Below, piece after piece: positions 1 through 64,000 of a stretch of DNA of 64,000 nt. Under the pieces are notes generated by a model. The model made no database searches. It was not told where the DNA came from and saw only the letters and a program-made list of their open reading frames with translations. Position numbers and translations under genes: made by a program. Each line of letters opens with the position of its first letter. Position 1 is the first letter of the stretch. Source of the stretch: Hyphomicrobiaceae bacterium (lineage in GTDB: Bacteria > Pseudomonadota > Alphaproteobacteria > Rhizobiales > Hyphomicrobiaceae); assembly GCA_049116495.1 (NCBI GenBank), contig JAGDYV010000029.1, positions 3,040 through 67,039 on the forward strand, in the 5' to 3' direction.

Positions 1-638
1 ACGGTGCGATCATCGCCGCGCCCGCTTACATCTGCGCATCCAACAACGACATCGAGGAATTTGTCCTTGAAGTATGCGATAGCGTCGACTTTGCGATGGG
101 GTTCTACAATAACCCTCCCCGGGTCAACACCGACCTGCATTGGAGCAACCTCCTGAGACTTGCCAAGCACCCGAACATGGTTGTCCTCAAGGAAAGCACG
201 ACGCGCGTTGGACAGGTTGCCCAGATTTGCGCCGCCAATCCGGACATGGCCATTATGTGCTGCTGTTCTCCAAATCTCGGTCTGGTGGTTCCGATGATGG
301 CGCTTGGCGGACATGGCACCGCCAACATGACTGGCAACCTGATACCGCGCGAAATGGCCACGATATCTAAGAAATGGGAAACCGGCGAAGATGCATTTGC
401 CTGCCGCGATGCCTGGCTCAAGAACCTCGATATGCTGCACTTCGCCTACTCGGCAATCAATCCCGTCGCCGTTAAGAGCCTGATGCGCGCTGTGGGCATG
501 CCGTCCGGCCCGCTGCGCAAGCCGCTCAACTCTCTAGATGGTCCGGCACTGCAGCGCGGTCTGGAAATCGCAGCCAAGCTGGGTCTGGATGAAACATACG
601 GCTACAAGATAAAGAATCTGGCGATCGCGGCCGAGTGA
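1..638 (+). CDS. DapA/NanA-family class I aldolase (dihydrodipicolinate synthase family), 3' part; 5' end lies outside the window
   Basis: The frame is open from nt 3 to the stop at 636-638. The translation GAIIAAPAYICASNNDIEEFVLEVCDSVDFAMGFYNNPPRVNTDL...INPVAVKSLMRAVGMPSGPLRKPL has the layout of the central and C-terminal part of DHDPS-family enzymes. Confidence 0.75.
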   Translation, partial: GAIIAAPAYICASNNDIEEFVLEVCDSVDFAMGFYNNPPRVNTDLHWSNLLRLAKHPNMVVLKESTTRVGQVAQICAANPDMAIMCCCSPNLGLVVPMMALGGHGTANMTGNLIPREMATISKKWETGEDAFACRDAWLKNLDMLHFAYSAINPVAVKSLMRAVGMPSGPLRKPLNSLDGPALQRGLEIAAKLGLDETYGYKIKNLAIAAE

Positions 639-813
639 TCCTTTTTCGGCTGCCATTCTCGCTACTCGAACAGCGCACCAACTTGTGCGACGCGGTCCAC
701 TCACCGGCAACTGCCTCTGCAAAGAGCGGTTAGCGTGTTGCCGCCGACGTCGCTCGGCCACGGCCGTCGGCGAGATCTTCCCGACTAGGCAATGCAATCA
801 AGAGGCAGACGTC

Positions 814-1716
814 ATGGCGGGCTTCAGGTTCGACGGCATCTATCCGATGCTCTATGCATTCTTCGACCACTCGGGCCAACTCGATCGAGAAGCCATGAAA
901 CGTCAGGTCGACGCCTGCATCGCTGCCGGCTCGCACGGACTTGCGATTGGCGGCTTGGCGACGGAGTGCAACAAGCTCTCGACGGCGGAGAAACATACTC
1001 TAAGCGGGTGGGTACTTGCCGACACCGCCGGTCGCGTTCCAGTCAGTATCACCGTCACCGAATCAACGGTTGGTGGTCAAATAGACATGGTCAAAGCCGT
1101 CGCAGAACTCGGTGCGGACTGGGTCGTGCTGCAACCGCCACCGGTGAAATCGGCAAGCGAGGAACAACTCATCGAGTTCTTTGGCCGCGTTGCAGATGCT
1201 TCACCCATTCCGGTCGGTATTCAAAATGCGCCACAGTTCATCGGGATCGGCCTGAGTGATGCCGGTCTCATCGAACTCAACAGACGTCATCCGAATGTTT
1301 CCCTGCTCAAGGCTGAAGGGGAGGCAGTACTCAGCGGCCAACTCGCCGAAGCCGCTGCCGGCGCCTTCGACTTGTTCAACGGACGCAATGGGATCGACCT
1401 TCTGGACACGCTCAGGGCTGGTTTTGCCGGTGTCATCCCAAGCCCCGACGCGGTTGATGTCGAAGTGCGCATATACGAGCTGTATCGCGCCGGAAACCTT
1501 GAGGAAGCAGAGCGAGAATTCAAGGAAATACTGCCGCTGCTCGGCTTTCTGATGATCTCGCTTGAACACCTGACCTGCTATGGCAAGCGCCTTACCGCAC
1601 GACGTATTGGCGTTCAGGAAGTGTATGATCGCACCCCCGCCCCGGCGCCAACAGCTTTTGGCCTGGAAGTGCTGCAACACTGGTCGCGCAACCTTGGAAT
1701 GCTTGGCGCAGGCTAA
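814..1716 (+). CDS. DapA/NanA-family class I aldolase paralog
   Basis: 300 aa from ATG 814. The longer ORF from 685 only adds a Cys/Arg-rich leader that does not look like protein. GIYPMLYAFFDHSGQLDREAMKRQVDACIAAGSHGLAIGGLATECNKLSTAEK is a typical DHDPS-family N-terminus. Confidence 0.75.
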   Translation: MAGFRFDGIYPMLYAFFDHSGQLDREAMKRQVDACIAAGSHGLAIGGLATECNKLSTAEKHTLSGWVLADTAGRVPVSITVTESTVGGQIDMVKAVAELGADWVVLQPPPVKSASEEQLIEFFGRVADASPIPVGIQNAPQFIGIGLSDAGLIELNRRHPNVSLLKAEGEAVLSGQLAEAAAGAFDLFNGRNGIDLLDTLRAGFAGVIPSPDAVDVEVRIYELYRAGNLEEAEREFKEILPLLGFLMISLEHLTCYGKRLTARRIGVQEVYDRTPAPAPTAFGLEVLQHWSRNLGMLGAG

Positions 1717-1851
1717 TACCGGTTCGCTGCTTCACGGATCACAACGGTTGGACCTGACGTTCCATATTGGACGTCGTCTGATCAGACGCTATGATAGCAT
1801 GTCCGATTTCTTGATCGCCGCCTTCCGCGCGATCCCACAGGGAAGAACCGT

Positions 1852-2304
1852 ATGCGATTTTTACTGGCACTTGTCTTTGTTGCACTATCCGGGTTTGCGA
1901 GTCTGGCCCAGGAGATAACTTATCAAAAGACCTATTCGTTAAACCAACCGCCACTGAAGTGCCGGGAGGTGCGGGACAGGATTCGGACACCTCAACCTTC
2001 TATCTGCACACTGAGCGGAATTGCCGGAAACTTCGCGGGTGGAGGCGAGCGCGGTCGCATCTTATTCCGGCGTGGTCGTTGGGAATTCCACGCCACTTCC
2101 TGTCAACCAGGCATAACCTTTGAGGTCACGTGCTTTGCGATGGGTCCGGACATTTCCGACCGACGGGATAACTTCGCAGGTGGGCGCAGAGGAAAGCGCC
2201 GTACCATGGAGCAACTCCGGGAAGAGCTTCAAAGCCTCCGCGAAGATCACCGTCGATTGGTTCGTCAATTGCGGAGCGTCGGCGGCAGCCGCCGGAGCCA
2301 ATAA
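1852..2304 (+). CDS. Hypothetical secreted protein (signal peptide, 4 Cys, basic coiled C-terminal tail)
   Basis: Sec-type signal MRFLLALVFVALSGFASLAQE, with GGGAAGAA upstream of the ATG. I recognise no family. The C-terminus MEQLREELQSLREDHRRLVRQLR looks helical. Confidence 0.5.
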   Translation: MRFLLALVFVALSGFASLAQEITYQKTYSLNQPPLKCREVRDRIRTPQPSICTLSGIAGNFAGGGERGRILFRRGRWEFHATSCQPGITFEVTCFAMGPDISDRRDNFAGGRRGKRRTMEQLREELQSLREDHRRLVRQLRSVGGSRRSQ

Positions 2305-2538
2305 ACTAATTCACTCAGCGCCACGCTCTGAGATACTCAGGACTCTATGATGGGTCGGGGCCGGTTGACTTGATCGACCGGCCAAACATCCGGCAACGGA
2401 TACAAACTGGACGAGACCGCGCCGACATTTCTGAAGGCTCGATCCTCGAAAGACGTTAAGACATGTACTCAGCTTGGTCAGGTTCCTCTGTGATTGGAGC
2501 ACCGAGGAATCGATAACTCTGGTCAATCGAGAGGGACA

Positions 2539-3060
2539 ATGACTCAGCAACTGGTACTGACGATCGTCGCGACGGACGAACCGGGCATCGTGCAGGTCAT
2601 CGCCGAAGTGGTTGCCGCGCACGGTGGCAATTGGATGGACAGCTCGATGGTCCGGCTAGGTGGCGAGTTTGCCGGAATCGTTCAGATTTCGGTTCCCGAC
2701 AAGAGTGTCGCAGACTTACAAACGCAACTCACATCCCTGAAAAGTCGCGGATTGGTTGTAACGGTGCAGAATGCGAGCGCTCCGCCACCATCGATCGGCG
2801 CCATGGCGGACCTGACACTGTCAGGCCTCGACCACCCCGGCATTGTTCGAGACATATCGACGTCCCTTGCAGCGAGCGGTGTGAGCATCGACGAAATGCA
2901 TACCGAAATGTTTGCTGGCAGCATGACCGGTGAGAAAATGTTCTCGGCAAAGGTGAAAGTCGTTGTTCCGTCCGGCGCAGCCATAGAGGAAATACGAGAA
3001 CGCCTGGAAACACTCGCCCAGGACATTATGGTCGAGATCAATATCCAAGCGGAAACTTGA
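2539..3060 (+). CDS. Tandem ACT-domain protein (GcvR-like glycine cleavage system regulator family)
   Basis: 173 aa from ATG 2539, preceded by GAGGGA. There are two ACT-like repeats, each starting with the DxPGIV motif (LTIVATDEPGIVQVIAEVV and LTLSGLDHPGIVRDISTSL), as in GcvR. Confidence 0.7.
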   Translation: MTQQLVLTIVATDEPGIVQVIAEVVAAHGGNWMDSSMVRLGGEFAGIVQISVPDKSVADLQTQLTSLKSRGLVVTVQNASAPPPSIGAMADLTLSGLDHPGIVRDISTSLAASGVSIDEMHTEMFAGSMTGEKMFSAKVKVVVPSGAAIEEIRERLETLAQDIMVEINIQAET

Positions 3061-3147
3061 TCGCACAAGCGATCGTCGACCTGACGGTCGCCATAGCAGT
3101 AGCAGTAGTAGTGCCCACGCAAAGAACGATTGGCTTATTCCGTCGCA

Positions 3148-4125
3148 ATGAAGGTCCTTTTAGCACATACACCCGAAATGCGGGCCAACTACTACGGTGA
3201 CCGCGCGATCGCCGAATTGCGCGGGTTGGCCGACGTCAAGCTTCATGAGGCAGATGACGCGTTGACACCCTTACAGCTTGTTGCTCACGGGCACGACGCG
3301 GATGTCATTATTGCCGACCGAATGACAACCGGGCCATCCGAGGTGTTTTCCGACCTACCCAACCTCAAGGCGTTCGTGCGCTGCGCCGTGGATATTCGAA
3401 ACATTGACGTATCCGCCGCTTCCGCTAACGGCGTTCTGGTCACACGCGCACGTCCCGGATTTGTCGAGTCGGTTGCAGAGCTTACCTTGGGGTTTCTCGT
3501 GGACTTGGCACGCGGCATTTCACGGGCGGTTGCCGACTACCATTCCAACAGCGCTCCAGCAGCACGTATGGGGCGGCAACTGGCCGGAAGCACGATCGGT
3601 ATCATCGGTTACGGCAGCATCGGGCGATATCTCGCGGAAGCTGCACATGGCCTAGGTATGACCGTCCTCGTCTGCGACCCGCATGTCCAGATCGATGACA
3701 CATATCTCCAACAGGTCTCGCTTGATCAATTGCTGGCGGAATCTGACCATGTTGTCTGCTTGGCTGTTGCAACAACGGCCACTGAAAACCTCATCAATGC
3801 ATCGGCATTCAATAAGATGAAACACGATGCCGTGTTTATCAACGTAGCCCGCGGCAATCTCGTCGATGAGGCAGCACTGCTCGAAGCGCTGCGCCAAGAA
3901 AGGATTGCCGGTGCCGCGATGGACGTTGGCCGGGCGCCCGATCAGATGCCCTCTCCCGAGTTGGCTGCGCTGCCAAATGTCATCGCCACACCCCATATCG
4001 GTGGTTTGACGCCGCCGGCGATTGAAGCGCAGGCCCTCGATACCGTCGAACAGGTTCGTGAACTCGCCAGCGGCCAGGTGCCCCACGGCGCCGTCAATGC
4101 GGCGTGCTGGACACGACGCTTCTAG
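3148..4125 (+). CDS. D-isomer-specific 2-hydroxyacid dehydrogenase family, NAD-binding
   Basis: MKVLLAH start; a TTG at 3130 is an alternative. Rossmann motif IGIIGYGSIGRYLA. Conserved INVARGNLVDEAAL and catalytic-region ATPHIGG motifs of the family. Confidence 0.85.
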   Translation: MKVLLAHTPEMRANYYGDRAIAELRGLADVKLHEADDALTPLQLVAHGHDADVIIADRMTTGPSEVFSDLPNLKAFVRCAVDIRNIDVSAASANGVLVTRARPGFVESVAELTLGFLVDLARGISRAVADYHSNSAPAARMGRQLAGSTIGIIGYGSIGRYLAEAAHGLGMTVLVCDPHVQIDDTYLQQVSLDQLLAESDHVVCLAVATTATENLINASAFNKMKHDAVFINVARGNLVDEAALLEALRQERIAGAAMDVGRAPDQMPSPELAALPNVIATPHIGGLTPPAIEAQALDTVEQVRELASGQVPHGAVNAACWTRRF

Positions 4126-4250
4126 AACCCGGCGAGCCGATTGGCCGCCCCTGCCCGTTCGGGAAGCAGGTTACGCGTAAAAAGGCGGCTTGCCGCTACC
4201 CTTTTCGATGCTAAGCTTCACCGGCATCCGGAAATAAGGAGGAAACAACT

Positions 4251-5828
4251 GTGTTTTTCCGCAGTACACTGGCTTTAACGTTGGTCACGTGCATGCTTGG
4301 GGCCGCGGCTCCATCGCAGGCAAAGGACCTCACGATGGCGCTCGCCTCTGAGCCCACATCGATTGATCCACACTTCCACAATCTCACGCCGAACAATTCG
4401 CTCGCCATGCACTTCTTTGATGCACTGGTGATCTTCGACGAAAAGCAGCGCGTGACGCCCGGTTTGGCGACGTCTTGGAAAACGATCGACGATCTGACCT
4501 GGGAATTCAAACTGCGCAAAGGCGTCAAGTGGCACGACGGCTCACCGTTCACGGCCGACGACGTTGTCTTCACGATGTCGCGCGCCGGCAACGTGCCGAA
4601 CAGTCCGTCGAGCTTTGGCACGTACACCAAAGGCAAGACAGCGGTGAAGATCGACGATCACACCGTGCACATCAAAACGCCGAAGCCTTACCCGTTGATG
4701 GTCACTGACATGACGACCATCCCGATGATCTCGAAAAAGAATGGCGAAGGTGCCACGACCCCTGATTACAATTCCGGCAAATCAGCGATCGGAACAGGCC
4801 CGTTCAAATTTGTCGAGTATGTACCCGGTGATCGAATCGTCATGGCGGCAAACCCGGACTATTGGGGCGGCAAGCCAAAGTGGGACAAGGTCACAATGAA
4901 GCCGATCAAGTCGGGCCCTTCCCGTGTCGCGGCGCTGCTGGCCGGCGATGTTGACGTGATCGAGGGCGTACCGACCGCGGACATCACGCGGCTCAAGAAA
5001 GACCCGAAGCTGCAGTTGTCGAGCGGGATTTCCAACCGCGTCATTTATCTACATATCGACCATGACCGTGACGACTCGCCGTACGTCAAGGCCATTGATG
5101 GTGGGAAGATCAAAAACCCGCTGAAAGATGTCCGCGTGCGCAAGGCGATTTCCATGGCGATCAACCGCAAGGCAATCGTTGATCGCGTCATGGAAGGCGT
5201 TGCGATCCCTGCAGGTCAGTTGCTGCCGGAAGGCTTCTTCGGTGTTTCGCCGAATCTGAAACCTGTCGCCTATGACATGGCGGGCGCCAAAAAGCTCCTG
5301 GCAGAGGCCGGCCACGCGAAAGGGTTCCAACTGACGCTGCACGGACCGAATGATCGCTACATCAACGACGCCAAGATCGCGGAGGCCATTGGTCAGATGC
5401 TGACCCGCCTTGGCCTCAAGATGAAAGTCGAAACGATGACGCGATCGGTCTACTTTAAACAGGCATCGCGCGGTGGCAAGAACAAGTCGCCGAAGTTCAG
5501 CTTTATCCTGGTTGGCTGGGGTGCCGGCACCGGCGAAGCATCGTCACCGCTGAAATCGCTCCTGCATACGTACGACAAGTCACGCGGATTTGGTGCTTCA
5601 AACCGTGGCCGTTACTCCAATCCAAAAGTAGACAAACTACTTGAAGATGCACTAGCGACCGTTGATGACAAGAAGCGGGCGGCACTGCTTGCCGAGGCGA
5701 CAGAAGTTGCCATCAATGATGGCGGCATCATCCCGCTGCACTACCAGGTCAACACCTGGGCTGCGAAAAAGGGCATTAGCTACAAGGCCCGAACGGATGA
5801 ACGAACGATTGCGATGATGGTCGACTAA
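4251..5828 (+). CDS. ABC transporter substrate-binding protein, family 5 (peptide/nickel, Dpp/Opp-like)
   Basis: 525 aa with a GTG start after AGGAGGAAA. Signal peptide MFFRSTLALTLVTCMLGAAAPSQA. Overall resemblance to family-5 SBPs (LTWEFKLRKGVKWHDGSPFTADDVVFT). It is followed by cognate permease and ATPase genes. Confidence 0.9.
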   Translation: MFFRSTLALTLVTCMLGAAAPSQAKDLTMALASEPTSIDPHFHNLTPNNSLAMHFFDALVIFDEKQRVTPGLATSWKTIDDLTWEFKLRKGVKWHDGSPFTADDVVFTMSRAGNVPNSPSSFGTYTKGKTAVKIDDHTVHIKTPKPYPLMVTDMTTIPMISKKNGEGATTPDYNSGKSAIGTGPFKFVEYVPGDRIVMAANPDYWGGKPKWDKVTMKPIKSGPSRVAALLAGDVDVIEGVPTADITRLKKDPKLQLSSGISNRVIYLHIDHDRDDSPYVKAIDGGKIKNPLKDVRVRKAISMAINRKAIVDRVMEGVAIPAGQLLPEGFFGVSPNLKPVAYDMAGAKKLLAEAGHAKGFQLTLHGPNDRYINDAKIAEAIGQMLTRLGLKMKVETMTRSVYFKQASRGGKNKSPKFSFILVGWGAGTGEASSPLKSLLHTYDKSRGFGASNRGRYSNPKVDKLLEDALATVDDKKRAALLAEATEVAINDGGIIPLHYQVNTWAAKKGISYKARTDERTIAMMVD

Positions 5829-5919
5829 CCATCACGTTACAGACCAACGCAAGCGTGTGGCTCCGAACTGAGCCACACGCCCTCTTGATTATTGAACACC
5901 ACGATAGAAAGAACGAACC

Positions 5920-6897
5920 GTGACGGCCTTCCTGATACGCCGCCTGATGCAGAGTGCTGTGGTCGTCCTCGTCATGTCCCTGGTCGTGTTCCTCGGCGTC
6001 AACGTCGTGGGCGACCCGATTGACATGTTGATCAGCCCGGATGCGACGCAAGAAGAAATCGAAGCCGTCGTCCGATCGTTCGGCCTCGACCGACCTGTCT
6101 GGGAACAATACTGGCATTTTCTGACCGGCGCACTCAGCGGCGATCTCGGTAAATCGTTCATTCACGGCACCAGCGCGCTACCGCTGATCCTGCAGCGCAT
6201 GCCAGCGACCATGGAACTGGCACTCGGCGCTATGTTTCTATCAATCCTTTTTGGCGTGCCGCTCGGACTCTATGCCGGCCTCAAGCCCGAAGCCATTTCC
6301 TCTCGAACGATCATGGCAGGCTCGATCGTCGGCTTCTCGCTCCCGACTTTCTGGGTCGGGTTGGTCCTGATCATGATCTTCGCGGTCATGCTCGGCTGGC
6401 TGCCATCCACCGGCCGCGGCCCGACCGCGACATTCCTTGGAATTGAATCAAGCCTCTTCACGATCGACGGTCTGCGCCACATCTTTCTGCCGGCGCTCAA
6501 TTTGGCACTGCTCAATATTTCTCTCGTCATTCGCCTGACCCGGGCCGGCACACGCGAGGTCATGCATCAGGATTATATAAAATTCGCACGCGCCAAGGGC
6601 CTCTCGAACAGGCGCATAGTTGGATTGCATCTTCTCAAAAACATTATGATCCCGGTGGTGACCGTGCTTGGCCTGGAGTTCGGCGGCCTGATTGCGTTTT
6701 CCGTCGTGACGGAGACAATTTTCGCATGGCCGGGCATGGGCAAGCTGTTGATCGATTCAATCCAACAGCTCGACCGGCCGGTTATCGTCGCCTATTTGAT
6801 CATAATTGTCCTGTTCTTCGTTCTCATCAATCTCATCGTCGACATCATTTACTCGCTGCTTGATCCGCGCGTGCGAATTGGAGGACAAGGCCAATGA
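5920..6897 (+). CDS. ABC transporter permease (DppB/OppB-like)
   Basis: GTG start. N-terminus FLIRRLMQSAVVVLVMSLVVFLGVNVVGDP and the EAA-loop region YIKFARAKGLS are typical of DppB-type permeases. ATGA overlap with the next gene. Confidence 0.9.
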   Translation: MTAFLIRRLMQSAVVVLVMSLVVFLGVNVVGDPIDMLISPDATQEEIEAVVRSFGLDRPVWEQYWHFLTGALSGDLGKSFIHGTSALPLILQRMPATMELALGAMFLSILFGVPLGLYAGLKPEAISSRTIMAGSIVGFSLPTFWVGLVLIMIFAVMLGWLPSTGRGPTATFLGIESSLFTIDGLRHIFLPALNLALLNISLVIRLTRAGTREVMHQDYIKFARAKGLSNRRIVGLHLLKNIMIPVVTVLGLEFGGLIAFSVVTETIFAWPGMGKLLIDSIQQLDRPVIVAYLIIIVLFFVLINLIVDIIYSLLDPRVRIGGQGQ

Positions 6898-7844
6898 CCG
6901 CGACAGACGACCACGTGCCGGCAAGCGTCAACCAGACCACGACGACGGCCAAGACGTCGAGCGGTGAAGGTGACACGCCCTTTCGCCGGTTCATGTCGGA
7001 CTTTGTCGAGAGCCCCGTCGCGGTATTCGCTCTGGGCCTGCTTGCCATAATCATCCTGTTGGCAGTTCTCGCTCCATTGATAACGCCACAGAATCCCTAT
7101 GACCTGGGACAGGTCGACATAATGGATGCGCGGCTGCCACCTGGTGAAGTGAGCATGGAAACCGGCATGACCTTCTGGTTGGGCACGGATGGTGCCGGCC
7201 GCGATTTGCTGAGCGGAATCCTCTATGGTTTGCGCATCTCGCTGGCGGTCGGCGTTTTGTCCGGTCTCATCGCCATGGCCATTGGTTCCGCAGTTGGCAT
7301 GCTGGCGGCTTATGCAGGTGGCCGCGTCGAAGGCTTCATAATGCGCATTGTTGATATGCAGCTGTCGTTTCCTGCAGTTCTTATCGCGCTGATGTTGGTT
7401 GCCGTGCTTGGCAAGGGCATCGACAAGATCATTATCGCGCTGATCATCGTGCAGTGGGCGTATTACGCCCGGACCATACGCGGCTCCGCATTGGTCGAGC
7501 GACGAAAGGAATACGTCGAGGCCGCCCGTGGTCTGGGCCTCAGCCATGCGCGCATTATGTTCAAGCACATTCTTCCGAATTGCCTACCGCCGCTTATCGT
7601 CGTTGGTACGGTCCAAACCGCGCATGCCATCGCGCTTGAAGCAACGTTGTCTTTTCTCGGCGTCGGTCTGCCGCAAACGGAGCCATCGCTCGGGCTGCTG
7701 ATCTCCAACGGCTTTGAATACCTGCTCTCTGGGAAATACTGGATAAGTACCTTCCCCGGTATCGCATTGCTGCTGACCATCATGTCCATCAACCTCGTCG
7801 GTGATCAATTGCGTGACGTGCTCAACCCGAGGCTGAGACGATAA
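6894..7844 (+). CDS. ABC transporter permease (DppC/OppC-like)
   Basis: Multi-pass membrane protein with the EAA-like motif YVEAARGLGLSHARIMFKHILPN. Translationally coupled on both sides (ATGA at 6894, TAATG at 7842-7846). Confidence 0.9.
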   Translation: MTATDDHVPASVNQTTTTAKTSSGEGDTPFRRFMSDFVESPVAVFALGLLAIIILLAVLAPLITPQNPYDLGQVDIMDARLPPGEVSMETGMTFWLGTDGAGRDLLSGILYGLRISLAVGVLSGLIAMAIGSAVGMLAAYAGGRVEGFIMRIVDMQLSFPAVLIALMLVAVLGKGIDKIIIALIIVQWAYYARTIRGSALVERRKEYVEAARGLGLSHARIMFKHILPNCLPPLIVVGTVQTAHAIALEATLSFLGVGLPQTEPSLGLLISNGFEYLLSGKYWISTFPGIALLLTIMSINLVGDQLRDVLNPRLRR

Positions 7845-8869
7845 TGGCAAACGCAACAGTGTCCTCTGGGACCACCGGCGCAACAGATCCCGCATTGGTG
7901 ATCGACGGGTTGAAGACGCACTTCTTCACGAAGGCCGGTGTCGTCAAAGCGGTCGATGGCGTCAGCTTTGATGTGAAGCCCGGCGAGATCCTGGGCCTGG
8001 TCGGCGAGTCTGGCAGTGGAAAGACGATCACTGGCTTCTCGATCATGGGCCTGATCGATGCCCCAGGTCGCGTCGTCGAGGGCGCCATTCATTTTGGCGG
8101 GCGCAATCTCGCGGGCATGGACGACGAAGCTCTGCGTTCGATCCGCGGCAACCGCATCGCGATGATATTCCAAGACCCGATGATGACACTGAACCCGGTC
8201 TTGCGGGTCGATACGCAACTGGTCGAGACGGTTCTGGCGCATCAGGATGTCGACCGAAAAACGGCTTTGGCGATGGCCCGCGACGCACTCGACCAGGTTG
8301 GGATTCCGTCACCGGAACGCCGCCTCAAAGCGTATCCGCACGAATTATCCGGCGGCATGCGCCAGCGCGTCGCCATTGCGATCGCGTTCATCAACAAGCC
8401 TGACCTGATCATCGCCGATGAACCGACCACCGCGCTCGATGTCACCATTCAGGCTCAGATCCTGTTCGAAGCCAAGGAGCTCTGCCGCAAGACCGGGACG
8501 GCGATGATCTGGATCACGCACGACCTCGCAGTGGTCGCCGCCCTCGCCGACCGCATTGCCGTGATGTACGCCGGCCGTATCGTCGAGATGGGTAGCACCG
8601 ATGAAGTCGTCGATCACCCCTTGCACCCGTACGCGGAAGGGCTGATTGGCTCAGTGCCGATCCAAAATCGCCGCGGCCAGCGTCTGACGCAGATCCCCGG
8701 GATGACACCATCCCTGCTCAACATGCCGGCTGGTTGCGCCTTTCGTGATCGCTGCGGTTACGCGACTGAAGCATGCATCAAGGAGCCGGAGGTGACCATG
8801 CCGCTGCCCGCTGCGCCAGGGCGACAGGTGCGCTGCTTCCATCCACTGCTTTCGGTGGAGACCGCATGA
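7844..8869 (+). CDS. ABC transporter ATP-binding protein (DppD/OppD-like)
   Basis: Walker A GESGSGKT, signature LSGGMRQRV, Walker B LIIADEPTTALD, and the C-terminal oligopeptide-transporter extension with a Cys-containing tail. Confidence 0.92.
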   Translation: MANATVSSGTTGATDPALVIDGLKTHFFTKAGVVKAVDGVSFDVKPGEILGLVGESGSGKTITGFSIMGLIDAPGRVVEGAIHFGGRNLAGMDDEALRSIRGNRIAMIFQDPMMTLNPVLRVDTQLVETVLAHQDVDRKTALAMARDALDQVGIPSPERRLKAYPHELSGGMRQRVAIAIAFINKPDLIIADEPTTALDVTIQAQILFEAKELCRKTGTAMIWITHDLAVVAALADRIAVMYAGRIVEMGSTDEVVDHPLHPYAEGLIGSVPIQNRRGQRLTQIPGMTPSLLNMPAGCAFRDRCGYATEACIKEPEVTMPLPAAPGRQVRCFHPLLSVETA

Positions 8870-9900
8870 TGACAGTTGAACAGCCCTCCAAGTCGCTCAC
8901 CAATGAAGGACCAATCATTGAAGCGCGCGGAATTACCAAGAATTTCGTCAAGAAACTCGACCTCGCGGGCCGCATCGCGTCTCGGCTCGGTTCGGACCTA
9001 CGCGATGAGACCGTGCATGCTGTCGACAACGTCGATTTAACCGTTGCCCAGGGCGAGGTCGTCGGTCTTGTCGGGGAATCTGGCTGCGGAAAATCCACGA
9101 TTGGCCGCGTGATCGCCGGACTGCTGGATCCTACTGAAGGAGACATCCTTTTCAAGGGAACCCGCCGCGACGACCTGCGCGGCGATGAGGCCGCGCACGA
9201 ACGCCTTGCCGTGCAGATGATTTTTCAAGATCCTTACGCCTCCCTCAATCCACGCATGCGTGTAGAAAACATCGTCGGCGAAGCACCACTCGTACATGGC
9301 CTGATCAGCAGGGCCGAGCAGCCTGACTATGTCGCGGAAATGCTGCGTGACGTTGGCCTCGATCCCGACTTCAGGCGGCGCTATCCGCACCAGTTTTCCG
9401 GCGGCCAACGCAGCCGCATCGGTATTGCGCGCGCGCTCGCGGTGAAGCCTGAGTTTCTGGTCTGCGATGAGGCCGTCGCCGCCCTTGATGTGTCGATCCA
9501 GGCTCAGGTGATCAACCTGTTCATGGACCTGCGCGAACAGTTCGATCTGACGTATCTTTTCATCAGCCACGACTTGAGCGTCGTGCAGCACATCTCCGAC
9601 CGGATCGTGATCATGTATCTCGGCCGTATTGTCGAGAGTGGCCCGACGGAGGAGTTCTTTGCGAGCCCCAACCACCCCTACGCCCGCGCGCTACTCGAAG
9701 AAATCCCGCGCCTCGACCAGCGCAAGCGAACGTTCCATCCGATCAAAGGCGAGATACCGTCGCCGATCGATCCGCCCAGCGGCTGTCACTTCCACCCGCG
9801 CTGCCCGCATGCCATGGAGCGCTGCCGCGCCGAGGCGCCTGCACTGCGCGAAATCGCCCCCGGGCGATTGTCAGCCTGTCATTTGAACGATCAATCCTGA
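8866..9900 (+). CDS. ABC transporter ATP-binding protein (DppF/OppF-like)
   Basis: Start chosen at ATG 8866 (ATGA overlap with the upstream stop); the ORF-track start at 8773 lies inside the upstream gene. Walker A GESGCGKST, signature FSGGQRSRI, Walker B FLVCDEAVAALD. Confidence 0.9.
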   Translation: MMTVEQPSKSLTNEGPIIEARGITKNFVKKLDLAGRIASRLGSDLRDETVHAVDNVDLTVAQGEVVGLVGESGCGKSTIGRVIAGLLDPTEGDILFKGTRRDDLRGDEAAHERLAVQMIFQDPYASLNPRMRVENIVGEAPLVHGLISRAEQPDYVAEMLRDVGLDPDFRRRYPHQFSGGQRSRIGIARALAVKPEFLVCDEAVAALDVSIQAQVINLFMDLREQFDLTYLFISHDLSVVQHISDRIVIMYLGRIVESGPTEEFFASPNHPYARALLEEIPRLDQRKRTFHPIKGEIPSPIDPPSGCHFHPRCPHAMERCRAEAPALREIAPGRLSACHLNDQS

Positions 9901-9949
9901 CGGCGCTTCGTCGGCCTTGCCGTATCGCGTCGTTGCACCGGCGGCCCGC

Positions 9950-11524
9950 TCACTCCGTTCGAAGTGTGCCTTCGGAAGCGGCTTCCACCTGCGAATCCGC
10001 GATCGTCACGGCTGGGCTCGCCACGCGCCCTTTCCGATCCGGCACCATTGAGTATTCTTCATCGTCCTGTGGCGCACCCCAAAATTCTGCAAGCGATGGC
10101 CCACCTTTCGTCAACCGGGTCCGCACAAAATCGAAGATCTCATGGAACCAGACCCGCCTTCCCATCTTCGCGTACCAGCGCATCGATTGGCGGAGCACCG
10201 GATCGGGATGAAAGAATGTTCGATAGAGCGCCTTGGGTCTTGCCTGCACGATCACTTCGGTTGCCTTGACCCAGAGAAGTATCCGCCACGGCGCCAGGTA
10301 AGTGTTGGCAAGCACCTGATGCTTGTAGTCCCAGCGTCGCCGGTCCTTCTGGATAACCATGCGAGACTGCGTCTCGGCGAAAAACGGCGTCCAACGATGC
10401 GGCGTGATGTAGAGCATGATGATTTGGTCCGGATCATAGGCTATCAGTTGGCGCAGACCGCGCAGATAGTCGCCGTCTCGTTCGTGTTCAAAGCCGACGA
10501 CCCAACTCGCAAGTGACAGGATACCGTTCGCGCGGAGCAGTCGGATCGCCTGATAGTCAGTCGCCGTGGTCGAGCCCTTCTTGATTCTTTGCAGTGTCGC
10601 TTCATCAGTACTTTCGGTGCCTAGTAGAAAGCGGATGCATCCTGCTTTCCGGTAAAGGTGCAGAATGTCGGCGTCGCGGACAATGTCACCGGCGCGAGTC
10701 GTGCCGATGATCAGAAGGTTCGTATCCTCTGCGATCAACGCCTCGAGGAACTGCCGCCAGGCGCGCCGCGATGACGTCGGGTTTTCGTCCGCCAAGTTGA
10801 CCAGTTCGACGCCCTCCTCACGATGCAGGCGCGCCAGTTCCTTGGCGAACTTAACCGGGTCACGATAACGCCAACGCGACCAAAACCCGCGCTGGCCGCA
10901 ATAGGTGCACAGGTGCGGGCACCCGCGAGAAAACTGCGCGATAACCGCTTTCTTGCCGCCCCAGTAACTGTAGTCGTTATGATCAATCAATTCCCAGCCA
11001 ACCCGGTAGGCATCTAAATCCTTGATCATCGCAGCCGGACGCGTTGCGACGGGTCTGCCGTTTTTCGTAAATGCAATGCCACTCACCGCGTCGAGCGGCT
11101 GGCACGCTTCGAGTGCCGCGATCAATTGGCGTGTTGTCTCTTCGCCCTCGCCTCTCACGATTGCCGTCACGTAAGGTTCTTCAGCAAGCACGTCACGCCA
11201 ATGATAGGTCGGATAGACACCGCCGTAGACGATTGCGATGTCGGGACTAGCCACGGCGATTTCGGACGCCACCTTGGCGATCGTCGGGTGCGCCGACGTC
11301 GATCCGGTGTGGCCGAACATGACGACATCAGGAAGGTGCCTGACGATTGCCGCGACGAGCGCATCGGGCGTTTCGGGCTTGATATCGCCATCGATCAAGC
11401 ACACGTCATGACCGTCATCGATAAGCGGTCCGGCGACACACAACAGACCGTACGGCGGAAGGTGATCGTCGGGAATGCGACTGCCGATGGCCGTATGCGG
11501 GACATTGATGAGGAGGATACGCAT
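9950..11524 (-). CDS. B12-binding-domain radical SAM enzyme (class B rSAM; methyltransferase/BchE/Hpn-like superfamily, specific function unknown)
   Basis: 524 aa. N-terminal Rossmann-like cobalamin-binding region (MRILLINVPH...GLLCVAGPLIDDGHDVCLIDGD) followed by the radical-SAM cluster motif FSRGCPHLCTYCGQ (CxxxCxxC). GGAGAAG lies upstream of the ATG. Confidence 0.85.
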   Translation of the reverse strand: MRILLINVPHTAIGSRIPDDHLPPYGLLCVAGPLIDDGHDVCLIDGDIKPETPDALVAAIVRHLPDVVMFGHTGSTSAHPTIAKVASEIAVASPDIAIVYGGVYPTYHWRDVLAEEPYVTAIVRGEGEETTRQLIAALEACQPLDAVSGIAFTKNGRPVATRPAAMIKDLDAYRVGWELIDHNDYSYWGGKKAVIAQFSRGCPHLCTYCGQRGFWSRWRYRDPVKFAKELARLHREEGVELVNLADENPTSSRRAWRQFLEALIAEDTNLLIIGTTRAGDIVRDADILHLYRKAGCIRFLLGTESTDEATLQRIKKGSTTATDYQAIRLLRANGILSLASWVVGFEHERDGDYLRGLRQLIAYDPDQIIMLYITPHRWTPFFAETQSRMVIQKDRRRWDYKHQVLANTYLAPWRILLWVKATEVIVQARPKALYRTFFHPDPVLRQSMRWYAKMGRRVWFHEIFDFVRTRLTKGGPSLAEFWGAPQDDEEYSMVPDRKGRVASPAVTIADSQVEAASEGTLRTE

Positions 11525-11627
11525 GTTACTTCTCCGTAGCGGACAACAAAAGTTTCCGCTTGCGCCTCGATCTCACGAGGTCAGGAACGAAACCGACACA
11601 CGGTTCGTGGTGGTGTGATGGATTGAT

Positions 11628-12353
11628 TCAGCTCGCGACTTGCGGCGTGGCGACGCCAACGCTGTCATCGAGCGCACCGAAGCGGCGGTTGCGACGCCTG
11701 AACTCGCACAACGCTTGTTCAAGATCGTCCGCGCCGAAGTCAGGCCAGAATTTTTCGAGGAAAATCAACTCGGCGTAGGCACCTTCCCACAGCAGGAAGT
11801 CGGACAGACGCTGCTCCCCGCCGGTGCGTATGATGACATCGACATTCACCGGTCCGCCGTCGCCGGCGAGTGCCTTGCCGAATGCATCGATGCTCGAGCC
11901 ACATCGCGTAAATCTATCGGCGACGGCCAGAATAGATTCTCGCCCTGAATAGTCGAGCGCGATGCGAACGTGCAGGCCGTCGCACGCAGAGGTGACGTTT
12001 TCCGCATGCTTGATGAGGCTGACGATGTCGTCCTGCAGCCGGTCGCGCCTGCCAATGAACGTCAAGCGCACATTGTGCGCCGTCAAAGATGCCAATTCGC
12101 GCGACAGAAAATTTCGGATGAGCGTCATGAGTGCGGCAACCTCTCCCTTAGGCCGCATCCAGTTCGCAGACGAAAAGGCGTAAATCGTCAATGACCGCAG
12201 CGCCAATCGACAACCTGCCTCGATGGTCGAGCGCAGGGCCGATACGCCGGCGTAATGACCTGACGACCTGGACAGTCCCCTGCGTTCGGCCCAGCGACCA
12301 TTGCCATCCATGATGATGCCAACATCAATTCTGCTATTCAGATTACTTTGCAT
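11628..12353 (-). CDS. cis-Isoprenyl (undecaprenyl) diphosphate synthase family protein (UppS paralog by context)
   Basis: Canonical cis-prenyltransferase motifs: IIMDGNGRWAERRG, LTIYAFSSANWMRP, FIGRRDRL, IIRTGGEQRLSDFLLWEGAYAELIF, RRNRRFGA. The start is either ATG 12353 or ATG 12383. It is not in the usual frr-uppS-cdsA context. Confidence 0.85.
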   Translation of the reverse strand: MQSNLNSRIDVGIIMDGNGRWAERRGLSRSSGHYAGVSALRSTIEAGCRLALRSLTIYAFSSANWMRPKGEVAALMTLIRNFLSRELASLTAHNVRLTFIGRRDRLQDDIVSLIKHAENVTSACDGLHVRIALDYSGRESILAVADRFTRCGSSIDAFGKALAGDGGPVNVDVIIRTGGEQRLSDFLLWEGAYAELIFLEKFWPDFGADDLEQALCEFRRRNRRFGALDDSVGVATPQVAS

Positions 12354-12361
12354 TACAAAGT
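12345..12361. promoter_or_regulatory. Palindrome ACTTTG-cattA-CAAAGT overlapping the UppS-like start codon (operator-like site B)
   Basis: Read directly: 6-bp perfect arms with a 5-bp spacer. The ATG (minus strand, 12353-12351) sits in the spacer. The same arms recur at 13461-13477. Confidence 0.5.
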
Positions 12362-12450
12362 TTCCTTTCGAAAAAATGCACACTTTCCGTGCGCCGATCT
12401 ACACGCTCAAGGTGTTTGCGGAAATGATCATCCAGGTTTTACTCGACGCT

Positions 12451-12822
12451 CTATGCTGGCTTCAATTTCGAGCCCGATCGAAGCGCTTTTTGGGATTTGT
12501 AAGCATCCCTGACAACCCTCTCCAATTCGTCAATGTATGCCGTAAACCGTTCGCGCCCGACCTTGGTCAGCGCGCATGTTGTCAGCGGCCGCTTGCCCTC
12601 ATAGCCTTTGATGACGCGCACGAAACCAGCCTCTTCCAGGACCTGTATGTGCCGGCTGAGGTTGCCGTCGGTCAGTCCGCAAAGCCGCTTCAGGTCGCCA
12701 AACGCCAAACCATCGGGATGGCTGATCAGCGATGTCATGATCCCAAGCCGCGCTTTTTCATGCAGCACCCTGTCCAGTCCGGAATAGGCAAACGGCGCTT
12801 CAGGCGTGTCACGCTTCGGCAT
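12451..12822 (-). CDS. Winged-helix (ArsR/HTH_34-like) transcriptional regulator
   Basis: 123 aa. LDRVLHEKARLGIMTSLISHPDGLAFGDLKRLCGLTDGNLSRHIQVLEEAGFVRVIKGYEGKRPLTTCALTKVGRERF is a typical wHTH (helix-turn-helix plus wing) layout. Confidence 0.8.
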   Translation of the reverse strand: MPKRDTPEAPFAYSGLDRVLHEKARLGIMTSLISHPDGLAFGDLKRLCGLTDGNLSRHIQVLEEAGFVRVIKGYEGKRPLTTCALTKVGRERFTAYIDELERVVRDAYKSQKALRSGSKLKPA

Positions 12823-13444
12823 CGCTGTCCTCCGCAGTCGAAAGCTTCAAGACAAGGGCCATCGAAAACTGTCCGATTGCAAAAGGAAACCCCATGAGCC
12901 AGGTGCTGAGCACATCGCCCGGTTGCGCAAAATATTTGGCAGCGATGATCAACACGCATATGCCGGACACTAGATACCATCCAGCGACCAACTTGATCGA
13001 CCGCGGCAGATTGCGCGCGGCGGAGAACAGACCGAGTGCGACGAGCACTTGCCAAATACCAGGCAGCAGCCAGGAGGCGTTTGGGGCAAACTGAAGGATG
13101 ACAACTCCAATGGCCGCGCCAGACAAGCCCGCTGGTATGAAATTCTCGATTGCACTGATGAGCATGGCGTCGGCCAGGCCGCCATGCTCGCGATAGGTGC
13201 GGGAGATCATTTCGCTGCCGATCATGCCGGCGCAGACCAATGCCGTCGCCGTCCACCACAGCAGATAAGTCTCATTGTCGCCAGCAAAGGCCTGCGGCCA
13301 GGTCGACTGCAGAAATGCCATACCAATGGCCAGGCCGCCGGTCAGCGCTATGACGAGCGGTCCGAACCCGCGAAACAATGTGTCTGCCGCGAGACGACTG
13401 CGAATATCGACGATGTCTGCCAGGGCCTTGTCTAGCTCACTCAT
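12809..13444 (-). CDS. Hypothetical polytopic membrane protein (first gene of the regulator operon)
   Basis: 211 aa from ATG 13444 (MSELDKALADIV...). Several hydrophobic spans (GPLVIALTGGLAIGMAF, LLWWTATALVCAGMIG, AIGVVILQFAP, GIWQVLVALGLF, GWYLVSGICVLIIAA). 14-nt overlap with the regulator gene. The longer ORF to 13627 adds sequence that does not look like protein. Confidence 0.6.
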   Translation of the reverse strand: MSELDKALADIVDIRSRLAADTLFRGFGPLVIALTGGLAIGMAFLQSTWPQAFAGDNETYLLWWTATALVCAGMIGSEMISRTYREHGGLADAMLISAIENFIPAGLSGAAIGVVILQFAPNASWLLPGIWQVLVALGLFSAARNLPRSIKLVAGWYLVSGICVLIIAAKYFAQPGDVLSTWLMGFPFAIGQFSMALVLKLSTAEDSDAEA

Positions 13445-13460
13445 CTTTGCCTCGCACCTT

Positions 13461-13477
13461 ACTTTGTATTGCAAAGT
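13461..13477. promoter_or_regulatory. Palindrome ACTTTG-tattG-CAAAGT, 17 nt upstream of the membrane-protein start (operator-like site A)
   Basis: Read directly: the same 6-bp arms and 5-bp spacing as site B at 12345-12361. It lies in the promoter/5' UTR region of the minus-strand operon. Confidence 0.5.
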
Positions 13478-13644
13478 ATTATGTAAATTGAATGTGCGCA
13501 AGCATAGATGCAAGGTTGTCGTTAAAAAGGTTGCCGGCGGGCGGCGCCATGCAAGCAGCTGCGTGCTTCGCACGCGGGGCACGGTCGCTGTTGCGGCCTC
13601 GAAAGTGAATGCGACTGGATACGACATGCATCAGCATGTCGGAA

Positions 13645-14529
13645 TCACTTCTTGCTGACGAAGCGATACGTCACAAGCTCTTTGCGTGTGAAAATATAAA
13701 GTTGATCGCTCGGTGTCTTCATGGCGTGAATCCAGGCAGCTGGATCGATACCCATTTTGCCGAGATGCTCCTGCACCTGACCGCTGATGGCCTGCGCATG
13801 CGCCATGCCATCATTGATGCCGCCTGGCGTCGCCGCCGCTGCATAGATTTGGTGCACGCCGATCCACGCCCGTCTACCGGCCGTGCGACGCTTGCCACCC
13901 GAAAAAACGATCGGACACGATGAAGCGCAATAAGCATCAGTCGGCACGACCGTGTCGATATTGTTGCGTCTCAGCACGCGAGACATTTCAAGAGCATCAC
14001 GCACCGATCCACCAGGCGAATGCAGATAGAGCCTTTTCAACTCGCCAGACTGAGCTTCGAGGAAGTTGGCAAATTGCTTGTCCGTGCCCTTTCCAATGCG
14101 ACCCACCGCACTGGCAGCACCATTCGGCCCCCGCACAAATGTCATCGGTTGCCCGACCGCTTTGTGTGGCACGGGTTTTGAATATCCCGGCAGCCTTGCT
14201 TCCTTGCCGGATCGATGTATCGGCGTCGCACGCGGCAGGTAAGGACGCACCTGGTCCTGCCGTCGAGGCGGCTGCATCACCACCGGTTCAGTTTGCTTGA
14301 CTTGTCCAGGGAGAGGCGCGCTGGCCTCCTCATAAATCTGTCGGAAGTCGAGCGCGATGAAGACGACCGCCGCCGTTGCCAAGCCGCGAAACACCAGGCG
14401 CAGCAGATTGTCTTCGCTGATCCATCGCAGGAAGATCGACTTGGGTCGAGCCGCGTGGTCCTGAGCGGTCGTGGCGTGTTCATTGGCTGGCGGTTCGATC
14501 ACGGCCCTAGTCCCTCGTTTGCTCGCCAT
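13645..14529 (-). CDS. Membrane-anchored ClpP/SppA-fold-like periplasmic protein (resembles the 'predicted periplasmic protein' COG3904 group)
   Basis: One N-terminal TM span (LVFRGLATAAVVFIALDF). The C-terminal domain has LYLHSPGGSVRDALEMSRVLR...AYCASSCPIVFSGGKRR, reminiscent of the ClpP-fold oxyanion and Ser regions. Confidence 0.6.
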   Translation of the reverse strand: MASKRGTRAVIEPPANEHATTAQDHAARPKSIFLRWISEDNLLRLVFRGLATAAVVFIALDFRQIYEEASAPLPGQVKQTEPVVMQPPRRQDQVRPYLPRATPIHRSGKEARLPGYSKPVPHKAVGQPMTFVRGPNGAASAVGRIGKGTDKQFANFLEAQSGELKRLYLHSPGGSVRDALEMSRVLRRNNIDTVVPTDAYCASSCPIVFSGGKRRTAGRRAWIGVHQIYAAAATPGGINDGMAHAQAISGQVQEHLGKMGIDPAAWIHAMKTPSDQLYIFTRKELVTYRFVSKK

Positions 14530-15874
14530 GCTGTGGTTTTGTCATGTTGAAATGGGACACATTACCGGAGGCAGCAGGCGGAGCAGCTACATCACCCCCC
14601 TTGCCATCGCCGAACTCTCCCTGGATTTGCCGAAAAAGATGCACTGCACGCATCATGTCCGCGGCACTCATGGCTTCGGCGTCGACATCAACACCGCCAT
14701 CACGGCGAATCTGTGCCTCGACGACGGTCATGATCATGATCAAGACGGCCGGTAGCAGGTCGATCGATATCGCCCCGGCCCAGCTTGGTAGAAAGTCGCG
14801 CGCATAGAGCAGAACCGCTTCGGGCGGCGACAGCGGTTGAAACCGCGGCGGCACGACCGGTTCTCGCTCCAAAATCTCATCGGCTGCGCGTGAAAGCGCA
14901 CGGCTCTGCGTGCGCACCGCCTGTTCCACCCGACCGACCACGGCCGTCTGCCGAGCTTGCAGCGAAGCATCGCGACCATCCGCGATCGGTGCGATAAAAC
15001 TGCTTCCAAGGTCTTCGGCAACGCGCTTGACGGATGGCGCGACGGATGTCTGCTGCAAGGCACCAATCTGACCAATCAGCTTCAACGCCTCCTCACCAAA
15101 CGAGTTGGCCCGCGCATCAATCGGGCCGGTGTTCGAAATGAGCGCACGCATGCGCGCCAGATGACGCCCTCCCTGATCGAATAACCGTTTTACATCGTCA
15201 CGACTGGCGGCGACTTGATCTGCAAGTCCGTCGAGTTCCGTCGACATCTGCGTTAACAATTGAACGACCGTGCCAGAGCCTGAGGTGCCGGTCAGGGCGC
15301 CCGATGCGCGTTCCTGTTGTGCCAGGCTGGCAAAACGCTTTGAGGCGAGCCTAATATCGGGCAACAAACTCTGGGCCGCCAACGCGTTGGAATGCGCCTT
15401 GTCCAGGCGCTCCTGATAAACCTCAGTCGCATTCGCCATATGCTGCTCAAGCGCCGCGGAGCCAGCCAACGCCGCGGCGTTGAGCCAACTCGACATGGCG
15501 ATGATCATCGCCGACCCGATCGCCATTGCGATGTACAGCATGAAAGCCGATCGCGCATTGTCGGTGTGCGGCAAGAAACGCATCAAATAGGACCAGAACG
15601 CATAGATGCCGACGGAGACAGCGGCTGAATAAATGACAGCGCCAAAGAACACGACCGTCGTCGTGCCACTCAACAGGCCTCTTACACCGAGATATGTGTA
15701 GACGCCGCTCGCAAGTGCCAAGACGGCCAGAGTGACCTTCGTCGTTACATCAAGCTGTATCTGCCCAGCCTTGAGCTTTGCTACCATTTGATGATCCTTT
15801 GGCAGTGACGAGGCGCGTTCAACTAGCGCCGAATCTGAGGGTGTTGATGTTATTCGGAGTACATTTGACGACAC
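14507..15874 (-). CDS. Hypothetical membrane protein with a long helical (coiled-coil-like) central region
   Basis: 455-aa ORF. An alternative start at ATG 15787 (MVAKLKAG...) has the better SD (AAAGGA). It has N-terminal TM spans, an Ala/Leu/Gln-rich helical middle and a C-terminal TM span (ISIDLLPAVLIMIMTVV). 23-nt overlap with the downstream gene. Confidence 0.6.
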   Translation of the reverse strand: MSSNVLRITSTPSDSALVERASSLPKDHQMVAKLKAGQIQLDVTTKVTLAVLALASGVYTYLGVRGLLSGTTTVVFFGAVIYSAAVSVGIYAFWSYLMRFLPHTDNARSAFMLYIAMAIGSAMIIAMSSWLNAAALAGSAALEQHMANATEVYQERLDKAHSNALAAQSLLPDIRLASKRFASLAQQERASGALTGTSGSGTVVQLLTQMSTELDGLADQVAASRDDVKRLFDQGGRHLARMRALISNTGPIDARANSFGEEALKLIGQIGALQQTSVAPSVKRVAEDLGSSFIAPIADGRDASLQARQTAVVGRVEQAVRTQSRALSRAADEILEREPVVPPRFQPLSPPEAVLLYARDFLPSWAGAISIDLLPAVLIMIMTVVEAQIRRDGGVDVDAEAMSAADMMRAVHLFRQIQGEFGDGKGGDVAAPPAASGNVSHFNMTKPQHGEQTRD

Positions 15875-16083
15875 ACGTGTCTATTTCACGGCATCCAGCC
15901 TGGGATGTGACGCATGTTGCAGTCGGCACGGTTTTGTCCTGAACCGGATAAGCTCTTTCAAATCACCGGCGGCATTTGGCGCGCCCGTCCTGCGCCTGTC
16001 GCTGCGTTCGACTGTTCACGCTGTCCGCTTCGCACCACTTGTGGTAGGATTGCCGCATTGCGCGACCAAAAAGGAGCAAGCGC

Positions 16084-16926
16084 ATGGCACAACAACTCAC
16101 ATCAGAAGAGATCGCCGCCTATCACGAAGATGGCTATTTATTCTTGCGCTCACTTTTCGATCATGAGGAAATCGGCCTTCTGCGTCGAGCCATGGAAGAG
16201 GACCCGGCGATCGAGAAGCACTCGCTGCTGCGTGCCGATCAGGAAGGCGGCGCCACTCGCATCTCGCTATGGAACCGCGCCGGCGACAGCGTCTACGGAT
16301 TGGCGGCGCGGAGTGAGCGGATCGTTGACGCGGCCGAAGCGCTGATCGGAGAACCCGTCTACCATTTCCAATCCAAGTTGACGGCCAAAGATCCGTTTGT
16401 TGGCGGCGCCTGGGAATGGCACCAGGACTACGGCTACTGGTACTACAATGGCTGCCTCGAGCCCAAGATGCTGAGTTTCATGATTGCACTGGACCGCACC
16501 GATGCGGACAATGGATGCCTTAAACTTGTAAAGGGCTCACACAAACTGGGCCGCCTCGATCACGTTCAGGTCACGCCACAGCAAAATTCCGCGGACCCTG
16601 AACGTCTACCGTACATATTGGCGGATCGCGAGGTGGTTGACTGCATTATGGATCCGGGCGACGCCGTGGTCTTTCATGGCAATGCTCTGCACCGCTCTGA
16701 CCAAAACCGCTCGAACAAACGACGTTGGACCCTTCTGTGTTGTTACAACGCCGTAAGCAACGACACTTTCAAGAAAGAAGATGACCGCTATTTCGTGCCG
16801 CTCGACAAAGTTGACGATCAAGCTATCAAAACGGCTGGCCTCAAATTTGCGAGCGGAGATCAAGAGCACTTTACATTGACCCCCTATGTTCCTGACGCGC
16901 CGGCGCCCTCATCGTCGATGGAATAA
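16084..16926 (+). CDS. Phytanoyl-CoA dioxygenase (PhyH) family Fe(II)/2-oxoglutarate-dependent oxygenase
   Basis: AAAGGAG SD. EEIAAYHEDGYLFLRSLF N-terminus, WHQDYGYW (HxD of the facial triad), NGCLKLVKGSHKLG, and VVFHGNALHRSDQNRS (distal His plus Arg). Confidence 0.85.
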   Translation: MAQQLTSEEIAAYHEDGYLFLRSLFDHEEIGLLRRAMEEDPAIEKHSLLRADQEGGATRISLWNRAGDSVYGLAARSERIVDAAEALIGEPVYHFQSKLTAKDPFVGGAWEWHQDYGYWYYNGCLEPKMLSFMIALDRTDADNGCLKLVKGSHKLGRLDHVQVTPQQNSADPERLPYILADREVVDCIMDPGDAVVFHGNALHRSDQNRSNKRRWTLLCCYNAVSNDTFKKEDDRYFVPLDKVDDQAIKTAGLKFASGDQEHFTLTPYVPDAPAPSSSME

Positions 16927-17107
16927 CGCAACCCGGGAAGTTGTCGCAATCGACGGCTAGTTTGGATCAACGTAGGCGCTTGCGATCTGCGCAACTTCGC
17001 CATCTCCACAATCAGCTTGCAGCATTTCGGAGAGTGGAAAGGCTGAGGTTTTGCTGGTCTCGACGCCCCAGCACCGATGTGAGCTTGACCAAATCAGAAC
17101 AAAGTTC

Positions 17108-17143
17108 GCCCGCTATGTGAACTGAGCCCGCTATATGAACTGA
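17108..17143. repeat. Tandem direct repeat, 2 x 18 bp (GCCCGCTATGTGAACTGA / GCCCGCTATATGAACTGA), with a third partial TGAAC copy at 17147-17151
   Basis: Read directly: one mismatch between copies. It lies 78-113 nt upstream of the ATG at 17221, so it may be a transcription-factor direct-repeat site. Confidence 0.6.
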
Positions 17144-17220
17144 GAATGAACGAGCGAGTGGGTTTTTGTTCAGTATCTCCACGTCATTGTTGATATGAGG
17201 GAGCAGGAAAGGACATTCGC

Positions 17221-17505
17221 ATGAAGTCATTCAAGTCGATCGCCATCGCATTAGTGTTGGGATTGGGCGCACTCATGACAAGTGTATCAACCGGCCAAGC
17301 CGCTGCTATTCCGAACGTTACTGGCATCGTCGGCCAAGACAAACTTGTTCAAAAAGCGCACGGATACCACCGCGGCTGGCGTCGTGGCCATCGTCACCGC
17401 CGCTGGCGCCGCGGTTGGCGCCGCTGGCACTTCCATCGTCACTGTCACTGGCGGCGCGGTTTCCGCCGCTGTCACCGTCATCGTCATCGCAGGGGCCATC
17501 ACTAG
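17221..17505 (+). CDS. Small secreted hyper-cationic His/Arg/Trp-rich protein (no recognised family)
   Basis: AAAGGA SD 8 nt upstream. Clear Sec signal MKSFKSIAIALVLGLGALMTSVSTGQAAA. The mature tail is HGYHRGWRRGHRHRRWRRGWRRWHFHRHCHWRRGFRRCHRHRHRRGHH. Confidence 0.65.
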   Translation: MKSFKSIAIALVLGLGALMTSVSTGQAAAIPNVTGIVGQDKLVQKAHGYHRGWRRGHRHRRWRRGWRRWHFHRHCHWRRGFRRCHRHRHRRGHH

Positions 17506-17542
17506 AGCGCCTGCCGCGATTCCAAGAAGGCACCCAACAACT

Positions 17543-17574
17543 AAAAAACGCCTCCAGCATGTGCTGGAGGCGTT
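17543..17574 (-). terminator. Intrinsic terminator between the convergent small genes (13-bp perfect stem; U-tract on the minus-strand transcript)
   Basis: AAAAAACGCCTCCAGCA-tg-TGCTGGAGGCGTT. On the minus strand the hairpin is followed by TTTTTT, about 40 nt past the stop of the 17614-18069 gene and about 40 nt past the stop of the plus-strand gene. Confidence 0.75.
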
Positions 17575-17613
17575 CGGCATCGTCCAACGCTCGAAGCGTG
17601 ATGTCCCACTTTG

Positions 17614-18069
17614 TCAGCAGTTGCGATCGTATCTGCGGCAAGCTCTCCATGAACCGCGATCACAACTACGCCACCAACGACGACACCGACGACCATGCGA
17701 GTCATCCGCCCGCGCTGCCTCGGCTGCAATGATCGTGCCGAGAACGAGTGCACCAACGCCGATCGCAACGTTGCGATTGCGCCGCCGCCGACTGCGACGG
17801 CGATTGCCGCGCCGAGGGCCACCCCGTACGGCGCGACGCGCACCACGCCTACCGCCTCTTCGTGCTCGCCCACGGCGTTGAGCGAGCTGTATTTGTTTTG
17901 ACGTTTTGCGTCCTTCTGACTTCGGCTTCCCGGTCGCAAGAGATAACACCGTGGATCCCGCCTTAGGGCTCACGAATGGCACCCGCTCAGGCATTTGAGC
18001 TGCCCAGGATGGCCCCAACGACAACGAAACAAGGATCGCAAGCGCACCCAAGATTGTACGCAGTTTCAT
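17614..18069 (-). CDS. Small secreted/membrane-anchored Arg-rich protein with a Cys-patterned C-terminal tail (no recognised family)
   Basis: 151 aa from ATG 18069. Signal peptide MKLRTILGALAILVSLSLGPSWAAQ, poly-basic block RRGRARRGGRRGARRAVRGGPRRGNRRRSRRRRNRN, hydrophobic span VAIGVGALVLGTIIAA, and tail RRCRRWWRSCDRGSWRACRRYDRNC (C-x6-C-x7-C-x6-C). Confidence 0.55.
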   Translation of the reverse strand: MKLRTILGALAILVSLSLGPSWAAQMPERVPFVSPKAGSTVLSLATGKPKSEGRKTSKQIQLAQRRGRARRGGRRGARRAVRGGPRRGNRRRSRRRRNRNVAIGVGALVLGTIIAAEAARADDSHGRRCRRWWRSCDRGSWRACRRYDRNC

Positions 18070-18392
18070 AGAAATTCCCTTCATCTTGATCAGCAAGATA
18101 TCTCCCCAATTCAAGATCCTACTACGCCCCTGAAACATTGTCAGGCTCCTTTTGACAACTTCCAACGTTGTTGTCGCGTTGAGCCTTCAATGCCATGGCA
18201 GGTCTGCTGCAAAACTCTCGGAAACCTTTACTATGATTAACGGTCATGCCGACACACTGTGCTCACCTCGTTCTCGAGCGGTGAGGCGACCGCACAATTC
18301 ACATTATCCAGTCTGCGCTGAATTTGCGCAGAACATGCACCAGCTCGCGAATTGTGCTAGCAGAACATATTGGATTACGAGTAGCACGCCAT

Positions 18393-19250
18393 ATGACACG
18401 AATTTTCATTGATGCGCATGGAACAGCCTGGAACAGCGAGTCCGGGGCTTTCGCGGAGCGATTTTCCGTGACATCCGAGCTTAATGGCCGAACTCAGCAG
18501 TTTCTGATCCGTCAAGCCGGTCTCGCCGCAATCGCAGTACAAGAGACTGCCGTTAAACTCGAATTCGTTCCAGCCCTAACGTCTCCAGCAGCATGTCTGT
18601 CGATACTCAAGATTCTTGAAAAATACAGTCCTGAGCGCGTAGGTTTGTCATGGTACAATAAAGAGTGGACCTATGAGATCGTCAGGGGCTGGGCCGCGGC
18701 CCAAAAACGCGTGTCGGCGCTGACCGTTGTTCACCGATCCGAACCAGAACCGAGATACCTGTCGGCAACCCAGGGCCTAGAAAATCTGCAGCCAGACAAT
18801 CCACTTGCGCAAGTCTTTGCTCTTTGGCGCGAACGTAGTGGTCGCTTTTATCCGACGAGCGATGAAAGCCGCTTGAGCGAGAGCACGAATGGCCGATTCT
18901 TTGTTGTTGGTCGGGACGATGGTGGCAGCGGGCTGCAGTTTGCATATGCCGGACCAGGCTGGCATGCGTTTGGGCAAGGTTGGGGTGCGCGAATGGTCGG
19001 GCGTGACGTCGCCCACCAGCCTGATCTCAACTACGGAAAGTGGTGCGCCGACTGTTTTCGGCGTGCGATTGAAGTTGGGCGGCCGCAGATCACATTCAAT
19101 GATGTGCTTGTCCGCGTGCCGCGCAACTCAAATCAAAAGCGTATTCGCTACCAGCGGTTGACGCTTCCGATAGACGCGCCTCCCGGTGCGCGCCGGCTGC
19201 TAAGCGCGACGCATATTGATACCGGGATCGACCTGCGCGTTGAAATCTAG
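18393..19250 (+). CDS. Hypothetical protein; the C-terminal half resembles the alphaproteobacterial PAS_5/DUF1457-type PAS-like domain (tentative)
   Basis: 285 aa from ATG 18393. The C-terminal LAQVFALWRERSGRFYP...FFVVGRDDGGSGLQFAYAGPGW...IRYQRLTLPI layout recalls DUF1457-type proteins. The N-terminal half is unrecognised. Confidence 0.5.
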   Translation: MTRIFIDAHGTAWNSESGAFAERFSVTSELNGRTQQFLIRQAGLAAIAVQETAVKLEFVPALTSPAACLSILKILEKYSPERVGLSWYNKEWTYEIVRGWAAAQKRVSALTVVHRSEPEPRYLSATQGLENLQPDNPLAQVFALWRERSGRFYPTSDESRLSESTNGRFFVVGRDDGGSGLQFAYAGPGWHAFGQGWGARMVGRDVAHQPDLNYGKWCADCFRRAIEVGRPQITFNDVLVRVPRNSNQKRIRYQRLTLPIDAPPGARRLLSATHIDTGIDLRVEI

Positions 19251-19886
19251 CATGAAGCCGAACAAGTCATCGATCATCTGCATGGGTGCTATTCGTGCGA
19301 GCCGCGTTTCGAAGTCCTTGCCCGGCAGGATTTCGTGGTTCCGGAAAATTATTGACCCAGACGTTCCCCCCAATCCCGTGCGCTGACTAAAGGCCTTCGC
19401 TGTGTTCTCAGCTGTGATCAGACCGATGAACTCATCGATATCCCACCGCACGAAACTGACTGCACGTATGAACCTTGGAATAATGTTGGCCAAGCCAATG
19501 CCGCGGTAGTCAGGCCGGTACCAGATGGCACCACTCAGCACGATATTGCCGGATATGGCGCCGGCATCCGGCGAATTCACTAGGCAAGCTTCATTGTCAC
19601 GCATGTCGCGTTCCGGATTGGCGTAGAACAATCGCATCGACTCAGCTTCTTGCTTCAAGGTCGTCGTGCGCCAATCAAAATATCGCGTCGCTTGTGTTGC
19701 GACGACCTCTCCTTCCGAATTGCGGCCAAACACAACGACGCCGTTCGTTTCATCCACACCGCTCAGATGCGGGTGAAAGCTTGTTGTGATCGGCTTCCAC
19801 GTATCGCTGTTGGCCTCATTGACGGCCAACAAGTCGTCAAAGGTTGCAAACTCAAGTGTGATCCCGCGAGCAGCGGCCGCCGCCAC
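19200..19886 (-). CDS. Hypothetical protein, possibly GNAT/acyl-CoA N-acyltransferase-like fold (tentative)
   Basis: 228-aa ORF. The YRPDYRGIGLANIIPRFIRAVSFV segment resembles the acetyl-CoA-binding beta4-alpha3 region of GNATs. The 3' end overlaps the convergent gene by 51 nt. Confidence 0.45.
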   Translation of the reverse strand: MAAAAARGITLEFATFDDLLAVNEANSDTWKPITTSFHPHLSGVDETNGVVVFGRNSEGEVVATQATRYFDWRTTTLKQEAESMRLFYANPERDMRDNEACLVNSPDAGAISGNIVLSGAIWYRPDYRGIGLANIIPRFIRAVSFVRWDIDEFIGLITAENTAKAFSQRTGLGGTSGSIIFRNHEILPGKDFETRLARIAPMQMIDDLFGFMLDFNAQVDPGINMRRA

Positions 19887-20254
19887 TGCCTTTAGGAAAA
19901 ATCGGGCAAGTAAGTCTCTAGGTTCCCGCGTAACGTCGATCTGCTCTAGTATGCGGTCGTGTTCATGAATTTGCTCATTTGAAACAACAGCGTGCTTTGG
20001 GCTTTTTTTTTAAGTCCAGTCATTATAGTCTCCTTTCAGTTGAGAACAGAACAATCATCTACTATCTTGATTGTTTTGGTTAGCAGGGATGTGCATAACT
20101 TGATTGGATTGCGCGGAATCGATCTCGACCGCGGCAATTTCCGCGGGAGACTCATCGGTTTGAAAGGATTATCCAATCACAGCCATCAAGCGACGTGCGG
20201 TCGCTTGGAAGTGCCTATACGGGTGGGAAATCTCAATTTGTGGACGATCGATTA

Positions 20255-20686
20255 ATGGCCGAAATTAATGACGCCAAGTTACTGGAGATCGATGCCCGCG
20301 TTGCTAAACGCTTGCGGTTACGCCGCGAAATGCTCGGCCTTTCACAAGTGAATCTGGCTGAGCTCTGTGAAATCTCGCCACAGCAAATTCACAAGTATGA
20401 GAATGGCACGAGCAAGCTTAGCTCGGTTCGGCTAATCCAGCTCGCGAATGTACTTGCTGTGCGCGTTGGCTGGTTTTTCGGCGAAGACGATGCCGACGGG
20501 GAAGAGGTAAACGATTTCATCGAATTGCTGTCCGACCGCGTTCATCTCGACGTTCTTTTGACGCTTAGTAAGGTTGAGTCACGACAACGCAAGGAGCTGA
20601 TCTCCCGCGTCGTCAGAGTTCTTAGTGAAGGCGGATTGGTCGACGACGATCGCCCTGCTGTGCCGTTGAAAAGCAGGGCGCTTTAG
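20255..20686 (+). CDS. XRE-family helix-turn-helix transcriptional regulator
   Basis: 143 aa from ATG 20255. VAKRLRLRREMLGLSQVNLAELCEISPQQIHKYENGTSKLSSVRLIQLANVL is a canonical Cro/C1-type HTH. Confidence 0.8.
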   Translation: MAEINDAKLLEIDARVAKRLRLRREMLGLSQVNLAELCEISPQQIHKYENGTSKLSSVRLIQLANVLAVRVGWFFGEDDADGEEVNDFIELLSDRVHLDVLLTLSKVESRQRKELISRVVRVLSEGGLVDDDRPAVPLKSRAL

Positions 20687-20812
20687 CCTGCCCAACTTTT
20701 TACCACCCTTTTGACGAAATCGCTTCACTCCGTCGCCAGCGTCTTCTCTGCTGGCCACGACGTGACTTCCAGCCTTGTCCTCTTTTTGCGCGGCGTACTT
20801 TTAGTCGCGCGG

Positions 20813-22510
20813 CTAATCCGGCCGGAACCGGACACCCTGGCGAGCCAATCCTCCACCCAGCGCAATGGCTGTGCCGTCAGCACGCCAGCAGGCAGCACCT
20901 TCCCAATCGCCGTCTTCGCGGCGCCGCACACCGTTCATGCCACCGCCTAAATGCCGTACAGGGAGAACTTTTTGACCACGCTTGGCCAGTTCGTCGACGA
21001 CTTGCAGATTCGTGCCTGCCTCAAGCTCGAGTACGTCTCCTTGTGTCCACACCCTTGGCGCCTCGACGGCTTCCTGCAAATTCATACCGTGTTCGACGAG
21101 ATTGATGATGGACTGCATTGCCGAGGGAAATATGCGCATGCCACCGACGACGCCCAAGGCGAACTCAACCGATCCCTCCCTGATGCCCATGACCGGCGCC
21201 ATTGAAGTTGGAACGCGTTTACCTGCCTCTATCGACAGCGCACGGCCGGGATGCGGGTCAAAAAGGTACATATAGTTGTTGGCGATCATGCCAGTCTCGC
21301 CAAGGATGTAGCGTCCGCCAAACAGGCTGTTGATCGTATGTGTCGCGACGACCACTGCTCCATCCCTGTCAACAGCTGTCATGTGCGTTGTATGTGGAGA
21401 CTCACGGTTCTCTGCCAGCAAGCCATCGACGCCAGCCGACCAGGTTTGCGCCTGCGTCAGGGAAATCGCCGCGCGGCGGAGATCCGCATAGGTTTTGGAT
21501 ATCAACTGCTCAACCGGAACATCAATGAAGGCTGGATCGCCTGTTGACGCATCCCTGTCTGCGAAAGCAATTTTCATGACTTCTGCCAGAAGATGCGTTG
21601 CGTCCGCCGAGCCATAACCCATTGCAGCAAGGTCGTATCCCTCCAGAATGTTCAACATCTGGATGACATGCACACCTCCCGAAGCAGGTGGCGGCGGCCC
21701 GACAATTTGCACGCCCCTGTAAGAGCCGCTGACACCCGCACGTTCAATCGGCTGATAGTCACGCAAATCGGCAAGCGTGAGAATGCCACCATTCCGGGCC
21801 ATATAATCTGCAACTGCTGCCCCGACCGGCCCGCCGTGCAACGCAACTGCGCCAGCTTTGGAAACAGCTTTGAGCGTTTCAGCGTAAGCGGACTGCTTGA
21901 GCAAAGTGCCCGCCGAAACTGGATCGCCGTCAGGCAAGAACAACTTTGCGATCAGTGGATCCTGCGATAGGTCTTCAGCGGCCTCACTGATGCATTCTGA
22001 AAGGTAAGGCGAGACACGAAACCCATGTTCTGCGTAATGAACAGCTGGGCCGATGACGTCCGCGATAGAGAGTGTTCCATAAGCTTCGAGCGCCTTTGAC
22101 CAGGCGGCGAGATTGCCCGCCGTCGCTGTCGATAGCGGCCCGATAGCATTCTTGCGCCCTGCCGTCTCCAAGCGTTGCGCCAAGTCATCCGACACACATT
22201 CGAACATATCCGGCTCTGCGCCGTGCGGCGCCTGGCTCTGCCCGTCGATCACGACGTGGCGGCCTTCTGCCGTGCGGATATGCATCATGCCGCCACCGAT
22301 CAGACCAACCATCATTGGTTCAACAACCGTGAGCGTCAGCAGGCTTGCAACGGCGGCATCCACGGCATTGCCACCCGCCGCTAGAATTTGGACACCGGCG
22401 GCTGCACCGAGCGGATGATTGGCCACGACAATGCCGTTCTTACCGATGGCCGGTCGCTTCTCACAACTGAATGCCGCCGGACTGCGATTGCGCCACGCTT
22501 TTTCTTGCAT
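20813..22510 (-). CDS. ggt: Gamma-glutamyltransferase family protein (no obvious signal peptide)
   Basis: 565 aa. GGGMMHIRTAEG, the autoprocessing/catalytic Thr region SPHTTHMTAVDRDGAVVVATHTINSLFGG, and C-terminal GGMNGV. Confidence 0.88.
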   Translation of the reverse strand: MQEKAWRNRSPAAFSCEKRPAIGKNGIVVANHPLGAAAGVQILAAGGNAVDAAVASLLTLTVVEPMMVGLIGGGMMHIRTAEGRHVVIDGQSQAPHGAEPDMFECVSDDLAQRLETAGRKNAIGPLSTATAGNLAAWSKALEAYGTLSIADVIGPAVHYAEHGFRVSPYLSECISEAAEDLSQDPLIAKLFLPDGDPVSAGTLLKQSAYAETLKAVSKAGAVALHGGPVGAAVADYMARNGGILTLADLRDYQPIERAGVSGSYRGVQIVGPPPPASGGVHVIQMLNILEGYDLAAMGYGSADATHLLAEVMKIAFADRDASTGDPAFIDVPVEQLISKTYADLRRAAISLTQAQTWSAGVDGLLAENRESPHTTHMTAVDRDGAVVVATHTINSLFGGRYILGETGMIANNYMYLFDPHPGRALSIEAGKRVPTSMAPVMGIREGSVEFALGVVGGMRIFPSAMQSIINLVEHGMNLQEAVEAPRVWTQGDVLELEAGTNLQVVDELAKRGQKVLPVRHLGGGMNGVRRREDGDWEGAACWRADGTAIALGGGLARQGVRFRPD

Positions 22511-22859
22511 GCAAAGCCCCCTCCTGCCGCCATAGGATCAAGGGCATCGCCGTGATCCGCAAATCCGCCGAATGAGACGTTATCACTTTCGGGCGCCATT
22601 CGTGAATCCCGCCGACAAGTAATCGGATATGGGCTTGCGTTGTTGGTGCTTGACGTTGACCAACAGGCCAGACGCGTGTTTTTCTAAAGCGACCGAGAAC
22701 GAGAACAAACCTCACGTGGAATTTGCTGTCGAGTTGCTCGCTTCCTCTGGAATGCGCATTCGATTCGCGAACTCCGAGAAACGTGTAAATTGCGCTCCGA
22801 AAAAGCGAGTTTTAGCCTGCGAGATGGCGACCAACAGAGCAGCGCCGAGAGGAGCGATT

Positions 22860-24182
22860 GTGACAAAGCTGAATGAACTGACCGCCGCTGAGGCAGCCCG
22901 CAAAATTGCCGAAGGCGCAATCACTGCAGAAGAGCTCATGCAAGCCTGCCTCGATCGGGTGGCGGAAAGAGAAGGCGATGTCCGCGCCTGGGCGTATATC
23001 GACCCGGATCACGCCCTCGCTCAGGCGCGACGTGCCGATGAAGAATTGAAGTCAGGCAAAATTGTCGGTCCGCTGCACGGAGTTCCGGTCGGCGTGAAGG
23101 ACGTCATTGACACGGCCGATATGCCAACGCAGAACGGCTCACCGCTGTACGAGGGCCGACGCACCAACCACGATGCGGCCTGTGTGGCGGCCTTGCGCGC
23201 GGCCGGTGCGATCATAATGGGTAAGACGGTTACGACGGAACTCGCCAACCTCAATCCGAGCAAGACACGCAATCCGCACAACCTTGAGCACTCGCCGGGC
23301 GGATCATCGGCAGGCTCTGGCGCAGGCGTTGCCGATTTCCATGTGCCACTCGCGCTCGGCACGCAAACCGGTGGATCTGTTATCCGACCTGCGTCCTTCA
23401 ATGGTGTCTACGGCCTAAAGCCAACGCTCGGCTGGATTCCACGTGGCGGCGTCCTGATGCAATCGCATACGCTCGACACAGTTGGCGTCTACGGTCGTTC
23501 ACTGGATGACATCGCGCTGATCGGCGACGTCCTGTCTGTTCATGACCCCGATGATTTGCACAGCTTTGCGGGCAGTCGAGCAAGCCTTCGCGATGTCTCA
23601 CAGCATCAGCCCCAATCACCACCGCGCTTTGCCTTTCTGAAAACGCCAGCGTGGGATCACGCCGAGCCGGAGGCACAACAAGCGATCGAAAAGCTCGCCG
23701 AGTCATTGGGCGATCAATGCCGTCATGAAGAACCTGCCTCGCCATTCGATCAGGTTGTCGATTTCCACTCAACGATTATCGCAGTCGAAGATCTTGCCTA
23801 CTATGGCCGATTTCTGGAAGAACAGCCGAGTCTTTTGAGCGACAACATCAAAAAGCGGTTAGTCGCTGCGCAGCAGATCCGCGGGGATACCTACGTCAAG
23901 GCGCTGCTGGCCCGCGAGACAATCTACGCCGTCGTCGAAAAGCTGCTCAACGACTATGACGCTATACTGTGCCTAGCATCCGCCGGCCCAGCACCGCGCG
24001 GTTTCGAGACGACAGGCAATGCAATATTCAATGGTCTTTGGACCTATCTTGGCGTGCCCTGCGTATCGCTACCACGTTTAACGGTTCGCGATATGCCGAT
24101 GGGCGTGCAGCTTGTCGGGATGCGCGGCGATGAAGGTCGACTGATACGTACTGCCCGCTGGCTCGACAACAAGCTTAGGTAG
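22860..24182 (+). CDS. Amidase-signature family amidase (GatA-like)
   Basis: GTG 22860 is preceded by GAGAGGAG; ATG 22824 is an alternative start. LTAAEAARKIAEGAITAEEL N-terminus, GVPVGVKDVIDT (catalytic Lys region), and GGSSAGSGAGVA signature. Confidence 0.88.
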   Translation: MTKLNELTAAEAARKIAEGAITAEELMQACLDRVAEREGDVRAWAYIDPDHALAQARRADEELKSGKIVGPLHGVPVGVKDVIDTADMPTQNGSPLYEGRRTNHDAACVAALRAAGAIIMGKTVTTELANLNPSKTRNPHNLEHSPGGSSAGSGAGVADFHVPLALGTQTGGSVIRPASFNGVYGLKPTLGWIPRGGVLMQSHTLDTVGVYGRSLDDIALIGDVLSVHDPDDLHSFAGSRASLRDVSQHQPQSPPRFAFLKTPAWDHAEPEAQQAIEKLAESLGDQCRHEEPASPFDQVVDFHSTIIAVEDLAYYGRFLEEQPSLLSDNIKKRLVAAQQIRGDTYVKALLARETIYAVVEKLLNDYDAILCLASAGPAPRGFETTGNAIFNGLWTYLGVPCVSLPRLTVRDMPMGVQLVGMRGDEGRLIRTARWLDNKLR

Positions 24183-24262
24183 CCGATATCCTGGCCGTTC
24201 TTATTTTGCGCCGTCGTAGACATCTGAACTGCGCCTATCAGAAGTGAAAGCCATCTCCTACG

Positions 24263-25795
24263 ATGATTGAAACGAAGAACCTCGGCTCTCTGTTTGATCC
24301 CAGTTTCAGTGACGACATTGCATTAATTGATTGTCGTGACTGGGATAGCCCGCGCGAGTTTACCCACAAGCAGATCGAAGACGCAGCGAACGCCTGTGCA
24401 CGCGGCCTTTTGAAGCGTGGCTTGTGTGCAGGCGCATCAATAGCACTGCTATCGGCCAATCGAGCCGAATTCCTCATCGCCTATCTCGGCATTCTGCGCG
24501 CAGGCATGATTGCCGTTCCGTTCAATTACAAATTTCCGCACGAAACGATCGAATTCATTCTGCAAGACGCCAGTATCAGCCACATCTTTTGCGACGGGCC
24601 GCGTCAATCCGCATTGTCGACGTCCGTTGCCGTTACGAACTTTGACGACGATGGACCGAAAGGTTTTTCGGCACTGCTCGATCCGGGCCCTTTCGAAATG
24701 ATCGTGCCCACCGATGACGATGTCGCGATGGTGCTTTACACGTCCGGGTCAACTGGGCGACCGAAGGGAGTACCGCTAACACACTATGGACATCTATGGG
24801 CCCTACGGCGGCGCATCGCGGGTGCCGGCCCCGATAACCATACCATTCTCATCGCTGCCCCGATGTATCACATGAACGCACTTTGCGTCTCATTGTACGC
24901 GATATCGTGTCCAGCACGCGCAATCCTGCTGCCCGAGTTCAATGCGAAACGATATCTGGAGGCCATCGAACGGTTTAGTTGTACATGGATCACATCAGTG
25001 CCGACGATGCTGGCAATGTGTTTCGCAGAGCCCGAAACGCTCGCCACAACAGATCTGAGCAGCGTTCGCAATGTCCGAATGGGATCAGCGCCGATCTCCC
25101 CCAAACTCTGGGCGCAGGTCGAAGCAACCTTCAATGGTGCCAGCATTATGAACGGCTATGGCACGACGGAGGCAGGTCCCATTGTGTTCGGTCCAAAACC
25201 CGGCCGATTGATGCCACCCTTGGCGGCGGGTTTTCCAGCAGCAGACGTCGATGTCAAGTTGATCGATGAAACCGGCGATGAAGCCGACCAAGGCGTGCTG
25301 TGGCATCGCACGCCGGCGACGATGACCGGATACCTCAATTTGCCGGAAAAAACGAAAGAGGTGCTGACCGCTGATGGCTGGTATATTTCCGGTGACGTAT
25401 TTCGGCGCGACGAACAAGGCGCCTACTTCTTCGTTGGCCGCTCGGACGACATGTTCGTTTGCGGCGGCGAAAACATCTATCCAGGTGAAGTGGAAGCCGT
25501 CCTTGTCGGTCATCCCAAAATCGAACAAGCTTGCGTCGTACCCGTGCCCGACGAGATAAAGGGCGAAAAGCCTGTCGCATTTGTTGTCACCGATGCGCAG
25601 GCGAGCGTGAATGAAGCTGACGTGAAAGCACATGCTCTCGCCCATGCCCCCGCCTACCAGCATCCCCGTATGGTGATATTTGTCGATAGCCTGCCGCTTG
25701 CCGGTCCCGGCAAGGTTGATCGCAACGGGCTGACCTTGCGCGCCGCGGAAATTTGGGATCAGTTAGGCGCTGACCAGCGCGCCGCCGATAGCTGA
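24263..25795 (+). CDS. AMP-dependent acyl-CoA synthetase/ligase (ANL superfamily)
   Basis: LYTSGSTGRPKGV, NGYGTTEAG, YISGDVFRRDEQGYFF-like and GKVDRN motifs. Confidence 0.9.
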   Translation: MIETKNLGSLFDPSFSDDIALIDCRDWDSPREFTHKQIEDAANACARGLLKRGLCAGASIALLSANRAEFLIAYLGILRAGMIAVPFNYKFPHETIEFILQDASISHIFCDGPRQSALSTSVAVTNFDDDGPKGFSALLDPGPFEMIVPTDDDVAMVLYTSGSTGRPKGVPLTHYGHLWALRRRIAGAGPDNHTILIAAPMYHMNALCVSLYAISCPARAILLPEFNAKRYLEAIERFSCTWITSVPTMLAMCFAEPETLATTDLSSVRNVRMGSAPISPKLWAQVEATFNGASIMNGYGTTEAGPIVFGPKPGRLMPPLAAGFPAADVDVKLIDETGDEADQGVLWHRTPATMTGYLNLPEKTKEVLTADGWYISGDVFRRDEQGAYFFVGRSDDMFVCGGENIYPGEVEAVLVGHPKIEQACVVPVPDEIKGEKPVAFVVTDAQASVNEADVKAHALAHAPAYQHPRMVIFVDSLPLAGPGKVDRNGLTLRAAEIWDQLGADQRAADS

Positions 25796-25871
25796 ACAAG
25801 CGGGCGCGAAAAATATTGATAAGAAAGCAACTGGGCAACTGCACGTCATTGTCCCGGCATGGAGCATCCAA

Positions 25872-26882
25872 GTGAAAGCAGCAGTCATACAACAGCATGG
25901 CGGACCCGGAACAATCGCCATTGAGCAAAGCTTCGAGGATCCAAAACCGGGCGCCGAGGATGTCGTCATTAAAGTCGGCGCGACATCGCTCAACTACCAT
26001 GACGTATTCACGCGCAATGGCATGCCCGGCATCAAGGTGCCGATGCCATGCATCATGGGGTTGGACTTCGCAGGCGAAATTGTTGAGATCGGCAGCGAAG
26101 TGAAAGACTGGAAGGTTGGTCAGCGCGTCCTCATTGACCCGGTTGACCGCGTCGGACCTGGCGGCTTGATCGGAGAGATGTGGCACGGCGGTCTGGCTGA
26201 GTACTGCAAGGTACCGACGCATCACCTGGTCAATCTACCCGACAACGTTTCTTACGAAGATGCATCCTGCCTACCCGTGGCATACGGCACAGCTCTGCGC
26301 ATGATGTACACGATCGGCGATGTTCAAGCCGGTGAAAAGGTCCTCGTTCTTGGCGCGTCCGGCGGCGTCGGGACGTGCAGTGTGCTGCTGGCAAAGGCAC
26401 GGGGCTGCGAGGTCATTGCCTGCGCTTCATCGGAGTCAAAGCTGAACCGGCTTAAGGAAATGGGCGCAGACCACGGCATCAACTACATGGAAGAAGATTT
26501 TATGAAGTGGGTGTGGACGCAATTTGGCAAACCACATCGCAGGCAGTGGGAGAAAGGCGTTGACGTTGTTGTCAACTTCACTGGCGGCGACACCTGGGTG
26601 CCATCACTAAGAGTGCTGCACCGCGGTGGTCGAATCCTCACGTGCGGCGCCACAGCCGGCTTTGATCCGAAGGAGGACCTGCGATTTATTTGGTCGTACG
26701 AACTCAAGGTTCTGGGTGCGAACGGCTGGATGCGCGAAGACCTTGAAACCCTCATCAATATGCTCTCTGACGGCAGCTTGAAGCCCGTTATTGACAAGGT
26801 GATGCCGATTGAAGAAGTCAACGAAGCCTTCCGAATGTTGGAAGATCGCGAAGTATTTGGAAAGGTTGTGCTGAAACCATGA
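25872..26882 (+). CDS. Zinc-type alcohol dehydrogenase/quinone oxidoreductase (MDR superfamily)
   Basis: GTG start. GroES-like N-terminal domain, Rossmann motif LGASGGVGTCSVLLAK, and C-terminal GKVVLKP typical of MDR enzymes. Confidence 0.85.
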   Translation: MKAAVIQQHGGPGTIAIEQSFEDPKPGAEDVVIKVGATSLNYHDVFTRNGMPGIKVPMPCIMGLDFAGEIVEIGSEVKDWKVGQRVLIDPVDRVGPGGLIGEMWHGGLAEYCKVPTHHLVNLPDNVSYEDASCLPVAYGTALRMMYTIGDVQAGEKVLVLGASGGVGTCSVLLAKARGCEVIACASSESKLNRLKEMGADHGINYMEEDFMKWVWTQFGKPHRRQWEKGVDVVVNFTGGDTWVPSLRVLHRGGRILTCGATAGFDPKEDLRFIWSYELKVLGANGWMREDLETLINMLSDGSLKPVIDKVMPIEEVNEAFRMLEDREVFGKVVLKP

Positions 26883-27325
26883 GTACGGACAAGAATGCCG
26901 CACAGGAAAAGCCTAGACTGGATTCCGCCAGCCTTGCCGAGATTTTCGAACGTTCGCCGTTCATTCGCACGCTTGGTCTCGAAGTTGTCTCGCTTGAATA
27001 TGATGCAGCTGAACTGACCGTACGAATGCCGCTTGCTGCACACTTCGAGAGGCGCGAAGGCACCAAACAGTTCCACGGCGGTGTTCTTGCCGCATTGATC
27101 GATACGGTTGGAGATTTCGCGCTCGGAATGTTGCTCGGCGGCGGCATACCGACGATGAACTTGCGTGTTGACTATCTCAAGCCAGCTATAGGTGACAGCG
27201 TCACCGCAATCGCAAAGGTGCGTCGTCGAGGGCGCTCTTCTGCCGTAATTGATATTGATGTCTTCGATGAGAAAAACGCGTTAGTCGCGATTGGCCGCGG
27301 CACTTATGTACCGGTAACAGGATAA
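26879..27325 (+). CDS. PaaI-family hotdog-fold thioesterase
   Basis: ATGA overlap with the upstream gene. FHGGVLAALIDTVGDFA motif and ~148-aa size are typical of PaaI/YbgC-like thioesterases. Confidence 0.8.
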   Translation: MSTDKNAAQEKPRLDSASLAEIFERSPFIRTLGLEVVSLEYDAAELTVRMPLAAHFERREGTKQFHGGVLAALIDTVGDFALGMLLGGGIPTMNLRVDYLKPAIGDSVTAIAKVRRRGRSSAVIDIDVFDEKNALVAIGRGTYVPVTG

Positions 27326-27799
27326 CCGCGCTTAGTTCTTGAACAGTCGGCCATAATCTGTAGGCGTGGGATCGCGGGTGCTGTGCGTTTGTCTGGCGCT
27401 GCAACTGATGCTCGCCGCCGTTATGTCGCGCCCAACTATAGCTTTCGACTTGCTGCCCGAGGTGTCGATACTCAGTGTGTCGACGTCACGATACTGCTTG
27501 CAGCCAGTTGGAACTGCGCCTAGCAGCGACGAGGCTGAAATCCAGGTGTTTTTCATGTAGTCGACAGACTTTTTTTAACCATGCGCGTTAAACTGCAGGC
27601 TGGTGCAATTGAGGCAACGATCCATACTGATCGCTTCACAATCATCTGCGGTTTCTCAATTGGCACCAAAACGCCAAAGTCGAAGCTGACTGCATCGGAA
27701 GGTGCATGGCCACGAACGTTGCATTGCTCAATCTACGGCGACAGGTTCGTCGCAATGCAAGAATAACCAATTATATTCAATTGATTGAAGACCCGTACA

Positions 27800-28120
27800 A
27801 TGACAAGAACAACCCATCGCAAAACAAGAACATCTATCGTCAGACGGCCGATCGGCCGCACGATCCGAATAACAAAAAACCGCCGCTGCGTTCTGGATCT
27901 GCTCGAAGAATACGGGTGTCTGACGCGCTCTCAGATTACGACGGCGCTGCCTGAACGCGCGAACGGCATCTCACAAACACTTTCCGATTTGCGCGCGTTT
28001 GGATTTGTCGAACACCATCGCAACGGCTGCCCTCAGCAACACAGGTGGGGAATCACTGAGCGCGGCCGCAATGTTGTCAACGGCAACGAAACCATCGTTC
28101 GACGGGCCTATCTCCAATAG
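27800..28120 (+). CDS. Small winged-helix DNA-binding protein with a very basic N-terminus (MarR/PadR-like, tentative)
   Basis: 106 aa from ATG 27800 (a TTG at 27785 is possible). RRCVLDLLEEYGCLTRSQITTALPERANGISQTLSDLRAFGFVEHH...WGITERG resembles a wHTH. Confidence 0.5.
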   Translation: MTRTTHRKTRTSIVRRPIGRTIRITKNRRCVLDLLEEYGCLTRSQITTALPERANGISQTLSDLRAFGFVEHHRNGCPQQHRWGITERGRNVVNGNETIVRRAYLQ

Positions 28121-28212
28121 TTTGGAGCGGCTCGTTCATCTTCAGCCTTGGAAGAGCTCTTCAGCGGAACGAAGTTACCTTAGGCTGCTTCCGCCAATCG
28201 GCGGACGCACTC

Positions 28213-31200
28213 TCAAACCGCCTTCGCCGGATTGCCGTGCCAAAAGGATGTTGGCTTCGTTACGGCTCCTTTCATCAAGAATGCATCCGGCGCCAAAACG
28301 GAATTGGCGCCCATCGTCACGCCATAATGGACAAAGCCGGCCGGCCCAACCGTGCAGCCGTCTTCGATGACAATGCGATCTGATTTGTAGAGACCGTCTT
28401 CCAGCGAATGGCCTTGAATTGAACTACCGATATTGATGCAACAATTGTCGCCAATCTCGACCAACAATTTTTCGGAGATTCCTGCTCCGCCTTCATAAAC
28501 TTTGCGTCCAATTTTCAACCCAATCAGACGCAGCAACATCGGCCGGAACGGTGTGCCAGGGAATGCATACTTGACGGCCGTCTCACTGAGCTTCCAATGA
28601 CGCTCCACCCACCAGAAATAGGAATCGTGAATCGTGCATTTATTCGCGCGCATGCAAAAGCCGGCGATGCTCATTCGCTCCACAATAACACCATGCGCAA
28701 TAACCCACGTCGGCGCCAATGCCGCGCCGACAACGGCGGCCCAGTTCCCAATCGCGTCGTAGGTTGCCGCAGCTCCCGCAACAATCAACATCAGACCGAA
28801 CATCAAGGTCCATTGCGCTAGCAGATGCAACAAGGCCGTTCGCAAGTTGAAAGCGTTCTTTGCGGCAAGTCGCTCAAGTTCTGCGGCGCTCGTCGGCACC
28901 GGATTGAAACGCTGAACGTTGACGACTTCGCGCGGAATTTCAAAGGCGGGAGATCCAAGCAGACCGGTATTCTCCCGCACTTCACCGTCAACTGGCACCA
29001 TGGTCTTCGTGCCAATAAGGCAGTTATTACCCAGTCGCGACTGCGGCGTAAACACGACCGTATTGCCAACGAAACAATCACTTCCGATACGGCACGGTGC
29101 CATCCGGAAGGTGCCGCTTCCGACCTCGAAATTGATAATCGTCACACCGTCGGAGATCATCGAGCCTGAGCCGATTTCAACGTCGGACGGAGAGTCGTAG
29201 GCCATCCATATACCGAAGTTTGACCCCGTTTGCTTGACGTTCGGCTGACGTACACCAACCCAGCTCAAGTAATGCACGATCGCCGAACTGTCGCCGAAGA
29301 GTCTTTGGAACATGGCCGAATGTCCGAGCCAGCCGAGTAGTTGAGCAATGAAGTAATGGAACCCGTAGAGCGGATACACTTTGCCTGGCACCAACAGCAG
29401 CCGCAGCAACCGCGGCGCCGACACATGCAATAAGAATGCGCCCAAATAGAAACCCATAAACATGAGCAAGGAAGCGCCGAAAACTTGCCCAAATGAGAAT
29501 GCGACGAGCCGCTCTGCCGTTGCGTCACCCGTCGCCACGGTGGCGGCCGCCAACGACAGAAGTGCTGTCGCTCCACCGAGCACCATAAGTAACCTGGCAG
29601 TCGCAAACAGCGTCCGCCTCAATCTTGAAGTGGCATGATGCGGTAGATGGCGAAATTCCGTATCTGTTTCTTGCGCAGGCGAACCATGCCAACGTTCGCC
29701 TGCTGGGATTGATTGCCCATCCAGCAACGTGGAAGCATGTCCAAGCTGGCCGTCATCGCCGATCTCGGTATTGATATCGATCAGAGACATTTCACCGACA
29801 AGCGCACGGCGGCCAATGGAAATCGGACCAATCTCGATGTAGCCGTTCTCGGCGCGGTAGCCCGTCATGAACGAAGCCTTGCGAAATACCGCGTAGTCGC
29901 CGATCTGTAAAAGGTCCGTTGCGATTGGCAGCCTGTCGGCGAGGATCAGCGCGCCATCGCCGATCTTCGCACCCAGCAATCTAAGGTAGACGTTGTATAG
30001 CGCCGTCCCGCGAAACGCCATCCACGGACTGAAGGTCATGAGTTCCTGAACCACCCAGAATCGGAAATAGTGTGTGCTCCAGATCCCAAATCGGCCCGGC
30101 CGCCAGCGTCCGATGATAAGCCATTTGGCAGCGATTGGGGTCGTCATTGCGAATAACAAGACCGCCGCAGCAAATACGAACGAGCGGGCTACAATCCCGA
30201 CGAGATCACCCGCACCGCTCGCCCACCAGACCCCGAGCCCGATCAATGCGAGATTTAAGGCGTATTGGCAGGCGTAAAACGCTGCTTGCATGGTGCCGCA
30301 AACCGCGTGTTCCATATCGCTGGCCACGTGAGCCGGCTCAACAACTCGACCTGCGCCTGTCGCTTCATTGCGTCGCGACTCAATCTCATTGGCCAGCAAT
30401 GCCACACTCGGGGCCAAATACACATCGGAAATTGCTGCTCCGCTGTCTGGCAAGCGCGTCGATAAATCGGCCACAAACTGTGCCATCAACAGTGAATGTG
30501 CGCCGAGATCATCAAAGAAATGATCTTCTACGGACACGACATTGAGCCTCATCGTGTTCGCCAAGCAATCCGCGACAATTTTCTCCGTTTCGGTTCGCGG
30601 CTCAACAAACTTGCCTGAACGCGACACCAGTCGCGGGCCATTTGGCGCCGGCAACGCTTTGCGGTCAGCCTTGTGGCTGGCAAGCAGCGGCATCTCATCA
30701 AGCTCTTCGACGTAGGCCGGCACCATATATCCGGGTAACCGACTACGTAAGATCTGAACCAATTGCTCCTGACTGAGGCTCACATCGGTATCAAAGCGCG
30801 TGTAGTAGGCGGCCAATTCAACCAGTCCCGGCTCGGCCTCAAATGTTGTTACGACGGCCTGAGCAATACCGCCCACTTCAAGCAAGACGTTCTCGACTTC
30901 GGCGAGTTCAATTCGATATCCGCGAATTTTGACCTGAGTGTCAATTCGTCCGAGATACTCTATCTCTCCGTCGCGATTAATTCGCCCCAGGTCGCCGGTT
31001 CGATAAAGGCGTCGGGACGGATTGTTCGCAAGATGCAGAAAGTCTGGCACAAATGCGTTGGCTGTGAGTTCGGGCCGGTTGACATAACCCTGGGCCAATC
31101 CGATGCCAGCAATCGCAATTTCACCAACCGCTCCATTACCGGTCAAAGCATCTCGCGCGGGGTCCAGAATCGCGACTGTGTAAGTCGGCAAAGGCACGCC

Positions 31201-32250
31201 TATCGTCACGGGCTTGCCGGGCTCAACTTCTGTCCACGTTGCCGTTACCGTCGCTTCGGTGGGGCCGTACGCGTTGAGCATCCGCCTTCCCGGCCTGTGC
31301 CACCGCGAGACGATATCCGGTGGGCACGCCTCGCCCGATACGAGAAGCAGGCGCAGCGCCGGCAATTCATCGTCCATCGTCGCGAGCAGCGTCGGCACAC
31401 AGCACATCGCAGTGATCCGCTGCTCTGCCAGAAATGCCGCAAGGTCTTCCCCGACCATCTGCCGATCGGCCGGCGAAGGAACCAGCGTTGCTCCCGAAAT
31501 GAGCGGCACCCATAATTCTTCGACGGAGAAATCAAAGGCGAGCGTCATGCCCTGATAGACGCGATCATTGGGCGTATATCCATAGACCTCGGCTGCCACG
31601 CTGACGAAATTGCAGATGCTTGAGTGATTGACTGCGACCCCTTTGGGCCGCCCGGTCGATCCAGATGTATAGATGATGTAGCAGAGTGCGTCGGCCGCCC
31701 GCTCAATCACTGCAACATCGAGTGGTACACCAAGATGCTCACGCGCCGCCTGAGAAGCAGACTCGAGCTCAAAAATCGGCAATCCCACACCGGAAACCAG
31801 AGACCGTGCCGCCTCGGTCGTCACGAAGGCCTTGATGCCAGCATCACCTGCAATGAACGCTATACGATCGCTGGGGAATTTGGTGTCGAGCGGAACGTAG
31901 CAGGCGTCAATCTTCAGTACTGCCAGGAGCGCAACGTAAGATGCCACCGAGCGATCGACGATCAACCCGATGCGATCACCCGCACGATAACCTTCGTTCA
32001 GAAAGAAACGGGCCATTTGATTGGCGCGGCGGTCAAGCTCCGCAAAACTGATATGCTCGCCGTTGACGTCGATTGCAACTTGGTCTCCGCCGAGTGCACA
32101 CCGGCGCTCGAACAGCTGCTGAAGCCGATCACCGGCTTGCCATCGGATCGCATGATCGAACCCGTCAGCAATCAGGATTTCGCTTGTGGCAGTGCCCAGT
32201 TCAGTCTGCCGCTCTGGAGGCGGTCGAATAATTGCATGAATGTCGCTCAT
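28213..32250 (-). CDS. Pls/PosA-family single-module NRPS-like polymer synthetase: adenylation and thiolation domains plus a membrane-embedded C-terminal region with three hexapeptide-repeat (LbH) blocks
   Basis: 1345 aa. A-domain cores YIIYTSGSTGRPKGV, NAYGPTEATV, YRTGDLGR, GRIDTQVKIRGYRIELAEVE, SHKADRKAL. T domain FFDDLGAHSLLMAQF. Three LbH-like blocks follow (GAKIGDGALILADR..., VEIGSGSMISDGVTIINFEVGSG..., LKIGRKVYEGGAGIS...IGDNCCINIGSSIQ...), separated by multiple hydrophobic TM segments. There is no canonical C, E or TE domain. This is the architecture of epsilon-poly-L-lysine synthetase. Confidence 0.85.
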   Translation of the reverse strand: MSDIHAIIRPPPERQTELGTATSEILIADGFDHAIRWQAGDRLQQLFERRCALGGDQVAIDVNGEHISFAELDRRANQMARFFLNEGYRAGDRIGLIVDRSVASYVALLAVLKIDACYVPLDTKFPSDRIAFIAGDAGIKAFVTTEAARSLVSGVGLPIFELESASQAAREHLGVPLDVAVIERAADALCYIIYTSGSTGRPKGVAVNHSSICNFVSVAAEVYGYTPNDRVYQGMTLAFDFSVEELWVPLISGATLVPSPADRQMVGEDLAAFLAEQRITAMCCVPTLLATMDDELPALRLLLVSGEACPPDIVSRWHRPGRRMLNAYGPTEATVTATWTEVEPGKPVTIGVPLPTYTVAILDPARDALTGNGAVGEIAIAGIGLAQGYVNRPELTANAFVPDFLHLANNPSRRLYRTGDLGRINRDGEIEYLGRIDTQVKIRGYRIELAEVENVLLEVGGIAQAVVTTFEAEPGLVELAAYYTRFDTDVSLSQEQLVQILRSRLPGYMVPAYVEELDEMPLLASHKADRKALPAPNGPRLVSRSGKFVEPRTETEKIVADCLANTMRLNVVSVEDHFFDDLGAHSLLMAQFVADLSTRLPDSGAAISDVYLAPSVALLANEIESRRNEATGAGRVVEPAHVASDMEHAVCGTMQAAFYACQYALNLALIGLGVWWASGAGDLVGIVARSFVFAAAVLLFAMTTPIAAKWLIIGRWRPGRFGIWSTHYFRFWVVQELMTFSPWMAFRGTALYNVYLRLLGAKIGDGALILADRLPIATDLLQIGDYAVFRKASFMTGYRAENGYIEIGPISIGRRALVGEMSLIDINTEIGDDGQLGHASTLLDGQSIPAGERWHGSPAQETDTEFRHLPHHATSRLRRTLFATARLLMVLGGATALLSLAAATVATGDATAERLVAFSFGQVFGASLLMFMGFYLGAFLLHVSAPRLLRLLLVPGKVYPLYGFHYFIAQLLGWLGHSAMFQRLFGDSSAIVHYLSWVGVRQPNVKQTGSNFGIWMAYDSPSDVEIGSGSMISDGVTIINFEVGSGTFRMAPCRIGSDCFVGNTVVFTPQSRLGNNCLIGTKTMVPVDGEVRENTGLLGSPAFEIPREVVNVQRFNPVPTSAAELERLAAKNAFNLRTALLHLLAQWTLMFGLMLIVAGAAATYDAIGNWAAVVGAALAPTWVIAHGVIVERMSIAGFCMRANKCTIHDSYFWWVERHWKLSETAVKYAFPGTPFRPMLLRLIGLKIGRKVYEGGAGISEKLLVEIGDNCCINIGSSIQGHSLEDGLYKSDRIVIEDGCTVGPAGFVHYGVTMGANSVLAPDAFLMKGAVTKPTSFWHGNPAKAV

Positions 32251-32260
32251 CTCAAGCGGT

Positions 32261-33547
32261 CTACTCAGCCGCTGTCAGTGAGGTAGTCGCACCGCGTGAT
32301 CGCATAACGGCAGCGACGGCAAGCTCGATGCCATCAAGTCCACGCGTTACTTCCTCGTCATCTATCACCAATGGTGGCAATAATTTCAGGACCTGGTCAC
32401 TGGACCCCGTAGTTTCAGCAATAACACCAAAGCGGAAAGCCTCCTTAGATACTTCTCCGGCAATCGCAGCGTCGTTCCAACCAACCCCCAACATCATTCC
32501 ACGACCGCGTACATGGGCCCCTTCGAATGGGTGACGTGCCACGATGGTTTCAAGTCGCTCCCGGATGTGCTGCCCGCGGCGCCTGATGGTCTCGCCAAAC
32601 GCTGGATCTCGCCAGAACTCCAAGGCTGCCGCTGCCGCAACGAATGCCAGGTTGTGGCCTCGGAATGTGCCGTTGTGCTCGCCAGGAGCGAGTACGTCGA
32701 GATCAGGCCGGAATAACACGAGCGCCATGGGCAAACCCATGCCACCAATGGCCTTAGAAAGACAAACGATATCTGGCGTAAAGCCCATATCCTCAAAACT
32801 GAAAAAAGTTCCGGTACGGCCACACCCAGTTTGGATGTCGTCGACAATCAACAAAGCCCCGTGTTTGGCTGCAATAGCCGCGATGGACTGAAGCCATTCG
32901 GCCGAAGCGACGTTGAGGCCGCCTTCCGCCTGTACCGTCTCGACAATAATCGCGGCTGGAGCGTCAAGCCCGCCCCCGTCATCCGATAGCATCTGGTCGA
33001 GGAGGGCTGCGCTGTCGAGGCCATTTGCATAGCCTTCATAGGGCATCCGCGAGACACCCGCGAGCGCGATGCCTGCACCTTCTCGCTTCCTGCGCGTTGC
33101 CGACGCCGCGAGGGCGCCTGCAGTCATGCCATGAAAACCGTTGGTAAAGGCAATGATGTTCTGTCGCCCGGTTGCACGCCGCGCGATTTTCATTGCTGTT
33201 TCAACGGCATTGGTGCCCGTTGGGGCCGGAAATGTGACTTTGTAATCTAGCCCGCGTGGTTTCAAGACGATTTCACTCAAAGCTTCGATGAATGACCGTT
33301 TCGCAACCGTATACATGTCAAGCGCATGGATTACGCCGTCACGCGCCAGATATTCCATCACCGCGCTTTTGATCGCCGGATTACTATGGCCGTAATTGAG
33401 CGTGCCGGCGCCGGCGAGAAAATCGGTAAACCGGTTTCCCTCCTCGTCCATCATAGTCGCGCCGTTAGCACTTTCAAAAACTGCTGGAAAATTTCGGCAG
33501 TAACTCCTGACCCGAGCTTCGTGCTTCTCAAAAACTTGCGTTTTCAT
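32261..33547 (-). CDS. Diaminobutyrate--2-oxoglutarate transaminase (EctB/Dat/PvdH-like class III PLP aminotransferase)
   Basis: 428 aa. FEKHEARVRSYCRNFPAVFESANGATMMDEEGNRFTDFLAGAGTLNYGHSNP closely follows the characteristic EctB/Dat N-terminus. PLP-Lys region DIVCLSKAIGG. It ends 10 nt upstream of the synthetase start. Confidence 0.8.
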   Translation of the reverse strand: MKTQVFEKHEARVRSYCRNFPAVFESANGATMMDEEGNRFTDFLAGAGTLNYGHSNPAIKSAVMEYLARDGVIHALDMYTVAKRSFIEALSEIVLKPRGLDYKVTFPAPTGTNAVETAMKIARRATGRQNIIAFTNGFHGMTAGALAASATRRKREGAGIALAGVSRMPYEGYANGLDSAALLDQMLSDDGGGLDAPAAIIVETVQAEGGLNVASAEWLQSIAAIAAKHGALLIVDDIQTGCGRTGTFFSFEDMGFTPDIVCLSKAIGGMGLPMALVLFRPDLDVLAPGEHNGTFRGHNLAFVAAAAALEFWRDPAFGETIRRRGQHIRERLETIVARHPFEGAHVRGRGMMLGVGWNDAAIAGEVSKEAFRFGVIAETTGSSDQVLKLLPPLVIDDEEVTRGLDGIELAVAAVMRSRGATTSLTAAE

Positions 33548-34315
33548 ACGCTCTCATGTCCTTCACAAGTCGTGTCAGCGCTTATCAGTTCGCGACTTAT
33601 CACTCAAACAATCGCCTCGACGATCAGGTTTTCTGAACAGCAATTCAAGTTCTATACCATCATACTGCGTCTCTATTCTATTACATTACATGAAGGATAC
33701 CGCGACACACTTCTCTGTGACGCGTACTCCGTCCGTGCCACGTTGCCGCATTCGCGATGGCGACCACCTTCAGGCATGGAGCCGGCGTCCAATTGATGAA
33801 GCTGACACAGCGGGTTGAAGTAGGTTTTTGATTGCGAGGCAGCTTTGCTTGATTAGAGCTTGTGATGTGGGCTCTATATACGTTGTCATGACGTTTGAAC
33901 GAAAAGCACACACGCGCCATAGTTAACATTCCCTCCGGTTAACAACGTTCCTCGCCAGATTTCGGATCACCTTGAATTGGCGTCAGCCTCGGGTCGATCA
34001 GCGGGTCGCCCCAAAAGGCTTTCGAGTTGGTTCTCCGCCGCAGATGAAGTATCAATTCATGTCGAAAAACGCCCGGAACAATGGCCCTGCCGAGTTTCCT
34101 GCATTCAGCGAATGAGCGCTCGGCTTGCATTTTTTCCGAACTGCAATAATGCCGAGTGAGCGCATCTCGGAGCGGCGATTTGGACAGGTTCTTGCAGGTC
34201 CCGACTTTGATACACATCAACATCTCACGACGGTTAACTATTGAAATATAATTTATAATTCAGCATTGTCGCTGCGTTGTATTTCAGTTGAGTTCGTACT
34301 GGTGGAGTCTAGCGG

Positions 34316-35674
34316 ATGACGCGCGACAAACTGTTGGTCATAGGCGCCGGTCCTGTTGGACTTGCCATGGCTGACGCGCTTAAACAGAGCGGCATGGCTT
34401 ATGATCACGTCGATGCGAACTCTGGCATCGGCGGCAATTGGCATGACGGCGTTTTTGACAAGACGCATATCGTTTCATCCAAGTCGACAACCGCATATAG
34501 CGACTATCCCATGCCGCCTGACTATCCGGACTTTCCGAGCGCACGTCAGATGCTCGCTTACCTCAAGCGCTATGCACTGGATCGAGGGTTGACCGGCACG
34601 ATTGAATTGGAAAAAAGTGTCACCCGGCTGACGCCCAACAAAGATGACAGCTGGCACGTCACATTTGAAGGCGGCGAGAGCCGAACCTACAAAGGCGTCG
34701 TCGTGTGCAACGGGCATCACTGGGCGAAACGATACCCAGACATTCCGGGCAAGTTCTCCGGAAAACTCATTCACTCGAAAGACTACCTGCGATCCGATCA
34801 GTTGATCGGCAAAAAGGTCCTTGTCATTGGTGCTGGCAACTCGGCGCACGATATTGCTTGCGACGCAGCGCGTGTCGGCGATTCATGCGATATGAGCTTG
34901 CGGTCGGGATATTGGTTCATGCCGAAGACCGCATTTGGCAAGCCTCTCACCGACCTCCCCATCTGGTGGCTGCCGGTGCCGATACAGCGTCTCATCCTGC
35001 GCGGGATCATCAGAGTAGTGATTGGCGACTATCGCAGCTATGGGCTGAAGCGGCCCAATCACAAAATCTTCGATCGCCATCCAACCTACGGTACCGATCT
35101 TTTGAATTATCTACGTCTGGGTCTTGTACGCCCCCGAGACGAGATCGATCACTTCGATGGCGGCACCGTGCACTTCAAGGACGGTACAGCCTCAAAGTAT
35201 GACATCGTAGTGGCTGCAACCGGATTCGACTACAGCTTCCCGTTCTTGCCGGAGGGCCTGATCGACGTGCAGAACGATGTCGTGCAGGTCTATGGCGGTG
35301 CCTTTCCCGACAAAGTAAAGAATCTCTACATCGTCGGCGCCTCACAGGCACGTGGTGGCTTCGGCCGGCTCATAACACCTGCCGCCAGACTCTACGCAAA
35401 GATGATCAAGCTTCAGGACGAGATGAAATTTCCAATCGGCGCCGTCTTGAAGTGGCGGAACAACCCGATCCCCAAGACGCACCTTCTGGACACAGAGAGC
35501 ACGCGCCGCCGCATCGCCATCTCCCATTGGCTATTGCGGCTCCTGAAACTGCAGGACAAGCGCATGGCCAGGACAGTCGAGCGCGAATTCTGGGAACCAG
35601 AGCTGACGACCAACACCTCCTCGAGCGTTGACACACCGGCTTCTGATACAGACAAGACTGTTGCCCGCCACTAG
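34316..35674 (+). CDS. Flavin-containing monooxygenase (class B, FAD/NADPH two-dinucleotide-binding)
   Basis: LLVIGAGPVGLAMA (FAD GxGxxG), GGNW, and VLVIGAGNSAHDIACD (NADPH GxGxxA). 452 aa. Confidence 0.8.
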   Translation: MTRDKLLVIGAGPVGLAMADALKQSGMAYDHVDANSGIGGNWHDGVFDKTHIVSSKSTTAYSDYPMPPDYPDFPSARQMLAYLKRYALDRGLTGTIELEKSVTRLTPNKDDSWHVTFEGGESRTYKGVVVCNGHHWAKRYPDIPGKFSGKLIHSKDYLRSDQLIGKKVLVIGAGNSAHDIACDAARVGDSCDMSLRSGYWFMPKTAFGKPLTDLPIWWLPVPIQRLILRGIIRVVIGDYRSYGLKRPNHKIFDRHPTYGTDLLNYLRLGLVRPRDEIDHFDGGTVHFKDGTASKYDIVVAATGFDYSFPFLPEGLIDVQNDVVQVYGGAFPDKVKNLYIVGASQARGGFGRLITPAARLYAKMIKLQDEMKFPIGAVLKWRNNPIPKTHLLDTESTRRRIAISHWLLRLLKLQDKRMARTVEREFWEPELTTNTSSSVDTPASDTDKTVARH

Positions 35675-35741
35675 TCTGCACATCTCAAAGGTTGCGGGCC
35701 GGAGCATCGACCGAGAAATCATCAGCGCTGCCGGACAGATA

Positions 35742-36008
35742 TCAGAGCTTCTGCTTGATTTCTTCGATCTTGCGCGCCTGCCACTGACGGATGAAGTCGG
35801 GCTGCCCTCCGAATACGATCAGACCGTGGCCGAGAACTCCGGCGCCCCAGCCAAGCAACGGCCACTGCACCCACCAAACTTGGCCCGCGAATAGGTTGAC
35901 GGACAGCAAAACGGTCATGACGACCACATATACAGCCAAATGCATGTAGAACCCGGTGATGGCTTCGACCCGCCTTTTTGCGAGCGTGAGCTTTTCATGT
36001 TCGTTCAT
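35742..36008 (-). CDS. 2TM-domain small membrane protein
   Basis: 88 aa. Two hydrophobic helices (FYMHLAVYVVVMTVLLSVNLF and WPLLGWGAGVLGHGLIVF) after a KRRVEAITGFY segment, as in 2TM-domain proteins. Confidence 0.65.
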   Translation of the reverse strand: MNEHEKLTLAKRRVEAITGFYMHLAVYVVVMTVLLSVNLFAGQVWWVQWPLLGWGAGVLGHGLIVFGGQPDFIRQWQARKIEEIKQKL

Positions 36009-36297
36009 CTAGTGATCTCCTACGCATGCTCCCGCGAAATAGTTCGCCTGACAATGCCGACGACAATCGTCTCGTGAAGCGCGTCTGTATGACATTGCTC
36101 TACATCAATTCGTTCTGTCCCATGGATATTGCGGACCATCCGGTTAACGATTACGCCTGGAAATCCATGGGCGTCGATGCAAGATTCAAACTGAAAATGA
36201 TCTCTGATGCATTGCGGCGTGTGACGTCGTACAATTGTCTTGAACCCGGTTACCGTCTGCGACGGCCGCAGCCGACCCGCATACATGGGAGCATGAC

Positions 36298-37803
36298 ATG
36301 AACTCGACATTGGAAACCAAGGCATCGCCCGCCGACGTCACGCAAAGGAAGATGCTCATCGACGGCGCATGGACGGACGCTATGTCGGGAGAGCGGTTCA
36401 ACGTCGACAGCCCCGCCAACCTGTCAACGCTTGCAACGGTTCCGCGCGCCACCAAGGAAGACGTGGAAGATGCCGTCAGTGCCGCGGCAAGAGCGTTTCC
36501 TGGCTGGGCGCGGGTTGTTCCGCGCGAACGGGGACGAATTCTCCAGAAAATTGCAGACCGGCTGGAAACACGCCTGGTTGAATTGGAAGTCACCCTTGCA
36601 AGCGAGACGGGTAATGCGTTGCGCACCCAGGCACGGCCGGAATCAAATGGCGTCGTCGACGTATTTCGCTATTTCGGTGGTCTCGCCAGCGAGCTCAAAG
36701 GCGAGACGATCCCGTTCGGAGATCATGTCTTGAGCTACACCCGACGCGAGCCGATTGGTGTCGTCGGCGCGATCATTCCCTGGAACGCACCCGTGCTGCT
36801 CGCCGCTTTGAAAATTGCCCCCGCCGTTTGCGCGGGAAACACTGTCGTCCTCAAGGCGGCCGAGGATGCACCGCTCGCCGTGCTGTTGCTTGCGGAAGTG
36901 TGCCAGGAATTTCTGCCCAAGGGCGTCCTCAATGTGGTCACCGGGTTCGGTCACGAAGCTGGCGCTGCCCTCTCGGCAGATCCGCGCGTGCGCAAATTGT
37001 CTTTTACCGGCTCGACCGACGTTGGCAAGATCGTCATGCGTGAAGCGGCCAATCGCATTGTCCCGGTTTCGCTGGAACTCGGCGGCAAGAGTCCTTCGAT
37101 CGTTTATCCGGATGCCAATGAGGACTGGGTTGTCGATGGCATCATTTCAGCAATGCGCTTTACCCGTCAAAGTCAGTCCTGCACGGCGGGGTCGCGGCTA
37201 TTTCTGCACGCCGACATCTTCGACAGCTTTCTCGACAAGTTGAAGCAGAAAGTCACCGCCTTGAAAATCGGCGATCCGCTCGACGAAGCGAATGACATCG
37301 GCGCAATCATCAACGAAAAACAGTTCAGGAAGGTATGCGGCTACGTCGACGAAGGCCTCGGCAATTCAGACGCCGAGCTTGTTTTCGGCGGCGCGCCGCC
37401 GAAAGAGGGACCTTTGTCCGAGGGCTATTTCGCCATACCGACGGTGTTCGCCAAGAAAGATAACAAGTGGCGCCTTGCCAGCGAAGAGATTTTTGGCCCG
37501 GTACTCGTAGCCGTGCGATGGACCGACGAAGAAGAAGTCATCCAGATGGCCAATGACAGCCACTACGGCCTCGCCGCATATGTTTGGACCCACGATATCG
37601 GACGCGCCCTGCGCACCGCGCACGCGATCGAGGCCGGTTGGGTTCAGGTCAACCAAGGCCTCGGGCAGTCGCCTGGCCACTCCTATGGCGGGGTGAAGCA
37701 ATCCGGAATCGGCCGCGAGTTCTCGCTTGAGGGCATGCTGGATAGCTACACCGAACGGAAGAACATAACCGTCAATCTCACCACCAAGTCCGCTGGCTTT
37801 TGA
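36298..37803 (+). CDS. NAD(P)-dependent aldehyde dehydrogenase
   Basis: 501 aa. IIPWNAP, FTGSTDVGK, ELGGKSP (catalytic Glu), QSCTAGSR (catalytic Cys), EEIFGPV. Confidence 0.92.
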   Translation: MNSTLETKASPADVTQRKMLIDGAWTDAMSGERFNVDSPANLSTLATVPRATKEDVEDAVSAAARAFPGWARVVPRERGRILQKIADRLETRLVELEVTLASETGNALRTQARPESNGVVDVFRYFGGLASELKGETIPFGDHVLSYTRREPIGVVGAIIPWNAPVLLAALKIAPAVCAGNTVVLKAAEDAPLAVLLLAEVCQEFLPKGVLNVVTGFGHEAGAALSADPRVRKLSFTGSTDVGKIVMREAANRIVPVSLELGGKSPSIVYPDANEDWVVDGIISAMRFTRQSQSCTAGSRLFLHADIFDSFLDKLKQKVTALKIGDPLDEANDIGAIINEKQFRKVCGYVDEGLGNSDAELVFGGAPPKEGPLSEGYFAIPTVFAKKDNKWRLASEEIFGPVLVAVRWTDEEEVIQMANDSHYGLAAYVWTHDIGRALRTAHAIEAGWVQVNQGLGQSPGHSYGGVKQSGIGREFSLEGMLDSYTERKNITVNLTTKSAGF

Positions 37804-37908
37804 AACGCCAGCAGGCTCGACGACACTGGCACCTGTGCCGCACATCCCAGGCGTGCGATTCAGAAACTCGCTCGGCCCATGCCCAGCCTTGGAAGGGGAG
37901 TTCGTCTC

Positions 37909-39180
37909 ATGGAACCAGGAACAAAGATTTCCCTTTGGGATGCCTCGGCGGCGGAAGAAGACTATGCTGCGGAGCTGGACGGAGACATCAGCACCGAACT
38001 CGCCATTGTTGGTGGTGGCTTCACTGGCCTTTCGACCGCATTGCACGCCGCTGAGAAAGGTGTGAAGGCACATGTCCTAGAAGCTCGGAGAATCGGATAC
38101 GGCGGCTCGGGACGCAATGTCGGCCTGGTCAATGCCGGACTGTGGTTGCCTCCTCAAGATGTCCGGAATCAACTTGGCGACGCGCGCGGCTCCGCATTGA
38201 TAAAGCTGCTTGGCGAGGCACCGGAGTACGTCTTCTCGCTCATAGAGAAGCATCAGATCCGTTGCGAGGCAACGCGCAACGGTACCATTCACGCCGCCCA
38301 TTCGCCGAAAGGATTTGACGATCTCGCGCGACGTGCCGACGAATGGCATCGCCTCGGCGCGCCCGTTGACCTGCTGTCGAAAGATGAGGCGGCGGAAAAA
38401 ATCGGCACCGACAAATTTCACGGCGGCTTGCTCGATCATCGTGCCGGCACGATCAACCCGATGGGTTACGTCCGCGGCCTCGCCCGCGCCGCACGCGGCG
38501 CCGGCGCCACGATCAGCACAGGCGTAACTGTCCAGCGTCTTGAGCGGCAAGTCGACGATTGGATGCTGAAGACGACACGCGGTACGGTGCGTGCCAAGCA
38601 CGTCGTGCTCGGCACCAACGCCTATTCCGACGATCTGTGGCCGGGCCTCAAAGACACCTTTACGATTATCCACTACTTCCAACTCGCTACGGAGCCGCTT
38701 GGCGATCGCGCGGCGCACATCCTCAAGGAGCGTCAAGGGCTTTGGGACACGGGCTCGATCATGTTTTCGCTACGACGCGACGCCGCGGGGCGGATTGCAA
38801 TCGGTTCCATGGGCACCGTCGTCGGCGGCATGAGTGGTCTTTCAGCACGCTGGGCGTCCCGTATGCTGCGTCGGCTGTTTCCCGAACTTGGCCCGGTGTC
38901 GTTCGAAAATGCATGGCACGGCCAGATCGCCATGACTCCCAACCATCTCCCGCGCATACACCGTCTCGCCGACGGGCTCTACACACCGATCGGTTACAAT
39001 GGCCGCGGGATCACGCCAGGCACCATGTTTGGCAGAGCCATGGCAGGATTGCTGACCGGCGAGAGTGAAGACGGCCTTCCCTTGCCGGTCACAGATCTGG
39101 TTACCGTGCCGAACCGCTCGATGATGTCACGCATATACCAGACTGCATTCACGATGAACCAATTGATCAAGAGCATTTAA
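37909..39180 (+). CDS. FAD-dependent oxidoreductase (DAO family; gamma-glutamylputrescine oxidase/PuuB-like)
   Basis: ATG 37909 follows GGAAGGGGAG. ELAIVGGGFTGLSTALHAAEKG dinucleotide-binding motif. Size and layout match the DAO family. Confidence 0.8.
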   Translation: MEPGTKISLWDASAAEEDYAAELDGDISTELAIVGGGFTGLSTALHAAEKGVKAHVLEARRIGYGGSGRNVGLVNAGLWLPPQDVRNQLGDARGSALIKLLGEAPEYVFSLIEKHQIRCEATRNGTIHAAHSPKGFDDLARRADEWHRLGAPVDLLSKDEAAEKIGTDKFHGGLLDHRAGTINPMGYVRGLARAARGAGATISTGVTVQRLERQVDDWMLKTTRGTVRAKHVVLGTNAYSDDLWPGLKDTFTIIHYFQLATEPLGDRAAHILKERQGLWDTGSIMFSLRRDAAGRIAIGSMGTVVGGMSGLSARWASRMLRRLFPELGPVSFENAWHGQIAMTPNHLPRIHRLADGLYTPIGYNGRGITPGTMFGRAMAGLLTGESEDGLPLPVTDLVTVPNRSMMSRIYQTAFTMNQLIKSI

Positions 39181-39440
39181 GAACAATGCCGCCTTGCTGC
39201 AGTTCGGCGCAAAGATCCGAGCCCCACCTGCCGGCATGACAGATTGGCGTTGTTACAGACCCGCGGTGATTGTCGGTCTCGATCCAGTATCCAGATAGAT
39301 CAGATCGGGACTTCAAAAGCAGTACGCCTCCAGATTGGAAAGGCTCCATGCACGTTTTTGAGCAAATGCTATTGGCGGTTCTCTGACGCTGCACCAAGCT
39401 GCGCAAAATCCTCGATACTTATTGCAGAGGTATCACCGTC

Positions 39441-40337
39441 TCACGACCCTGGCACAACACCTGCGGGCAACGTGGCGCAATAACGTGCAATCTCGCCCGG
39501 TGTCGTTAGCCACAGCTTGTCGCGATGGGCCATCACATGATCGAGTGCACGACGCAACGCGGCGAGGCGGAACGGCTGGCCTATGACAAACGGATGGCAT
39601 GTGATTGCAAAGACCAGCGGATACTTTTCCGACTGACGTAGCATTTCGTCGAACTGATCCGTGATCATCTGCTCGAAGTCAGTGCCGGTATGTTGGCGGG
39701 TAACCATCGCCGGCGCATCATTCAATTCAACAGGATAGGGGACTGATAGGATGCGCCCACTACGCGTCTTCATCCAGAACGGTTGGTCATCGGCGGGCCA
39801 GTCCATGATGTAGCTATATCCAGCTTCCTGCAGCAGGTCGGCCGTGATGCGCCCCTGCGCAAGCCACGGACCCAGCCAACCTTGCGGCCGTTGGCCCGCA
39901 TGCCGCGTGATGACTTCGGTGCACTCGGCAATCAGGTGTGCTTCGTCTTCCTCCCAAAGACCGTCCTGCCGCTCGGAGTTAGTACGACCGTGGCCGATAA
40001 ACTCGTCGCCGCGCTCACGCATACGAGCCGCAATTTCTGGACAGGCGTCAAGCACCGTCGAGTTGACGTTATGCGAAGCCGGCAGCTGGTATTCGTCGAG
40101 CAGATCGAAATAATACCAAATTCCGACGCGATTGCCGTATTCACGCCAGCCGTAGTTGCGCTGGTTCTGGGCCGGCGAGCCGGGCACGGCCTGGTCGATA
40201 CCAAGCCCGGCCATGAAGGCGAAGTGCTCAATGTTGTTGTTGATACAGAAGGCAAGGCGCTTCTCGCCAGGCCATTCGTAAGTTTTGCGCTTCGGCAACG
40301 GGACGTAGCCATAACGCCCGTGATGCGGCAACATCAT
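39441..40337 (-). CDS. Polysaccharide deacetylase-family hydrolase (PuuE/allantoinase-like subgroup)
   Basis: 298 aa from ATG 40337 (AGGAG 8 nt upstream). YEWPGEKRLAFCINNNIEHF..., GHGRTNSE, and ITCHPFVIGQPFR are typical of the cytoplasmic PuuE-like deacetylase fold. Confidence 0.7.
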   Translation of the reverse strand: MMLPHHGRYGYVPLPKRKTYEWPGEKRLAFCINNNIEHFAFMAGLGIDQAVPGSPAQNQRNYGWREYGNRVGIWYYFDLLDEYQLPASHNVNSTVLDACPEIAARMRERGDEFIGHGRTNSERQDGLWEEDEAHLIAECTEVITRHAGQRPQGWLGPWLAQGRITADLLQEAGYSYIMDWPADDQPFWMKTRSGRILSVPYPVELNDAPAMVTRQHTGTDFEQMITDQFDEMLRQSEKYPLVFAITCHPFVIGQPFRLAALRRALDHVMAHRDKLWLTTPGEIARYCATLPAGVVPGS

Positions 40338-40631
40338 CGAGTTTGCTCCTGCTGATCGCACATTCGTGACAAGCTTTAATTGCTTGACGATTTCACCTCG
40401 ACCACAGCAATTGCTGTCAGAAAACACGTCGACACCCTAAATCCATAGTCCGTATGTCATCACCCCTTGGCAACCCGCAGGCTATAGAACTCTCATTTTT
40501 AAACATGTGAAATGCACGAAACGCGTATAACGAGATATACTTGACCGGCCAATGAGCACCTAAAGCCTCGCCGCGACGTCGGCAACGCTGGACCACTCCT
40601 GTCAGACAACCCTCGACTCCAGGACATCCCG

Positions 40632-42095
40632 ATGACCGCCGCCAACATTGTAATTCGCAACGTGCAACTGATTGACGGCACGGGCGCACCTAGCCGACCG
40701 GCCGATGTCGCCTTTACCGACGACCGCATCAGCGCGATTGGCGAAACGCTCAATCTCAGCGCGGCCGAGGAAATCGATGCGCAGGGCCTCATCCTCGCGC
40801 CCGGCTTCATCGACGCCCACACCCATGATGACCGTATCGTTCTGGTCGACCCGGCGATGAGCTGCAAGATCAGCCAGGGCGTCACGACCGTGGTGACCGG
40901 CAACTGTGGCATATCCATTGCTCCTGTTAGCATCGACCAACGCCCGCCTGCGCCGCTTGACCTGATCGGTAAAGCGCCCGACCAGTTCTTTGGATCGTTC
41001 TCAGATTATTTTGGTGCTTTGGACGCCGCACCGCCCGCCGTCAACGTGGTCGCACAGGCCGGTCACAGCTCACTGCGCGTCATGGCAATGAGCGAACTTG
41101 ACCGCCCAGCGACGCCCGCGGAAATCGATGCGATGCGCGGGGCCCTGAAACAAGCAATGATGGACGGCGCCGCCGGCCTCTCTACTGGCCTGGCCTATCA
41201 GCCAGCCCATGCGGCGCCAACGGAAGAGATCGAGGCATTGGCAGCCGTGACGGCAGAGTTTAACGGCTTTCACTCAACCCATATGCGCGACGAGGGCCAA
41301 GGCGTCATGACCTCCCTCGCAGAGACATTCCGTATCGGGCAGACGGCGCGCATTCCCGTCATCATTTCACACCACAAGTGCTCAGGCATTCCCAACCACG
41401 GCCAATCGCGCAACACGCTGCCGTTCATCGAAGAATCCCGCGCCAAACAGCCCATCGCGCTTGATTGTTATCCCTATGTTGCAAGCTCGACGGTGCTTGA
41501 CACGGCCCGTGTTGCCGAGGCGTCGAAAACCGTTATTGCCTGGTCAACAAAGCTTCCAGAGCAGGCCGGCAAGGACTTGGCCGACATCGCAAAGGATTTG
41601 TCGCTCAGTATTGATGAGGCGATCAACGCGCTGCAACCAGCTGGGGCCATCTACTTCAATATGAACGAGGAAGACGTGCGCCGCATTCTCAGCTTCCCCG
41701 CCACCATGATCGGCTCCGACGGTCTGCCACACGATGAGTTTCCGCATCCGCGCCTGTGGGGCACCTTCCCGCGCGTTCTTGGCCATTATTCGCGCGATGT
41801 TGGGCTGTTTTCGCTGGAAGAAGCCGTTCGGAAAATGACATCACTGACGGCGTCGGCGTTCGGCATCAAGGACCGCGGCGTCATTGTCGAAGGCAACTTT
41901 GCCGATGTGGTCCTGTTCGACGCAAAGACTATTGTCGATTCAGCCACGTTCGAGAATCCTGCAGAGCCAGCCGCCGGGATTTCGAAGGTGTTCGTCAACG
42001 GCGCATGCGTCTGGCAGGACGGGACGGCAACCGGATCACGTCCCGGACGCGGCCTGCGGCGCCAATCCCTGACACCGCTGCATTTCGCAGCTTAG
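40632..42095 (+). CDS. N-acyl-D-amino-acid deacylase (D-aminoacylase) family amidohydrolase
   Basis: IRNVQLIDGTGAPSRPADVAFTDDRISAIG...LILAPGFIDAHTHDD N-terminus, GSDGLPHDEFPHPRLWGTFPRVLG, and C-terminal FENPAEPAAGISKVFVNG are all characteristic of D-aminoacylases. Confidence 0.88.
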   Translation: MTAANIVIRNVQLIDGTGAPSRPADVAFTDDRISAIGETLNLSAAEEIDAQGLILAPGFIDAHTHDDRIVLVDPAMSCKISQGVTTVVTGNCGISIAPVSIDQRPPAPLDLIGKAPDQFFGSFSDYFGALDAAPPAVNVVAQAGHSSLRVMAMSELDRPATPAEIDAMRGALKQAMMDGAAGLSTGLAYQPAHAAPTEEIEALAAVTAEFNGFHSTHMRDEGQGVMTSLAETFRIGQTARIPVIISHHKCSGIPNHGQSRNTLPFIEESRAKQPIALDCYPYVASSTVLDTARVAEASKTVIAWSTKLPEQAGKDLADIAKDLSLSIDEAINALQPAGAIYFNMNEEDVRRILSFPATMIGSDGLPHDEFPHPRLWGTFPRVLGHYSRDVGLFSLEEAVRKMTSLTASAFGIKDRGVIVEGNFADVVLFDAKTIVDSATFENPAEPAAGISKVFVNGACVWQDGTATGSRPGRGLRRQSLTPLHFAA

Positions 42096-42162
42096 TTGCC
42101 GACCCTTTTGTCGACCTCCGCGTTGATCTTGATTCATTCGCCACTTTGCCCAGGAGAAGGTT

Positions 42163-43281
42163 GTGGAGTTACCGAGTACCGAAGAGCTTCTCAACAGCAT
42201 CCGTCGCTGGGTCGAGATTGAAAGCAAATCCGCCAATGCTGCCGGCGTCAACCGCATGATGGATGATGTCGAGGGGTTGTTTCGTAAAGCAGGTGCACAC
42301 GTCGAGCGCATTCCCAACCAGGACGGGTTCGGCGACTGCGTATCGGTCGCGTCGCCGTGGGGCGGGGACGGCCCCGGTATCCTGGTGCTGAGCCATCTCG
42401 ATACCGTCCACCCGACGGGCACGCTGGAGGCCAATCCGTTTCGCGTCGACGGTGACAGGGCCTACGGGCCTGGCAGCTATGACATGAAGGGTGGTGCCTA
42501 CCTCGGTTTCGCCGCCTATCAATCACTGGTCTGCGAAAGCCTGCAGACGCCGCTGCCAATTCGGTTTCTTTACGTCTCCGACGAAGAAGTCGGCAGCCGA
42601 TCGTCACGCGCCCTCATCGAGGCCGCCGGCGACAAGGCGAAGTATGTGCTCGTAACGGAGCCCGCCCGGCGTGACGGCAAGGTCGTCACCGGCAGAAGGG
42701 GAAGCGCACGCTACGAGATCACGGCACGAGGCCGGCCCGCTCACTCCGGCACGCAGCACGCCGAGGGGCGCAGTGCCATTCGCGAACTTGCCCGGCATAT
42801 TCTCGTGATCGAAGACCAGACCGACTATGCACGCGACATGAACTTCAATGTCGGCCACATCATCGGCGGCACGACGCCTAACACCGTTCCGGAGTTCTGC
42901 ACGGCACAGATTGATTTGCGCGTCGGGGCCGTCGACGAGTTCGAGGAAATGGACGCTTTTGTCCGCAGCCTCAAACCAGTTGATCCAGATGTCGAACTCA
43001 CCATTACGGGGCAACTTAATCGACCGCCCTATAAAAAAACGCCGGCGATTCAAGCGTTGTACGAACACGCCAGGAAGCTGGCAAACGAACTTGGCTTCGA
43101 TATCAAGGATACGGCGACGGGCGGCGGCAGCGACGGAAGTTTTGTTGCCGCGAAAGTCCCGACGCTGGATGGCCTCGGAGTTGGCGGTGATGGTGCGCAC
43201 ACGCTCGATGAATACATGCTGATCTCATCGCTGCAACCACGACTGGGCTTGATGCGCCGCTTGATGGAAACGCTGGAATAG
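42163..43281 (+). CDS. M20-family metallopeptidase (carboxypeptidase G2/glutamate carboxypeptidase-like)
   Basis: GTG start after AGGAGAAGG. LSHLDTVHP, GPGSYDMKGG, VSDEEVGS, and GGGSDGS motifs of M20 peptidases. Confidence 0.85.
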   Translation: MELPSTEELLNSIRRWVEIESKSANAAGVNRMMDDVEGLFRKAGAHVERIPNQDGFGDCVSVASPWGGDGPGILVLSHLDTVHPTGTLEANPFRVDGDRAYGPGSYDMKGGAYLGFAAYQSLVCESLQTPLPIRFLYVSDEEVGSRSSRALIEAAGDKAKYVLVTEPARRDGKVVTGRRGSARYEITARGRPAHSGTQHAEGRSAIRELARHILVIEDQTDYARDMNFNVGHIIGGTTPNTVPEFCTAQIDLRVGAVDEFEEMDAFVRSLKPVDPDVELTITGQLNRPPYKKTPAIQALYEHARKLANELGFDIKDTATGGGSDGSFVAAKVPTLDGLGVGGDGAHTLDEYMLISSLQPRLGLMRRLMETLE

Positions 43282-43287
43282 CGATCG

Positions 43288-44076
43288 TTAAGATATATCC
43301 AGGTAGTCCCGTAGCGCGATCATCAACGTCACCAAACCGATGATCGCAAGAATGATGAGCGCAGCGCCACGATAGTATTTGGCGCCGCCGCCTGAAAAGA
43401 ACCGACTGCCAAACCACGTCCCGAATGAATACAGCGGCAGCAACACCAATCCAATCACGATCGCCTGACGAGTGAACAAACCGTAGTAGTAGAGTGGCGG
43501 CAAAGACGACAACGAGATCGCCGTCATTACGGCCAGCACGTTTCCGCGTTGTCGCTCAGGCGCGCCGGCACGCGACAATGCAACCGCGACAACCGGCGGC
43601 CCGCCAATGCCGGCCGCGCCCTGCACCAGGCCGCCAACCGTTCCGGCAAATAACAGAATGCGCGCACTGACTTTCTCCTTCAGGCTCCACCCCATTGCCA
43701 GGAAACCGACCATCGAGACGACAATTGCCGAAATGACGATCTTCATCAAACCCTGATCGACGGCGATTAGTATCCAGGTTCCGATTGGCGTTGCGGCAAA
43801 GATCGCTATTGCCATGGGAACCACAATCGCACGCTCGCTATAGCGGATCGCGTCGGGCAACAGTTGAACCGTGGAAGGCAAGCCCATAACTGTTACGATC
43901 GGCACCGCGGCATGCGGACCAAACACAAGGCTGATCACCGGAATAGTCACGAGTGCCGCGCCGAACCCGATAAAGCCTCTGAGAAATCCAGCAAACAACG
44001 TCGCAAGCACAATGATTGCGAAATGCCGATCAAGCGTCACGCCGGTGAGCTCGCTCACCCAGTCAGCTGAGATCAC
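43288..44076 (-). CDS. TauE/SafE-family anion (sulfite) exporter membrane protein
   Basis: 262 aa, GTG start. Polytopic, with internally repeated GxGGG-type segments (GFLRGFIGFGAALVTIP and GLVQGAAGIGGPPV) typical of TauE/SafE. Confidence 0.8.
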   Translation of the reverse strand: MISADWVSELTGVTLDRHFAIIVLATLFAGFLRGFIGFGAALVTIPVISLVFGPHAAVPIVTVMGLPSTVQLLPDAIRYSERAIVVPMAIAIFAATPIGTWILIAVDQGLMKIVISAIVVSMVGFLAMGWSLKEKVSARILLFAGTVGGLVQGAAGIGGPPVVAVALSRAGAPERQRGNVLAVMTAISLSSLPPLYYYGLFTRQAIVIGLVLLPLYSFGTWFGSRFFSGGGAKYYRGAALIILAIIGLVTLMIALRDYLDIS

Positions 44077-44438
44077 GGTCTGTCATCACCGCAACGATGC
44101 TCTCTTTTTATCGATCATTTTCTGCAATCCTATTGTGCCGCGTCAACAAGTATGCGCCCGATTCACCGAGAGCGCAAAGGCGTCCGGCCACGCGCTAGTC
44201 GGGATGATTGAGTTCTCTCTCCTATCATTCGCGGACAACGAATGCGTGCCGAATCATCATTTTCTCTTGGCATACCAACCACCAGATGCCATGTTCTGCC
44301 CGTGAAGCCTAAACAGGCACGGACGCGTGAAGACGTCCGGCCGGTGCAGATCAGGGAGCGGGCGTTTGCCATACTCAAACGCTTATCGAAACGCCATCCG
44401 CGAGCAAAGCGCTCGAGGAAACGGGAGGACCGACTTCA

Positions 44439-45410
44439 ATGAACCTCAAGTTGATATCATCCGCATTTTTGGCATCCGGGTTGCTGACTGTGCCGGCGCT
44501 GGCTGAATGGAAACCAGCCAAGCCGGTTGAATTCGTCGTGATGGCCGGTAAAGGCGGCGGTGCAGACAAGGCCGTGCGCTACATGCAGGGCATTATCGCC
44601 GAAGAAAAACTCGGGCCGACCGTCACGCCGGTCAATAAGGCCGGTGGATCCGGTGCCGTTGCACTTAATTACCTCAAGGGTAAGAAGGGCGACAATCACA
44701 CCATCATGTTCACACTGAATAGCTTCTACACGACACCGCTGCGCCAACCGAAGCTTGGCGTCAAGATTGAAGCCTTCACGCCGATCATGCGTATGGCGGA
44801 AGATACCTTTTGTCTGTGGGTCAACAAAAAGCGCAAAGACGGCAAGGAGATCAAAACGGTCGACGAGTTCGTTGCGGCTGCCAAAGCGGCTGGCGATAAA
44901 TGGATCATGGCCGGTACCGGCAAGAACTCCGAAGATAACCTGCTGACCGACTTCCTCAACACTGCCTATGGCCTCAAGATGAAGTACGTGCCCTACAAAG
45001 GCGGCGGCAAGGTTGCAAAACAGTTGGCCGGCAACAACGCTGACTCGACCGTCAACAATCCATCCGAGCAGGAAGGATTCTACAAGGGCGGTCAAACCCG
45101 GCCATTGGCATGCTTTACTGACGAACGTATCGGGTTGTTTCCCGACGCGCCGACGTTCAAGGAACTTGGCAAGGATTTCGTCTACTACATGCAGCGCACC
45201 GTCGTTGGCGCTCCGGGCATGAGTGCAGACGCCGCAAAGTACTACAACACGCTGTTCACGAAAGTGTTCAATTCTAAGAAGTGGCAGTCCTACCGCACCA
45301 AAAAGGCGCTTCAAGGGAAGCCTTTGGCTGGCGATGAACTGATGGCGTATTGGAAAAAAGAACGCGGCATCCATGAGGTCATGTTGAAGAAGATGGGCGC
45401 GATTAAGTAG
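44439..45410 (+). CDS. tctC: Tripartite tricarboxylate transporter substrate-binding protein (Bug/TctC family)
   Basis: Signal peptide MNLKLISSAFLASGLLTVPALA. KPVEFVVMAGKGGGADK... and YKGGGKVAKQLAGNN motifs of the Bug family. Followed by tctB and tctA. Confidence 0.88.
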   Translation: MNLKLISSAFLASGLLTVPALAEWKPAKPVEFVVMAGKGGGADKAVRYMQGIIAEEKLGPTVTPVNKAGGSGAVALNYLKGKKGDNHTIMFTLNSFYTTPLRQPKLGVKIEAFTPIMRMAEDTFCLWVNKKRKDGKEIKTVDEFVAAAKAAGDKWIMAGTGKNSEDNLLTDFLNTAYGLKMKYVPYKGGGKVAKQLAGNNADSTVNNPSEQEGFYKGGQTRPLACFTDERIGLFPDAPTFKELGKDFVYYMQRTVVGAPGMSADAAKYYNTLFTKVFNSKKWQSYRTKKALQGKPLAGDELMAYWKKERGIHEVMLKKMGAIK

Positions 45411-45475
45411 CCGGATAACCGATCTGACATTTGATACCGCCACAAAGACCAAGCGGAAGCCGGAGCAGGTTTGTC

Positions 45476-46024
45476 ATGAGTGTTCGTACAGCGGAACTTC
45501 TGATGGCAATACTCATGGCAGCTTTCTCCGGCTACCTCATGATGAAGAGTACGGAACTTCCTTTTGGGTGGATCCCTGACGAGGGTCCCGGCGGAGGCGC
45601 ATGGCCGTTCTGGCTGTCTGCTATCATGTTGATTTGCTGCATCGTTATGCTGGTCAACTGGGTCCGCCGCAAGAGTGCACCATCCCAATCTACCGAACCG
45701 TTTTTCCCACGTGGCGTGCTGCTCGATTCAGGCTCGGTTGCGCTTGCCTTGTTTTTGACGATTGGTCTGTTTGACGGCCTGACCTTGGGCGGCGTGCCCG
45801 TCCTCCCGGCACTTGGCGCCTACGTCGCGATCTTCCTGTTTTTGGTGTTTTATGTCGGTGTTCTCGGACGACATAGCGTTGCGATCACTGCCTTGTTCTC
45901 GATTGCCGTGCCAGTGGCAACATTTCTGTTTTTCGAGTTGGCGCTCAAGATCATCCTGCCGAAAGGCATCACCGAACCTTTCTTCCTTCCGATCTTTAAA
46001 TTTTTCGGCTTGGCTGGCCTCTAG
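45476..46024 (+). CDS. tctB: Tripartite tricarboxylate transporter small membrane subunit (TctB family)
   Basis: 182 aa from ATG 45476 (GGAG upstream). Four hydrophobic spans, positioned between tctC and tctA. Confidence 0.75.
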   Translation: MSVRTAELLMAILMAAFSGYLMMKSTELPFGWIPDEGPGGGAWPFWLSAIMLICCIVMLVNWVRRKSAPSQSTEPFFPRGVLLDSGSVALALFLTIGLFDGLTLGGVPVLPALGAYVAIFLFLVFYVGVLGRHSVAITALFSIAVPVATFLFFELALKIILPKGITEPFFLPIFKFFGLAGL

Positions 46025-46109
46025 TCGAATGGGTTCCGACCGACACAGCACGATCAAACGCGCTGATTGCTTCGCGTTGGCGTCGACAAGCACTGCCGAA
46101 GGGTAATAT

Positions 46110-47648
46110 ATGGCTGAGATTTTTGCACTTCTGATTGACGGCTTTGGCGTTGCCTTGCAGCCGCAGAACCTTGCCTTGATTGTTTTTGGTTGTGCCGCTG
46201 GCCTTTTTATCGGAGCGATGCCCGGTCTTGGCTCGGTCAATGGCGTCGCCATCCTGCTGCCACTCACCTATCTTGTCCCGCCAACCGGGGCCATCATCTT
46301 TCTCGCCGCGCTCTACTACGGCGCAATGTACGGCGGCGCGATTTCATCAATCATGCTCGGCATTCCCGGTGCCTCGACAGCCGTCGCGACCACGTTCGAC
46401 GGCCGGCCACTGGCCAAGATGGGCCTCGCCGACAAAGCCCTGACTGCTGCCGCCGTTGCGTCGTTTGTCGGTGGCACGATCTCCGTCATTCTCTTCACGT
46501 TGGCTGCGCCGCCGCTCGCGCACATTGCACTTGTGTTTGGTGATCCGGAAGAATTTGCATTGATGATGCTAGCTTTCGCGACCTTCGTGGGTCTCGGAGG
46601 CGACGACATTGCAAAGACGATATTCTCGATCTGCATCGGTCTGGTTTTGGCGGCCGTTGGCTTCGACACCGTATCCGGCGAACCGCGACTGGTGTTCTTT
46701 GACATCACCAACTTCATGGATGGCATTAAGTTCCTAGTGCTTGCCATCGGCATTTACGGCATCGGCGAAATGCTTTGGACGATAGAAGAAAACCGCCGCG
46801 CCAACGGCCAATCGCAGCTCTCCGAAGCGATCGTTTCATGGAAGCGCACGCTGGCGAATATCCGTGAACTGCTTGGCACATGGAAGACGATGGTGATGGG
46901 ATCGGTGCTGGGCTATTTCGTCGGCATCCTGCCGGCAGCCGGCGCAACACCTGGTTCGCTAATGGCATATGGCTTCAGCAAGCAAATGTCGAAAGACCCG
47001 GAGTCCTTCGGCAAGGGAAACCTTGAAGGCGTCGTCGCCCCTGAATCGGCGAACAATGCCGCCTCGACGGGTTCCATGCTGCCCATGCTGACCCTTGGTA
47101 TTCCCGGCTCTCCGACAACTGCGATCCTGCTGGGTGGCATGGTTCTTTGGGGACTTGAGCCAGGCCCCAGCCTATTCACCGAGCAACCAGAGTTTGTGTG
47201 GGGGCTTATCGCTTCACTCTATGCCGCCAACCTGTTTGCCCTGGTTTTAAATATCGCGTTTATTCCAGCATTCATTTGGGTGCTAAAGCTTCCCTTTACC
47301 CTGCTCGCGCCGATCATCTTCGTACTCTGCCTGGTTGGTGGCTATGCGCCAAACCAATCGATGTACGATGTCTGGTTAATGTTACTATTCGGCATCGTTG
47401 GATACCTGATGCGCAAACTGGACTACCCGTTGGCGCCAGCGGTTCTGGCAATCGTACTCGGGCCACTTGCAGAACGCGCATTGCGTCAGTCGCTGCTGAT
47501 CAGTGGCGGCGAGGTTTCGATCTTTTTCACACGGCCCTATTCCGGCCCGATCATGATCGTCGCTATTATCCTGCTGTTGCTGCCGCTCGCCGGTCCGATT
47601 ATGCGGTTCTACCGGGGCCGTAAAGCCATGAACCATCCGCAAGGTTGA
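46110..47648 (+). CDS. tctA: Tripartite tricarboxylate transporter large permease (TctA family)
   Basis: 512 aa, polytopic. GLFIGAMPGLGSVNGVAILLPLTY and GILPAAGATPGSLMAYG are typical TctA motifs. Confidence 0.9.
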   Translation: MAEIFALLIDGFGVALQPQNLALIVFGCAAGLFIGAMPGLGSVNGVAILLPLTYLVPPTGAIIFLAALYYGAMYGGAISSIMLGIPGASTAVATTFDGRPLAKMGLADKALTAAAVASFVGGTISVILFTLAAPPLAHIALVFGDPEEFALMMLAFATFVGLGGDDIAKTIFSICIGLVLAAVGFDTVSGEPRLVFFDITNFMDGIKFLVLAIGIYGIGEMLWTIEENRRANGQSQLSEAIVSWKRTLANIRELLGTWKTMVMGSVLGYFVGILPAAGATPGSLMAYGFSKQMSKDPESFGKGNLEGVVAPESANNAASTGSMLPMLTLGIPGSPTTAILLGGMVLWGLEPGPSLFTEQPEFVWGLIASLYAANLFALVLNIAFIPAFIWVLKLPFTLLAPIIFVLCLVGGYAPNQSMYDVWLMLLFGIVGYLMRKLDYPLAPAVLAIVLGPLAERALRQSLLISGGEVSIFFTRPYSGPIMIVAIILLLLPLAGPIMRFYRGRKAMNHPQG

Positions 47649-47696
47649 TCAACCTGAAACAGGGCATAAACGACGCCAGCAAGTGACGGCTCAAAT

Positions 47697-49790
47697 TTAT
47701 GCCAGCAGCTCTTGGCACTGCGCCGTCAACTCAGCAAGATCACGCACAAGCAGGTCAGATCGATGATGCTGGCTCTGTGCGGCATCGAATCTGTTTTGCC
47801 AGCTCATCGGCGCAGCGGGTCTGCGCGCCGGAACACTTGCCGGTTTTGCGGTATCGACTTCCTGGACCAATTCCAGGTCAGGAACTTCTGGCAAGTCCTG
47901 ACGAGGTCCGGCGAAACTGAGTTGCCGGCTCTTCAATGACTGAGCCAGATTTGTACCATTGATTGAAAGTTGTAGAGACGCATACTCTATTTCGGATGCC
48001 AATTCGCCCTTGTTGATGACAACTAACTCCGAAACGATCGGAAGAAATTCTTGCAGGATCAGCGCCTCTAGGGCATCAGCAGCCTCCTCGGGCGTCACCC
48101 GTCGGCGCCACCATCGGCGCCAGAACGGCTCCTCCAAATCAATCGCCAGTGTCTGCCCCAACGGCGCTTGCGACGGAAAAACAAAATCCTCGGACACCGC
48201 ATTGAAGTCTAGATTGATCTGCACATCTGACTGCACTTTATTCATCAAGAACGCCAGCTGAGCCGTGGTCACGCGGAGCGCGTTCGTCACCTCTCGCCGG
48301 ACCCGACGATAACCATGCGTATGTGTCGCAAGAATACGCTGTCGTAGCTCGCTGATGTCGAAGTTGATTGTCGTTGCCGGCAAGTTGTTCGGGTATTGGT
48401 CGAGAAACTCCTGCTTTTTCGTAGCCGCAAACGTCTCGACCATATTTTGCAAATTAGATTGAGCTTGTTGTTCGTAAGCCGATGTGATGCGTTGCAAGGA
48501 CGAAATTGCTGAATCCGTAGTCCGATTGATCTGCTGTGCCAGATCCTCCGAGAAGGCGACAGCTCGGGCTCGCTCCACTTCGTCGTCAAACAAGGCCCGG
48601 CTGATCGCACGCTCGCTCTGTAGTCTGGCAAGCTGCGCTGCGGCCTGCGAGCGGACCCCGTCTGCAAGCGTCATCAGAGTGGCTGCAGCCTGATGCACGT
48701 AATGTGCGGAATGGCCGTGATGGATCAGCGCCGATATGGCATCTTCCAATTCGTCAAGCCAAGCCTCGGCAATCGGCGATCCTGTCGTAATTCCGGTGCC
48801 GGCACCACCCAATGCGTTGCCGACAACGGTTGGAATTGTTGAATTACCCAACTCTTGACGAACGATTGACGTGATGTGATCGGTCATCGATCTGCGCTGC
48901 TCTGCCGCGTCCGGCAACAGGTCCACTTTGTTGATGAACAAAATCAGACGTTGCGTATTCACGCCGCGCAGGATGCGAAACAAGCCCAAGTCAGAGTCGG
49001 TGACACCTTTGGTGGCATCGATGAGCACGATGCAGGCGTCGCTCCCGTCCAAGCTTTTCAGCGTCATCTCCTCGCGCACGAGAAAGGGATCGTTCGTCCC
49101 AGGCGTATCGATCAAAGTCAGCGGATAGGCAAACGGCTGCAGCGTAAAAAACAAATCGGCCGTTCGCGTAATATCTGCGAAGTTCTGCGTCTGACTATGC
49201 TCATCACCTGACGGACCGGCCGAAACATACTGCGCAACCACCTCTGGCTGCAGGGTTGCAAACGAATGCGTCGACCCAAGCAACTCGGTGAAGGCCGGCC
49301 CCAGGCGTGCTTCTGCGCGATGGCGCATGGCCTGGACTTGCTGGTGCAGTTGCTCTGAGTTGAAGCCCGGTAGAAACCGCTCGGCCAGCTCACGCAATTT
49401 GCCGCCCTGCTCAGACAGCCGTTGCCATTCATCCGCGTCAAAGAAGCGAAAGTGAGCGCTTTGCTCGGGAAATCCGTGGAGCCCGAAATGCAATCGTGTA
49501 ATGACGGCGGTCCAAGGTGCTTGCGAGGCGGGAAGCAAGTCTGGATGTCGGGCCAATGCATTGACCAACGTCGTTTTGCCGGCATTGACTTGCCCAATAA
49601 TGGAAACCGACAATCTTTGATTCTGGACCGCGTCGAGCGCCGTGGAAACCAACCTCGTCGCATCCGCATCGGTTTCCCGCATCAGCCGGCCACCCAACTC
49701 GACCAGACGATCCTGCAACTCCTTGAGCTTTGACCCGACCGGTCGCCGTTCACTGCGCTTGGATGCCTGGCAGTGAAAGTCTTCAGACAT
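47697..49790 (-). CDS. Dynamin-family large GTPase (bacterial dynamin-like protein)
   Basis: 697 aa. G1 IIGQVNAGKTTLVNAL, G3 LIDTPGTNDP, G4 FINKVDLL, with a long insertion between G1 and G3 and a ~400-aa helical stalk-like C-terminal region. No obvious hydrophobic paddle. Confidence 0.8.
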   Translation of the reverse strand: MSEDFHCQASKRSERRPVGSKLKELQDRLVELGGRLMRETDADATRLVSTALDAVQNQRLSVSIIGQVNAGKTTLVNALARHPDLLPASQAPWTAVITRLHFGLHGFPEQSAHFRFFDADEWQRLSEQGGKLRELAERFLPGFNSEQLHQQVQAMRHRAEARLGPAFTELLGSTHSFATLQPEVVAQYVSAGPSGDEHSQTQNFADITRTADLFFTLQPFAYPLTLIDTPGTNDPFLVREEMTLKSLDGSDACIVLIDATKGVTDSDLGLFRILRGVNTQRLILFINKVDLLPDAAEQRRSMTDHITSIVRQELGNSTIPTVVGNALGGAGTGITTGSPIAEAWLDELEDAISALIHHGHSAHYVHQAAATLMTLADGVRSQAAAQLARLQSERAISRALFDDEVERARAVAFSEDLAQQINRTTDSAISSLQRITSAYEQQAQSNLQNMVETFAATKKQEFLDQYPNNLPATTINFDISELRQRILATHTHGYRRVRREVTNALRVTTAQLAFLMNKVQSDVQINLDFNAVSEDFVFPSQAPLGQTLAIDLEEPFWRRWWRRRVTPEEAADALEALILQEFLPIVSELVVINKGELASEIEYASLQLSINGTNLAQSLKSRQLSFAGPRQDLPEVPDLELVQEVDTAKPASVPARRPAAPMSWQNRFDAAQSQHHRSDLLVRDLAELTAQCQELLA

Positions 49791-49813
49791 CGTTTCGCTG
49801 CGTCCCTGGAAAA

Positions 49814-50899
49814 TTAGTTGAGCGACGCGCCGAGTTCGCCTCGGTTCTCACGCAGGTCTTTCAGCAAGGCCGTCAAACTTGCACGACCCTGCTGGAGCTG
49901 GTCGTGCTGTGTTCCGATCTGCTGATCGATCCCGGCAAGCTGCATTTGATCGATCGTCGAATGCCGGACCGATTGGCCCGAACCATTGGCAACCGATGGA
50001 ATTATTCTCTCACGCGCCGCCAATTTCGTCACGGCCTGTGTGTAGTCGCGCGACGCAAACAATGCGAGCATGATGCTGGTTAGCACCTGAATATTGCTTG
50101 AAATGATCGAGCAGATATCGTCCACGAATTCAGGTGTGTCATCCGCCACAAGACCTTCAGTCAGTGCCGACTTGATCTTGTAGTCAAGCAGGCGCTCCAG
50201 CGAAATCATCGTCAGGGCGACGCCATCGGGTTGACCGCGCGATTCCAGTTCCGCAAATCGAATATCGAGCTTCGCGTCACGCAGCATGTTGACGCACTGA
50301 TCGTCGACACTTTCGATTGACTGGTTGACGTAATCGGAGAGTGTCTGCAAGGCGGCCAGGACTTTGTTGCCGTCAATCATGAGGCCGGCGTCGTGAATGC
50401 GCTGAAGCTCCAATTTGATGGCAATCATCTTGTGCTCGACCGCATCGAGCATCGCAACGGCGCCGGCAACGGCGTGAATGTGGTCCTGAATGTTAGCAAC
50501 GCTGCGATCGTACTGATCATTCCAGACCTCACCGACCGGCGAGCTCGGTGCGGGCTCATGCTGAGGCGCCAGTCCGTATTGTGGAGCGCGCGCTTGACCG
50601 ATCGGACAAGAATTATTGCCGCCCTGCGGCAGCGCAGACACCGTGTCGACAGGCATAGCGGCCTGCTGCGAAGCAGCGTGATGCTGTTGAATGTGTGGTG
50701 CGGCCACACGTTGCGACTGCGCAGAGTGCGGCGGAACAATATGTTGCGCAGGCAATTGTGGGTTCAACGGAGAAAGCCGCAATGTCGGATCATCTTCACA
50801 TACTTGCTCGGTCAAAGGTCGAACCTGAAAGTGTTCTGCGCTTCCCTTGCCCTGTCCGAACAGCCTTTTGCCCCCAAAAAATCCCCCATACGTGCTCAT
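49814..50899 (-). CDS. Hypothetical protein: Gln/Pro/His-rich low-complexity N-terminus plus a helical C-terminal domain (co-transcribed with the dynamin-like GTPase)
   Basis: 361 aa from ATG 50899, which follows GGGAGGG (the ORF-track TTG start is at 50920). Its stop lies 23 nt upstream of the GTPase start. No recognised family. Confidence 0.55.
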   Translation of the reverse strand: MSTYGGFFGGKRLFGQGKGSAEHFQVRPLTEQVCEDDPTLRLSPLNPQLPAQHIVPPHSAQSQRVAAPHIQQHHAASQQAAMPVDTVSALPQGGNNSCPIGQARAPQYGLAPQHEPAPSSPVGEVWNDQYDRSVANIQDHIHAVAGAVAMLDAVEHKMIAIKLELQRIHDAGLMIDGNKVLAALQTLSDYVNQSIESVDDQCVNMLRDAKLDIRFAELESRGQPDGVALTMISLERLLDYKIKSALTEGLVADDTPEFVDDICSIISSNIQVLTSIMLALFASRDYTQAVTKLAARERIIPSVANGSGQSVRHSTIDQMQLAGIDQQIGTQHDQLQQGRASLTALLKDLRENRGELGASLN

Positions 50900-51239
50900 G
50901 TACCCTCCCAACGCATACAAACTCTAAGCTGCGCTTTACAGCGCGCACTGTCCGCCAAAAGAGCTTGACAATGTCTTAACGGATACATGGTCTACGTCAT
51001 AAATGGAATATGAATTTCGTGTTGCCGGCGAACAAATTGACAATCACACTATGCTCCAAACAGACATATGCGAACGAGACTGCGGCCATGCGATCGCCGC
51101 ATTTTCGCCTGATTGAATTCGTGGCCTCTCGTGCAAGAGCCATCTTTTGATTGCCTGTCCAAGCCGCGTACTAAAAACAAAATGCCGTTCACGATTGTTG
51201 ATATCCGTATCAACCAACAGGGCAGGCTATTGGTTCACG

Positions 51240-52877
51240 ATGACTGACGCCGAGAACGAGAACAAAAATTTGGCTAAGCTGCGCCGGCGGCAACAGCGAA
51301 GAGACGCGGTGGAGGAACAGAATTCCTCAAGCGATCGCCTGCAAGGTGCAACTGCACAAGTGGGCAATGCGTCAGCATCCCCTCCGACACGGGATGAATT
51401 GGAGCAGCGCGTTCTCGGTGCTGTGCGGCAGGCCGTAACCGATGTCATGCAGGAAAATAGGCAGCCGACTGATCTTCCCAAAATCGATATGGACTTTGTG
51501 GCGACTTCGCAGGCGCCGAGCAATGCTAGTCCGCTGCTTGGCGAACTCAACCATCCACCTGCTGATGACGCTTCACCCATCGAGCAGATCATCCAAACGT
51601 CTGATTTGAAGTCTCCACACAACGAGAAGCCAGTAACACCGTTCGTCCTCGGCGGCATCGGTCTGGTACTGATTGTTGCGGCTTTGGTGTTAACATTGCC
51701 GGGCAATGACAATGATCTGTTCGGCACGGCGTCGAATAGTGCGACAGAACGCCAGGTCGCGAAGCTCTCTGAACAACCGGAACAAATTCACGCGTCAGGA
51801 TCCGAATTCTTGTCGGATCATTCCTCCGCGGCGGAATCCTCGGAGCGCAAAGGCGCAACCGCCGACTCGGGAAAACTGAATGCGACCAGTAGCTCTGACC
51901 CGGAAAATGACGACACCAAGCGAAAACGAAAGACCGACGAAAATGACGATAATCAAAGCCTAACTTCCTTGGGAGCCGTCGAGCAGCAATTGTTAGGTCC
52001 AGTGGCGCAACCCAGTCCGCAAGAAGATCAGGCGATTGAGCTGAAGCGGCTGGACGTCTTGCGCGCTGCCGAAGAAAAGGCGAAACAAGAGGCGGCAAAA
52101 CGAGCACTCCAGCAACAACACGTAGCGAAACAAAAGCGCGTTGCAGCGCAACGCGCCGCTGAGGAAAGGGCAGAACGCGAGGCAGCTGCGCGTCGCCTGA
52201 AACAGCAAGAGCAAGAGGCAGAACGTCAGCGGGTCGCCAAGTTGCGGGCAGCCGTTGAAGTGGCACGGCGCGAAGCGGCCAAGCGCAAGCAACTGCTCGC
52301 AGAACAAGCCGAGCGCGTGCGCGTCGCGATGTTGCGCGAGGCAGAGCAGAGATCACGAAGCGAAGCCGCCAAGCGCAAACGCATGGCATCCATCCGCGCG
52401 AAGAAAGATCAAGCGCTTGCTGCGATCGGGATTCACGATCAACGTCAGATGGACGAACTCTTGGCTGCTACGAAGAAGCGCCTGCAATCGGAAGGTGTCA
52501 TCACGGAACGTTTGAATGCCGCTGTGGAAGAATCCAGGCAGGCGCGCTTGCGATTAGATCGGTTACAAAATAACGCTGGCGAGCTACCGGCAGCTTGGGC
52601 TGCGGAAGAAAAAGCGCGACTGAAGCTGGAACGAGTGTTGACAGAAATCAGCAATGAGCAATCCGTCGCCGCCGCACCGCGCCTTCGCACAGGCCCCACG
52701 TTGGCACGCGATACGGTGACGCTTCAATTGAAAGAAAGCAATCTCAAGATTTCCGGCAATCTCATCGCGCATGACGCGCGCAATTTCGTTGTCCAGCTCC
52801 CTTCGAATGAACGCGTAACTTTGCCGGTCGAGCACTTTAAATGCATCAGCACGAGTTGCCCGAAAACGGTGAAATAA
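51240..52877 (+). CDS. Hypothetical single-pass membrane protein with four ~30-aa Ala/Glu/Arg/Lys-rich tandem repeats (TolA-like coiled coil)
   Basis: 545 aa from ATG 51240. TM span PFVLGGIGLVLIVAALVLTLPG. Repeats of the form R-V/L-x-x-L-R-A-A-E-E-x-A-x-x-E-A-A-K-R (nt 52047-52406). Small C-terminal beta-like domain. Confidence 0.6.
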   Translation: MTDAENENKNLAKLRRRQQRRDAVEEQNSSSDRLQGATAQVGNASASPPTRDELEQRVLGAVRQAVTDVMQENRQPTDLPKIDMDFVATSQAPSNASPLLGELNHPPADDASPIEQIIQTSDLKSPHNEKPVTPFVLGGIGLVLIVAALVLTLPGNDNDLFGTASNSATERQVAKLSEQPEQIHASGSEFLSDHSSAAESSERKGATADSGKLNATSSSDPENDDTKRKRKTDENDDNQSLTSLGAVEQQLLGPVAQPSPQEDQAIELKRLDVLRAAEEKAKQEAAKRALQQQHVAKQKRVAAQRAAEERAEREAAARRLKQQEQEAERQRVAKLRAAVEVARREAAKRKQLLAEQAERVRVAMLREAEQRSRSEAAKRKRMASIRAKKDQALAAIGIHDQRQMDELLAATKKRLQSEGVITERLNAAVEESRQARLRLDRLQNNAGELPAAWAAEEKARLKLERVLTEISNEQSVAAAPRLRTGPTLARDTVTLQLKESNLKISGNLIAHDARNFVVQLPSNERVTLPVEHFKCISTSCPKTVK

Positions 52878-53011
52878 TTTCAACAGGATCGAAGCCGGCT
52901 AGAATGCTAATGATAGCCGCTCCGCCTATGGATGATGCGCGACACTCGGCAAACGCGTTGCCTAGTGTATTGACTCTTCAATGACAAGTCGCAGCGTGCG
53001 ATGTCCAGGAC

Positions 53012-53572
53012 ATGATATTGACGCTGCTCGGTACCGGCACGCCAGCCCCATCTCTAAGTCGCGTGAGCTCGGGTTATCTGCTGGAAATCGGTGACGATGT
53101 TATCGTGCTGGATCATGTTCCCGGCGCCGCGCATCGTCTGCTTGAGGCAGGACAGAGCCCTGTCAATGTCACCCACCTCTTCTTAACGCATCTGCATTTT
53201 GATCACACCGTCGATTGCCCAAGCCTTGTCTTGCAACGCTTTAATCATGCGGCCGGTCACAAGCCGGAGCTTTACGTTTTCGGTCCTGCGCTCGTAGCAC
53301 GGCTGACGGATCAGGTGTTCGCCAAAGATGGCGTCTACGACCTTGACCTCACCGCGCGCACGCACGGAGGGCATATCGATGTCGTGGAGATTGCCAGGCG
53401 CGCCAACGCCAAGACACTAGTTGTCACGCACATGCCGGCTTCACTGGATGAACCGGGCATCCTGGAGAGCATGGTGCATGAGATGCATCAAGGATACGAC
53501 GGCAACATTGTCGTTGGCCGCGACCTCTTGGAAGTGCCAGTGAAACTTGGTCGGTCCGGCCGCTTAGACTAA
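53012..53572 (+). CDS. MBL-fold metallo-hydrolase, unusually short (possible internal deletion)
   Basis: MILTLLGTGTPAPS...THLHFDH (HxHxDH) at the N-terminus and AKTLVVTHM at the C-terminus. At only 186 aa, the middle metal-binding His region appears to be missing. Confidence 0.6.
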   Translation: MILTLLGTGTPAPSLSRVSSGYLLEIGDDVIVLDHVPGAAHRLLEAGQSPVNVTHLFLTHLHFDHTVDCPSLVLQRFNHAAGHKPELYVFGPALVARLTDQVFAKDGVYDLDLTARTHGGHIDVVEIARRANAKTLVVTHMPASLDEPGILESMVHEMHQGYDGNIVVGRDLLEVPVKLGRSGRLD

Positions 53573-53884
53573 GTCGTCGCGCCGCGGTGCCGCTGTGCGT
53601 CCTTTGGAGCGGGAGCGGCAACACGGTCGCGCGGCGTAAAAATAATTCCCTTGTCAGGATTCGTTCAGCAATTTTCATGAAGCTGGAAAAGCGGCCGGCC
53701 CTCAAGTCAATCGCTCGCTTCTCATTCCGGCAGATAGTCAAGGAAGCCCAAAATCTGTTCGGTACGGTTTGACCCTCAGGCTGCAAGCATAGCGCTAGTT
53801 TCGATCAATTGATTTTAGCGCCGTCACAAATTCGCACCTTTTCCATTGCCGCCACTGGTTTCCTTGGATCGCAAAGGCAGAACG

Positions 53885-55135
53885 ATGGCAGCTCATTTCG
53901 ACGGACCACGCAGGCACCAGACGCGTCACCCAGATAGACTTTCGATCGACTGGCAGTTTCCCCCAGGGTTGATTGACCTCTCCGTCATCAATTTCCTGTT
54001 TCGCGTGACGACGCTCGGCATCTATCACTTCTGGGCAAAGACCGAGGTGCGCCAGCGGCTCTGGTCGGCCATTCGGATCAACGATGAACCTTTGACCTAT
54101 ACCGGACGCGGTATGGAACTGTTTCTTGGCTTTGTCATCGTCGTTGGTGCCGTCTTTCTTCCGGCGATCCTGTTGATTACAGGCCTGTCGATTGCGTTTG
54201 GTCCTCGGCATCCCGTCACGAACGTCGGCATACTCCTGTTTTATGCATGCTTCTTCTTTCTGTTCGGCTTGGCAGTCTATCGGGCTCAGCGCTATCGCTT
54301 GTCGCGTACCCGTTGGCGCGGCATCCGCTTCGCTCTTGAGGGCGATGGTCTGACATATGCTTGGACGTTCGCGTGCACGGCAATTCTCATTCCTTTCACT
54401 TTTGGTTGGATCCAGCCGTGGCGCGCCACCAAGCTGCAATCAATGATCACCAATCATACGAAATTTGGTGATCAGTACTGCGATTTCGACGCCAAGTCCG
54501 GGCCACTCTACGGACCGTTTGCGCTAGCATGGATTGGCGGCCTGGCGGTTTACATCGGCTTCATTTCGCTCGTCACCGCACTGTATTTCAATAAGCTGCA
54601 GCTTCAGAAAGTTGCCAACGTGCCCTTTGTTCCGTCTGCCTGGGAAGTGGGCGTGACTTTTGCCGCGCTCATTGTGGCAGGCTTTGTTTCCGCCCTTGCA
54701 ACCGCCTGGTATCGTGCCCGCATGATCAACCATTTCGCCGACCATACACGTATCGGCAAAGCGCGATTTGACGGAAACCTGGACGCCATTGGCGTCATCT
54801 GGATCAGCGTCACAAACTACCTGATCATGATCGCGGGGATGCTCTGCGTCGGCATACTAATACTAGCGATCGCGCTGCCGACGATCCAATTGCAGGGGGG
54901 AACATCGGGCGATGGCAATCCGGTCGGAAAACTGGTTCTTTACCTCATCCCGATCATGTTCGTTCTGGGACCCATGCTGTTCTCTCCCATCACACAGGCA
55001 CGTTCAACCGGCTATATCGTTGCAAATTTATCTGCCCGCGGCAATCTAGCGATGAATGAGATTACGCAGGCGACCGGTTCTGACGTCAAGTACGGCGAGG
55101 GTTTGGCCGAGACGTTCGACATTGACGTGGCATGA
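53885..55135 (+). CDS. DUF898 (YjgN-like) family inner-membrane protein
   Basis: 416 aa from ATG 53885. FLFRVTTLGIYHFWAKTEVRQRLWSAIRIND...YTGRG and a second repeat FTFGWIQPWRATKLQSMITNHTKFGD are the duplicated DUF898 signature. Confidence 0.75.
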   Translation: MAAHFDGPRRHQTRHPDRLSIDWQFPPGLIDLSVINFLFRVTTLGIYHFWAKTEVRQRLWSAIRINDEPLTYTGRGMELFLGFVIVVGAVFLPAILLITGLSIAFGPRHPVTNVGILLFYACFFFLFGLAVYRAQRYRLSRTRWRGIRFALEGDGLTYAWTFACTAILIPFTFGWIQPWRATKLQSMITNHTKFGDQYCDFDAKSGPLYGPFALAWIGGLAVYIGFISLVTALYFNKLQLQKVANVPFVPSAWEVGVTFAALIVAGFVSALATAWYRARMINHFADHTRIGKARFDGNLDAIGVIWISVTNYLIMIAGMLCVGILILAIALPTIQLQGGTSGDGNPVGKLVLYLIPIMFVLGPMLFSPITQARSTGYIVANLSARGNLAMNEITQATGSDVKYGEGLAETFDIDVA

Positions 55136-56223
55136 GAACAATGACAGCCAATTGGCGGGCGCAGTATTCGGATGGTCAATCGGCCCGAAGTTGGCGGTGC
55201 GAAATTCGGCTGGAAGCCAATGGGTTGTCGATCGATCGTGGCGACGAATACGAGTTGCAGATTTGGCCGTATAGTCAGCTGCGCAGTCACACGATGAAAG
55301 CGCGATCTGCCGAAATGATCGTCGAGCGCGGCGATACCCCCGGCGCCCAGTTACTCATTCGCGACGCCAGCGCGATCGAGCAGCTCAAGCGGATTGCGCC
55401 GCAACTCACAGTGTCCGGAAATCGTCGACGTTGGCTGACGCCCCTCCTCGTGGTTACCGGTGTGATTATTGCTTTGATCGCGGCAATATGGGCACTGGAT
55501 GTCAAGCCTGCCCGCACCATTGCAAATATGTTACCCGATCGCATGCGCCAATCGATCGGCCGCAGCGTGGTAGAGCACTTCAAAGCCAAAGGTCAGGTTT
55601 GCGATGTCCCCGCCGGTCGCAAGGCCATAAACCAACTTGTCGCGCGCTTGCTCGGGCAAGAGCCCACCTTAGAAATGTTCAGAGTTACAGTCGTTGACCT
55701 TCCCTTCCGTAATGCCTTTGCCACGGTCGGCGGCCAGATGATTATCACAAAAAAAATGATCACACAGGCGCAATCGCCGGATGAAATCGCAGGCGTTCTC
55801 GCACACGAAATTGGGCACGGTATCGAACGACATCCAGATGCCGGTTTGATCCGCGCGCTCGGGTTGTCTCTCCTGCTCGAAATCATCAGCGGCGGCACCG
55901 GCCTGCTCAGCAGCTTCAGTCTGCATCTTCTAGAGACGGGGTATCGCCGCCAGGACGAGCGTGCCGCCGATCAACAAGCACTCCGCTTGCTTCGGCAGGC
56001 CGCAATCTCGAAAAAAGGCTTGGAGGATTTTTTCCAACGCCTCGCGGAAGAACAGAAGGAGTCGTCTGTCGAAGCTCTAAAGCTCGCACTCGATTTTCTG
56101 CGCACGCACCCCTATCCGCAGCAGCGCCTCGAAGTCGTTCGCCGCGCGCCGTCGTACGTGGCAACGCCATCACTTAACGCTTCTCAATGGAAAGCCCTAC
56201 GCGCAATTTGCCCGCATGAATAA
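55132..56223 (+). CDS. M48-family zinc metallopeptidase with an N-terminal extra domain
   Basis: ATGA overlap with the DUF898 gene. One TM span (LTPLLVVTGVIIALIAAIWAL), HEIGHGIERH (HExxH) and downstream ERAADQ (third zinc-ligand region). Confidence 0.85.
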   Translation: MRTMTANWRAQYSDGQSARSWRCEIRLEANGLSIDRGDEYELQIWPYSQLRSHTMKARSAEMIVERGDTPGAQLLIRDASAIEQLKRIAPQLTVSGNRRRWLTPLLVVTGVIIALIAAIWALDVKPARTIANMLPDRMRQSIGRSVVEHFKAKGQVCDVPAGRKAINQLVARLLGQEPTLEMFRVTVVDLPFRNAFATVGGQMIITKKMITQAQSPDEIAGVLAHEIGHGIERHPDAGLIRALGLSLLLEIISGGTGLLSSFSLHLLETGYRRQDERAADQQALRLLRQAAISKKGLEDFFQRLAEEQKESSVEALKLALDFLRTHPYPQQRLEVVRRAPSYVATPSLNASQWKALRAICPHE

Positions 56224-56239
56224 GGCTGCTGCCGCCCCT

Positions 56240-57463
56240 TCAGAGACCTACCGAGTTGCGCAACTTGAGCTTGGCGACGCTTGCGGCGATGCGCGTCATC
56301 GCTTTGCTCAAATTGTCGTCCGACGTGGCCGTCGACAGGCGCACGAACGGACTGAGACTGTAGGCACTGCCTGGCACGGCAGCCACGAACCCGTCATCGA
56401 GCAAGTATTGGGCGAAGGCCACATCGTCAGTTATCGTACTGCCATCCGGTGCAATGGCCCCGATAACGTTTTCACAACCGATATAGGTATAAAACGCACC
56501 GCCCGGCGGATCGAGCGTCAGCGCGGGCACCGCGGCGATACCGTTGACAACGATGTTACGTCGCCTCTCGAACGCCGCGCAGAATTGGGCGATATGGTCT
56601 TGCGGCCCGTTAAGTGCCGCCGTGGCGGCAGCCTGGGCGATCGAGCAGGCACCGGACGTGATCTGAGATTGCACTTTCGTCATCTCAACGATCAACTGTC
56701 TTGGGCCGGCGCCGTAGCCGATCCGCCATCCGGTCATGGCATAGGCTTTCGAGACACCATTGACGATCAGCGTTCGATCGCGCAACTCGGGACACGCACT
56801 TGCAAACGACACGAATGTCTGACCATCAAACAAGATATGCTCGTAAATCTCGTCAGCCAGGACAAGGACCTTGGGGTAGCGAGCCAACACCTCACCAAGT
56901 TCCTTCAGATCCTGCGCCGTATAGCAGGCGCCGGCAGGATTCGACGGCAGATTGAGGAACAGCCAGCGCGTTGACTGGGTGATCGCCCTTTCAAGCACCG
57001 CCGGCGTCAGGCGAAACCCATCTTCGGCCATGCAAGGAATGACAACCGGCACACCACCAACGACAGATGTCATGGTCTTGTAAATATCAAAGTGGGGCGC
57101 ACAAAGCAGGACTTCCTCCCCCGGCTCCAGTGTTGCCATCAACGCGTCGAACAGCACCTGCTTGGCTCCGTTCGAAACAATGATCTCTCCCGGCATATAG
57201 GTCAGGCTGTTCTCGCGCTGAAACTTGTCGACGACCGCCTGTTTCAATTCCTGCGTTCCGTCGGTTGGCGGATAGCGCGTCTTGCCGGCGAGCGCCGCTT
57301 GATGGGCTGCTTCGACGATATGGGCTGGCGTATCGAAGTCTGGCTCGCCAAGACCGAGATCGATCACATCATGTCCGTCAACTTTGAGTGCCTTGGCTCG
57401 ATCGCTAACCAACATCGAAGCCGACGGCTGGACAACCGATAATCGCGACGCAGCAAAACTCAT
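56240..57463 (-). CDS. Class I/II PLP-dependent (aspartate-type) aminotransferase
   Basis: 407 aa. LGLGEPDFDTP, NGAKQ, LFLNLPSNPAG, and VNGVSKAYAMTGWRIGY (PLP Lys). Confidence 0.9.
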   Translation of the reverse strand: MSFAASRLSVVQPSASMLVSDRAKALKVDGHDVIDLGLGEPDFDTPAHIVEAAHQAALAGKTRYPPTDGTQELKQAVVDKFQRENSLTYMPGEIIVSNGAKQVLFDALMATLEPGEEVLLCAPHFDIYKTMTSVVGGVPVVIPCMAEDGFRLTPAVLERAITQSTRWLFLNLPSNPAGACYTAQDLKELGEVLARYPKVLVLADEIYEHILFDGQTFVSFASACPELRDRTLIVNGVSKAYAMTGWRIGYGAGPRQLIVEMTKVQSQITSGACSIAQAAATAALNGPQDHIAQFCAAFERRRNIVVNGIAAVPALTLDPPGGAFYTYIGCENVIGAIAPDGSTITDDVAFAQYLLDDGFVAAVPGSAYSLSPFVRLSTATSDDNLSKAMTRIAASVAKLKLRNSVGL

Positions 57464-57553
57464 GATATTTTATCCCTAACTGTTGCCAGAAGGCTGTCCG
57501 CGCCTTTGGCCAACAAACCCGTATCAGACCCACAAGCGACAAACGTAAACCCG

Positions 57554-58174
57554 TCATTCAGCTAATTCGCAGCGAAAGACGCATCCTGCACCAACGTGCC
57601 AACCGGAATGCGCCGGTCCATAAGTTGCTGCGCCGCCGTTTTGCTCCGTCGCCTCAATCGGCACGGTCATGACACCCGCTGGAAACGCCGTTGCGTTCAG
57701 GCCATCGGAAGATGGACGCGCACCGGAACCGCCCGGATTGAAGCACAACACTTCAGAGCATAGCAAGCATATGCCTTGGTGTAGGCCAAGGGCACGTTGA
57801 TGCCCTTTTTGTCGACGCCGGACGTACCGGAAAAATCACAAGTAATGTGATCTTCGTGGATGTCGAGCTTGACCTTCAGGTCGACCGGTGTCTTGAAACC
57901 ATCGATCGTCCTCGTTAGCAGTGCTGCCTTGACCCCGCTCCGCTCGATTAGCGCGTTCGTCGCCAACGTCTTGCCATCAATGATCTGACCGACATGGGAG
58001 ACGTCGATACCCACCTTCGCACTGACTTGCTTGAAACCGTCGATGATCGCGTCATCTGGCGCCGCTTAGGTGGTCAGCACTTTCGCTGAGAACTGCGCTG
58101 CGCCGACCTCAAGCACGACGTCCGTAAACGTGTCACCGATGTCGACACCCTTCCGTACTGTCGTACTTATCCAT
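57554..58174 (-). pseudogene. Decayed hydantoinase/oxoprolinase (HyuA-HyuB type) remnant
   Basis: Minus-strand reading gives MDKYDSTE, a frameshift, then GVDIGDTFTDVVLEVGAAQFSAKVLTT, an in-frame TAA, then a HyuA-like TLATNALIERSGVKAALLT segment fused directly to HyuB-like ITCDFSGTSGVDKKGINVPLAYTKAYACYALKC, and in another frame NPGGSGA...PIEATEQ. Only ~0.6 kb remains of what is normally >3 kb. Confidence 0.7.
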
Positions 58175-58409
58175 CAAGACAGCCTGCCCAAAGAACTTCG
58201 GTGGTGAGACAGTGCATGGAACAGCATCTCATCGGACCATCTTTTTTATCCATAGGTTTTACGTTCTTCATCTCTGAAATGCCGAGCTATCAACGAATCC
58301 TTCGTGTCCGCAGGCGTGCTGGCGCCTCTTCCACCGATGACACTATGGTACTGGCGTCCTGCGACCCGCAGCCATATGCTGGATGTCGGCCCCCTGATGG
58401 AGATCATCC

Positions 58410-59312
58410 ATGCCTCACACACCTCGCTTCGGCGTCCTGGTCCTGCCCAATATCGCTTGGTCTGACATCCTCAAACGCTCCCAGCACGTCGAGCAACTCG
58501 GATTCGAATTGGTTACGACGGCCGATCACTTTTGCGATTGGAGCGATACGTCGCGTGACTGGCATGAAGGCTGGAGCGTGCTCGCCGCCGTCGCCATGGC
58601 GACAGAGCGGGTCCGAATCGCAACCTATGTGACGCAATTCCCGTTGCGCCACCCGGCCATGCTGGCACGACAGGCGCTGACCATCGATCATATCTCGAAC
58701 GGGCGCCTGGAGATTGGCCTGGGAACAGGCATTCCGATCGATCCGAGCTACGACATGATGGGTATTCCGAACTGGGATGGCAAAGAGCGCGTCGTTCGTT
58801 TCAAGGAATACGTCGAGGTCGTCGATCGACTGCTTTCCAATGAGGTCTCAAGTTTTACCGGGGAGTACTACACGATCAACGATGCGATCGTGAAACCGAG
58901 ACCGATCCAACAGCCTCGCCCGCCGATCGTGATCGCCGCACTCGGACCGGTGATGCTGCGCTTCGCCGCGCGCGTCGCCGACACCTGGGACACCATGAGC
59001 TTCGCCAAAACGTTTGCCGAGCAGTTGGTAGACCTGCATAAAAAGGTGAAGATCGTTAATGAAGCCTGCGCGAAGGCCGAGCGAGATCCGGCGACGCTGC
59101 GGCGCTCCTATCATATGTTTGACCCAGCCGCACGCGCCAGCGGTGGTGGGTTCAGCTACTACGAGTCGGTTGATGCCTTTGAAGATATGGCCGGCCAGAT
59201 TATGGAAGCCGGTTTCAGCGAACTCAGCCTCTACTACCCGGTCCTACCCGAACAGATCCCGACTTTCGAACGGATCGCACAAGAGCTGTTGCCGAAGTTG
59301 CGCGCGTCGTAG
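58410..59312 (+). CDS. LLM-class (luciferase-like) flavin-dependent oxidoreductase
   Basis: 300 aa. RFGVLVLPNIAWSDILKRSQHVEQLGFELVTTADHF and ISNGRLEIGLGTG are typical LLM-family segments. Confidence 0.8.
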   Translation: MPHTPRFGVLVLPNIAWSDILKRSQHVEQLGFELVTTADHFCDWSDTSRDWHEGWSVLAAVAMATERVRIATYVTQFPLRHPAMLARQALTIDHISNGRLEIGLGTGIPIDPSYDMMGIPNWDGKERVVRFKEYVEVVDRLLSNEVSSFTGEYYTINDAIVKPRPIQQPRPPIVIAALGPVMLRFAARVADTWDTMSFAKTFAEQLVDLHKKVKIVNEACAKAERDPATLRRSYHMFDPAARASGGGFSYYESVDAFEDMAGQIMEAGFSELSLYYPVLPEQIPTFERIAQELLPKLRAS

Positions 59313-59362
59313 CTGCGGATGCGCCGCTGCAAATACTCGGCAACAAATTGCCAGGAGCGCAC

Positions 59363-59536
59363 ATGAAGGAGAGCAACTATCAGTTGGCCGGGCTGGTGGG
59401 ATTCATTATAGCAGGGCTCGTCTTCATTGCCGCCGGCATCAATTTCGGCGATCCATTGACGATCATTGGTAGCGTCGTTTGGGTCATTTCATGCCTGATC
59501 TGGATGATCCCGCTGCTCAAGTCGGGAAATGACTAA
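59363..59536 (+). CDS. Small two-TM membrane protein (hypothetical)
   Basis: 57 aa from ATG 59363, 5 nt after AGGAG. Two hydrophobic helices (LAGLVGFIIAGLVFIAAGI, IIGSVVWVISCLIWMIPLL). Confidence 0.5.
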   Translation: MKESNYQLAGLVGFIIAGLVFIAAGINFGDPLTIIGSVVWVISCLIWMIPLLKSGND

Positions 59537-59669
59537 CCGACTAAGCGAGCGCCACGTGACCCCAGCCGGGGAGATTCGGATTGAACCCGACATCCCATAC
59601 CGTATTGCCGGCAGGCACACTGTCACGTAGCATCAAGCGACAAACTCAAAACTGTTGAGAGATCCCAAC

Positions 59670-60644
59670 ATGAAAGCGATCAGGGCCCATTCCTTTGGCG
59701 GGCCGGAAGTTTTGCAACTAGATGACGTCGATGATCCCACACCGGGTGCAGGCGAAGTCGTCATCGATGTACGCGCAGCGGGCGTCAATCCGGCCGACAC
59801 CTACATGAGAAGCGGTACATACGCGATCGTGCCCGAACTCCCCTATGTCCCGGGCGGTGATGCTGCAGGCATCGTTGCGAGCGTTGGCGAAGGCGTCGTT
59901 GACTATGCGGTTGGTGATAGAGTGTTCGCCGGCACCGCCCAGAGTTTCGACTTCACGGGCTGCTATGCGGAGAAAGTGAAACGGAAGATCGGCGAGATCG
60001 CACATCTGCCGGATAGAGTGGGTTTCGCCGAAGCGGCAACTTTCGGTGTTTCCTACACGACGGCGCATTATGCCTTGTTCATGCGCGGAAATGCGCAGGC
60101 GGGCGAGACAGTGTTCATTCATGGCGCGAGTGGTTCGGTCGGCACATCTGCCGTCCAACTCGCCAAACGCGCAAACCTCAAAGTTATCGGCAGCGGTGGA
60201 ACAGACAAAGGCCTTGAGCTGATCATGAAAGCCGGCGCCGACCATGCCGTCGATCATACGGCTCCCAATTATCTTGATGACGTCCGGCGCTTCACCAACG
60301 ACAAGGGACCCGAGTTGATCCTCGAGATGCTGGCGAACGTAAATCTTGCTGCCGACATGGACCTGGCCGCCAAATACGGGCGTATCATTGTGATCGGCAA
60401 TCGCGGTGAGATCACGATCACGCCACGTGTTGCCATGATGAAAGAGCTGGACATTCGCGGCATTGCCTTGTGGAACTCAACCCGCGAACAAATGAAACCG
60501 ATTTTGAGCGACATCCTAGCAGGCGTTGCGGACGGCACACTGAAACCGGTGGTCGGCAAGCAGTTTCCGCTGGCCGAAGCCGAAGCGGCACATATCGCGG
60601 TCTTGGAACCGGGCGCCCATGGAAAGATCGTCCTCGTGCCCTAA
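59670..60644 (+). CDS. NADPH:quinone oxidoreductase (zeta-crystallin-like MDR)
   Basis: MKAIRAHSFGGPEVLQLDDV, GVNPADTYMRSGTY, IHGASGSVGTSAVQLAK, and GKIVLVP C-terminus. Confidence 0.88.
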   Translation: MKAIRAHSFGGPEVLQLDDVDDPTPGAGEVVIDVRAAGVNPADTYMRSGTYAIVPELPYVPGGDAAGIVASVGEGVVDYAVGDRVFAGTAQSFDFTGCYAEKVKRKIGEIAHLPDRVGFAEAATFGVSYTTAHYALFMRGNAQAGETVFIHGASGSVGTSAVQLAKRANLKVIGSGGTDKGLELIMKAGADHAVDHTAPNYLDDVRRFTNDKGPELILEMLANVNLAADMDLAAKYGRIIVIGNRGEITITPRVAMMKELDIRGIALWNSTREQMKPILSDILAGVADGTLKPVVGKQFPLAEAEAAHIAVLEPGAHGKIVLVP

Positions 60645-60770
60645 TGGCCGCACGCTTGGCAATCTGAAAACGGAGTGTTAGACGGGCCAGCGCGAACTTG
60701 ACGAGGTGAGCAACGCGATGTTCCGCACTCATCGACAATACGAAACCACCGTGCCTGGGAACGACCTTGT

Positions 60771-60950
60771 ATGCACCAAGCCGAAAAGAACCGCCTTCTC
60801 AATTCGCCACTAAAGGTCGTTAATGTCGGCCTTGAAGGCTTCGCTCAGGAATTGAAGCAGCAGGATGTTGACGTTGTCCACGTTGATTGGAAGCCGCCTG
60901 CGGGCGGCAACACACGTCTGGCAAAACTTCTCTCCAAGCTCGGGACATAG
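60771..60950 (+). CDS. 59-aa ORF encoding what looks like the conserved N-terminal segment of DUF1116 proteins (separate frame from the main DUF1116 ORF; split gene or frameshift)
   Basis: My own translation (below the ORF-track length cutoff): MHQAEKNRLLNSPLKVVNVGLEGFAQELKQQDVDVVHVDWKPPAGGNTRLAKLLSKLGT, ending at TAG 60948-60950. The next ATG (60956) is in the -1 frame. Confidence 0.45.
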   Translation: MHQAEKNRLLNSPLKVVNVGLEGFAQELKQQDVDVVHVDWKPPAGGNTRLAKLLSKLGT

Positions 60951-60955
60951 CGGCC

Positions 60956-62206
60956 ATGGAGATCATTGAAGCCGCCAATCGCGAGGCGCTGCAGCGCATG
61001 CTGTCGGGCACACCGATCCTCAAAGACGTCGTTCCTGCCTCCGAAGCCATACCGGCGCTTAAGGATCGGATGATTCTGCATGCGGGACCGCCGATCACGT
61101 GGGATCGCATGTGCGGCCCGATGCGCGGCGCAATCACGGGCATTGCTGTTTTCGAAGGTTGGGCACCGGATCTCGAGACCGCAGCAGACATGGCAGCGGG
61201 TGGCGCCTTCGAATTCCATCCCAACCACCACTTCGATGCGGTCGGGCCGATGACCGGTATGACCACGGTCAGTCAACCAGTGATGGTTGTTGAGAATGAA
61301 ACCTTCGGCAATCGTGCGTTCTGTACGATCAATGAAGGTCTCGGCAAGGTCATGCGCTTTGGCGGCAACGATGATGAAGTTCTGGAGCGATTGCGCTGGA
61401 TCAGAGAAGTGCTCGGGCCGGCGATGTCGGCAGCGCTACGTGCTGATGGCGGCGTCCCGCTCAAGAGCATTGTTGCCCGTGGCCTGACCATGGGCGATGA
61501 GATGCACCAGCGTAACGTTGGCTGCTCCGGCCTGATGTTGCGCGCAATGGCTCCAGCGATGGCGGCCACCTCTCGCGACAATGCGGCCCTTTCGAAAGCA
61601 CTGGCCTTTGTCGCGAGCAACGATCAGTTCTTTCTCAACATCGCGATGGCGCTTGGCAAATCCCTGATGGATCCGGTGCGCGATATCGAAGGCTCCAGCA
61701 TCGTCACGGCGATGTCGCGCAATGGAACTGACTTCGGTATTCGCGTCAGTGGTACGGGCGACCAGTGGTTCACGGCGCCGGTTGAGATGCCCGAAGGGTT
61801 GTATTTCCCTGGCTACACTGAAGCGGACGCCAACCCTGACATGGGTGATTCAACCATTGTCGAAACAATTGGCCTCGGCGGCTTTGCGATGGGTGCTGCG
61901 CCTGCTGTTGCCGGCTTTGTCGGAGCCGGAACTGCGTCCGAAGCAGCCAACTTTACGCACTCGATGCGCGAGATCACGTTCGGCGAGAATCCGGAATGGG
62001 CGATTCCGGCACTCGACTATCTCGGTGTCCCGACCGGTATCGATATCCGCTATGTCGTCGAAACAGGACTCGCTCCAACCATCAATACCGGCATCGCCCA
62101 CAAACAGCCTGGGATCGGACAGGTCGGTGCGGGTGTCGTGCGCGCGCCGCTGGCATGTTTCGAGCAAGCGCTCGAAGCACTGGCCGAACGGGTAAATGCA
62201 GCATGA
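60956..62206 (+). CDS. DUF1116 (YlbE/YahG-like) domain protein, main body
   Basis: MEIIEAANREALQRML...ILHAGPPITWDRMCGPMRGAITGIAVFEGWA is characteristic of DUF1116 proteins that accompany FdrA. ATGA overlap with the next gene. The ORF-track start at 60887 overlaps the better-looking frame of the 59-aa ORF. Confidence 0.75.
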   Translation: MEIIEAANREALQRMLSGTPILKDVVPASEAIPALKDRMILHAGPPITWDRMCGPMRGAITGIAVFEGWAPDLETAADMAAGGAFEFHPNHHFDAVGPMTGMTTVSQPVMVVENETFGNRAFCTINEGLGKVMRFGGNDDEVLERLRWIREVLGPAMSAALRADGGVPLKSIVARGLTMGDEMHQRNVGCSGLMLRAMAPAMAATSRDNAALSKALAFVASNDQFFLNIAMALGKSLMDPVRDIEGSSIVTAMSRNGTDFGIRVSGTGDQWFTAPVEMPEGLYFPGYTEADANPDMGDSTIVETIGLGGFAMGAAPAVAGFVGAGTASEAANFTHSMREITFGENPEWAIPALDYLGVPTGIDIRYVVETGLAPTINTGIAHKQPGIGQVGAGVVRAPLACFEQALEALAERVNAA

Positions 62207-63699
62207 CCGAAGTCATCCTCAATGACGTCCGCCGCGGCTACTATGCCGATTCGGTTGCCTTGATGCAGCTCTCGCAAAAAATTGTATGCCTCGAAGGCGT
62301 ACAAGAGGCTGCCCTGATGATGGGAACGCCGGCCAACATCGAAATCCTGGCGGATGCGCGTCTGCTGGCCGATGTCGGTCGCCAGGCCCAGGGCGGCGAC
62401 CTTATCCTTGCGATCCGCGCCGATCATATAGACGCCGCGAACAAGGCAATGGCCGACGCTACAAGTCTCCTCTCGCGGTCCCGCGCTGCTGATGGCGAGC
62501 AGCTCTCGTGGCGCCCGAAGACGACTCGAGCTGCCATCAATGGCATGCCGGACGCCAATCTGGCACTTATCTCCGTTCCCGGCGACTTCGCAGTTGCCGA
62601 GGCGCGCAAGGCGATCCGGCGCGGCCTCGATGCAATGATCTTCAGTGATAACGTGTCCGTCGAAGACGAGGCAGCGCTCAAACGAGAAGCGCAAGAACTT
62701 GACCGTCTCGTCATGGGACCGGACTGCGGCACGGCGATCATCAACGGCATACCACTGGCATTCGCCAACCGGGTTCGGCGCGGCAACGTCGGCATCATTG
62801 GTGCGTCAGGCACCGGTATCCAGGAAGTATCATGTCTGATCGACCGCTTTGGCGGCGGCATCTCGCACGCGATCGGCGTCGGAGGACGCGACTTGAGCCA
62901 CATGGTGGGTGGCCTATCGACGCTGATGGCGCTTGATATGCTGGACAGGGATCCGAATACCGAACGCCTGGTCTTGATTTCGAAGCCACCACCAGCCGGA
63001 GTGGCCGCGAAAATCCTGGAACGGGTTTCGGCGTCGCGCAAGCCAACGACGATTTGCTTCATTGGAGCGCACAACCTGCAGATGCCGGCGAATGCTACTC
63101 AGGTCGCAACACTGTTGAGCGCTGCCGAACATGCTGCATCCAAGCGGCCAAATCCAGTTCCATCACACGTTCCTGGATTCGATATCCCGTCAAGTCACCG
63201 CCGAATTCACGGGCTTTTTTCCGGCGGCACCCTGTGTGCGGAAGCGCAGGTGATATTCCAATCGGCAGCAGAGCATTTTGTCTCCAATGCGCCAATCCCG
63301 GGCGCCCCATCGGCCAGCGCCGGCAGTGATGAGCATGCGCTCCTGGACCTTGGAGCCGACGAGTTTACCAAGGGACGGCCGCATCCGATGATCGACCCTT
63401 CCGTGCGGGACCGAGCGTTGCTTGAGGCTCTGAGTTCCGAGCGAACAGCGGTCATCTTGCTCGATGTTGTTATCGGATTTGGATCGCACCACGATCCTGC
63501 CGGCCATCTGGTCGCTCTACTCAATCAACAATCAAGAATCGCACGACCTCAGATTGTTGCATCGGTGACCGGCACCGACGCCGACCCGCAGAACCGGTCA
63601 TCTCAAGTGGCGAAACTTGAGTCCGCCGGCATTCACGTTGCACCGACGAACGCTGAGGCTGCAGCTTTGGCACTTGCGGCGATCGCGCAAGATAAGTGA
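62203..63699 (+). CDS. fdrA: FdrA-family protein (succinyl-CoA synthetase alpha-like acyl-CoA synthetase)
   Basis: 498 aa from ATG 62203. YYADSVALMQLS N-terminus, NVGIIGASGTGIQEV and ISHAIGVGGRD (CoA-ligase alpha-subunit-like motifs), and C-terminal HPMIDP. Confidence 0.8.
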   Translation: MTEVILNDVRRGYYADSVALMQLSQKIVCLEGVQEAALMMGTPANIEILADARLLADVGRQAQGGDLILAIRADHIDAANKAMADATSLLSRSRAADGEQLSWRPKTTRAAINGMPDANLALISVPGDFAVAEARKAIRRGLDAMIFSDNVSVEDEAALKREAQELDRLVMGPDCGTAIINGIPLAFANRVRRGNVGIIGASGTGIQEVSCLIDRFGGGISHAIGVGGRDLSHMVGGLSTLMALDMLDRDPNTERLVLISKPPPAGVAAKILERVSASRKPTTICFIGAHNLQMPANATQVATLLSAAEHAASKRPNPVPSHVPGFDIPSSHRRIHGLFSGGTLCAEAQVIFQSAAEHFVSNAPIPGAPSASAGSDEHALLDLGADEFTKGRPHPMIDPSVRDRALLEALSSERTAVILLDVVIGFGSHHDPAGHLVALLNQQSRIARPQIVASVTGTDADPQNRSSQVAKLESAGIHVAPTNAEAAALALAAIAQDK

Positions 63700-63833
63700 A
63701 CATCTTCCGATCCTGGGCAACCCCGATGAGATAGCACCGAAATACTGAAACCGGGCCGCAATTTGTCTCCTGTTTTACCAGCCCCCGTCGTGCTCTAGTC
63801 GCGTAACGCTAAGTTCCATCCAGAGCAGGCTTC

Positions 63834-64000
63834 ATGGGTAACAAGAACATTCGCGTCGCTATCGACATCGGCGGCACCTTCACGGATCTACAGGTCCTCA
63901 ACCTCGACAGCGGCGCGATTCATGACTTCAAATCACCGTCCACGCCGCACGACCCATCCGAGGGCCTGATTGCCGCGCTCAACAGCGCGGCATCTCGGTT
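63834..64000 (+). CDS. Hydantoinase/oxoprolinase (HyuA-type) N-terminus; 3' end outside the window
   Basis: My own translation from ATG 63834: MGNKNIRVAIDIGGTFTDLQVLNLDSGAIHDFKSPSTPHDPSEGLIAAL. It carries the DIGGTFTD motif of the hydantoinase A/oxoprolinase N-terminal domain. Confidence 0.75.
   Translation, partial: MGNKNIRVAIDIGGTFTDLQVLNLDSGAIHDFKSPSTPHDPSEGLIAALNSAASR

Follow-up and report, generated by a model that had tools for sequence, protein, structure and literature searches.

The data presented here describe, in a Hyphomicrobiaceae bacterium, a cassette of four genes that may constitute a repressor-controlled accessory module for the synthesis of a specialised cis-polyprenyl lipid, the product of which would be tailored without oxygen by a B12 enzyme resembling BchE; we consider the case for this reading to be evenly balanced. 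It builds on gene content, intact motifs, the paralogy of the UppS-type synthase, conserved operators and linkage, a radical SAM clade that stands apart from BchE and the absence of reaction-centre genes, from which we infer repression, sensing, co-transcription, substrate and reaction. In the window (the whole stretch of 64,000 nucleotides that was analysed), the genes follow one another on the minus strand in the order membrane protein, HTH_34 regulator, UppS paralog and radical SAM enzyme, and the features of the locus are as follows:

13461..13477, no strand assigned: predicted operator O1, a 17-bp palindrome (ACTTTG-N5-CAAAGT), 17 nt ahead of the membrane-protein gene
12809..13444, minus strand: polytopic membrane protein of 211 aa, no match in Pfam or NCBIfam
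12451..12822, minus strand: winged-helix regulator of 123 aa (HTH_34, ArsR-like), PF13601 at 80 bits against a cut-off of 27
12378..12394, minus strand: terminator-like hairpin with a T-run after it, downstream of the regulator gene and ahead of the UppS unit (consensus scan; weak evidence)
12345..12361, no strand assigned: predicted operator O2, the same palindrome as O1, with the UppS ATG (12353) inside its spacer
11628..12353, minus strand: UppS paralog (cis-prenyl diphosphate synthase) of 241 aa, matching PF01255 and TIGR00055, motifs intact
11525..11627, minus strand: UppS–radical SAM spacer of 103 nt, scanned for terminators, promoters and Rfam families
9950..11524, minus strand: BchE-like class B (cobalamin-binding) radical SAM enzyme of 524 aa, with B12-binding and Radical_SAM domains

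Profiles and motifs confirmed the original prediction that a UppS-type gene and a class B radical SAM gene lie 103 nt apart on the same strand. The regulator/membrane-protein pair predicted upstream of them is also present, except that its order had to be corrected: the membrane-protein gene (13444..12809) comes first and the regulator gene (12822..12451) second, the ATG of the latter overlapping the end of the former by 14 nt. The UppS gene was likewise complete as proposed, but not with the start proposed for it (GTG 12383). Because 21 of 22 UppS paralogs begin with MQS, and because an AGGAA ribosome-binding site is located just upstream of ATG 12353, the latter is almost certainly the start codon. 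The conserved MQS start is encoded by the O2 half-site ATGCAAAGT. A consensus scan detected neither a terminator-like nor a promoter-like site in the spacer at 11525-11627 and no sigma-70-like promoter at the locus; terminator-like sites were no more numerous across the region than in shuffled sequence, and Rfam gave no match in 9500-14000. The UppS paralog and the radical SAM gene are presumably co-transcribed.

The 6.4-Mb genome contains the palindrome at two sites only, O1 and O2, both at this locus, and equivalent sites are found in 18 (O1) and 16 (O2) of 19 cassette loci. The regulator, which is 60-73% identical across all cassettes, resembles ArsR/SmtB-like repressors in being a small winged-helix protein with a palindromic operator and predicted autoregulation; it differs from them in that its partner is a membrane protein of 6-7 helices and its predicted targets are isoprenoid and envelope genes. 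Membership of the ArsR/SmtB metalloregulators was rejected, since the corresponding model (NF033788) gave 28.9 bits, under the cut-off of 55. The membrane protein, presumed to be the sensor or partner of the regulator, is conserved in 18 cassettes (44-61% identity), in which 40 of its residues never vary. Its AlphaFold2 model (pLDDT 84) is all-helical, a Foldseek search of the PDB with this model returned nothing below E = 0.27, and its Atlas matches are hypothetical proteins only, from several phyla. In a motif scan of metagenomes, 44 of 80 contigs had an HTH_34 gene next to the palindrome. Isoprenoid enzymes are enriched at the position immediately downstream of related regulators (30 contigs), comprising UppS in seven cases, IspH in three and HMG-CoA synthase in one, with an Lcp-like protein in one further case; the gene for the envelope protein CreD also follows a related regulator with the same operator.

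The frame 11628..12383 matches PF01255 with 221 bits (cut-off 27) and TIGR00055 with 201 bits (cut-off 109.6), while the best NCBIfam model, NF011412 (PRK14839), gives 301 bits, under its cut-off of 334. Its best match in the PDB is E. coli UppS (1JP3/5CQB), a member of the same fold family that aligns over the full length with 166 bits, without gaps in helix alpha-3 or in the catalytic regions. The catalytic motifs DGNGRW, GH, FSSxNW-RP, RTGGExRLSDFLLW and RRFG of the E. coli enzyme are all retained, and across the 22 paralogs these motifs, the third and fourth in the forms FSSxNWxRP and RTGGExRxS, are conserved as well. Unlike its E. coli counterpart, the gene lies outside a frr-uppS-cdsA locus and carries a putative repressor operator over its own ATG. 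The prediction that it is removed from the housekeeping frr-uppS-cdsA-rseP context was borne out, since a second uppS of the same genome (C15:12569-13231) resides within pyrH-frr-uppS-cdsA-dxr; the window copy, with 43% identity to that housekeeping enzyme, is thus a true paralog. A housekeeping identity for the window copy was rejected on the same grounds and because the paralogs form a clade of their own (99% SH-aLRT). Compared with housekeeping UppS, this clade displays substitutions near E. coli positions 73, 144, 146, 203 and 208 and a deletion of nine residues. Such clade-specific changes in the active-site region, together with the deletion, suggest either a distinct product or distinct control; as to the tunnel residues that set chain length in E. 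coli, housekeeping enzymes themselves vary at those positions. The further suggestion of an irregular, lavandulyl-type product is unlikely, and a lavandulyl or cyclolavandulyl synthase was discarded as a candidate, given that CLDS scored 59 bits, whereas E. coli UppS scored 166.

The constant core of the cassette consists of the membrane protein, the regulator and the UppS paralog; 20 genomes contain it, as do about ten metagenome contigs. The full order of four genes ending in the BchE-like enzyme was encountered in nine genomes (G000, G362, G018, G173, G383, G106, G148, G378 and G350) of at least five families and on metagenome contigs L144 and L168. Hence, the idea that UppS and the radical SAM enzyme form a unit holds insofar as their adjacency is conserved; the conserved unit, however, is the core, and the BchE-like enzyme is present in about a third of the cassettes and absent from about two thirds. 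Could the two genes be neighbours by chance, with no functional or regulatory tie? The 103-nt gap between them and the occurrence of each without the other in further genomes would be compatible with such an accident, but it is very improbable, since order and spacing recur in the nine genomes and on the two contigs and the UppS-linked radical SAM enzymes fall into one well-supported clade. Moreover, whenever the cassette and the BchE-like family are found in one genome, they are adjacent (nine of nine), and a sample of 400 genomes contained both in seven, as compared with about one expected from their separate frequencies, in counts of genomes that are not phylogenetically independent.

The radical SAM enzyme matches the B12-binding (PF02310, 66 bits) and Radical_SAM (PF04055, 62 bits) models and contains the sequence CPHLCTYC (CxxxCxxC) at residues 202-209. 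With its N-terminal B12-binding domain, radical SAM core and cysteine motif, it is a class B enzyme. The presence of CbiJ indicates that the source genome likely makes cobalamin. Among the named families BchE is the nearest, with the same class B architecture, and the enzyme passes the cut-off of the BchE equivalog model TIGR02026 (517.6 bits against 481.35); sources also name its homologs, of which 4,203 were retrieved, as BchE. Nevertheless, it is scarcely credible that the enzyme is the chlorophyll cyclase BchE. TIGR02026 scores are bimodal, with 495-573 bits in the BchE-like clade against 801-817 for genes of photosynthesis clusters, and identity to true BchE amounts to merely 32-34%. In a quick IQ-TREE tree the enzyme belongs to a UppS-linked subclade (99% support) and is set apart from true BchE on a very long branch. 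This clade occurs mainly in non-phototrophs: Photo_RC is absent from 15 of the 23 genomes that carry it, and the source genome (90% complete) lacks reaction-centre genes, while nothing in it exceeds the cut-off for BchM. Two phototrophs (G106 and G148), in turn, possess the BchE-like enzyme beside true BchE. A further carrier of the four genes, G173, is phototrophic as well. The name BchE is therefore wrong for the clade, as this is a separate, low-scoring group found mostly in genomes without reaction-centre genes. The TIGRFAM text on the BchE model also sets apart a second clade, of uncertain role, in Synechocystis and non-photosynthetic bacteria. Knockouts of the three bchE homologs of Synechocystis, moreover, gave no cyclase phenotype (PMC4500134).

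Members of the radical SAM family occur for the most part outside the cassette, at 56-64% identity, with representatives as far afield as Cyanobacteria and Sumerlaeota; in an order-level sample, 13 of the 20 genomes with the family lack the cassette. The ancestral substrate of the family thus cannot be the product of the UppS paralog alone. A scan of genome contigs yielded only seven loci. The cassette-free members have no conserved partner and no conserved isoprenoid neighbour. Genes beside the unlinked enzymes encode an Lrp-type regulator, a RidA-like protein, a GST and EutC, the sole exception being a DUF4153 neighbour in G116.

What the BchE-like enzyme might do in the cassette is best considered in the light of the other genes that follow UppS, a position whose occupant varies. 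In five instances (G063, G146, G776, L131 and L147) the place is taken by a class B radical SAM enzyme of another, unrelated kind, which shows 71-73% identity among the five and is also fused to UppS in P0146. Another occupant is a flavoprotein of the geranylgeranyl-reductase family, fused to UppS in P0148; still another is an Ldi-like protein accompanied by a DgkA-like kinase and DUF4153. Furthermore, 16 protein clusters combine UppS and a ferritin-like diiron domain in one fusion protein, and 13 of these clusters start with MQS or MMQS. Some of these fusions may be artefacts of gene calling, and P0161 looks frameshifted. Eight cassettes contain no tailoring gene at all. As enzymes of isoprenoid chemistry otherwise fill the position after UppS, the proposal that the radical SAM enzyme modifies an isoprenoid gains support in its general form, that of prenyl-lipid tailoring. 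Its more specific form, C-methylation, is not favoured. The enzyme would share with HpnP, HpnR and HpnJ, class B proteins acting on isoprenoid lipids, the logic of a cobalamin radical SAM gene placed beside the genes that build its lipid. However, their lipid is a hopanoid, whereas a linear cis-polyprenyl is proposed here, and the scores for HpnR (117.6 bits against a cut-off of 650) and HpnJ (62.2 against 577.6) fall below the cut-offs; HpnP, HpnR and HpnJ were rejected as assignments for these low scores. The suggested comparison of models thus singled out BchE by its cut-off, yet with the clade lying apart from true BchE. Since the BchE model outscores those of HpnR and HpnJ by far (518 bits against 118 and 62), an oxidation of the BchE type has at least as much support as C-methylation. 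In this respect, AcsF, a diiron enzyme (PMC7319587), and BchE catalyse one reaction, with and without O2, respectively. The coupling of UppS paralogs to either a fused diiron domain or a B12 radical SAM enzyme may mirror this pair. The parallel is an analogy only; the diiron domain of the fusions gives weak matches to AurF, rubrerythrin and desaturase models and does not match AcsF.

The following scheme would account for these features. The HTH_34 protein would repress two units through one palindrome, namely the membrane protein–regulator operon and the UppS–radical SAM unit, in the latter of which the predicted operator lies over the ATG. The membrane protein, co-translated with the regulator, is probably the sensor of a signal from the membrane or from a lipid, upon which the repressor would be released. 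The UppS paralog would then make a cis-polyprenyl diphosphate from IPP, and the class B radical SAM enzyme, presumably co-transcribed with it, would modify the polyprenyl chain without oxygen, using cobalamin. This step may consist in C-methylation or else in an oxidation of the kind that BchE performs on its substrate, whether hydroxylation or desaturation.

Alternatively, the cassette may be an inducible back-up of the ordinary carrier, which raises undecaprenyl-PP synthesis when the membrane sensor registers that the carrier runs short or that the envelope is under stress. The radical SAM enzyme would then be merely co-regulated and act on some other, widely available substrate. We regard this as possible, if somewhat unlikely. 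It would explain why the same operator and related regulators precede the supply genes for IspH and HMG-CoA synthase and the gene for CreD, and indeed these payloads fit a supply or envelope-stress response equally as well as a tailoring pathway. The DgkA-like gene of some cassettes, which belongs to the undecaprenol-kinase family, the eight cassettes devoid of a tailoring gene and the largely cassette-free distribution of the radical SAM family point in the same direction. On the other hand, chain-modifying types are repeatedly placed after UppS, among them two class B radical SAM families, the GGR-like reductase, the Ldi-like protein and the diiron domains, several of them fused to UppS; the active-site-region substitutions and the deletion of the paralogs likewise suggest a distinct product or distinct control.

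Returning to the tailoring module, it is tempting to speculate that the membrane protein and the HTH_34 regulator jointly form a sensor-repressor dedicated to the status of polyprenyl or isoprenoid lipids and widespread across phyla, and that the BchE-like clade of non-phototrophs is the O2-independent, B12-using equivalent of the diiron domain in the UppS fusions, both of them oxidising or otherwise modifying a cis-polyprenyl phosphate to yield a new modified carrier or membrane lipid. This combined view is tentative, and we would rather doubt than assert it as a whole.

Our literature search found no paper on the pairing of UppS with a radical SAM enzyme, on the function of DUF4153 or on a second alphaproteobacterial uppS. 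Thousands of database proteins of the BchE-like clade are named as chlorophyll cyclase, including those of non-phototrophs such as Microvirga and those of Bradyrhizobium species, and the role of such BchE homologs has been an open question since the Synechocystis knockouts proved to be free of a phenotype (PMC4500134). The link to a dedicated cis-prenyltransferase provides the first concrete, testable substrate hypothesis for this clade. The cassette, moreover, appears as a small predicted regulon, with a sensor, a repressor and two operators, whose payloads elsewhere are enzymes that either supply isoprenoids or modify prenyl compounds. These payloads point to a circuit, as yet undescribed, that would control polyprenyl lipids, which cell-wall and glycan synthesis require as carriers. 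If modified polyprenyl phosphates do exist in these bacteria, they would be relevant both to envelope biology and to the lipid biomarker record.

The locus under study comprises four genes, accompanied by two copies of a palindromic sequence motif:

13444..12809, minus strand: polytopic membrane protein, 211 aa, without a match in profile searches of families
12822..12451, minus strand: HTH_34 winged-helix regulator, 123 aa (PF13601, 80 bits)
12353..11628, minus strand: UppS-type cis-prenyltransferase (PF01255, 221 bits; TIGR00055, 201 bits)
11524..9950, minus strand: radical SAM enzyme, 524 aa (B12-binding, 66 bits; Radical_SAM, 62 bits)
13477-13461: palindrome copy 1, ahead of the membrane gene
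12361-12345: palindrome copy 2, spanning the UppS ATG

The family assignments of UppS, the radical SAM enzyme and the regulator are firm as judged from these profiles. The original prediction of a UppS gene followed by a class B radical SAM gene was correct in families, motifs (CPHLCTYC at residues 202-209 of the radical SAM enzyme) and the 103-nt spacing, but the ATG at 12353 is to be preferred to the proposed GTG start at 12383. The regulator/membrane-protein pair placed before UppS is likewise present, with its order adjusted: the membrane gene comes first and overlaps the regulator gene by 14 nt. Directly upstream lie two overlapping minus-strand genes (13645-15874), of which one encodes a 455-aa coiled-coil membrane protein and the other a protein of 294 aa that weakly resembles ClpP (NF045542, 32 bits); this pair is not kept beside the cassette in other genomes. 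An oligopeptide/dipeptide ABC-transporter ATPase gene on the plus strand (8773-9900; ABC_tran and oligo_HPY), convergent with the radical SAM gene across a 49-nt gap, bounds the unit downstream.

The genome does contain a second, housekeeping uppS, as expected if the window copy is out of context; it lies on contig C15 within pyrH-frr-uppS-cdsA-dxr, and the two proteins are 43% identical. In a tree of 22 cassette and 12 housekeeping enzymes, a branch with 99% SH-aLRT support places the cassette copies on one side. By identity and phylogeny, the window UppS is thus a paralog. Alignment to E. coli UppS indicates that it keeps all catalytic and diphosphate-binding motifs, with helix alpha-3 ungapped, while cassette copies share a 9-residue deletion relative to housekeeping enzymes, together with conservative substitutions around E. 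coli positions 73, 144, 146, 203 and 208.

The identity of the radical SAM enzyme requires more care. Database sources call its homologs the cyclase, and it passes the BchE model TIGR02026 (517.6 bits; cut-off 481.35). Identification as BchE was nevertheless rejected. The window genome (90% complete) contains no reaction-centre gene and no BchM above cut-off, and Photo_RC is absent from 15 of the 23 genomes carrying the BchE-like clade. TIGR02026 scores in these 23 genomes form two groups: three genes at 801-817 bits, of which two have pufLM about 27 kb away, and the BchE-like clade, whose members all score 495-573 bits, or lower where the gene is truncated. Both types occur together in three genomes (G106, G148 and G116). 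The window enzyme is 32-34% identical to true BchE, and a very long branch parts the two groups. On this sequence evidence it is not BchE. Knockouts of the three Synechocystis bchE homologs, which according to a review gave no cyclase phenotype (PMC4500134), also argue against the name. Nor is kinship with the hopanoid radical SAM enzymes, raised in the original prediction, apparent, since HpnR (118 bits) and HpnJ (62 bits) score far under their cut-offs. A CbiJ match of 239 bits makes cobalamin synthesis in the window genome likely. A genome of the same genus, G002, carries a gene of the true-BchE clade (G002:C8:121184-122362, L017; N-terminus HPNYHSGGAEIAG); since the window genome has no reaction-centre genes, phototrophy may vary within the genus.

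Among 400 genomes of the order, which are not phylogenetically independent, the BchE-like family (57-77% identity) occurs in 20 and paralog-type UppS in about 23. Seven have both, adjacent in every case; with G018 and the window genome, adjacency reaches 9/9, again among non-independent genomes. The UppS-linked enzymes form a single clade (99% support) that includes an additional member from G340, where the UppS gene was lost. The proposed pair therefore recurs, but the invariant unit is instead membrane protein-regulator-UppS, common in that order to all 19 loci examined and arranged identically in G776, from another order. That five same-genus genomes lack both regulator and radical SAM enzyme marks the unit as accessory.

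The 6.4-Mb window genome has exactly two copies of the palindrome ACTTTG-N5-CAAAGT; of 19 cassettes, 18 keep the first site and 16 the second. The half-site ATGCAAAGT accounts for the MQS start shared by 21 of 22 paralogs. In a metagenome motif scan, biased toward ATG-containing operators, an HTH_34 gene adjoined the palindrome in 44 of 80 contigs, which associates the motif with this family. A terminator-like hairpin separates the regulator gene from UppS, and none lies in the spacer ahead of the radical SAM gene. From this arrangement we infer repression by the regulator, sensing by its membrane partner and co-transcription of UppS with the radical SAM gene. In metagenome loci L093-L172, the operator ACTTTGnAATGCAAAGT and an adjoining HTH_34 gene precede CreD in 8-9 contigs, IspH in 3, and HMG-CoA synthase and an Lcp/MpaB rubber-oxygenase-like gene in one each; several non-UppS payloads there also start with MQS, which shows the start-codon-overlapping operator to be a general design of the regulator family.

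In 30 metagenome contigs with regulators of this operator type, the first gene after the regulator was CreD in 8, UppS in 7, IspH in 3, and HMG-CoA synthase, an Lcp/MpaB rubber-oxygenase-like protein, DUF4153 and SIMPL in one each. The main rival explanation draws on this diversity: the paralog would be a back-up supply of the ordinary lipid carrier, the radical SAM enzyme being merely co-regulated. IspH, HMG-CoA synthase and CreD are likewise payloads of the regulator family, and BchE-like family members mostly occur without the cassette. We consider this less likely than tailoring of the paralog's product. Since the payloads recur as isoprenoid supply or prenyl modification, the window locus is read as a repressor-controlled accessory module.

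What follows UppS in the cassette is variable. The BchE-like enzyme occupies this slot in nine genomes and contigs L144 and L168, and a class B radical SAM enzyme of a second, unrelated type (cluster motif CPQHC[DT]FC; best NCBIfam score about 80 bits) does so in G063, G146, G776, L131 and L147, with 71-73% identity between the three genome copies. In L141, this second type follows the regulator without UppS, and a DgkA-like gene comes next. Elsewhere the slot holds a membrane-anchored linalool-dehydratase/isomerase-like protein (243 bits) with a DgkA-family kinase and DUF4153 (G096, G125, G325) or a geranylgeranyl-reductase-family flavoprotein (L138; TIGR02032 135 bits, under the cut-off of 159); eight cassette genomes have no recognisable gene after UppS.

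The partner types in longer UppS proteins, some of which may be gene-calling artefacts, are by their domains the same as those following UppS in cassettes. They include a ferritin-like diiron domain (16 clusters; two [ED]ExxH motifs 79 residues apart; MQS or MMQS start in 13), IspH (8 clusters), DUF4153 (5 clusters: P0217, P0218, P0227-P0229), the second radical SAM type (P0146), an FAD reductase-like domain (P0148) and CreD (P0145); P0161 has an apparent frameshift. Diiron fusions of about 500 aa (P0131-P0143, P0150, P0151) are a frequent form among the nearest longer homologs, and their diiron domain is weakly similar to AurF, rubrerythrin and desaturase. In L100, a diiron-domain gene comes after that for IspH.

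DUF4153 membrane proteins, besides being fused to UppS and present in the linalool-dehydratase/isomerase-like variant (G125, G325), are encoded directly upstream of an otherwise unlinked BchE-like enzyme in G116 (L049, G116:C1, 7151-10332) and, after the regulator, behind the second operator in G512 (L090, G512:C1, 2128-3849). Another unlinked BchE-like gene, with one for a 370-aa secreted-looking protein, lies between eutB-like and eutC genes (L047, G008:C1:908000-926000, ~7400-15300), separating the two subunits of B12-dependent ethanolamine ammonia-lyase; an ethanolamine-permease-like gene adjoins. EutC was identified by Pfam (316 bits), the eutB-like and permease-like genes by eye only.

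The UppS partner thus alternates, being a fused diiron domain in some cases and a B12 radical SAM enzyme in others, which recalls the pair formed by the oxygen-dependent diiron cyclase AcsF and its oxygen-independent radical SAM counterpart BchE (PMC7319587). Given this alternation and the BchE-like sequence, methylation would be no likelier than an oxidative reaction; the original proposal that a polyprenyl lipid is built and modified is retained, without preference for C-methylation. Our literature search found no publication on the UppS-radical SAM pairing. Taken together, the payloads may be read as variations, under one sensor-repressor design, on a recurring theme of isoprenoid supply and prenyl-chain modification. 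For the window locus, there is about an even chance that it is an accessory module held under control by the HTH_34 repressor, in which the UppS paralog would synthesise a cis-polyprenyl diphosphate that the B12 radical SAM enzyme would tailor without need of oxygen.

Follow-up and report, generated by a model that had tools for sequence, protein, structure and literature searches.

Two adjacent genes in the MAG of an uncultured Hyphomicrobiaceae bacterium probably form an operon that makes a homo-poly-amino acid with positive charge; gamma-poly-L-2,4-diaminobutyrate (gamma-poly-L-Dab) is the most likely polymer. The first gene encodes an EctB-type transaminase and the second a membrane NRPS of the Pls/PosA family, the predicted polymer synthetase. 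The window, i.e. the whole stretch of DNA that was analysed, is 64,000 nt long, and coordinates are counted from its first letter.

Layout of the ectB-synthetase pair

ORF calling and translation placed both ORFs, on the (-) strand, exactly at the coordinates given here together with the adjoining non-coding segments:

33548..33745, (-) strand: about 200 nt directly 5' of ectB, presumed promoter or 5' leader (alignments with relatives)
32261..33547, (-) strand: ectB-type L-2,4-diaminobutyrate:2-oxoglutarate transaminase, 428 aa, PLP lysine K265 (TIGR02407, NF006733, full-length alignment to 6rl5)
32251..32260, (-) strand: spacer of 10 nt, from the ectB stop TAG through accgcttgag to the synthetase ATG (sequence read)
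28213..32250, (-) strand: Pls/PosA-family single-module membrane NRPS, 1345 aa, predicted gamma-poly-L-Dab synthetase (TIGR02353, TIGR01733, Pfam)

In the order of transcription, ectB lies upstream and the synthetase follows after the 10-nt gap. This spacing is consistent with one co-transcribed unit, probably with coupled translation, and the identical gap was found at the related locus L055 (called genes: ectB end 7990, NRPS start 8001). The synthetase is 100% identical to database entry P0001, from a Hyphomicrobiaceae MAG. The segment 5' of ectB is strongly conserved in the alignments with the two closest relatives and contains a TGG-N9-TTG (-24/-12-like) motif at ~33659-33643; an Rfam search of this segment matched no family, and we presume that it is the promoter or 5' leader of the operon.

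The transaminase and the probable fate of its product

The 428-aa protein, which the earlier note had read as an EctB-like aminotransferase, scored 599 bits against TIGR02407 (ectoine_ectB, cutoff 552) and 622 bits against NF006733 (cutoff 438), and it also matched Pfam Aminotran_3. The GABA-AT models gave 210 bits or less, under their cutoffs. Among solved structures the closest was the Chromohalobacter salexigens EctB (6rl5, 488 bits); the top GABA aminotransferase reached 187 bits. Profiles and structures thus place the protein on the EctB side, as that reading had it, and by family it is an EctB-type diaminobutyrate transaminase.

Among the annotated ORFs of the window we found no ectA, ectC or other NRPS, and the window holds no racemase or other Dab consumer, in agreement with what had been noticed earlier for the neighbourhood. 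A PhyH-family ORF (16084-16926) was considered as EctD and rejected (79 bits against a cutoff of 336). Since ectA, ectC and ectD are all missing from the window, the Dab would be directed to the polymer synthetase and not to ectoine. Two absences count against a poly-Dab product: no Asp kinase was detected among the scanned window ORFs (the Pdd system, described below, has one, PddD), and no PPTase lies nearby in the window, while some related loci have one.

Domain organization of the synthetase

By profile, the 1345-aa synthetase belongs to the Pls/PosA family: in the NCBIfam search, TIGR02353 ('Pls/PosA family NRPS') matched residues 650-1342 with 585 bits (cutoff 423), and TIGR01733 matched the A domain with 413 bits. 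Only four Pfam families were found in the protein, AMP-binding (47-389), AMP-binding_C (451-527), PP-binding (559-621) and Hexapep, and the same scan detected no Condensation or Thioesterase domain. The core motifs SGSTG (196), FDFSVEE (239), NAYGPTE (326), YRTGD (416), GRIDTQVKIRG (434), SHKADR (525) and LGAHS (582) agree with the single A and single T domain proposed earlier. The phosphopantetheine serine of the T domain is S586, in DDLGAHS. The parts of the synthetase gene, all on the (-) strand, are:

30670..32112, (-) strand: adenylation domain, residues 47-527 (Pfam AMP-binding and AMP-binding_C; code by motif-anchored extraction)
30388..30576, (-) strand: thiolation (PCP) domain, residues 559-621 (Pfam PP-binding, 22 bits, cutoff 20.8)
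30112..30318, (-) strand: TM1-TM2 helix pair, residues 645-713 (hydropathy; AF2 helices H6-39 and H44-74 of the 640-1345 segment)
29626..30111, (-) strand: soluble domain C1, residues 714-875, helical subdomain and left-handed beta-helix (AF2, LbH fold and sequence matches)
29401..29625, (-) strand: TM3-TM4 helix pair, residues 876-950 (hydropathy, AF2)
28888..29400, (-) strand: soluble domain C2, residues 951-1121, LbH domain (Pfam Hexapep 1052-1084, E=8e-10; AF2; LbH fold matches)
28669..28887, (-) strand: TM5-TM6 helix pair, residues 1122-1194 (hydropathy, AF2)
28216..28668, (-) strand: soluble domain C3, residues 1195-1345, LbH domain (AF2, LbH fold matches, homology to C1)

Hydropathy gave three pairs of TM segments in the C-terminal part, and the AlphaFold2 (AF2) model of residues 640-1345 (mean pLDDT 91.7, pTM 0.90) consists of three repeats, and each repeat combines a pair of long helices with a beta-helix and a small helical subdomain. 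The PDB fold matches of this part were only hexapeptide-repeat (LbH) acyltransferases and gamma-carbonic anhydrases. The claim that three hexapeptide blocks, interleaved with membrane segments, stand in place of C and TE domains was thus borne out, and the model and the LbH fold matches confirm the C-terminal architecture. The overall layout is A-T and then three units, each made of a TM helix pair and a left-handed beta-helix domain. Domains C1 and C3 are internally homologous (blastp E=9e-13). In the alignment columns, H838 and H855 of C1 and H1281 of C3 (in IQGHSLEDG) are invariant and H1308 of C3 is near-invariant; no histidine of C2 is invariant.

Specificity code of the adenylation domain

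Motif-anchored extraction of the 10-residue Stachelhaus code of the A domain gave DFECLSAVTK, including D240, F241 and E244. The code is a predictor, and its L-Dab type is anchored by a single characterised L-Dab polymer synthetase, that of Streptomyces celluloflavus (BCD58482.1, code DFECLSAVTK; PMC10522769 Suppl. Table 2), which ours matches at 10/10 positions. The other characterised codes are DFEYVGTVTK for Dap, DFECLSCVSK for D-Dab, DMEHNGTVSK for Orn, DAESIGTVVK for Lys and DGESVSVVNK for beta-Lys (PMC10522769 Suppl. Table 2). By a published rule (PMC10522769), a diamino acid is bound through its alpha- and side-chain amino groups, to an Asp in code position 1 and a Glu in position 3; here these residues are D240 and E244, in FDFSVEE.

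Could the enzyme polymerise a diamino acid other than Dab, namely L-2,3-diaminopropionate, Orn, Lys or beta-Lys, with ectB adjacent for some other reason? Dap and Dab synthetases are closely related, and overall sequence does not easily tell them apart (PMC10522769 section 10). Over its core, the A domain shares ~57% identity with the published fragments of L-Dab and of Dap synthetases alike, and ~43% with the Lys and Orn enzymes, values that are approximate because the reference fragments are OCR-derived. Moreover, PosA has low side activity on several diamino acids. Conversely, the code differs from that of the Dap enzyme at 4/10 positions (positions 4-7 are C, L, S, A for Dab and Y, V, G, T for Dap). 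From the Lys, Orn and beta-Lys codes it differs at several positions, 236 among them. The Phe found there is shared with the Dab and Dap enzymes, where the Lys enzyme has Ala, the Orn enzyme Met and the beta-Lys enzyme Gly; for this reason Lys, Orn and beta-Lys, which the earlier note had kept as candidates, are disfavoured. A scan of the window ORFs revealed neither Dap-synthesis genes (SbnA/SbnB type) nor a lysine 2,3-aminomutase. Considering also that ectB linkage is specific to the DFEC code type (see below), we regard a different monomer as distinctly unlikely.

A poly-D-Dab product, as in Streptoalloteichus hindustanus, would share both the enzyme family and the type of precursor enzyme (PddC), and the code differs from that of PddA at only 2/10 positions. 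Nevertheless, the code exactly equals that of the L-Dab enzyme, and the synthetase has no coupled racemase gene of DapF or PddB type; its upstream neighbour is ectB and its downstream neighbour a convergent small HTH ORF. No DapF-like gene or DAP_epimerase match was present among the scanned window ORFs or adjoining the synthetase. The D-polymer is therefore highly improbable in our judgement.

Association of ectB with one code type

A survey of 46 related loci showed an adjacent ectB at 13/16 loci with a DFEC-type synthetase code and at 0/30 with other codes (Fisher p=5.5e-9; 6.7e-5 with close relatives collapsed). The intact synthetases of the ectB-adjoining loci all carry the code DFEC[LIVM]S[AV]V[TS]K, and the ectB homologues beside them have 49-88% identity. 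These loci come from Hyphomicrobiaceae (L001, L055, L058, L059 and L005), Leisingera (L004), Devosia (L021), a Hyphomicrobiales MAG (L023), an Alphaproteobacteria MAG (L035), Thiothrix (L003), Gammaproteobacteria (L040), Desulfobulbia (L044) and Streptomycetaceae (L031), and the sole neighbour that they have in common is ectB. The linkage thus recurs across phyla and is specific to one code type.

On the conservation of the pair, which the earlier note had proposed to survey, the answer is mixed: it is kept at most DFEC-type loci in several phyla, and an adjacent ectB is absent in the close relatives L056 and L057, with identical code, and in the more distant L051. Thus, the pairing is not obligatory. 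The identity of the code and the code-specific adjacency of ectB are two independent tests, and both agree with the earlier proposal that Dab is the monomer.

Proposed route to the polymer

In the route that we propose, EctB would convert L-aspartate-beta-semialdehyde, with glutamate as amino donor, to free L-Dab, which the A domain would adenylate and load as a thioester on the T domain. The C-terminal part, with its six TM helices and three tandem LbH acyltransferase-like domains, would then pass the acyl group of Dab on to a gamma (side-chain) amine, offered either by a free Dab or by the free chain as it grows. Repetition of this step would be template-free, and the polymer would be released outside. 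We infer Dab activation, iterative polymerisation, gamma linkage, export and chain length by analogy with Pls, PosA and PddA, and the same analogy suggests an antimicrobial or surface polycation as the biological role.

Because the acceptor of Pls-type enzymes is a free amine, sequence does not reveal which one is used. The enzyme might make short Dab oligomers, or attach Dab to another amine acceptor, be it a lipid head group, a component of the cell envelope or a polyamine, instead of producing a long secreted homopolymer. In keeping with this, the pair is not flanked in the window by an exporter or by an enzyme for degradation or self-resistance, and the neighbours of related loci vary by lineage, with an S41 peptidase or a PPTase in some and neither here. 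Against it, a homopolymer is the product of every family member characterised so far (Pls, PosA, PddA and the enzymes for Dap, L-Dab and beta-Lys), and the full-length C-terminal domain has a score well over the family cutoff. We consider this outcome unlikely, and gamma-poly-L-Dab remains the preferred product.

Neighbouring genes

The earlier note had suggested that a convergent wHTH gene (27800-28120) and a divergent flavoprotein gene may belong to the locus. The wHTH gene is kept only in the nearest relative, L001, and therefore it is probably not part of it. The second candidate is:

34316..35674, (+) strand: FMO-like flavoprotein monooxygenase, 452 aa, divergent, possible clade-restricted accessory (Pfam FMO-like 1.2e-42)

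Orthologues of the FMO (77-86% identity) adjoin the synthetase or ectB divergently in L001, L055, L056 and L057, which are all four relatives with an NRPS identity of ~68% or more and whose outer flanks differ. This adjacency speaks for the suggestion. On the other side, Hyphomicrobiaceae often carry orthologues of 63-72% identity in unrelated contexts, without a synthetase, which leaves the functional link weakly supported, and the gene is absent from the ectB-synthetase loci of other lineages. Membership of the FMO in the system is thus doubtful.

A related reading gives the FMO a role in the Hyphomicrobiaceae clade, where it would N-oxygenate Dab or the free amines of the polymer, yielding a decorated poly-Dab, e.g. 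N-hydroxylated and metal-binding. It draws on the conserved divergent arrangement and on a weak partial match of the FMO to Pfam PF13434 (Lys/Orn N-oxygenase). The distribution of the orthologues just described argues against it, as does a code equal to that of an enzyme using unmodified L-Dab. Such a product, which we hold to be very unlikely, would be a chemical class undescribed for Pls-type enzymes.

Comparison with known systems

The literature searched yielded no proteobacterial poly-Dab, and its only characterised family member from outside the actinomycetes is PosA (poly-ornithine). If expressed, the operon would make its host the first poly-Dab producer outside actinomycetes. Predicted poly-Dab loci appear widespread (Alpha- and Gammaproteobacteria, Desulfobulbia and Streptomycetaceae), and the combination of a DFEC-x-S code with an ectB beside the Pls-type gene offers a two-feature genome-mining rule for cationic antimicrobial or antiviral polymers. 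The pair could also serve as a compact two-gene cassette for heterologous production. The understanding of the enzyme family is unchanged by this operon.

The ectoine EctB of C. salexigens (6rl5) aligns over the full length of our transaminase, with the PLP lysine conserved and a score over the equivalog cutoff; the ectB described here lies outside an ectABC context. Pls (epsilon-poly-L-lysine, Streptomyces albulus) and PosA (delta-poly-L-ornithine, Acinetobacter baumannii) have the same A-T, six TM and three tandem soluble domains, likewise without a C or TE domain, and Asp235 and Glu239 are common to all. They differ at position 236, which is Phe here, Ala in Pls and Met in PosA. This position corresponds to Met218 of PosA, which influences the diamino acid accepted (M218A raised L-Lys activity ~10-fold). 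Moreover, posA has no cotranscribed neighbours, while the synthetase here has a dedicated precursor gene.

The pairing of transaminase and synthetase is already known in kind from actinomycetes: the poly-D-Dab cluster pddA-D of S. hindustanus (Yamanaka 2020; PMC8225329) combines a Pls-type synthetase with the Dab-supplying transaminase PddC, as here. In that system, the PLP-independent Dab racemase PddB is translationally coupled to the synthetase, a place that ectB takes here, and the aspartate kinase PddD has no counterpart among the scanned window ORFs. Code positions 7 and 9 are C and S in PddA and A and T here, and the Pdd product is a D-polymer, in contrast to the L-polymer predicted here. 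The closest known system is the gamma-poly-L-Dab synthetase of S. celluloflavus, with the same code, the same family model and the A-core identity given above. Its host is an actinomycete and ours an alphaproteobacterium, and the overall identity of our synthetase to actinomycete homologues is ~46-50%.

Identity of the two genes

The operon consists of two genes, and translation of the open reading frames (ORFs) found both where the earlier note had placed them, on the minus strand:

32261-33547, minus strand: ectB, EctB-type L-2,4-diaminobutyrate (Dab) transaminase, 428 aa
28213-32250, minus strand: Pls/PosA-family membrane NRPS (hereafter, the synthetase), 1345 aa

They are separated by a gap of 10 nt (TAG, accgcttgag, ATG). 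The ectB product scored 599 bits against the EctB equivalog model TIGR02407 (cutoff 552) and 622 bits against NF006733, and its PLP lysine is K265. The Chromohalobacter EctB structure (6rl5) aligned with it end to end at 488 bits, versus 187 bits for the best GABA transaminase. The assignment as an EctB-type enzyme, and not a GABA transaminase, was thus borne out.

In the synthetase, Pfam identified AMP-binding (47-389), AMP-binding_C (451-527) and PP-binding (559-621) domains and one Hexapep repeat, with neither a Condensation nor a Thioesterase domain. Residues 650-1342 matched the NCBIfam model TIGR02353, "Pls/PosA family non-ribosomal peptide synthetase", with 585 bits (cutoff 423). An identical 1345-aa protein (P0001) is already on record from a Hyphomicrobiaceae MAG, and standard annotation would already give both genes their correct names.

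Specificity code of the adenylation domain

The earlier note had proposed extracting the full 10-residue specificity code of the adenylation (A) domain. Anchoring on the A4 (FDxS), A5 (NxYGPTE) and A10 motifs and on GrsA-PheA numbering, we obtained D-F-E-C-L-S-A-V-T-K, and compared it with those of the experimentally characterised enzymes of the Pls/PosA family.

Specificity codes of characterised enzymes (PMC10522769, Suppl. Table 2)
L-Dab (S. celluloflavus): DFECLSAVTK
D-Dab (PddA): DFECLSCVSK
Dap: DFEYVGTVTK
Orn (PosA): DMEHNGTVSK
Lys (Pls): DAESIGTVVK
beta-Lys: DGESVSVVNK

The code is identical to that of the L-Dab enzyme at 10/10 positions, and positions 4-7 set the synthetase apart from the Dap enzyme. 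Position 2 (Met218 in PosA) helps to set specificity according to structure and mutagenesis: the trend runs from Phe for Dap and Dab to Met for the longer Orn and Ala for the still longer Lys, and PosA M218A gained about 10-fold in L-Lys activity (PMC10522769). Lys, Orn and beta-Lys, which the earlier note had kept as alternatives, are now disfavoured, because the L-Dab code is matched throughout and position 2 is Phe. In a rough comparison with A-domain fragments printed in the supplement of PMC10522769, with OCR errors, the synthetase was closest to the L-Dab and Dap enzymes (~57% identity), followed by those for D-Dab (53%), beta-Lys (52%), and Lys and Orn (43%). Judged from its sequence, the synthetase has all the features by which the Pls/PosA family and its L-Dab subgroup can be recognised.

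Linkage of ectB and the synthetase among relatives

We surveyed 54 related loci (one genome per species) and five contexts from close metagenomic homologues. An ectB homologue (49-88% identity) directly adjoins the synthetase in 13 of these loci, the window not counted.

Loci with ectB adjacent to the synthetase
Hyphomicrobiaceae: L001, L055, L058, L059, L005
Thiothrix: L003
Leisingera: L004
Devosia: L021 (divergent orientation)
Hyphomicrobiales MAG: L023
Alphaproteobacteria MAG: L035
Gammaproteobacteria: L040
Desulfobulbia: L044
Streptomycetaceae: L031 (ectB downstream of the synthetase)

Every ectB-adjacent locus with an intact synthetase has the code DFEC[LIVM]S[AV]V[TS]K, and none of the 30 loci with other codes has an adjacent ectB. 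These other codes are of the DFEA[IL]VTVT (rhizobia, Aureimonas and others), DFEC-x-V and DFEY-x-V types; the Brucella/Ochrobactrum loci, with a code unreadable by motif search, were counted among the 30. With the window included, ectB was adjacent in 13/16 loci of the DFEC-x-S type versus 0/30 with other codes (Fisher p=5.5e-9), and in 11/13 versus 0/10 after collapsing close relatives (p=6.7e-5), the p-values being indicative only because the loci are phylogenetically related. The sole neighbour that these loci have in common across lineages is ectB. In a neighbour-joining tree, the window synthetase falls inside a Hyphomicrobiaceae clade, and the ectB-linked synthetases are scattered along the backbone and do not form one recent clade.

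The gene pair recurs in Hyphomicrobiales, for which the earlier note had raised the question, and beyond, with three exceptions. Two close relatives, L056 and L057 (synthetases 71% and 68% identical, code DFECLSAVTK), have no ectB nearby, and tblastn found neither the gene nor a remnant between the synthetase and the divergent flavoprotein monooxygenase (FMO) gene (L056:4099-10038, L057:4041-10038). L051 likewise has neither ectB nor a remnant nearby. Since these three loci do without it, the linkage is frequent and not obligatory. In L056 and L057, the source of Dab must be an unlinked gene, or else the cassette lost or gained ectB within the clade.

Two further observations concern the surveyed loci. 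In L035 (10392-14019) the synthetase lies in three ORF pieces beside an intact ectB, either as a pseudogene or through assembly frameshifts. In Rhizobium (L013:6011-15400) and related rhizobial loci, a Pls-type synthetase with code DFEA[IL]VTVT stands in a different, conserved-looking context: glutamine-synthetase-like, N-formylglutamate amidohydrolase-like, PPTase, GNAT and class-III aminotransferase genes, the last 30% identical to EctB. For a rhizobial enzyme, the PosA paper (PMC10522769) guessed "Dap", but Dap synthesis is not an obvious fit to these neighbours.

Other neighbours recur beside ectB-synthetase pairs elsewhere, an Sfp-type PPTase in four loci and a peptidase S41 in three; neither is near the window pair:

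PPTase: L003:7293-8063, L023:11468-12196, L035:14605-15342, L040:13263-13868
Peptidase S41: L005:5859-7124, L035:15581-17017, L040:14151-15599

The S41 protease may serve in polymer processing or in self-protection. In the homologues P0045, P0087 and P0116 (1634-1678 aa), a 4'-phosphopantetheinyl transferase domain (PF01648) is fused to the synthetase, which is thereby self-priming.

Membrane part of the synthetase

Hydropathy placed three pairs of transmembrane segments at ~650-710, ~880-946 and ~1138-1191. A confident AlphaFold2 model of residues 640-1345 (mean pLDDT 91.7, pTM 0.90), built from an alignment of 55 homologues, contains three copies of a unit made up of a pair of long helices with a small helical subdomain and a beta-helix. 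Against the PDB, Foldseek matched solely left-handed beta-helix (LbH) acyltransferases (maltose and galactoside O-acetyltransferases, serine acetyltransferase) and gamma-carbonic anhydrases (E ~3e-4, target-relative TM-score ~0.5), and phmmer matched the same proteins weakly in three separate regions. Of the three soluble LbH domains, C1 to C3, the first and third (C1 and C3) are detectably homologous (E=9e-13). In the alignment, H838 and H855 of C1 and H1281 of C3 are invariant and H1308 of C3 nearly so; C2 has no invariant histidine. Hydropathy, the threefold repeat and the LbH matches together confirm that, as previously described, membrane segments alternate with three hexapeptide-repeat blocks. 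No structure of a Pls-type C-terminal domain was found in our PDB copy by sequence or fold.

Possible leader and surroundings of the operon

The ~200 nt 5' of ectB (33548-33745) show strong conservation in L001 and L055, the two nearest relatives, but not in L058. They include a promoter-like motif:

33643-33659, minus strand: TGGTATAGAACTTGAAT (TGG-N9-TTG, -24/-12 promoter-like), ~100-110 nt upstream of the ectB start

This stretch may hold a promoter or leader. Rfam at gathering thresholds gave no match in the whole window, so ectB is not preceded by any known riboswitch or leader. Promoter and terminator scans were uninformative, as their counts were not above those in shuffled sequence. 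In the interval from ectB to the FMO gene, two small ORFs (33939-34223 and 33681-33929) were rejected as genes, the stretch being poorly conserved, with indels relative to L001.

As the earlier note had claimed for ectA, ectC and other Dab consumers, none was found: the scanned window ORFs include no ectA, ectC, EctD, aspartate kinase, DapF-like racemase, second NRPS or PPTase. There is no other Dab consumer nearby and no sign of a D-Dab route. A PhyH protein (16084-16926) was rejected as ectoine hydroxylase (EctD; 79 bits, cutoff 336). The window has no tRNA, the ORFs scanned with Pfam no transposase or integrase domain, and the locus no GC or compositional anomaly around it, so nothing points to a genomic island.

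Of the two neighbours suggested as locus members, the convergent wHTH ORF (27785-28120) was dropped: it has only sub-threshold ArsR and Replic_Relax matches and is kept in L001 and not in L055-L059. The FMO (34316-35674) has a counterpart adjoining the synthetase locus in 4/4 relatives with at least ~68% NRPS identity, where the outer flanks differ. However, Hyphomicrobiaceae have many FMOs of this family, and orthologues 63-72% identical occur in unrelated contexts without a synthetase, so we do not count it as a cluster member; a functional link to the operon is possible but weak. Its best PDB relatives are 8z12-8z17, entries without a stated function, for which our literature search found no paper. 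In L055-L057 the synthetase is followed by amidases that only resemble a shared neighbour: they are 25-31% identical to the window amidase (22629-24182) and not orthologous.

The window holds other gene groups:

36298-39180, plus strand, beyond the FMO: aldehyde dehydrogenase and L-pipecolate-oxidase-like FAD enzyme (AmaA model 472 bits, below the cutoff of 600)
9950-16926: B12-binding radical SAM protein (9950-11524), cis-prenyltransferase of the UPP-synthase family (11628-12383), PhyH-family dioxygenase (16084-16926) and three ORFs (272, 294 and 455 aa) without Pfam or NCBIfam match
47697-50920, minus strand: 697-aa dynamin-like GTPase (Dynamin_N, GTP_EFTU), then a 368-aa ORF without family match

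The first, syntenic in L001 only, resembles catabolic genes of the lysine or pipecolate type and seems to have no relation to the operon; the last may be a bacterial dynamin-like pair.

Predicted product and comparison with known systems

This analysis directly shows which family each protein belongs to, the architecture, the identity of the code and the linkage of the genes. For substrate, linkage, processivity, export and role, we infer from Pls, PosA, PddA and general knowledge of the family. On this basis, the operon probably makes poly-L-Dab. EctB would convert aspartate semialdehyde to L-Dab, which the A domain would activate and load on the thiolation domain. The three LbH domains, held in the membrane by six helices, would then add Dab, round after round, to a free acceptor chain at its gamma-amino group, and the chain would be released outside.

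The poly-D-Dab (Pdd) system has a racemase and an aspartate kinase; because neither was found among the scanned window ORFs, the operon is not of the Pdd type. The S. hindustanus pdd cluster, which includes the transaminase PddC, is an earlier example of a Dab transaminase coupled with a Pls-type synthetase (PMC8225329). Alphaproteobacterial homologues were also noted already in the PosA paper, where their similarity cluster was assigned to Dap (PMC10522769). Proteobacterial poly-Dab was not reported in the literature searched. What this analysis adds to these systems is the exact code match and an ectB linkage that is code-specific and extends across phyla.
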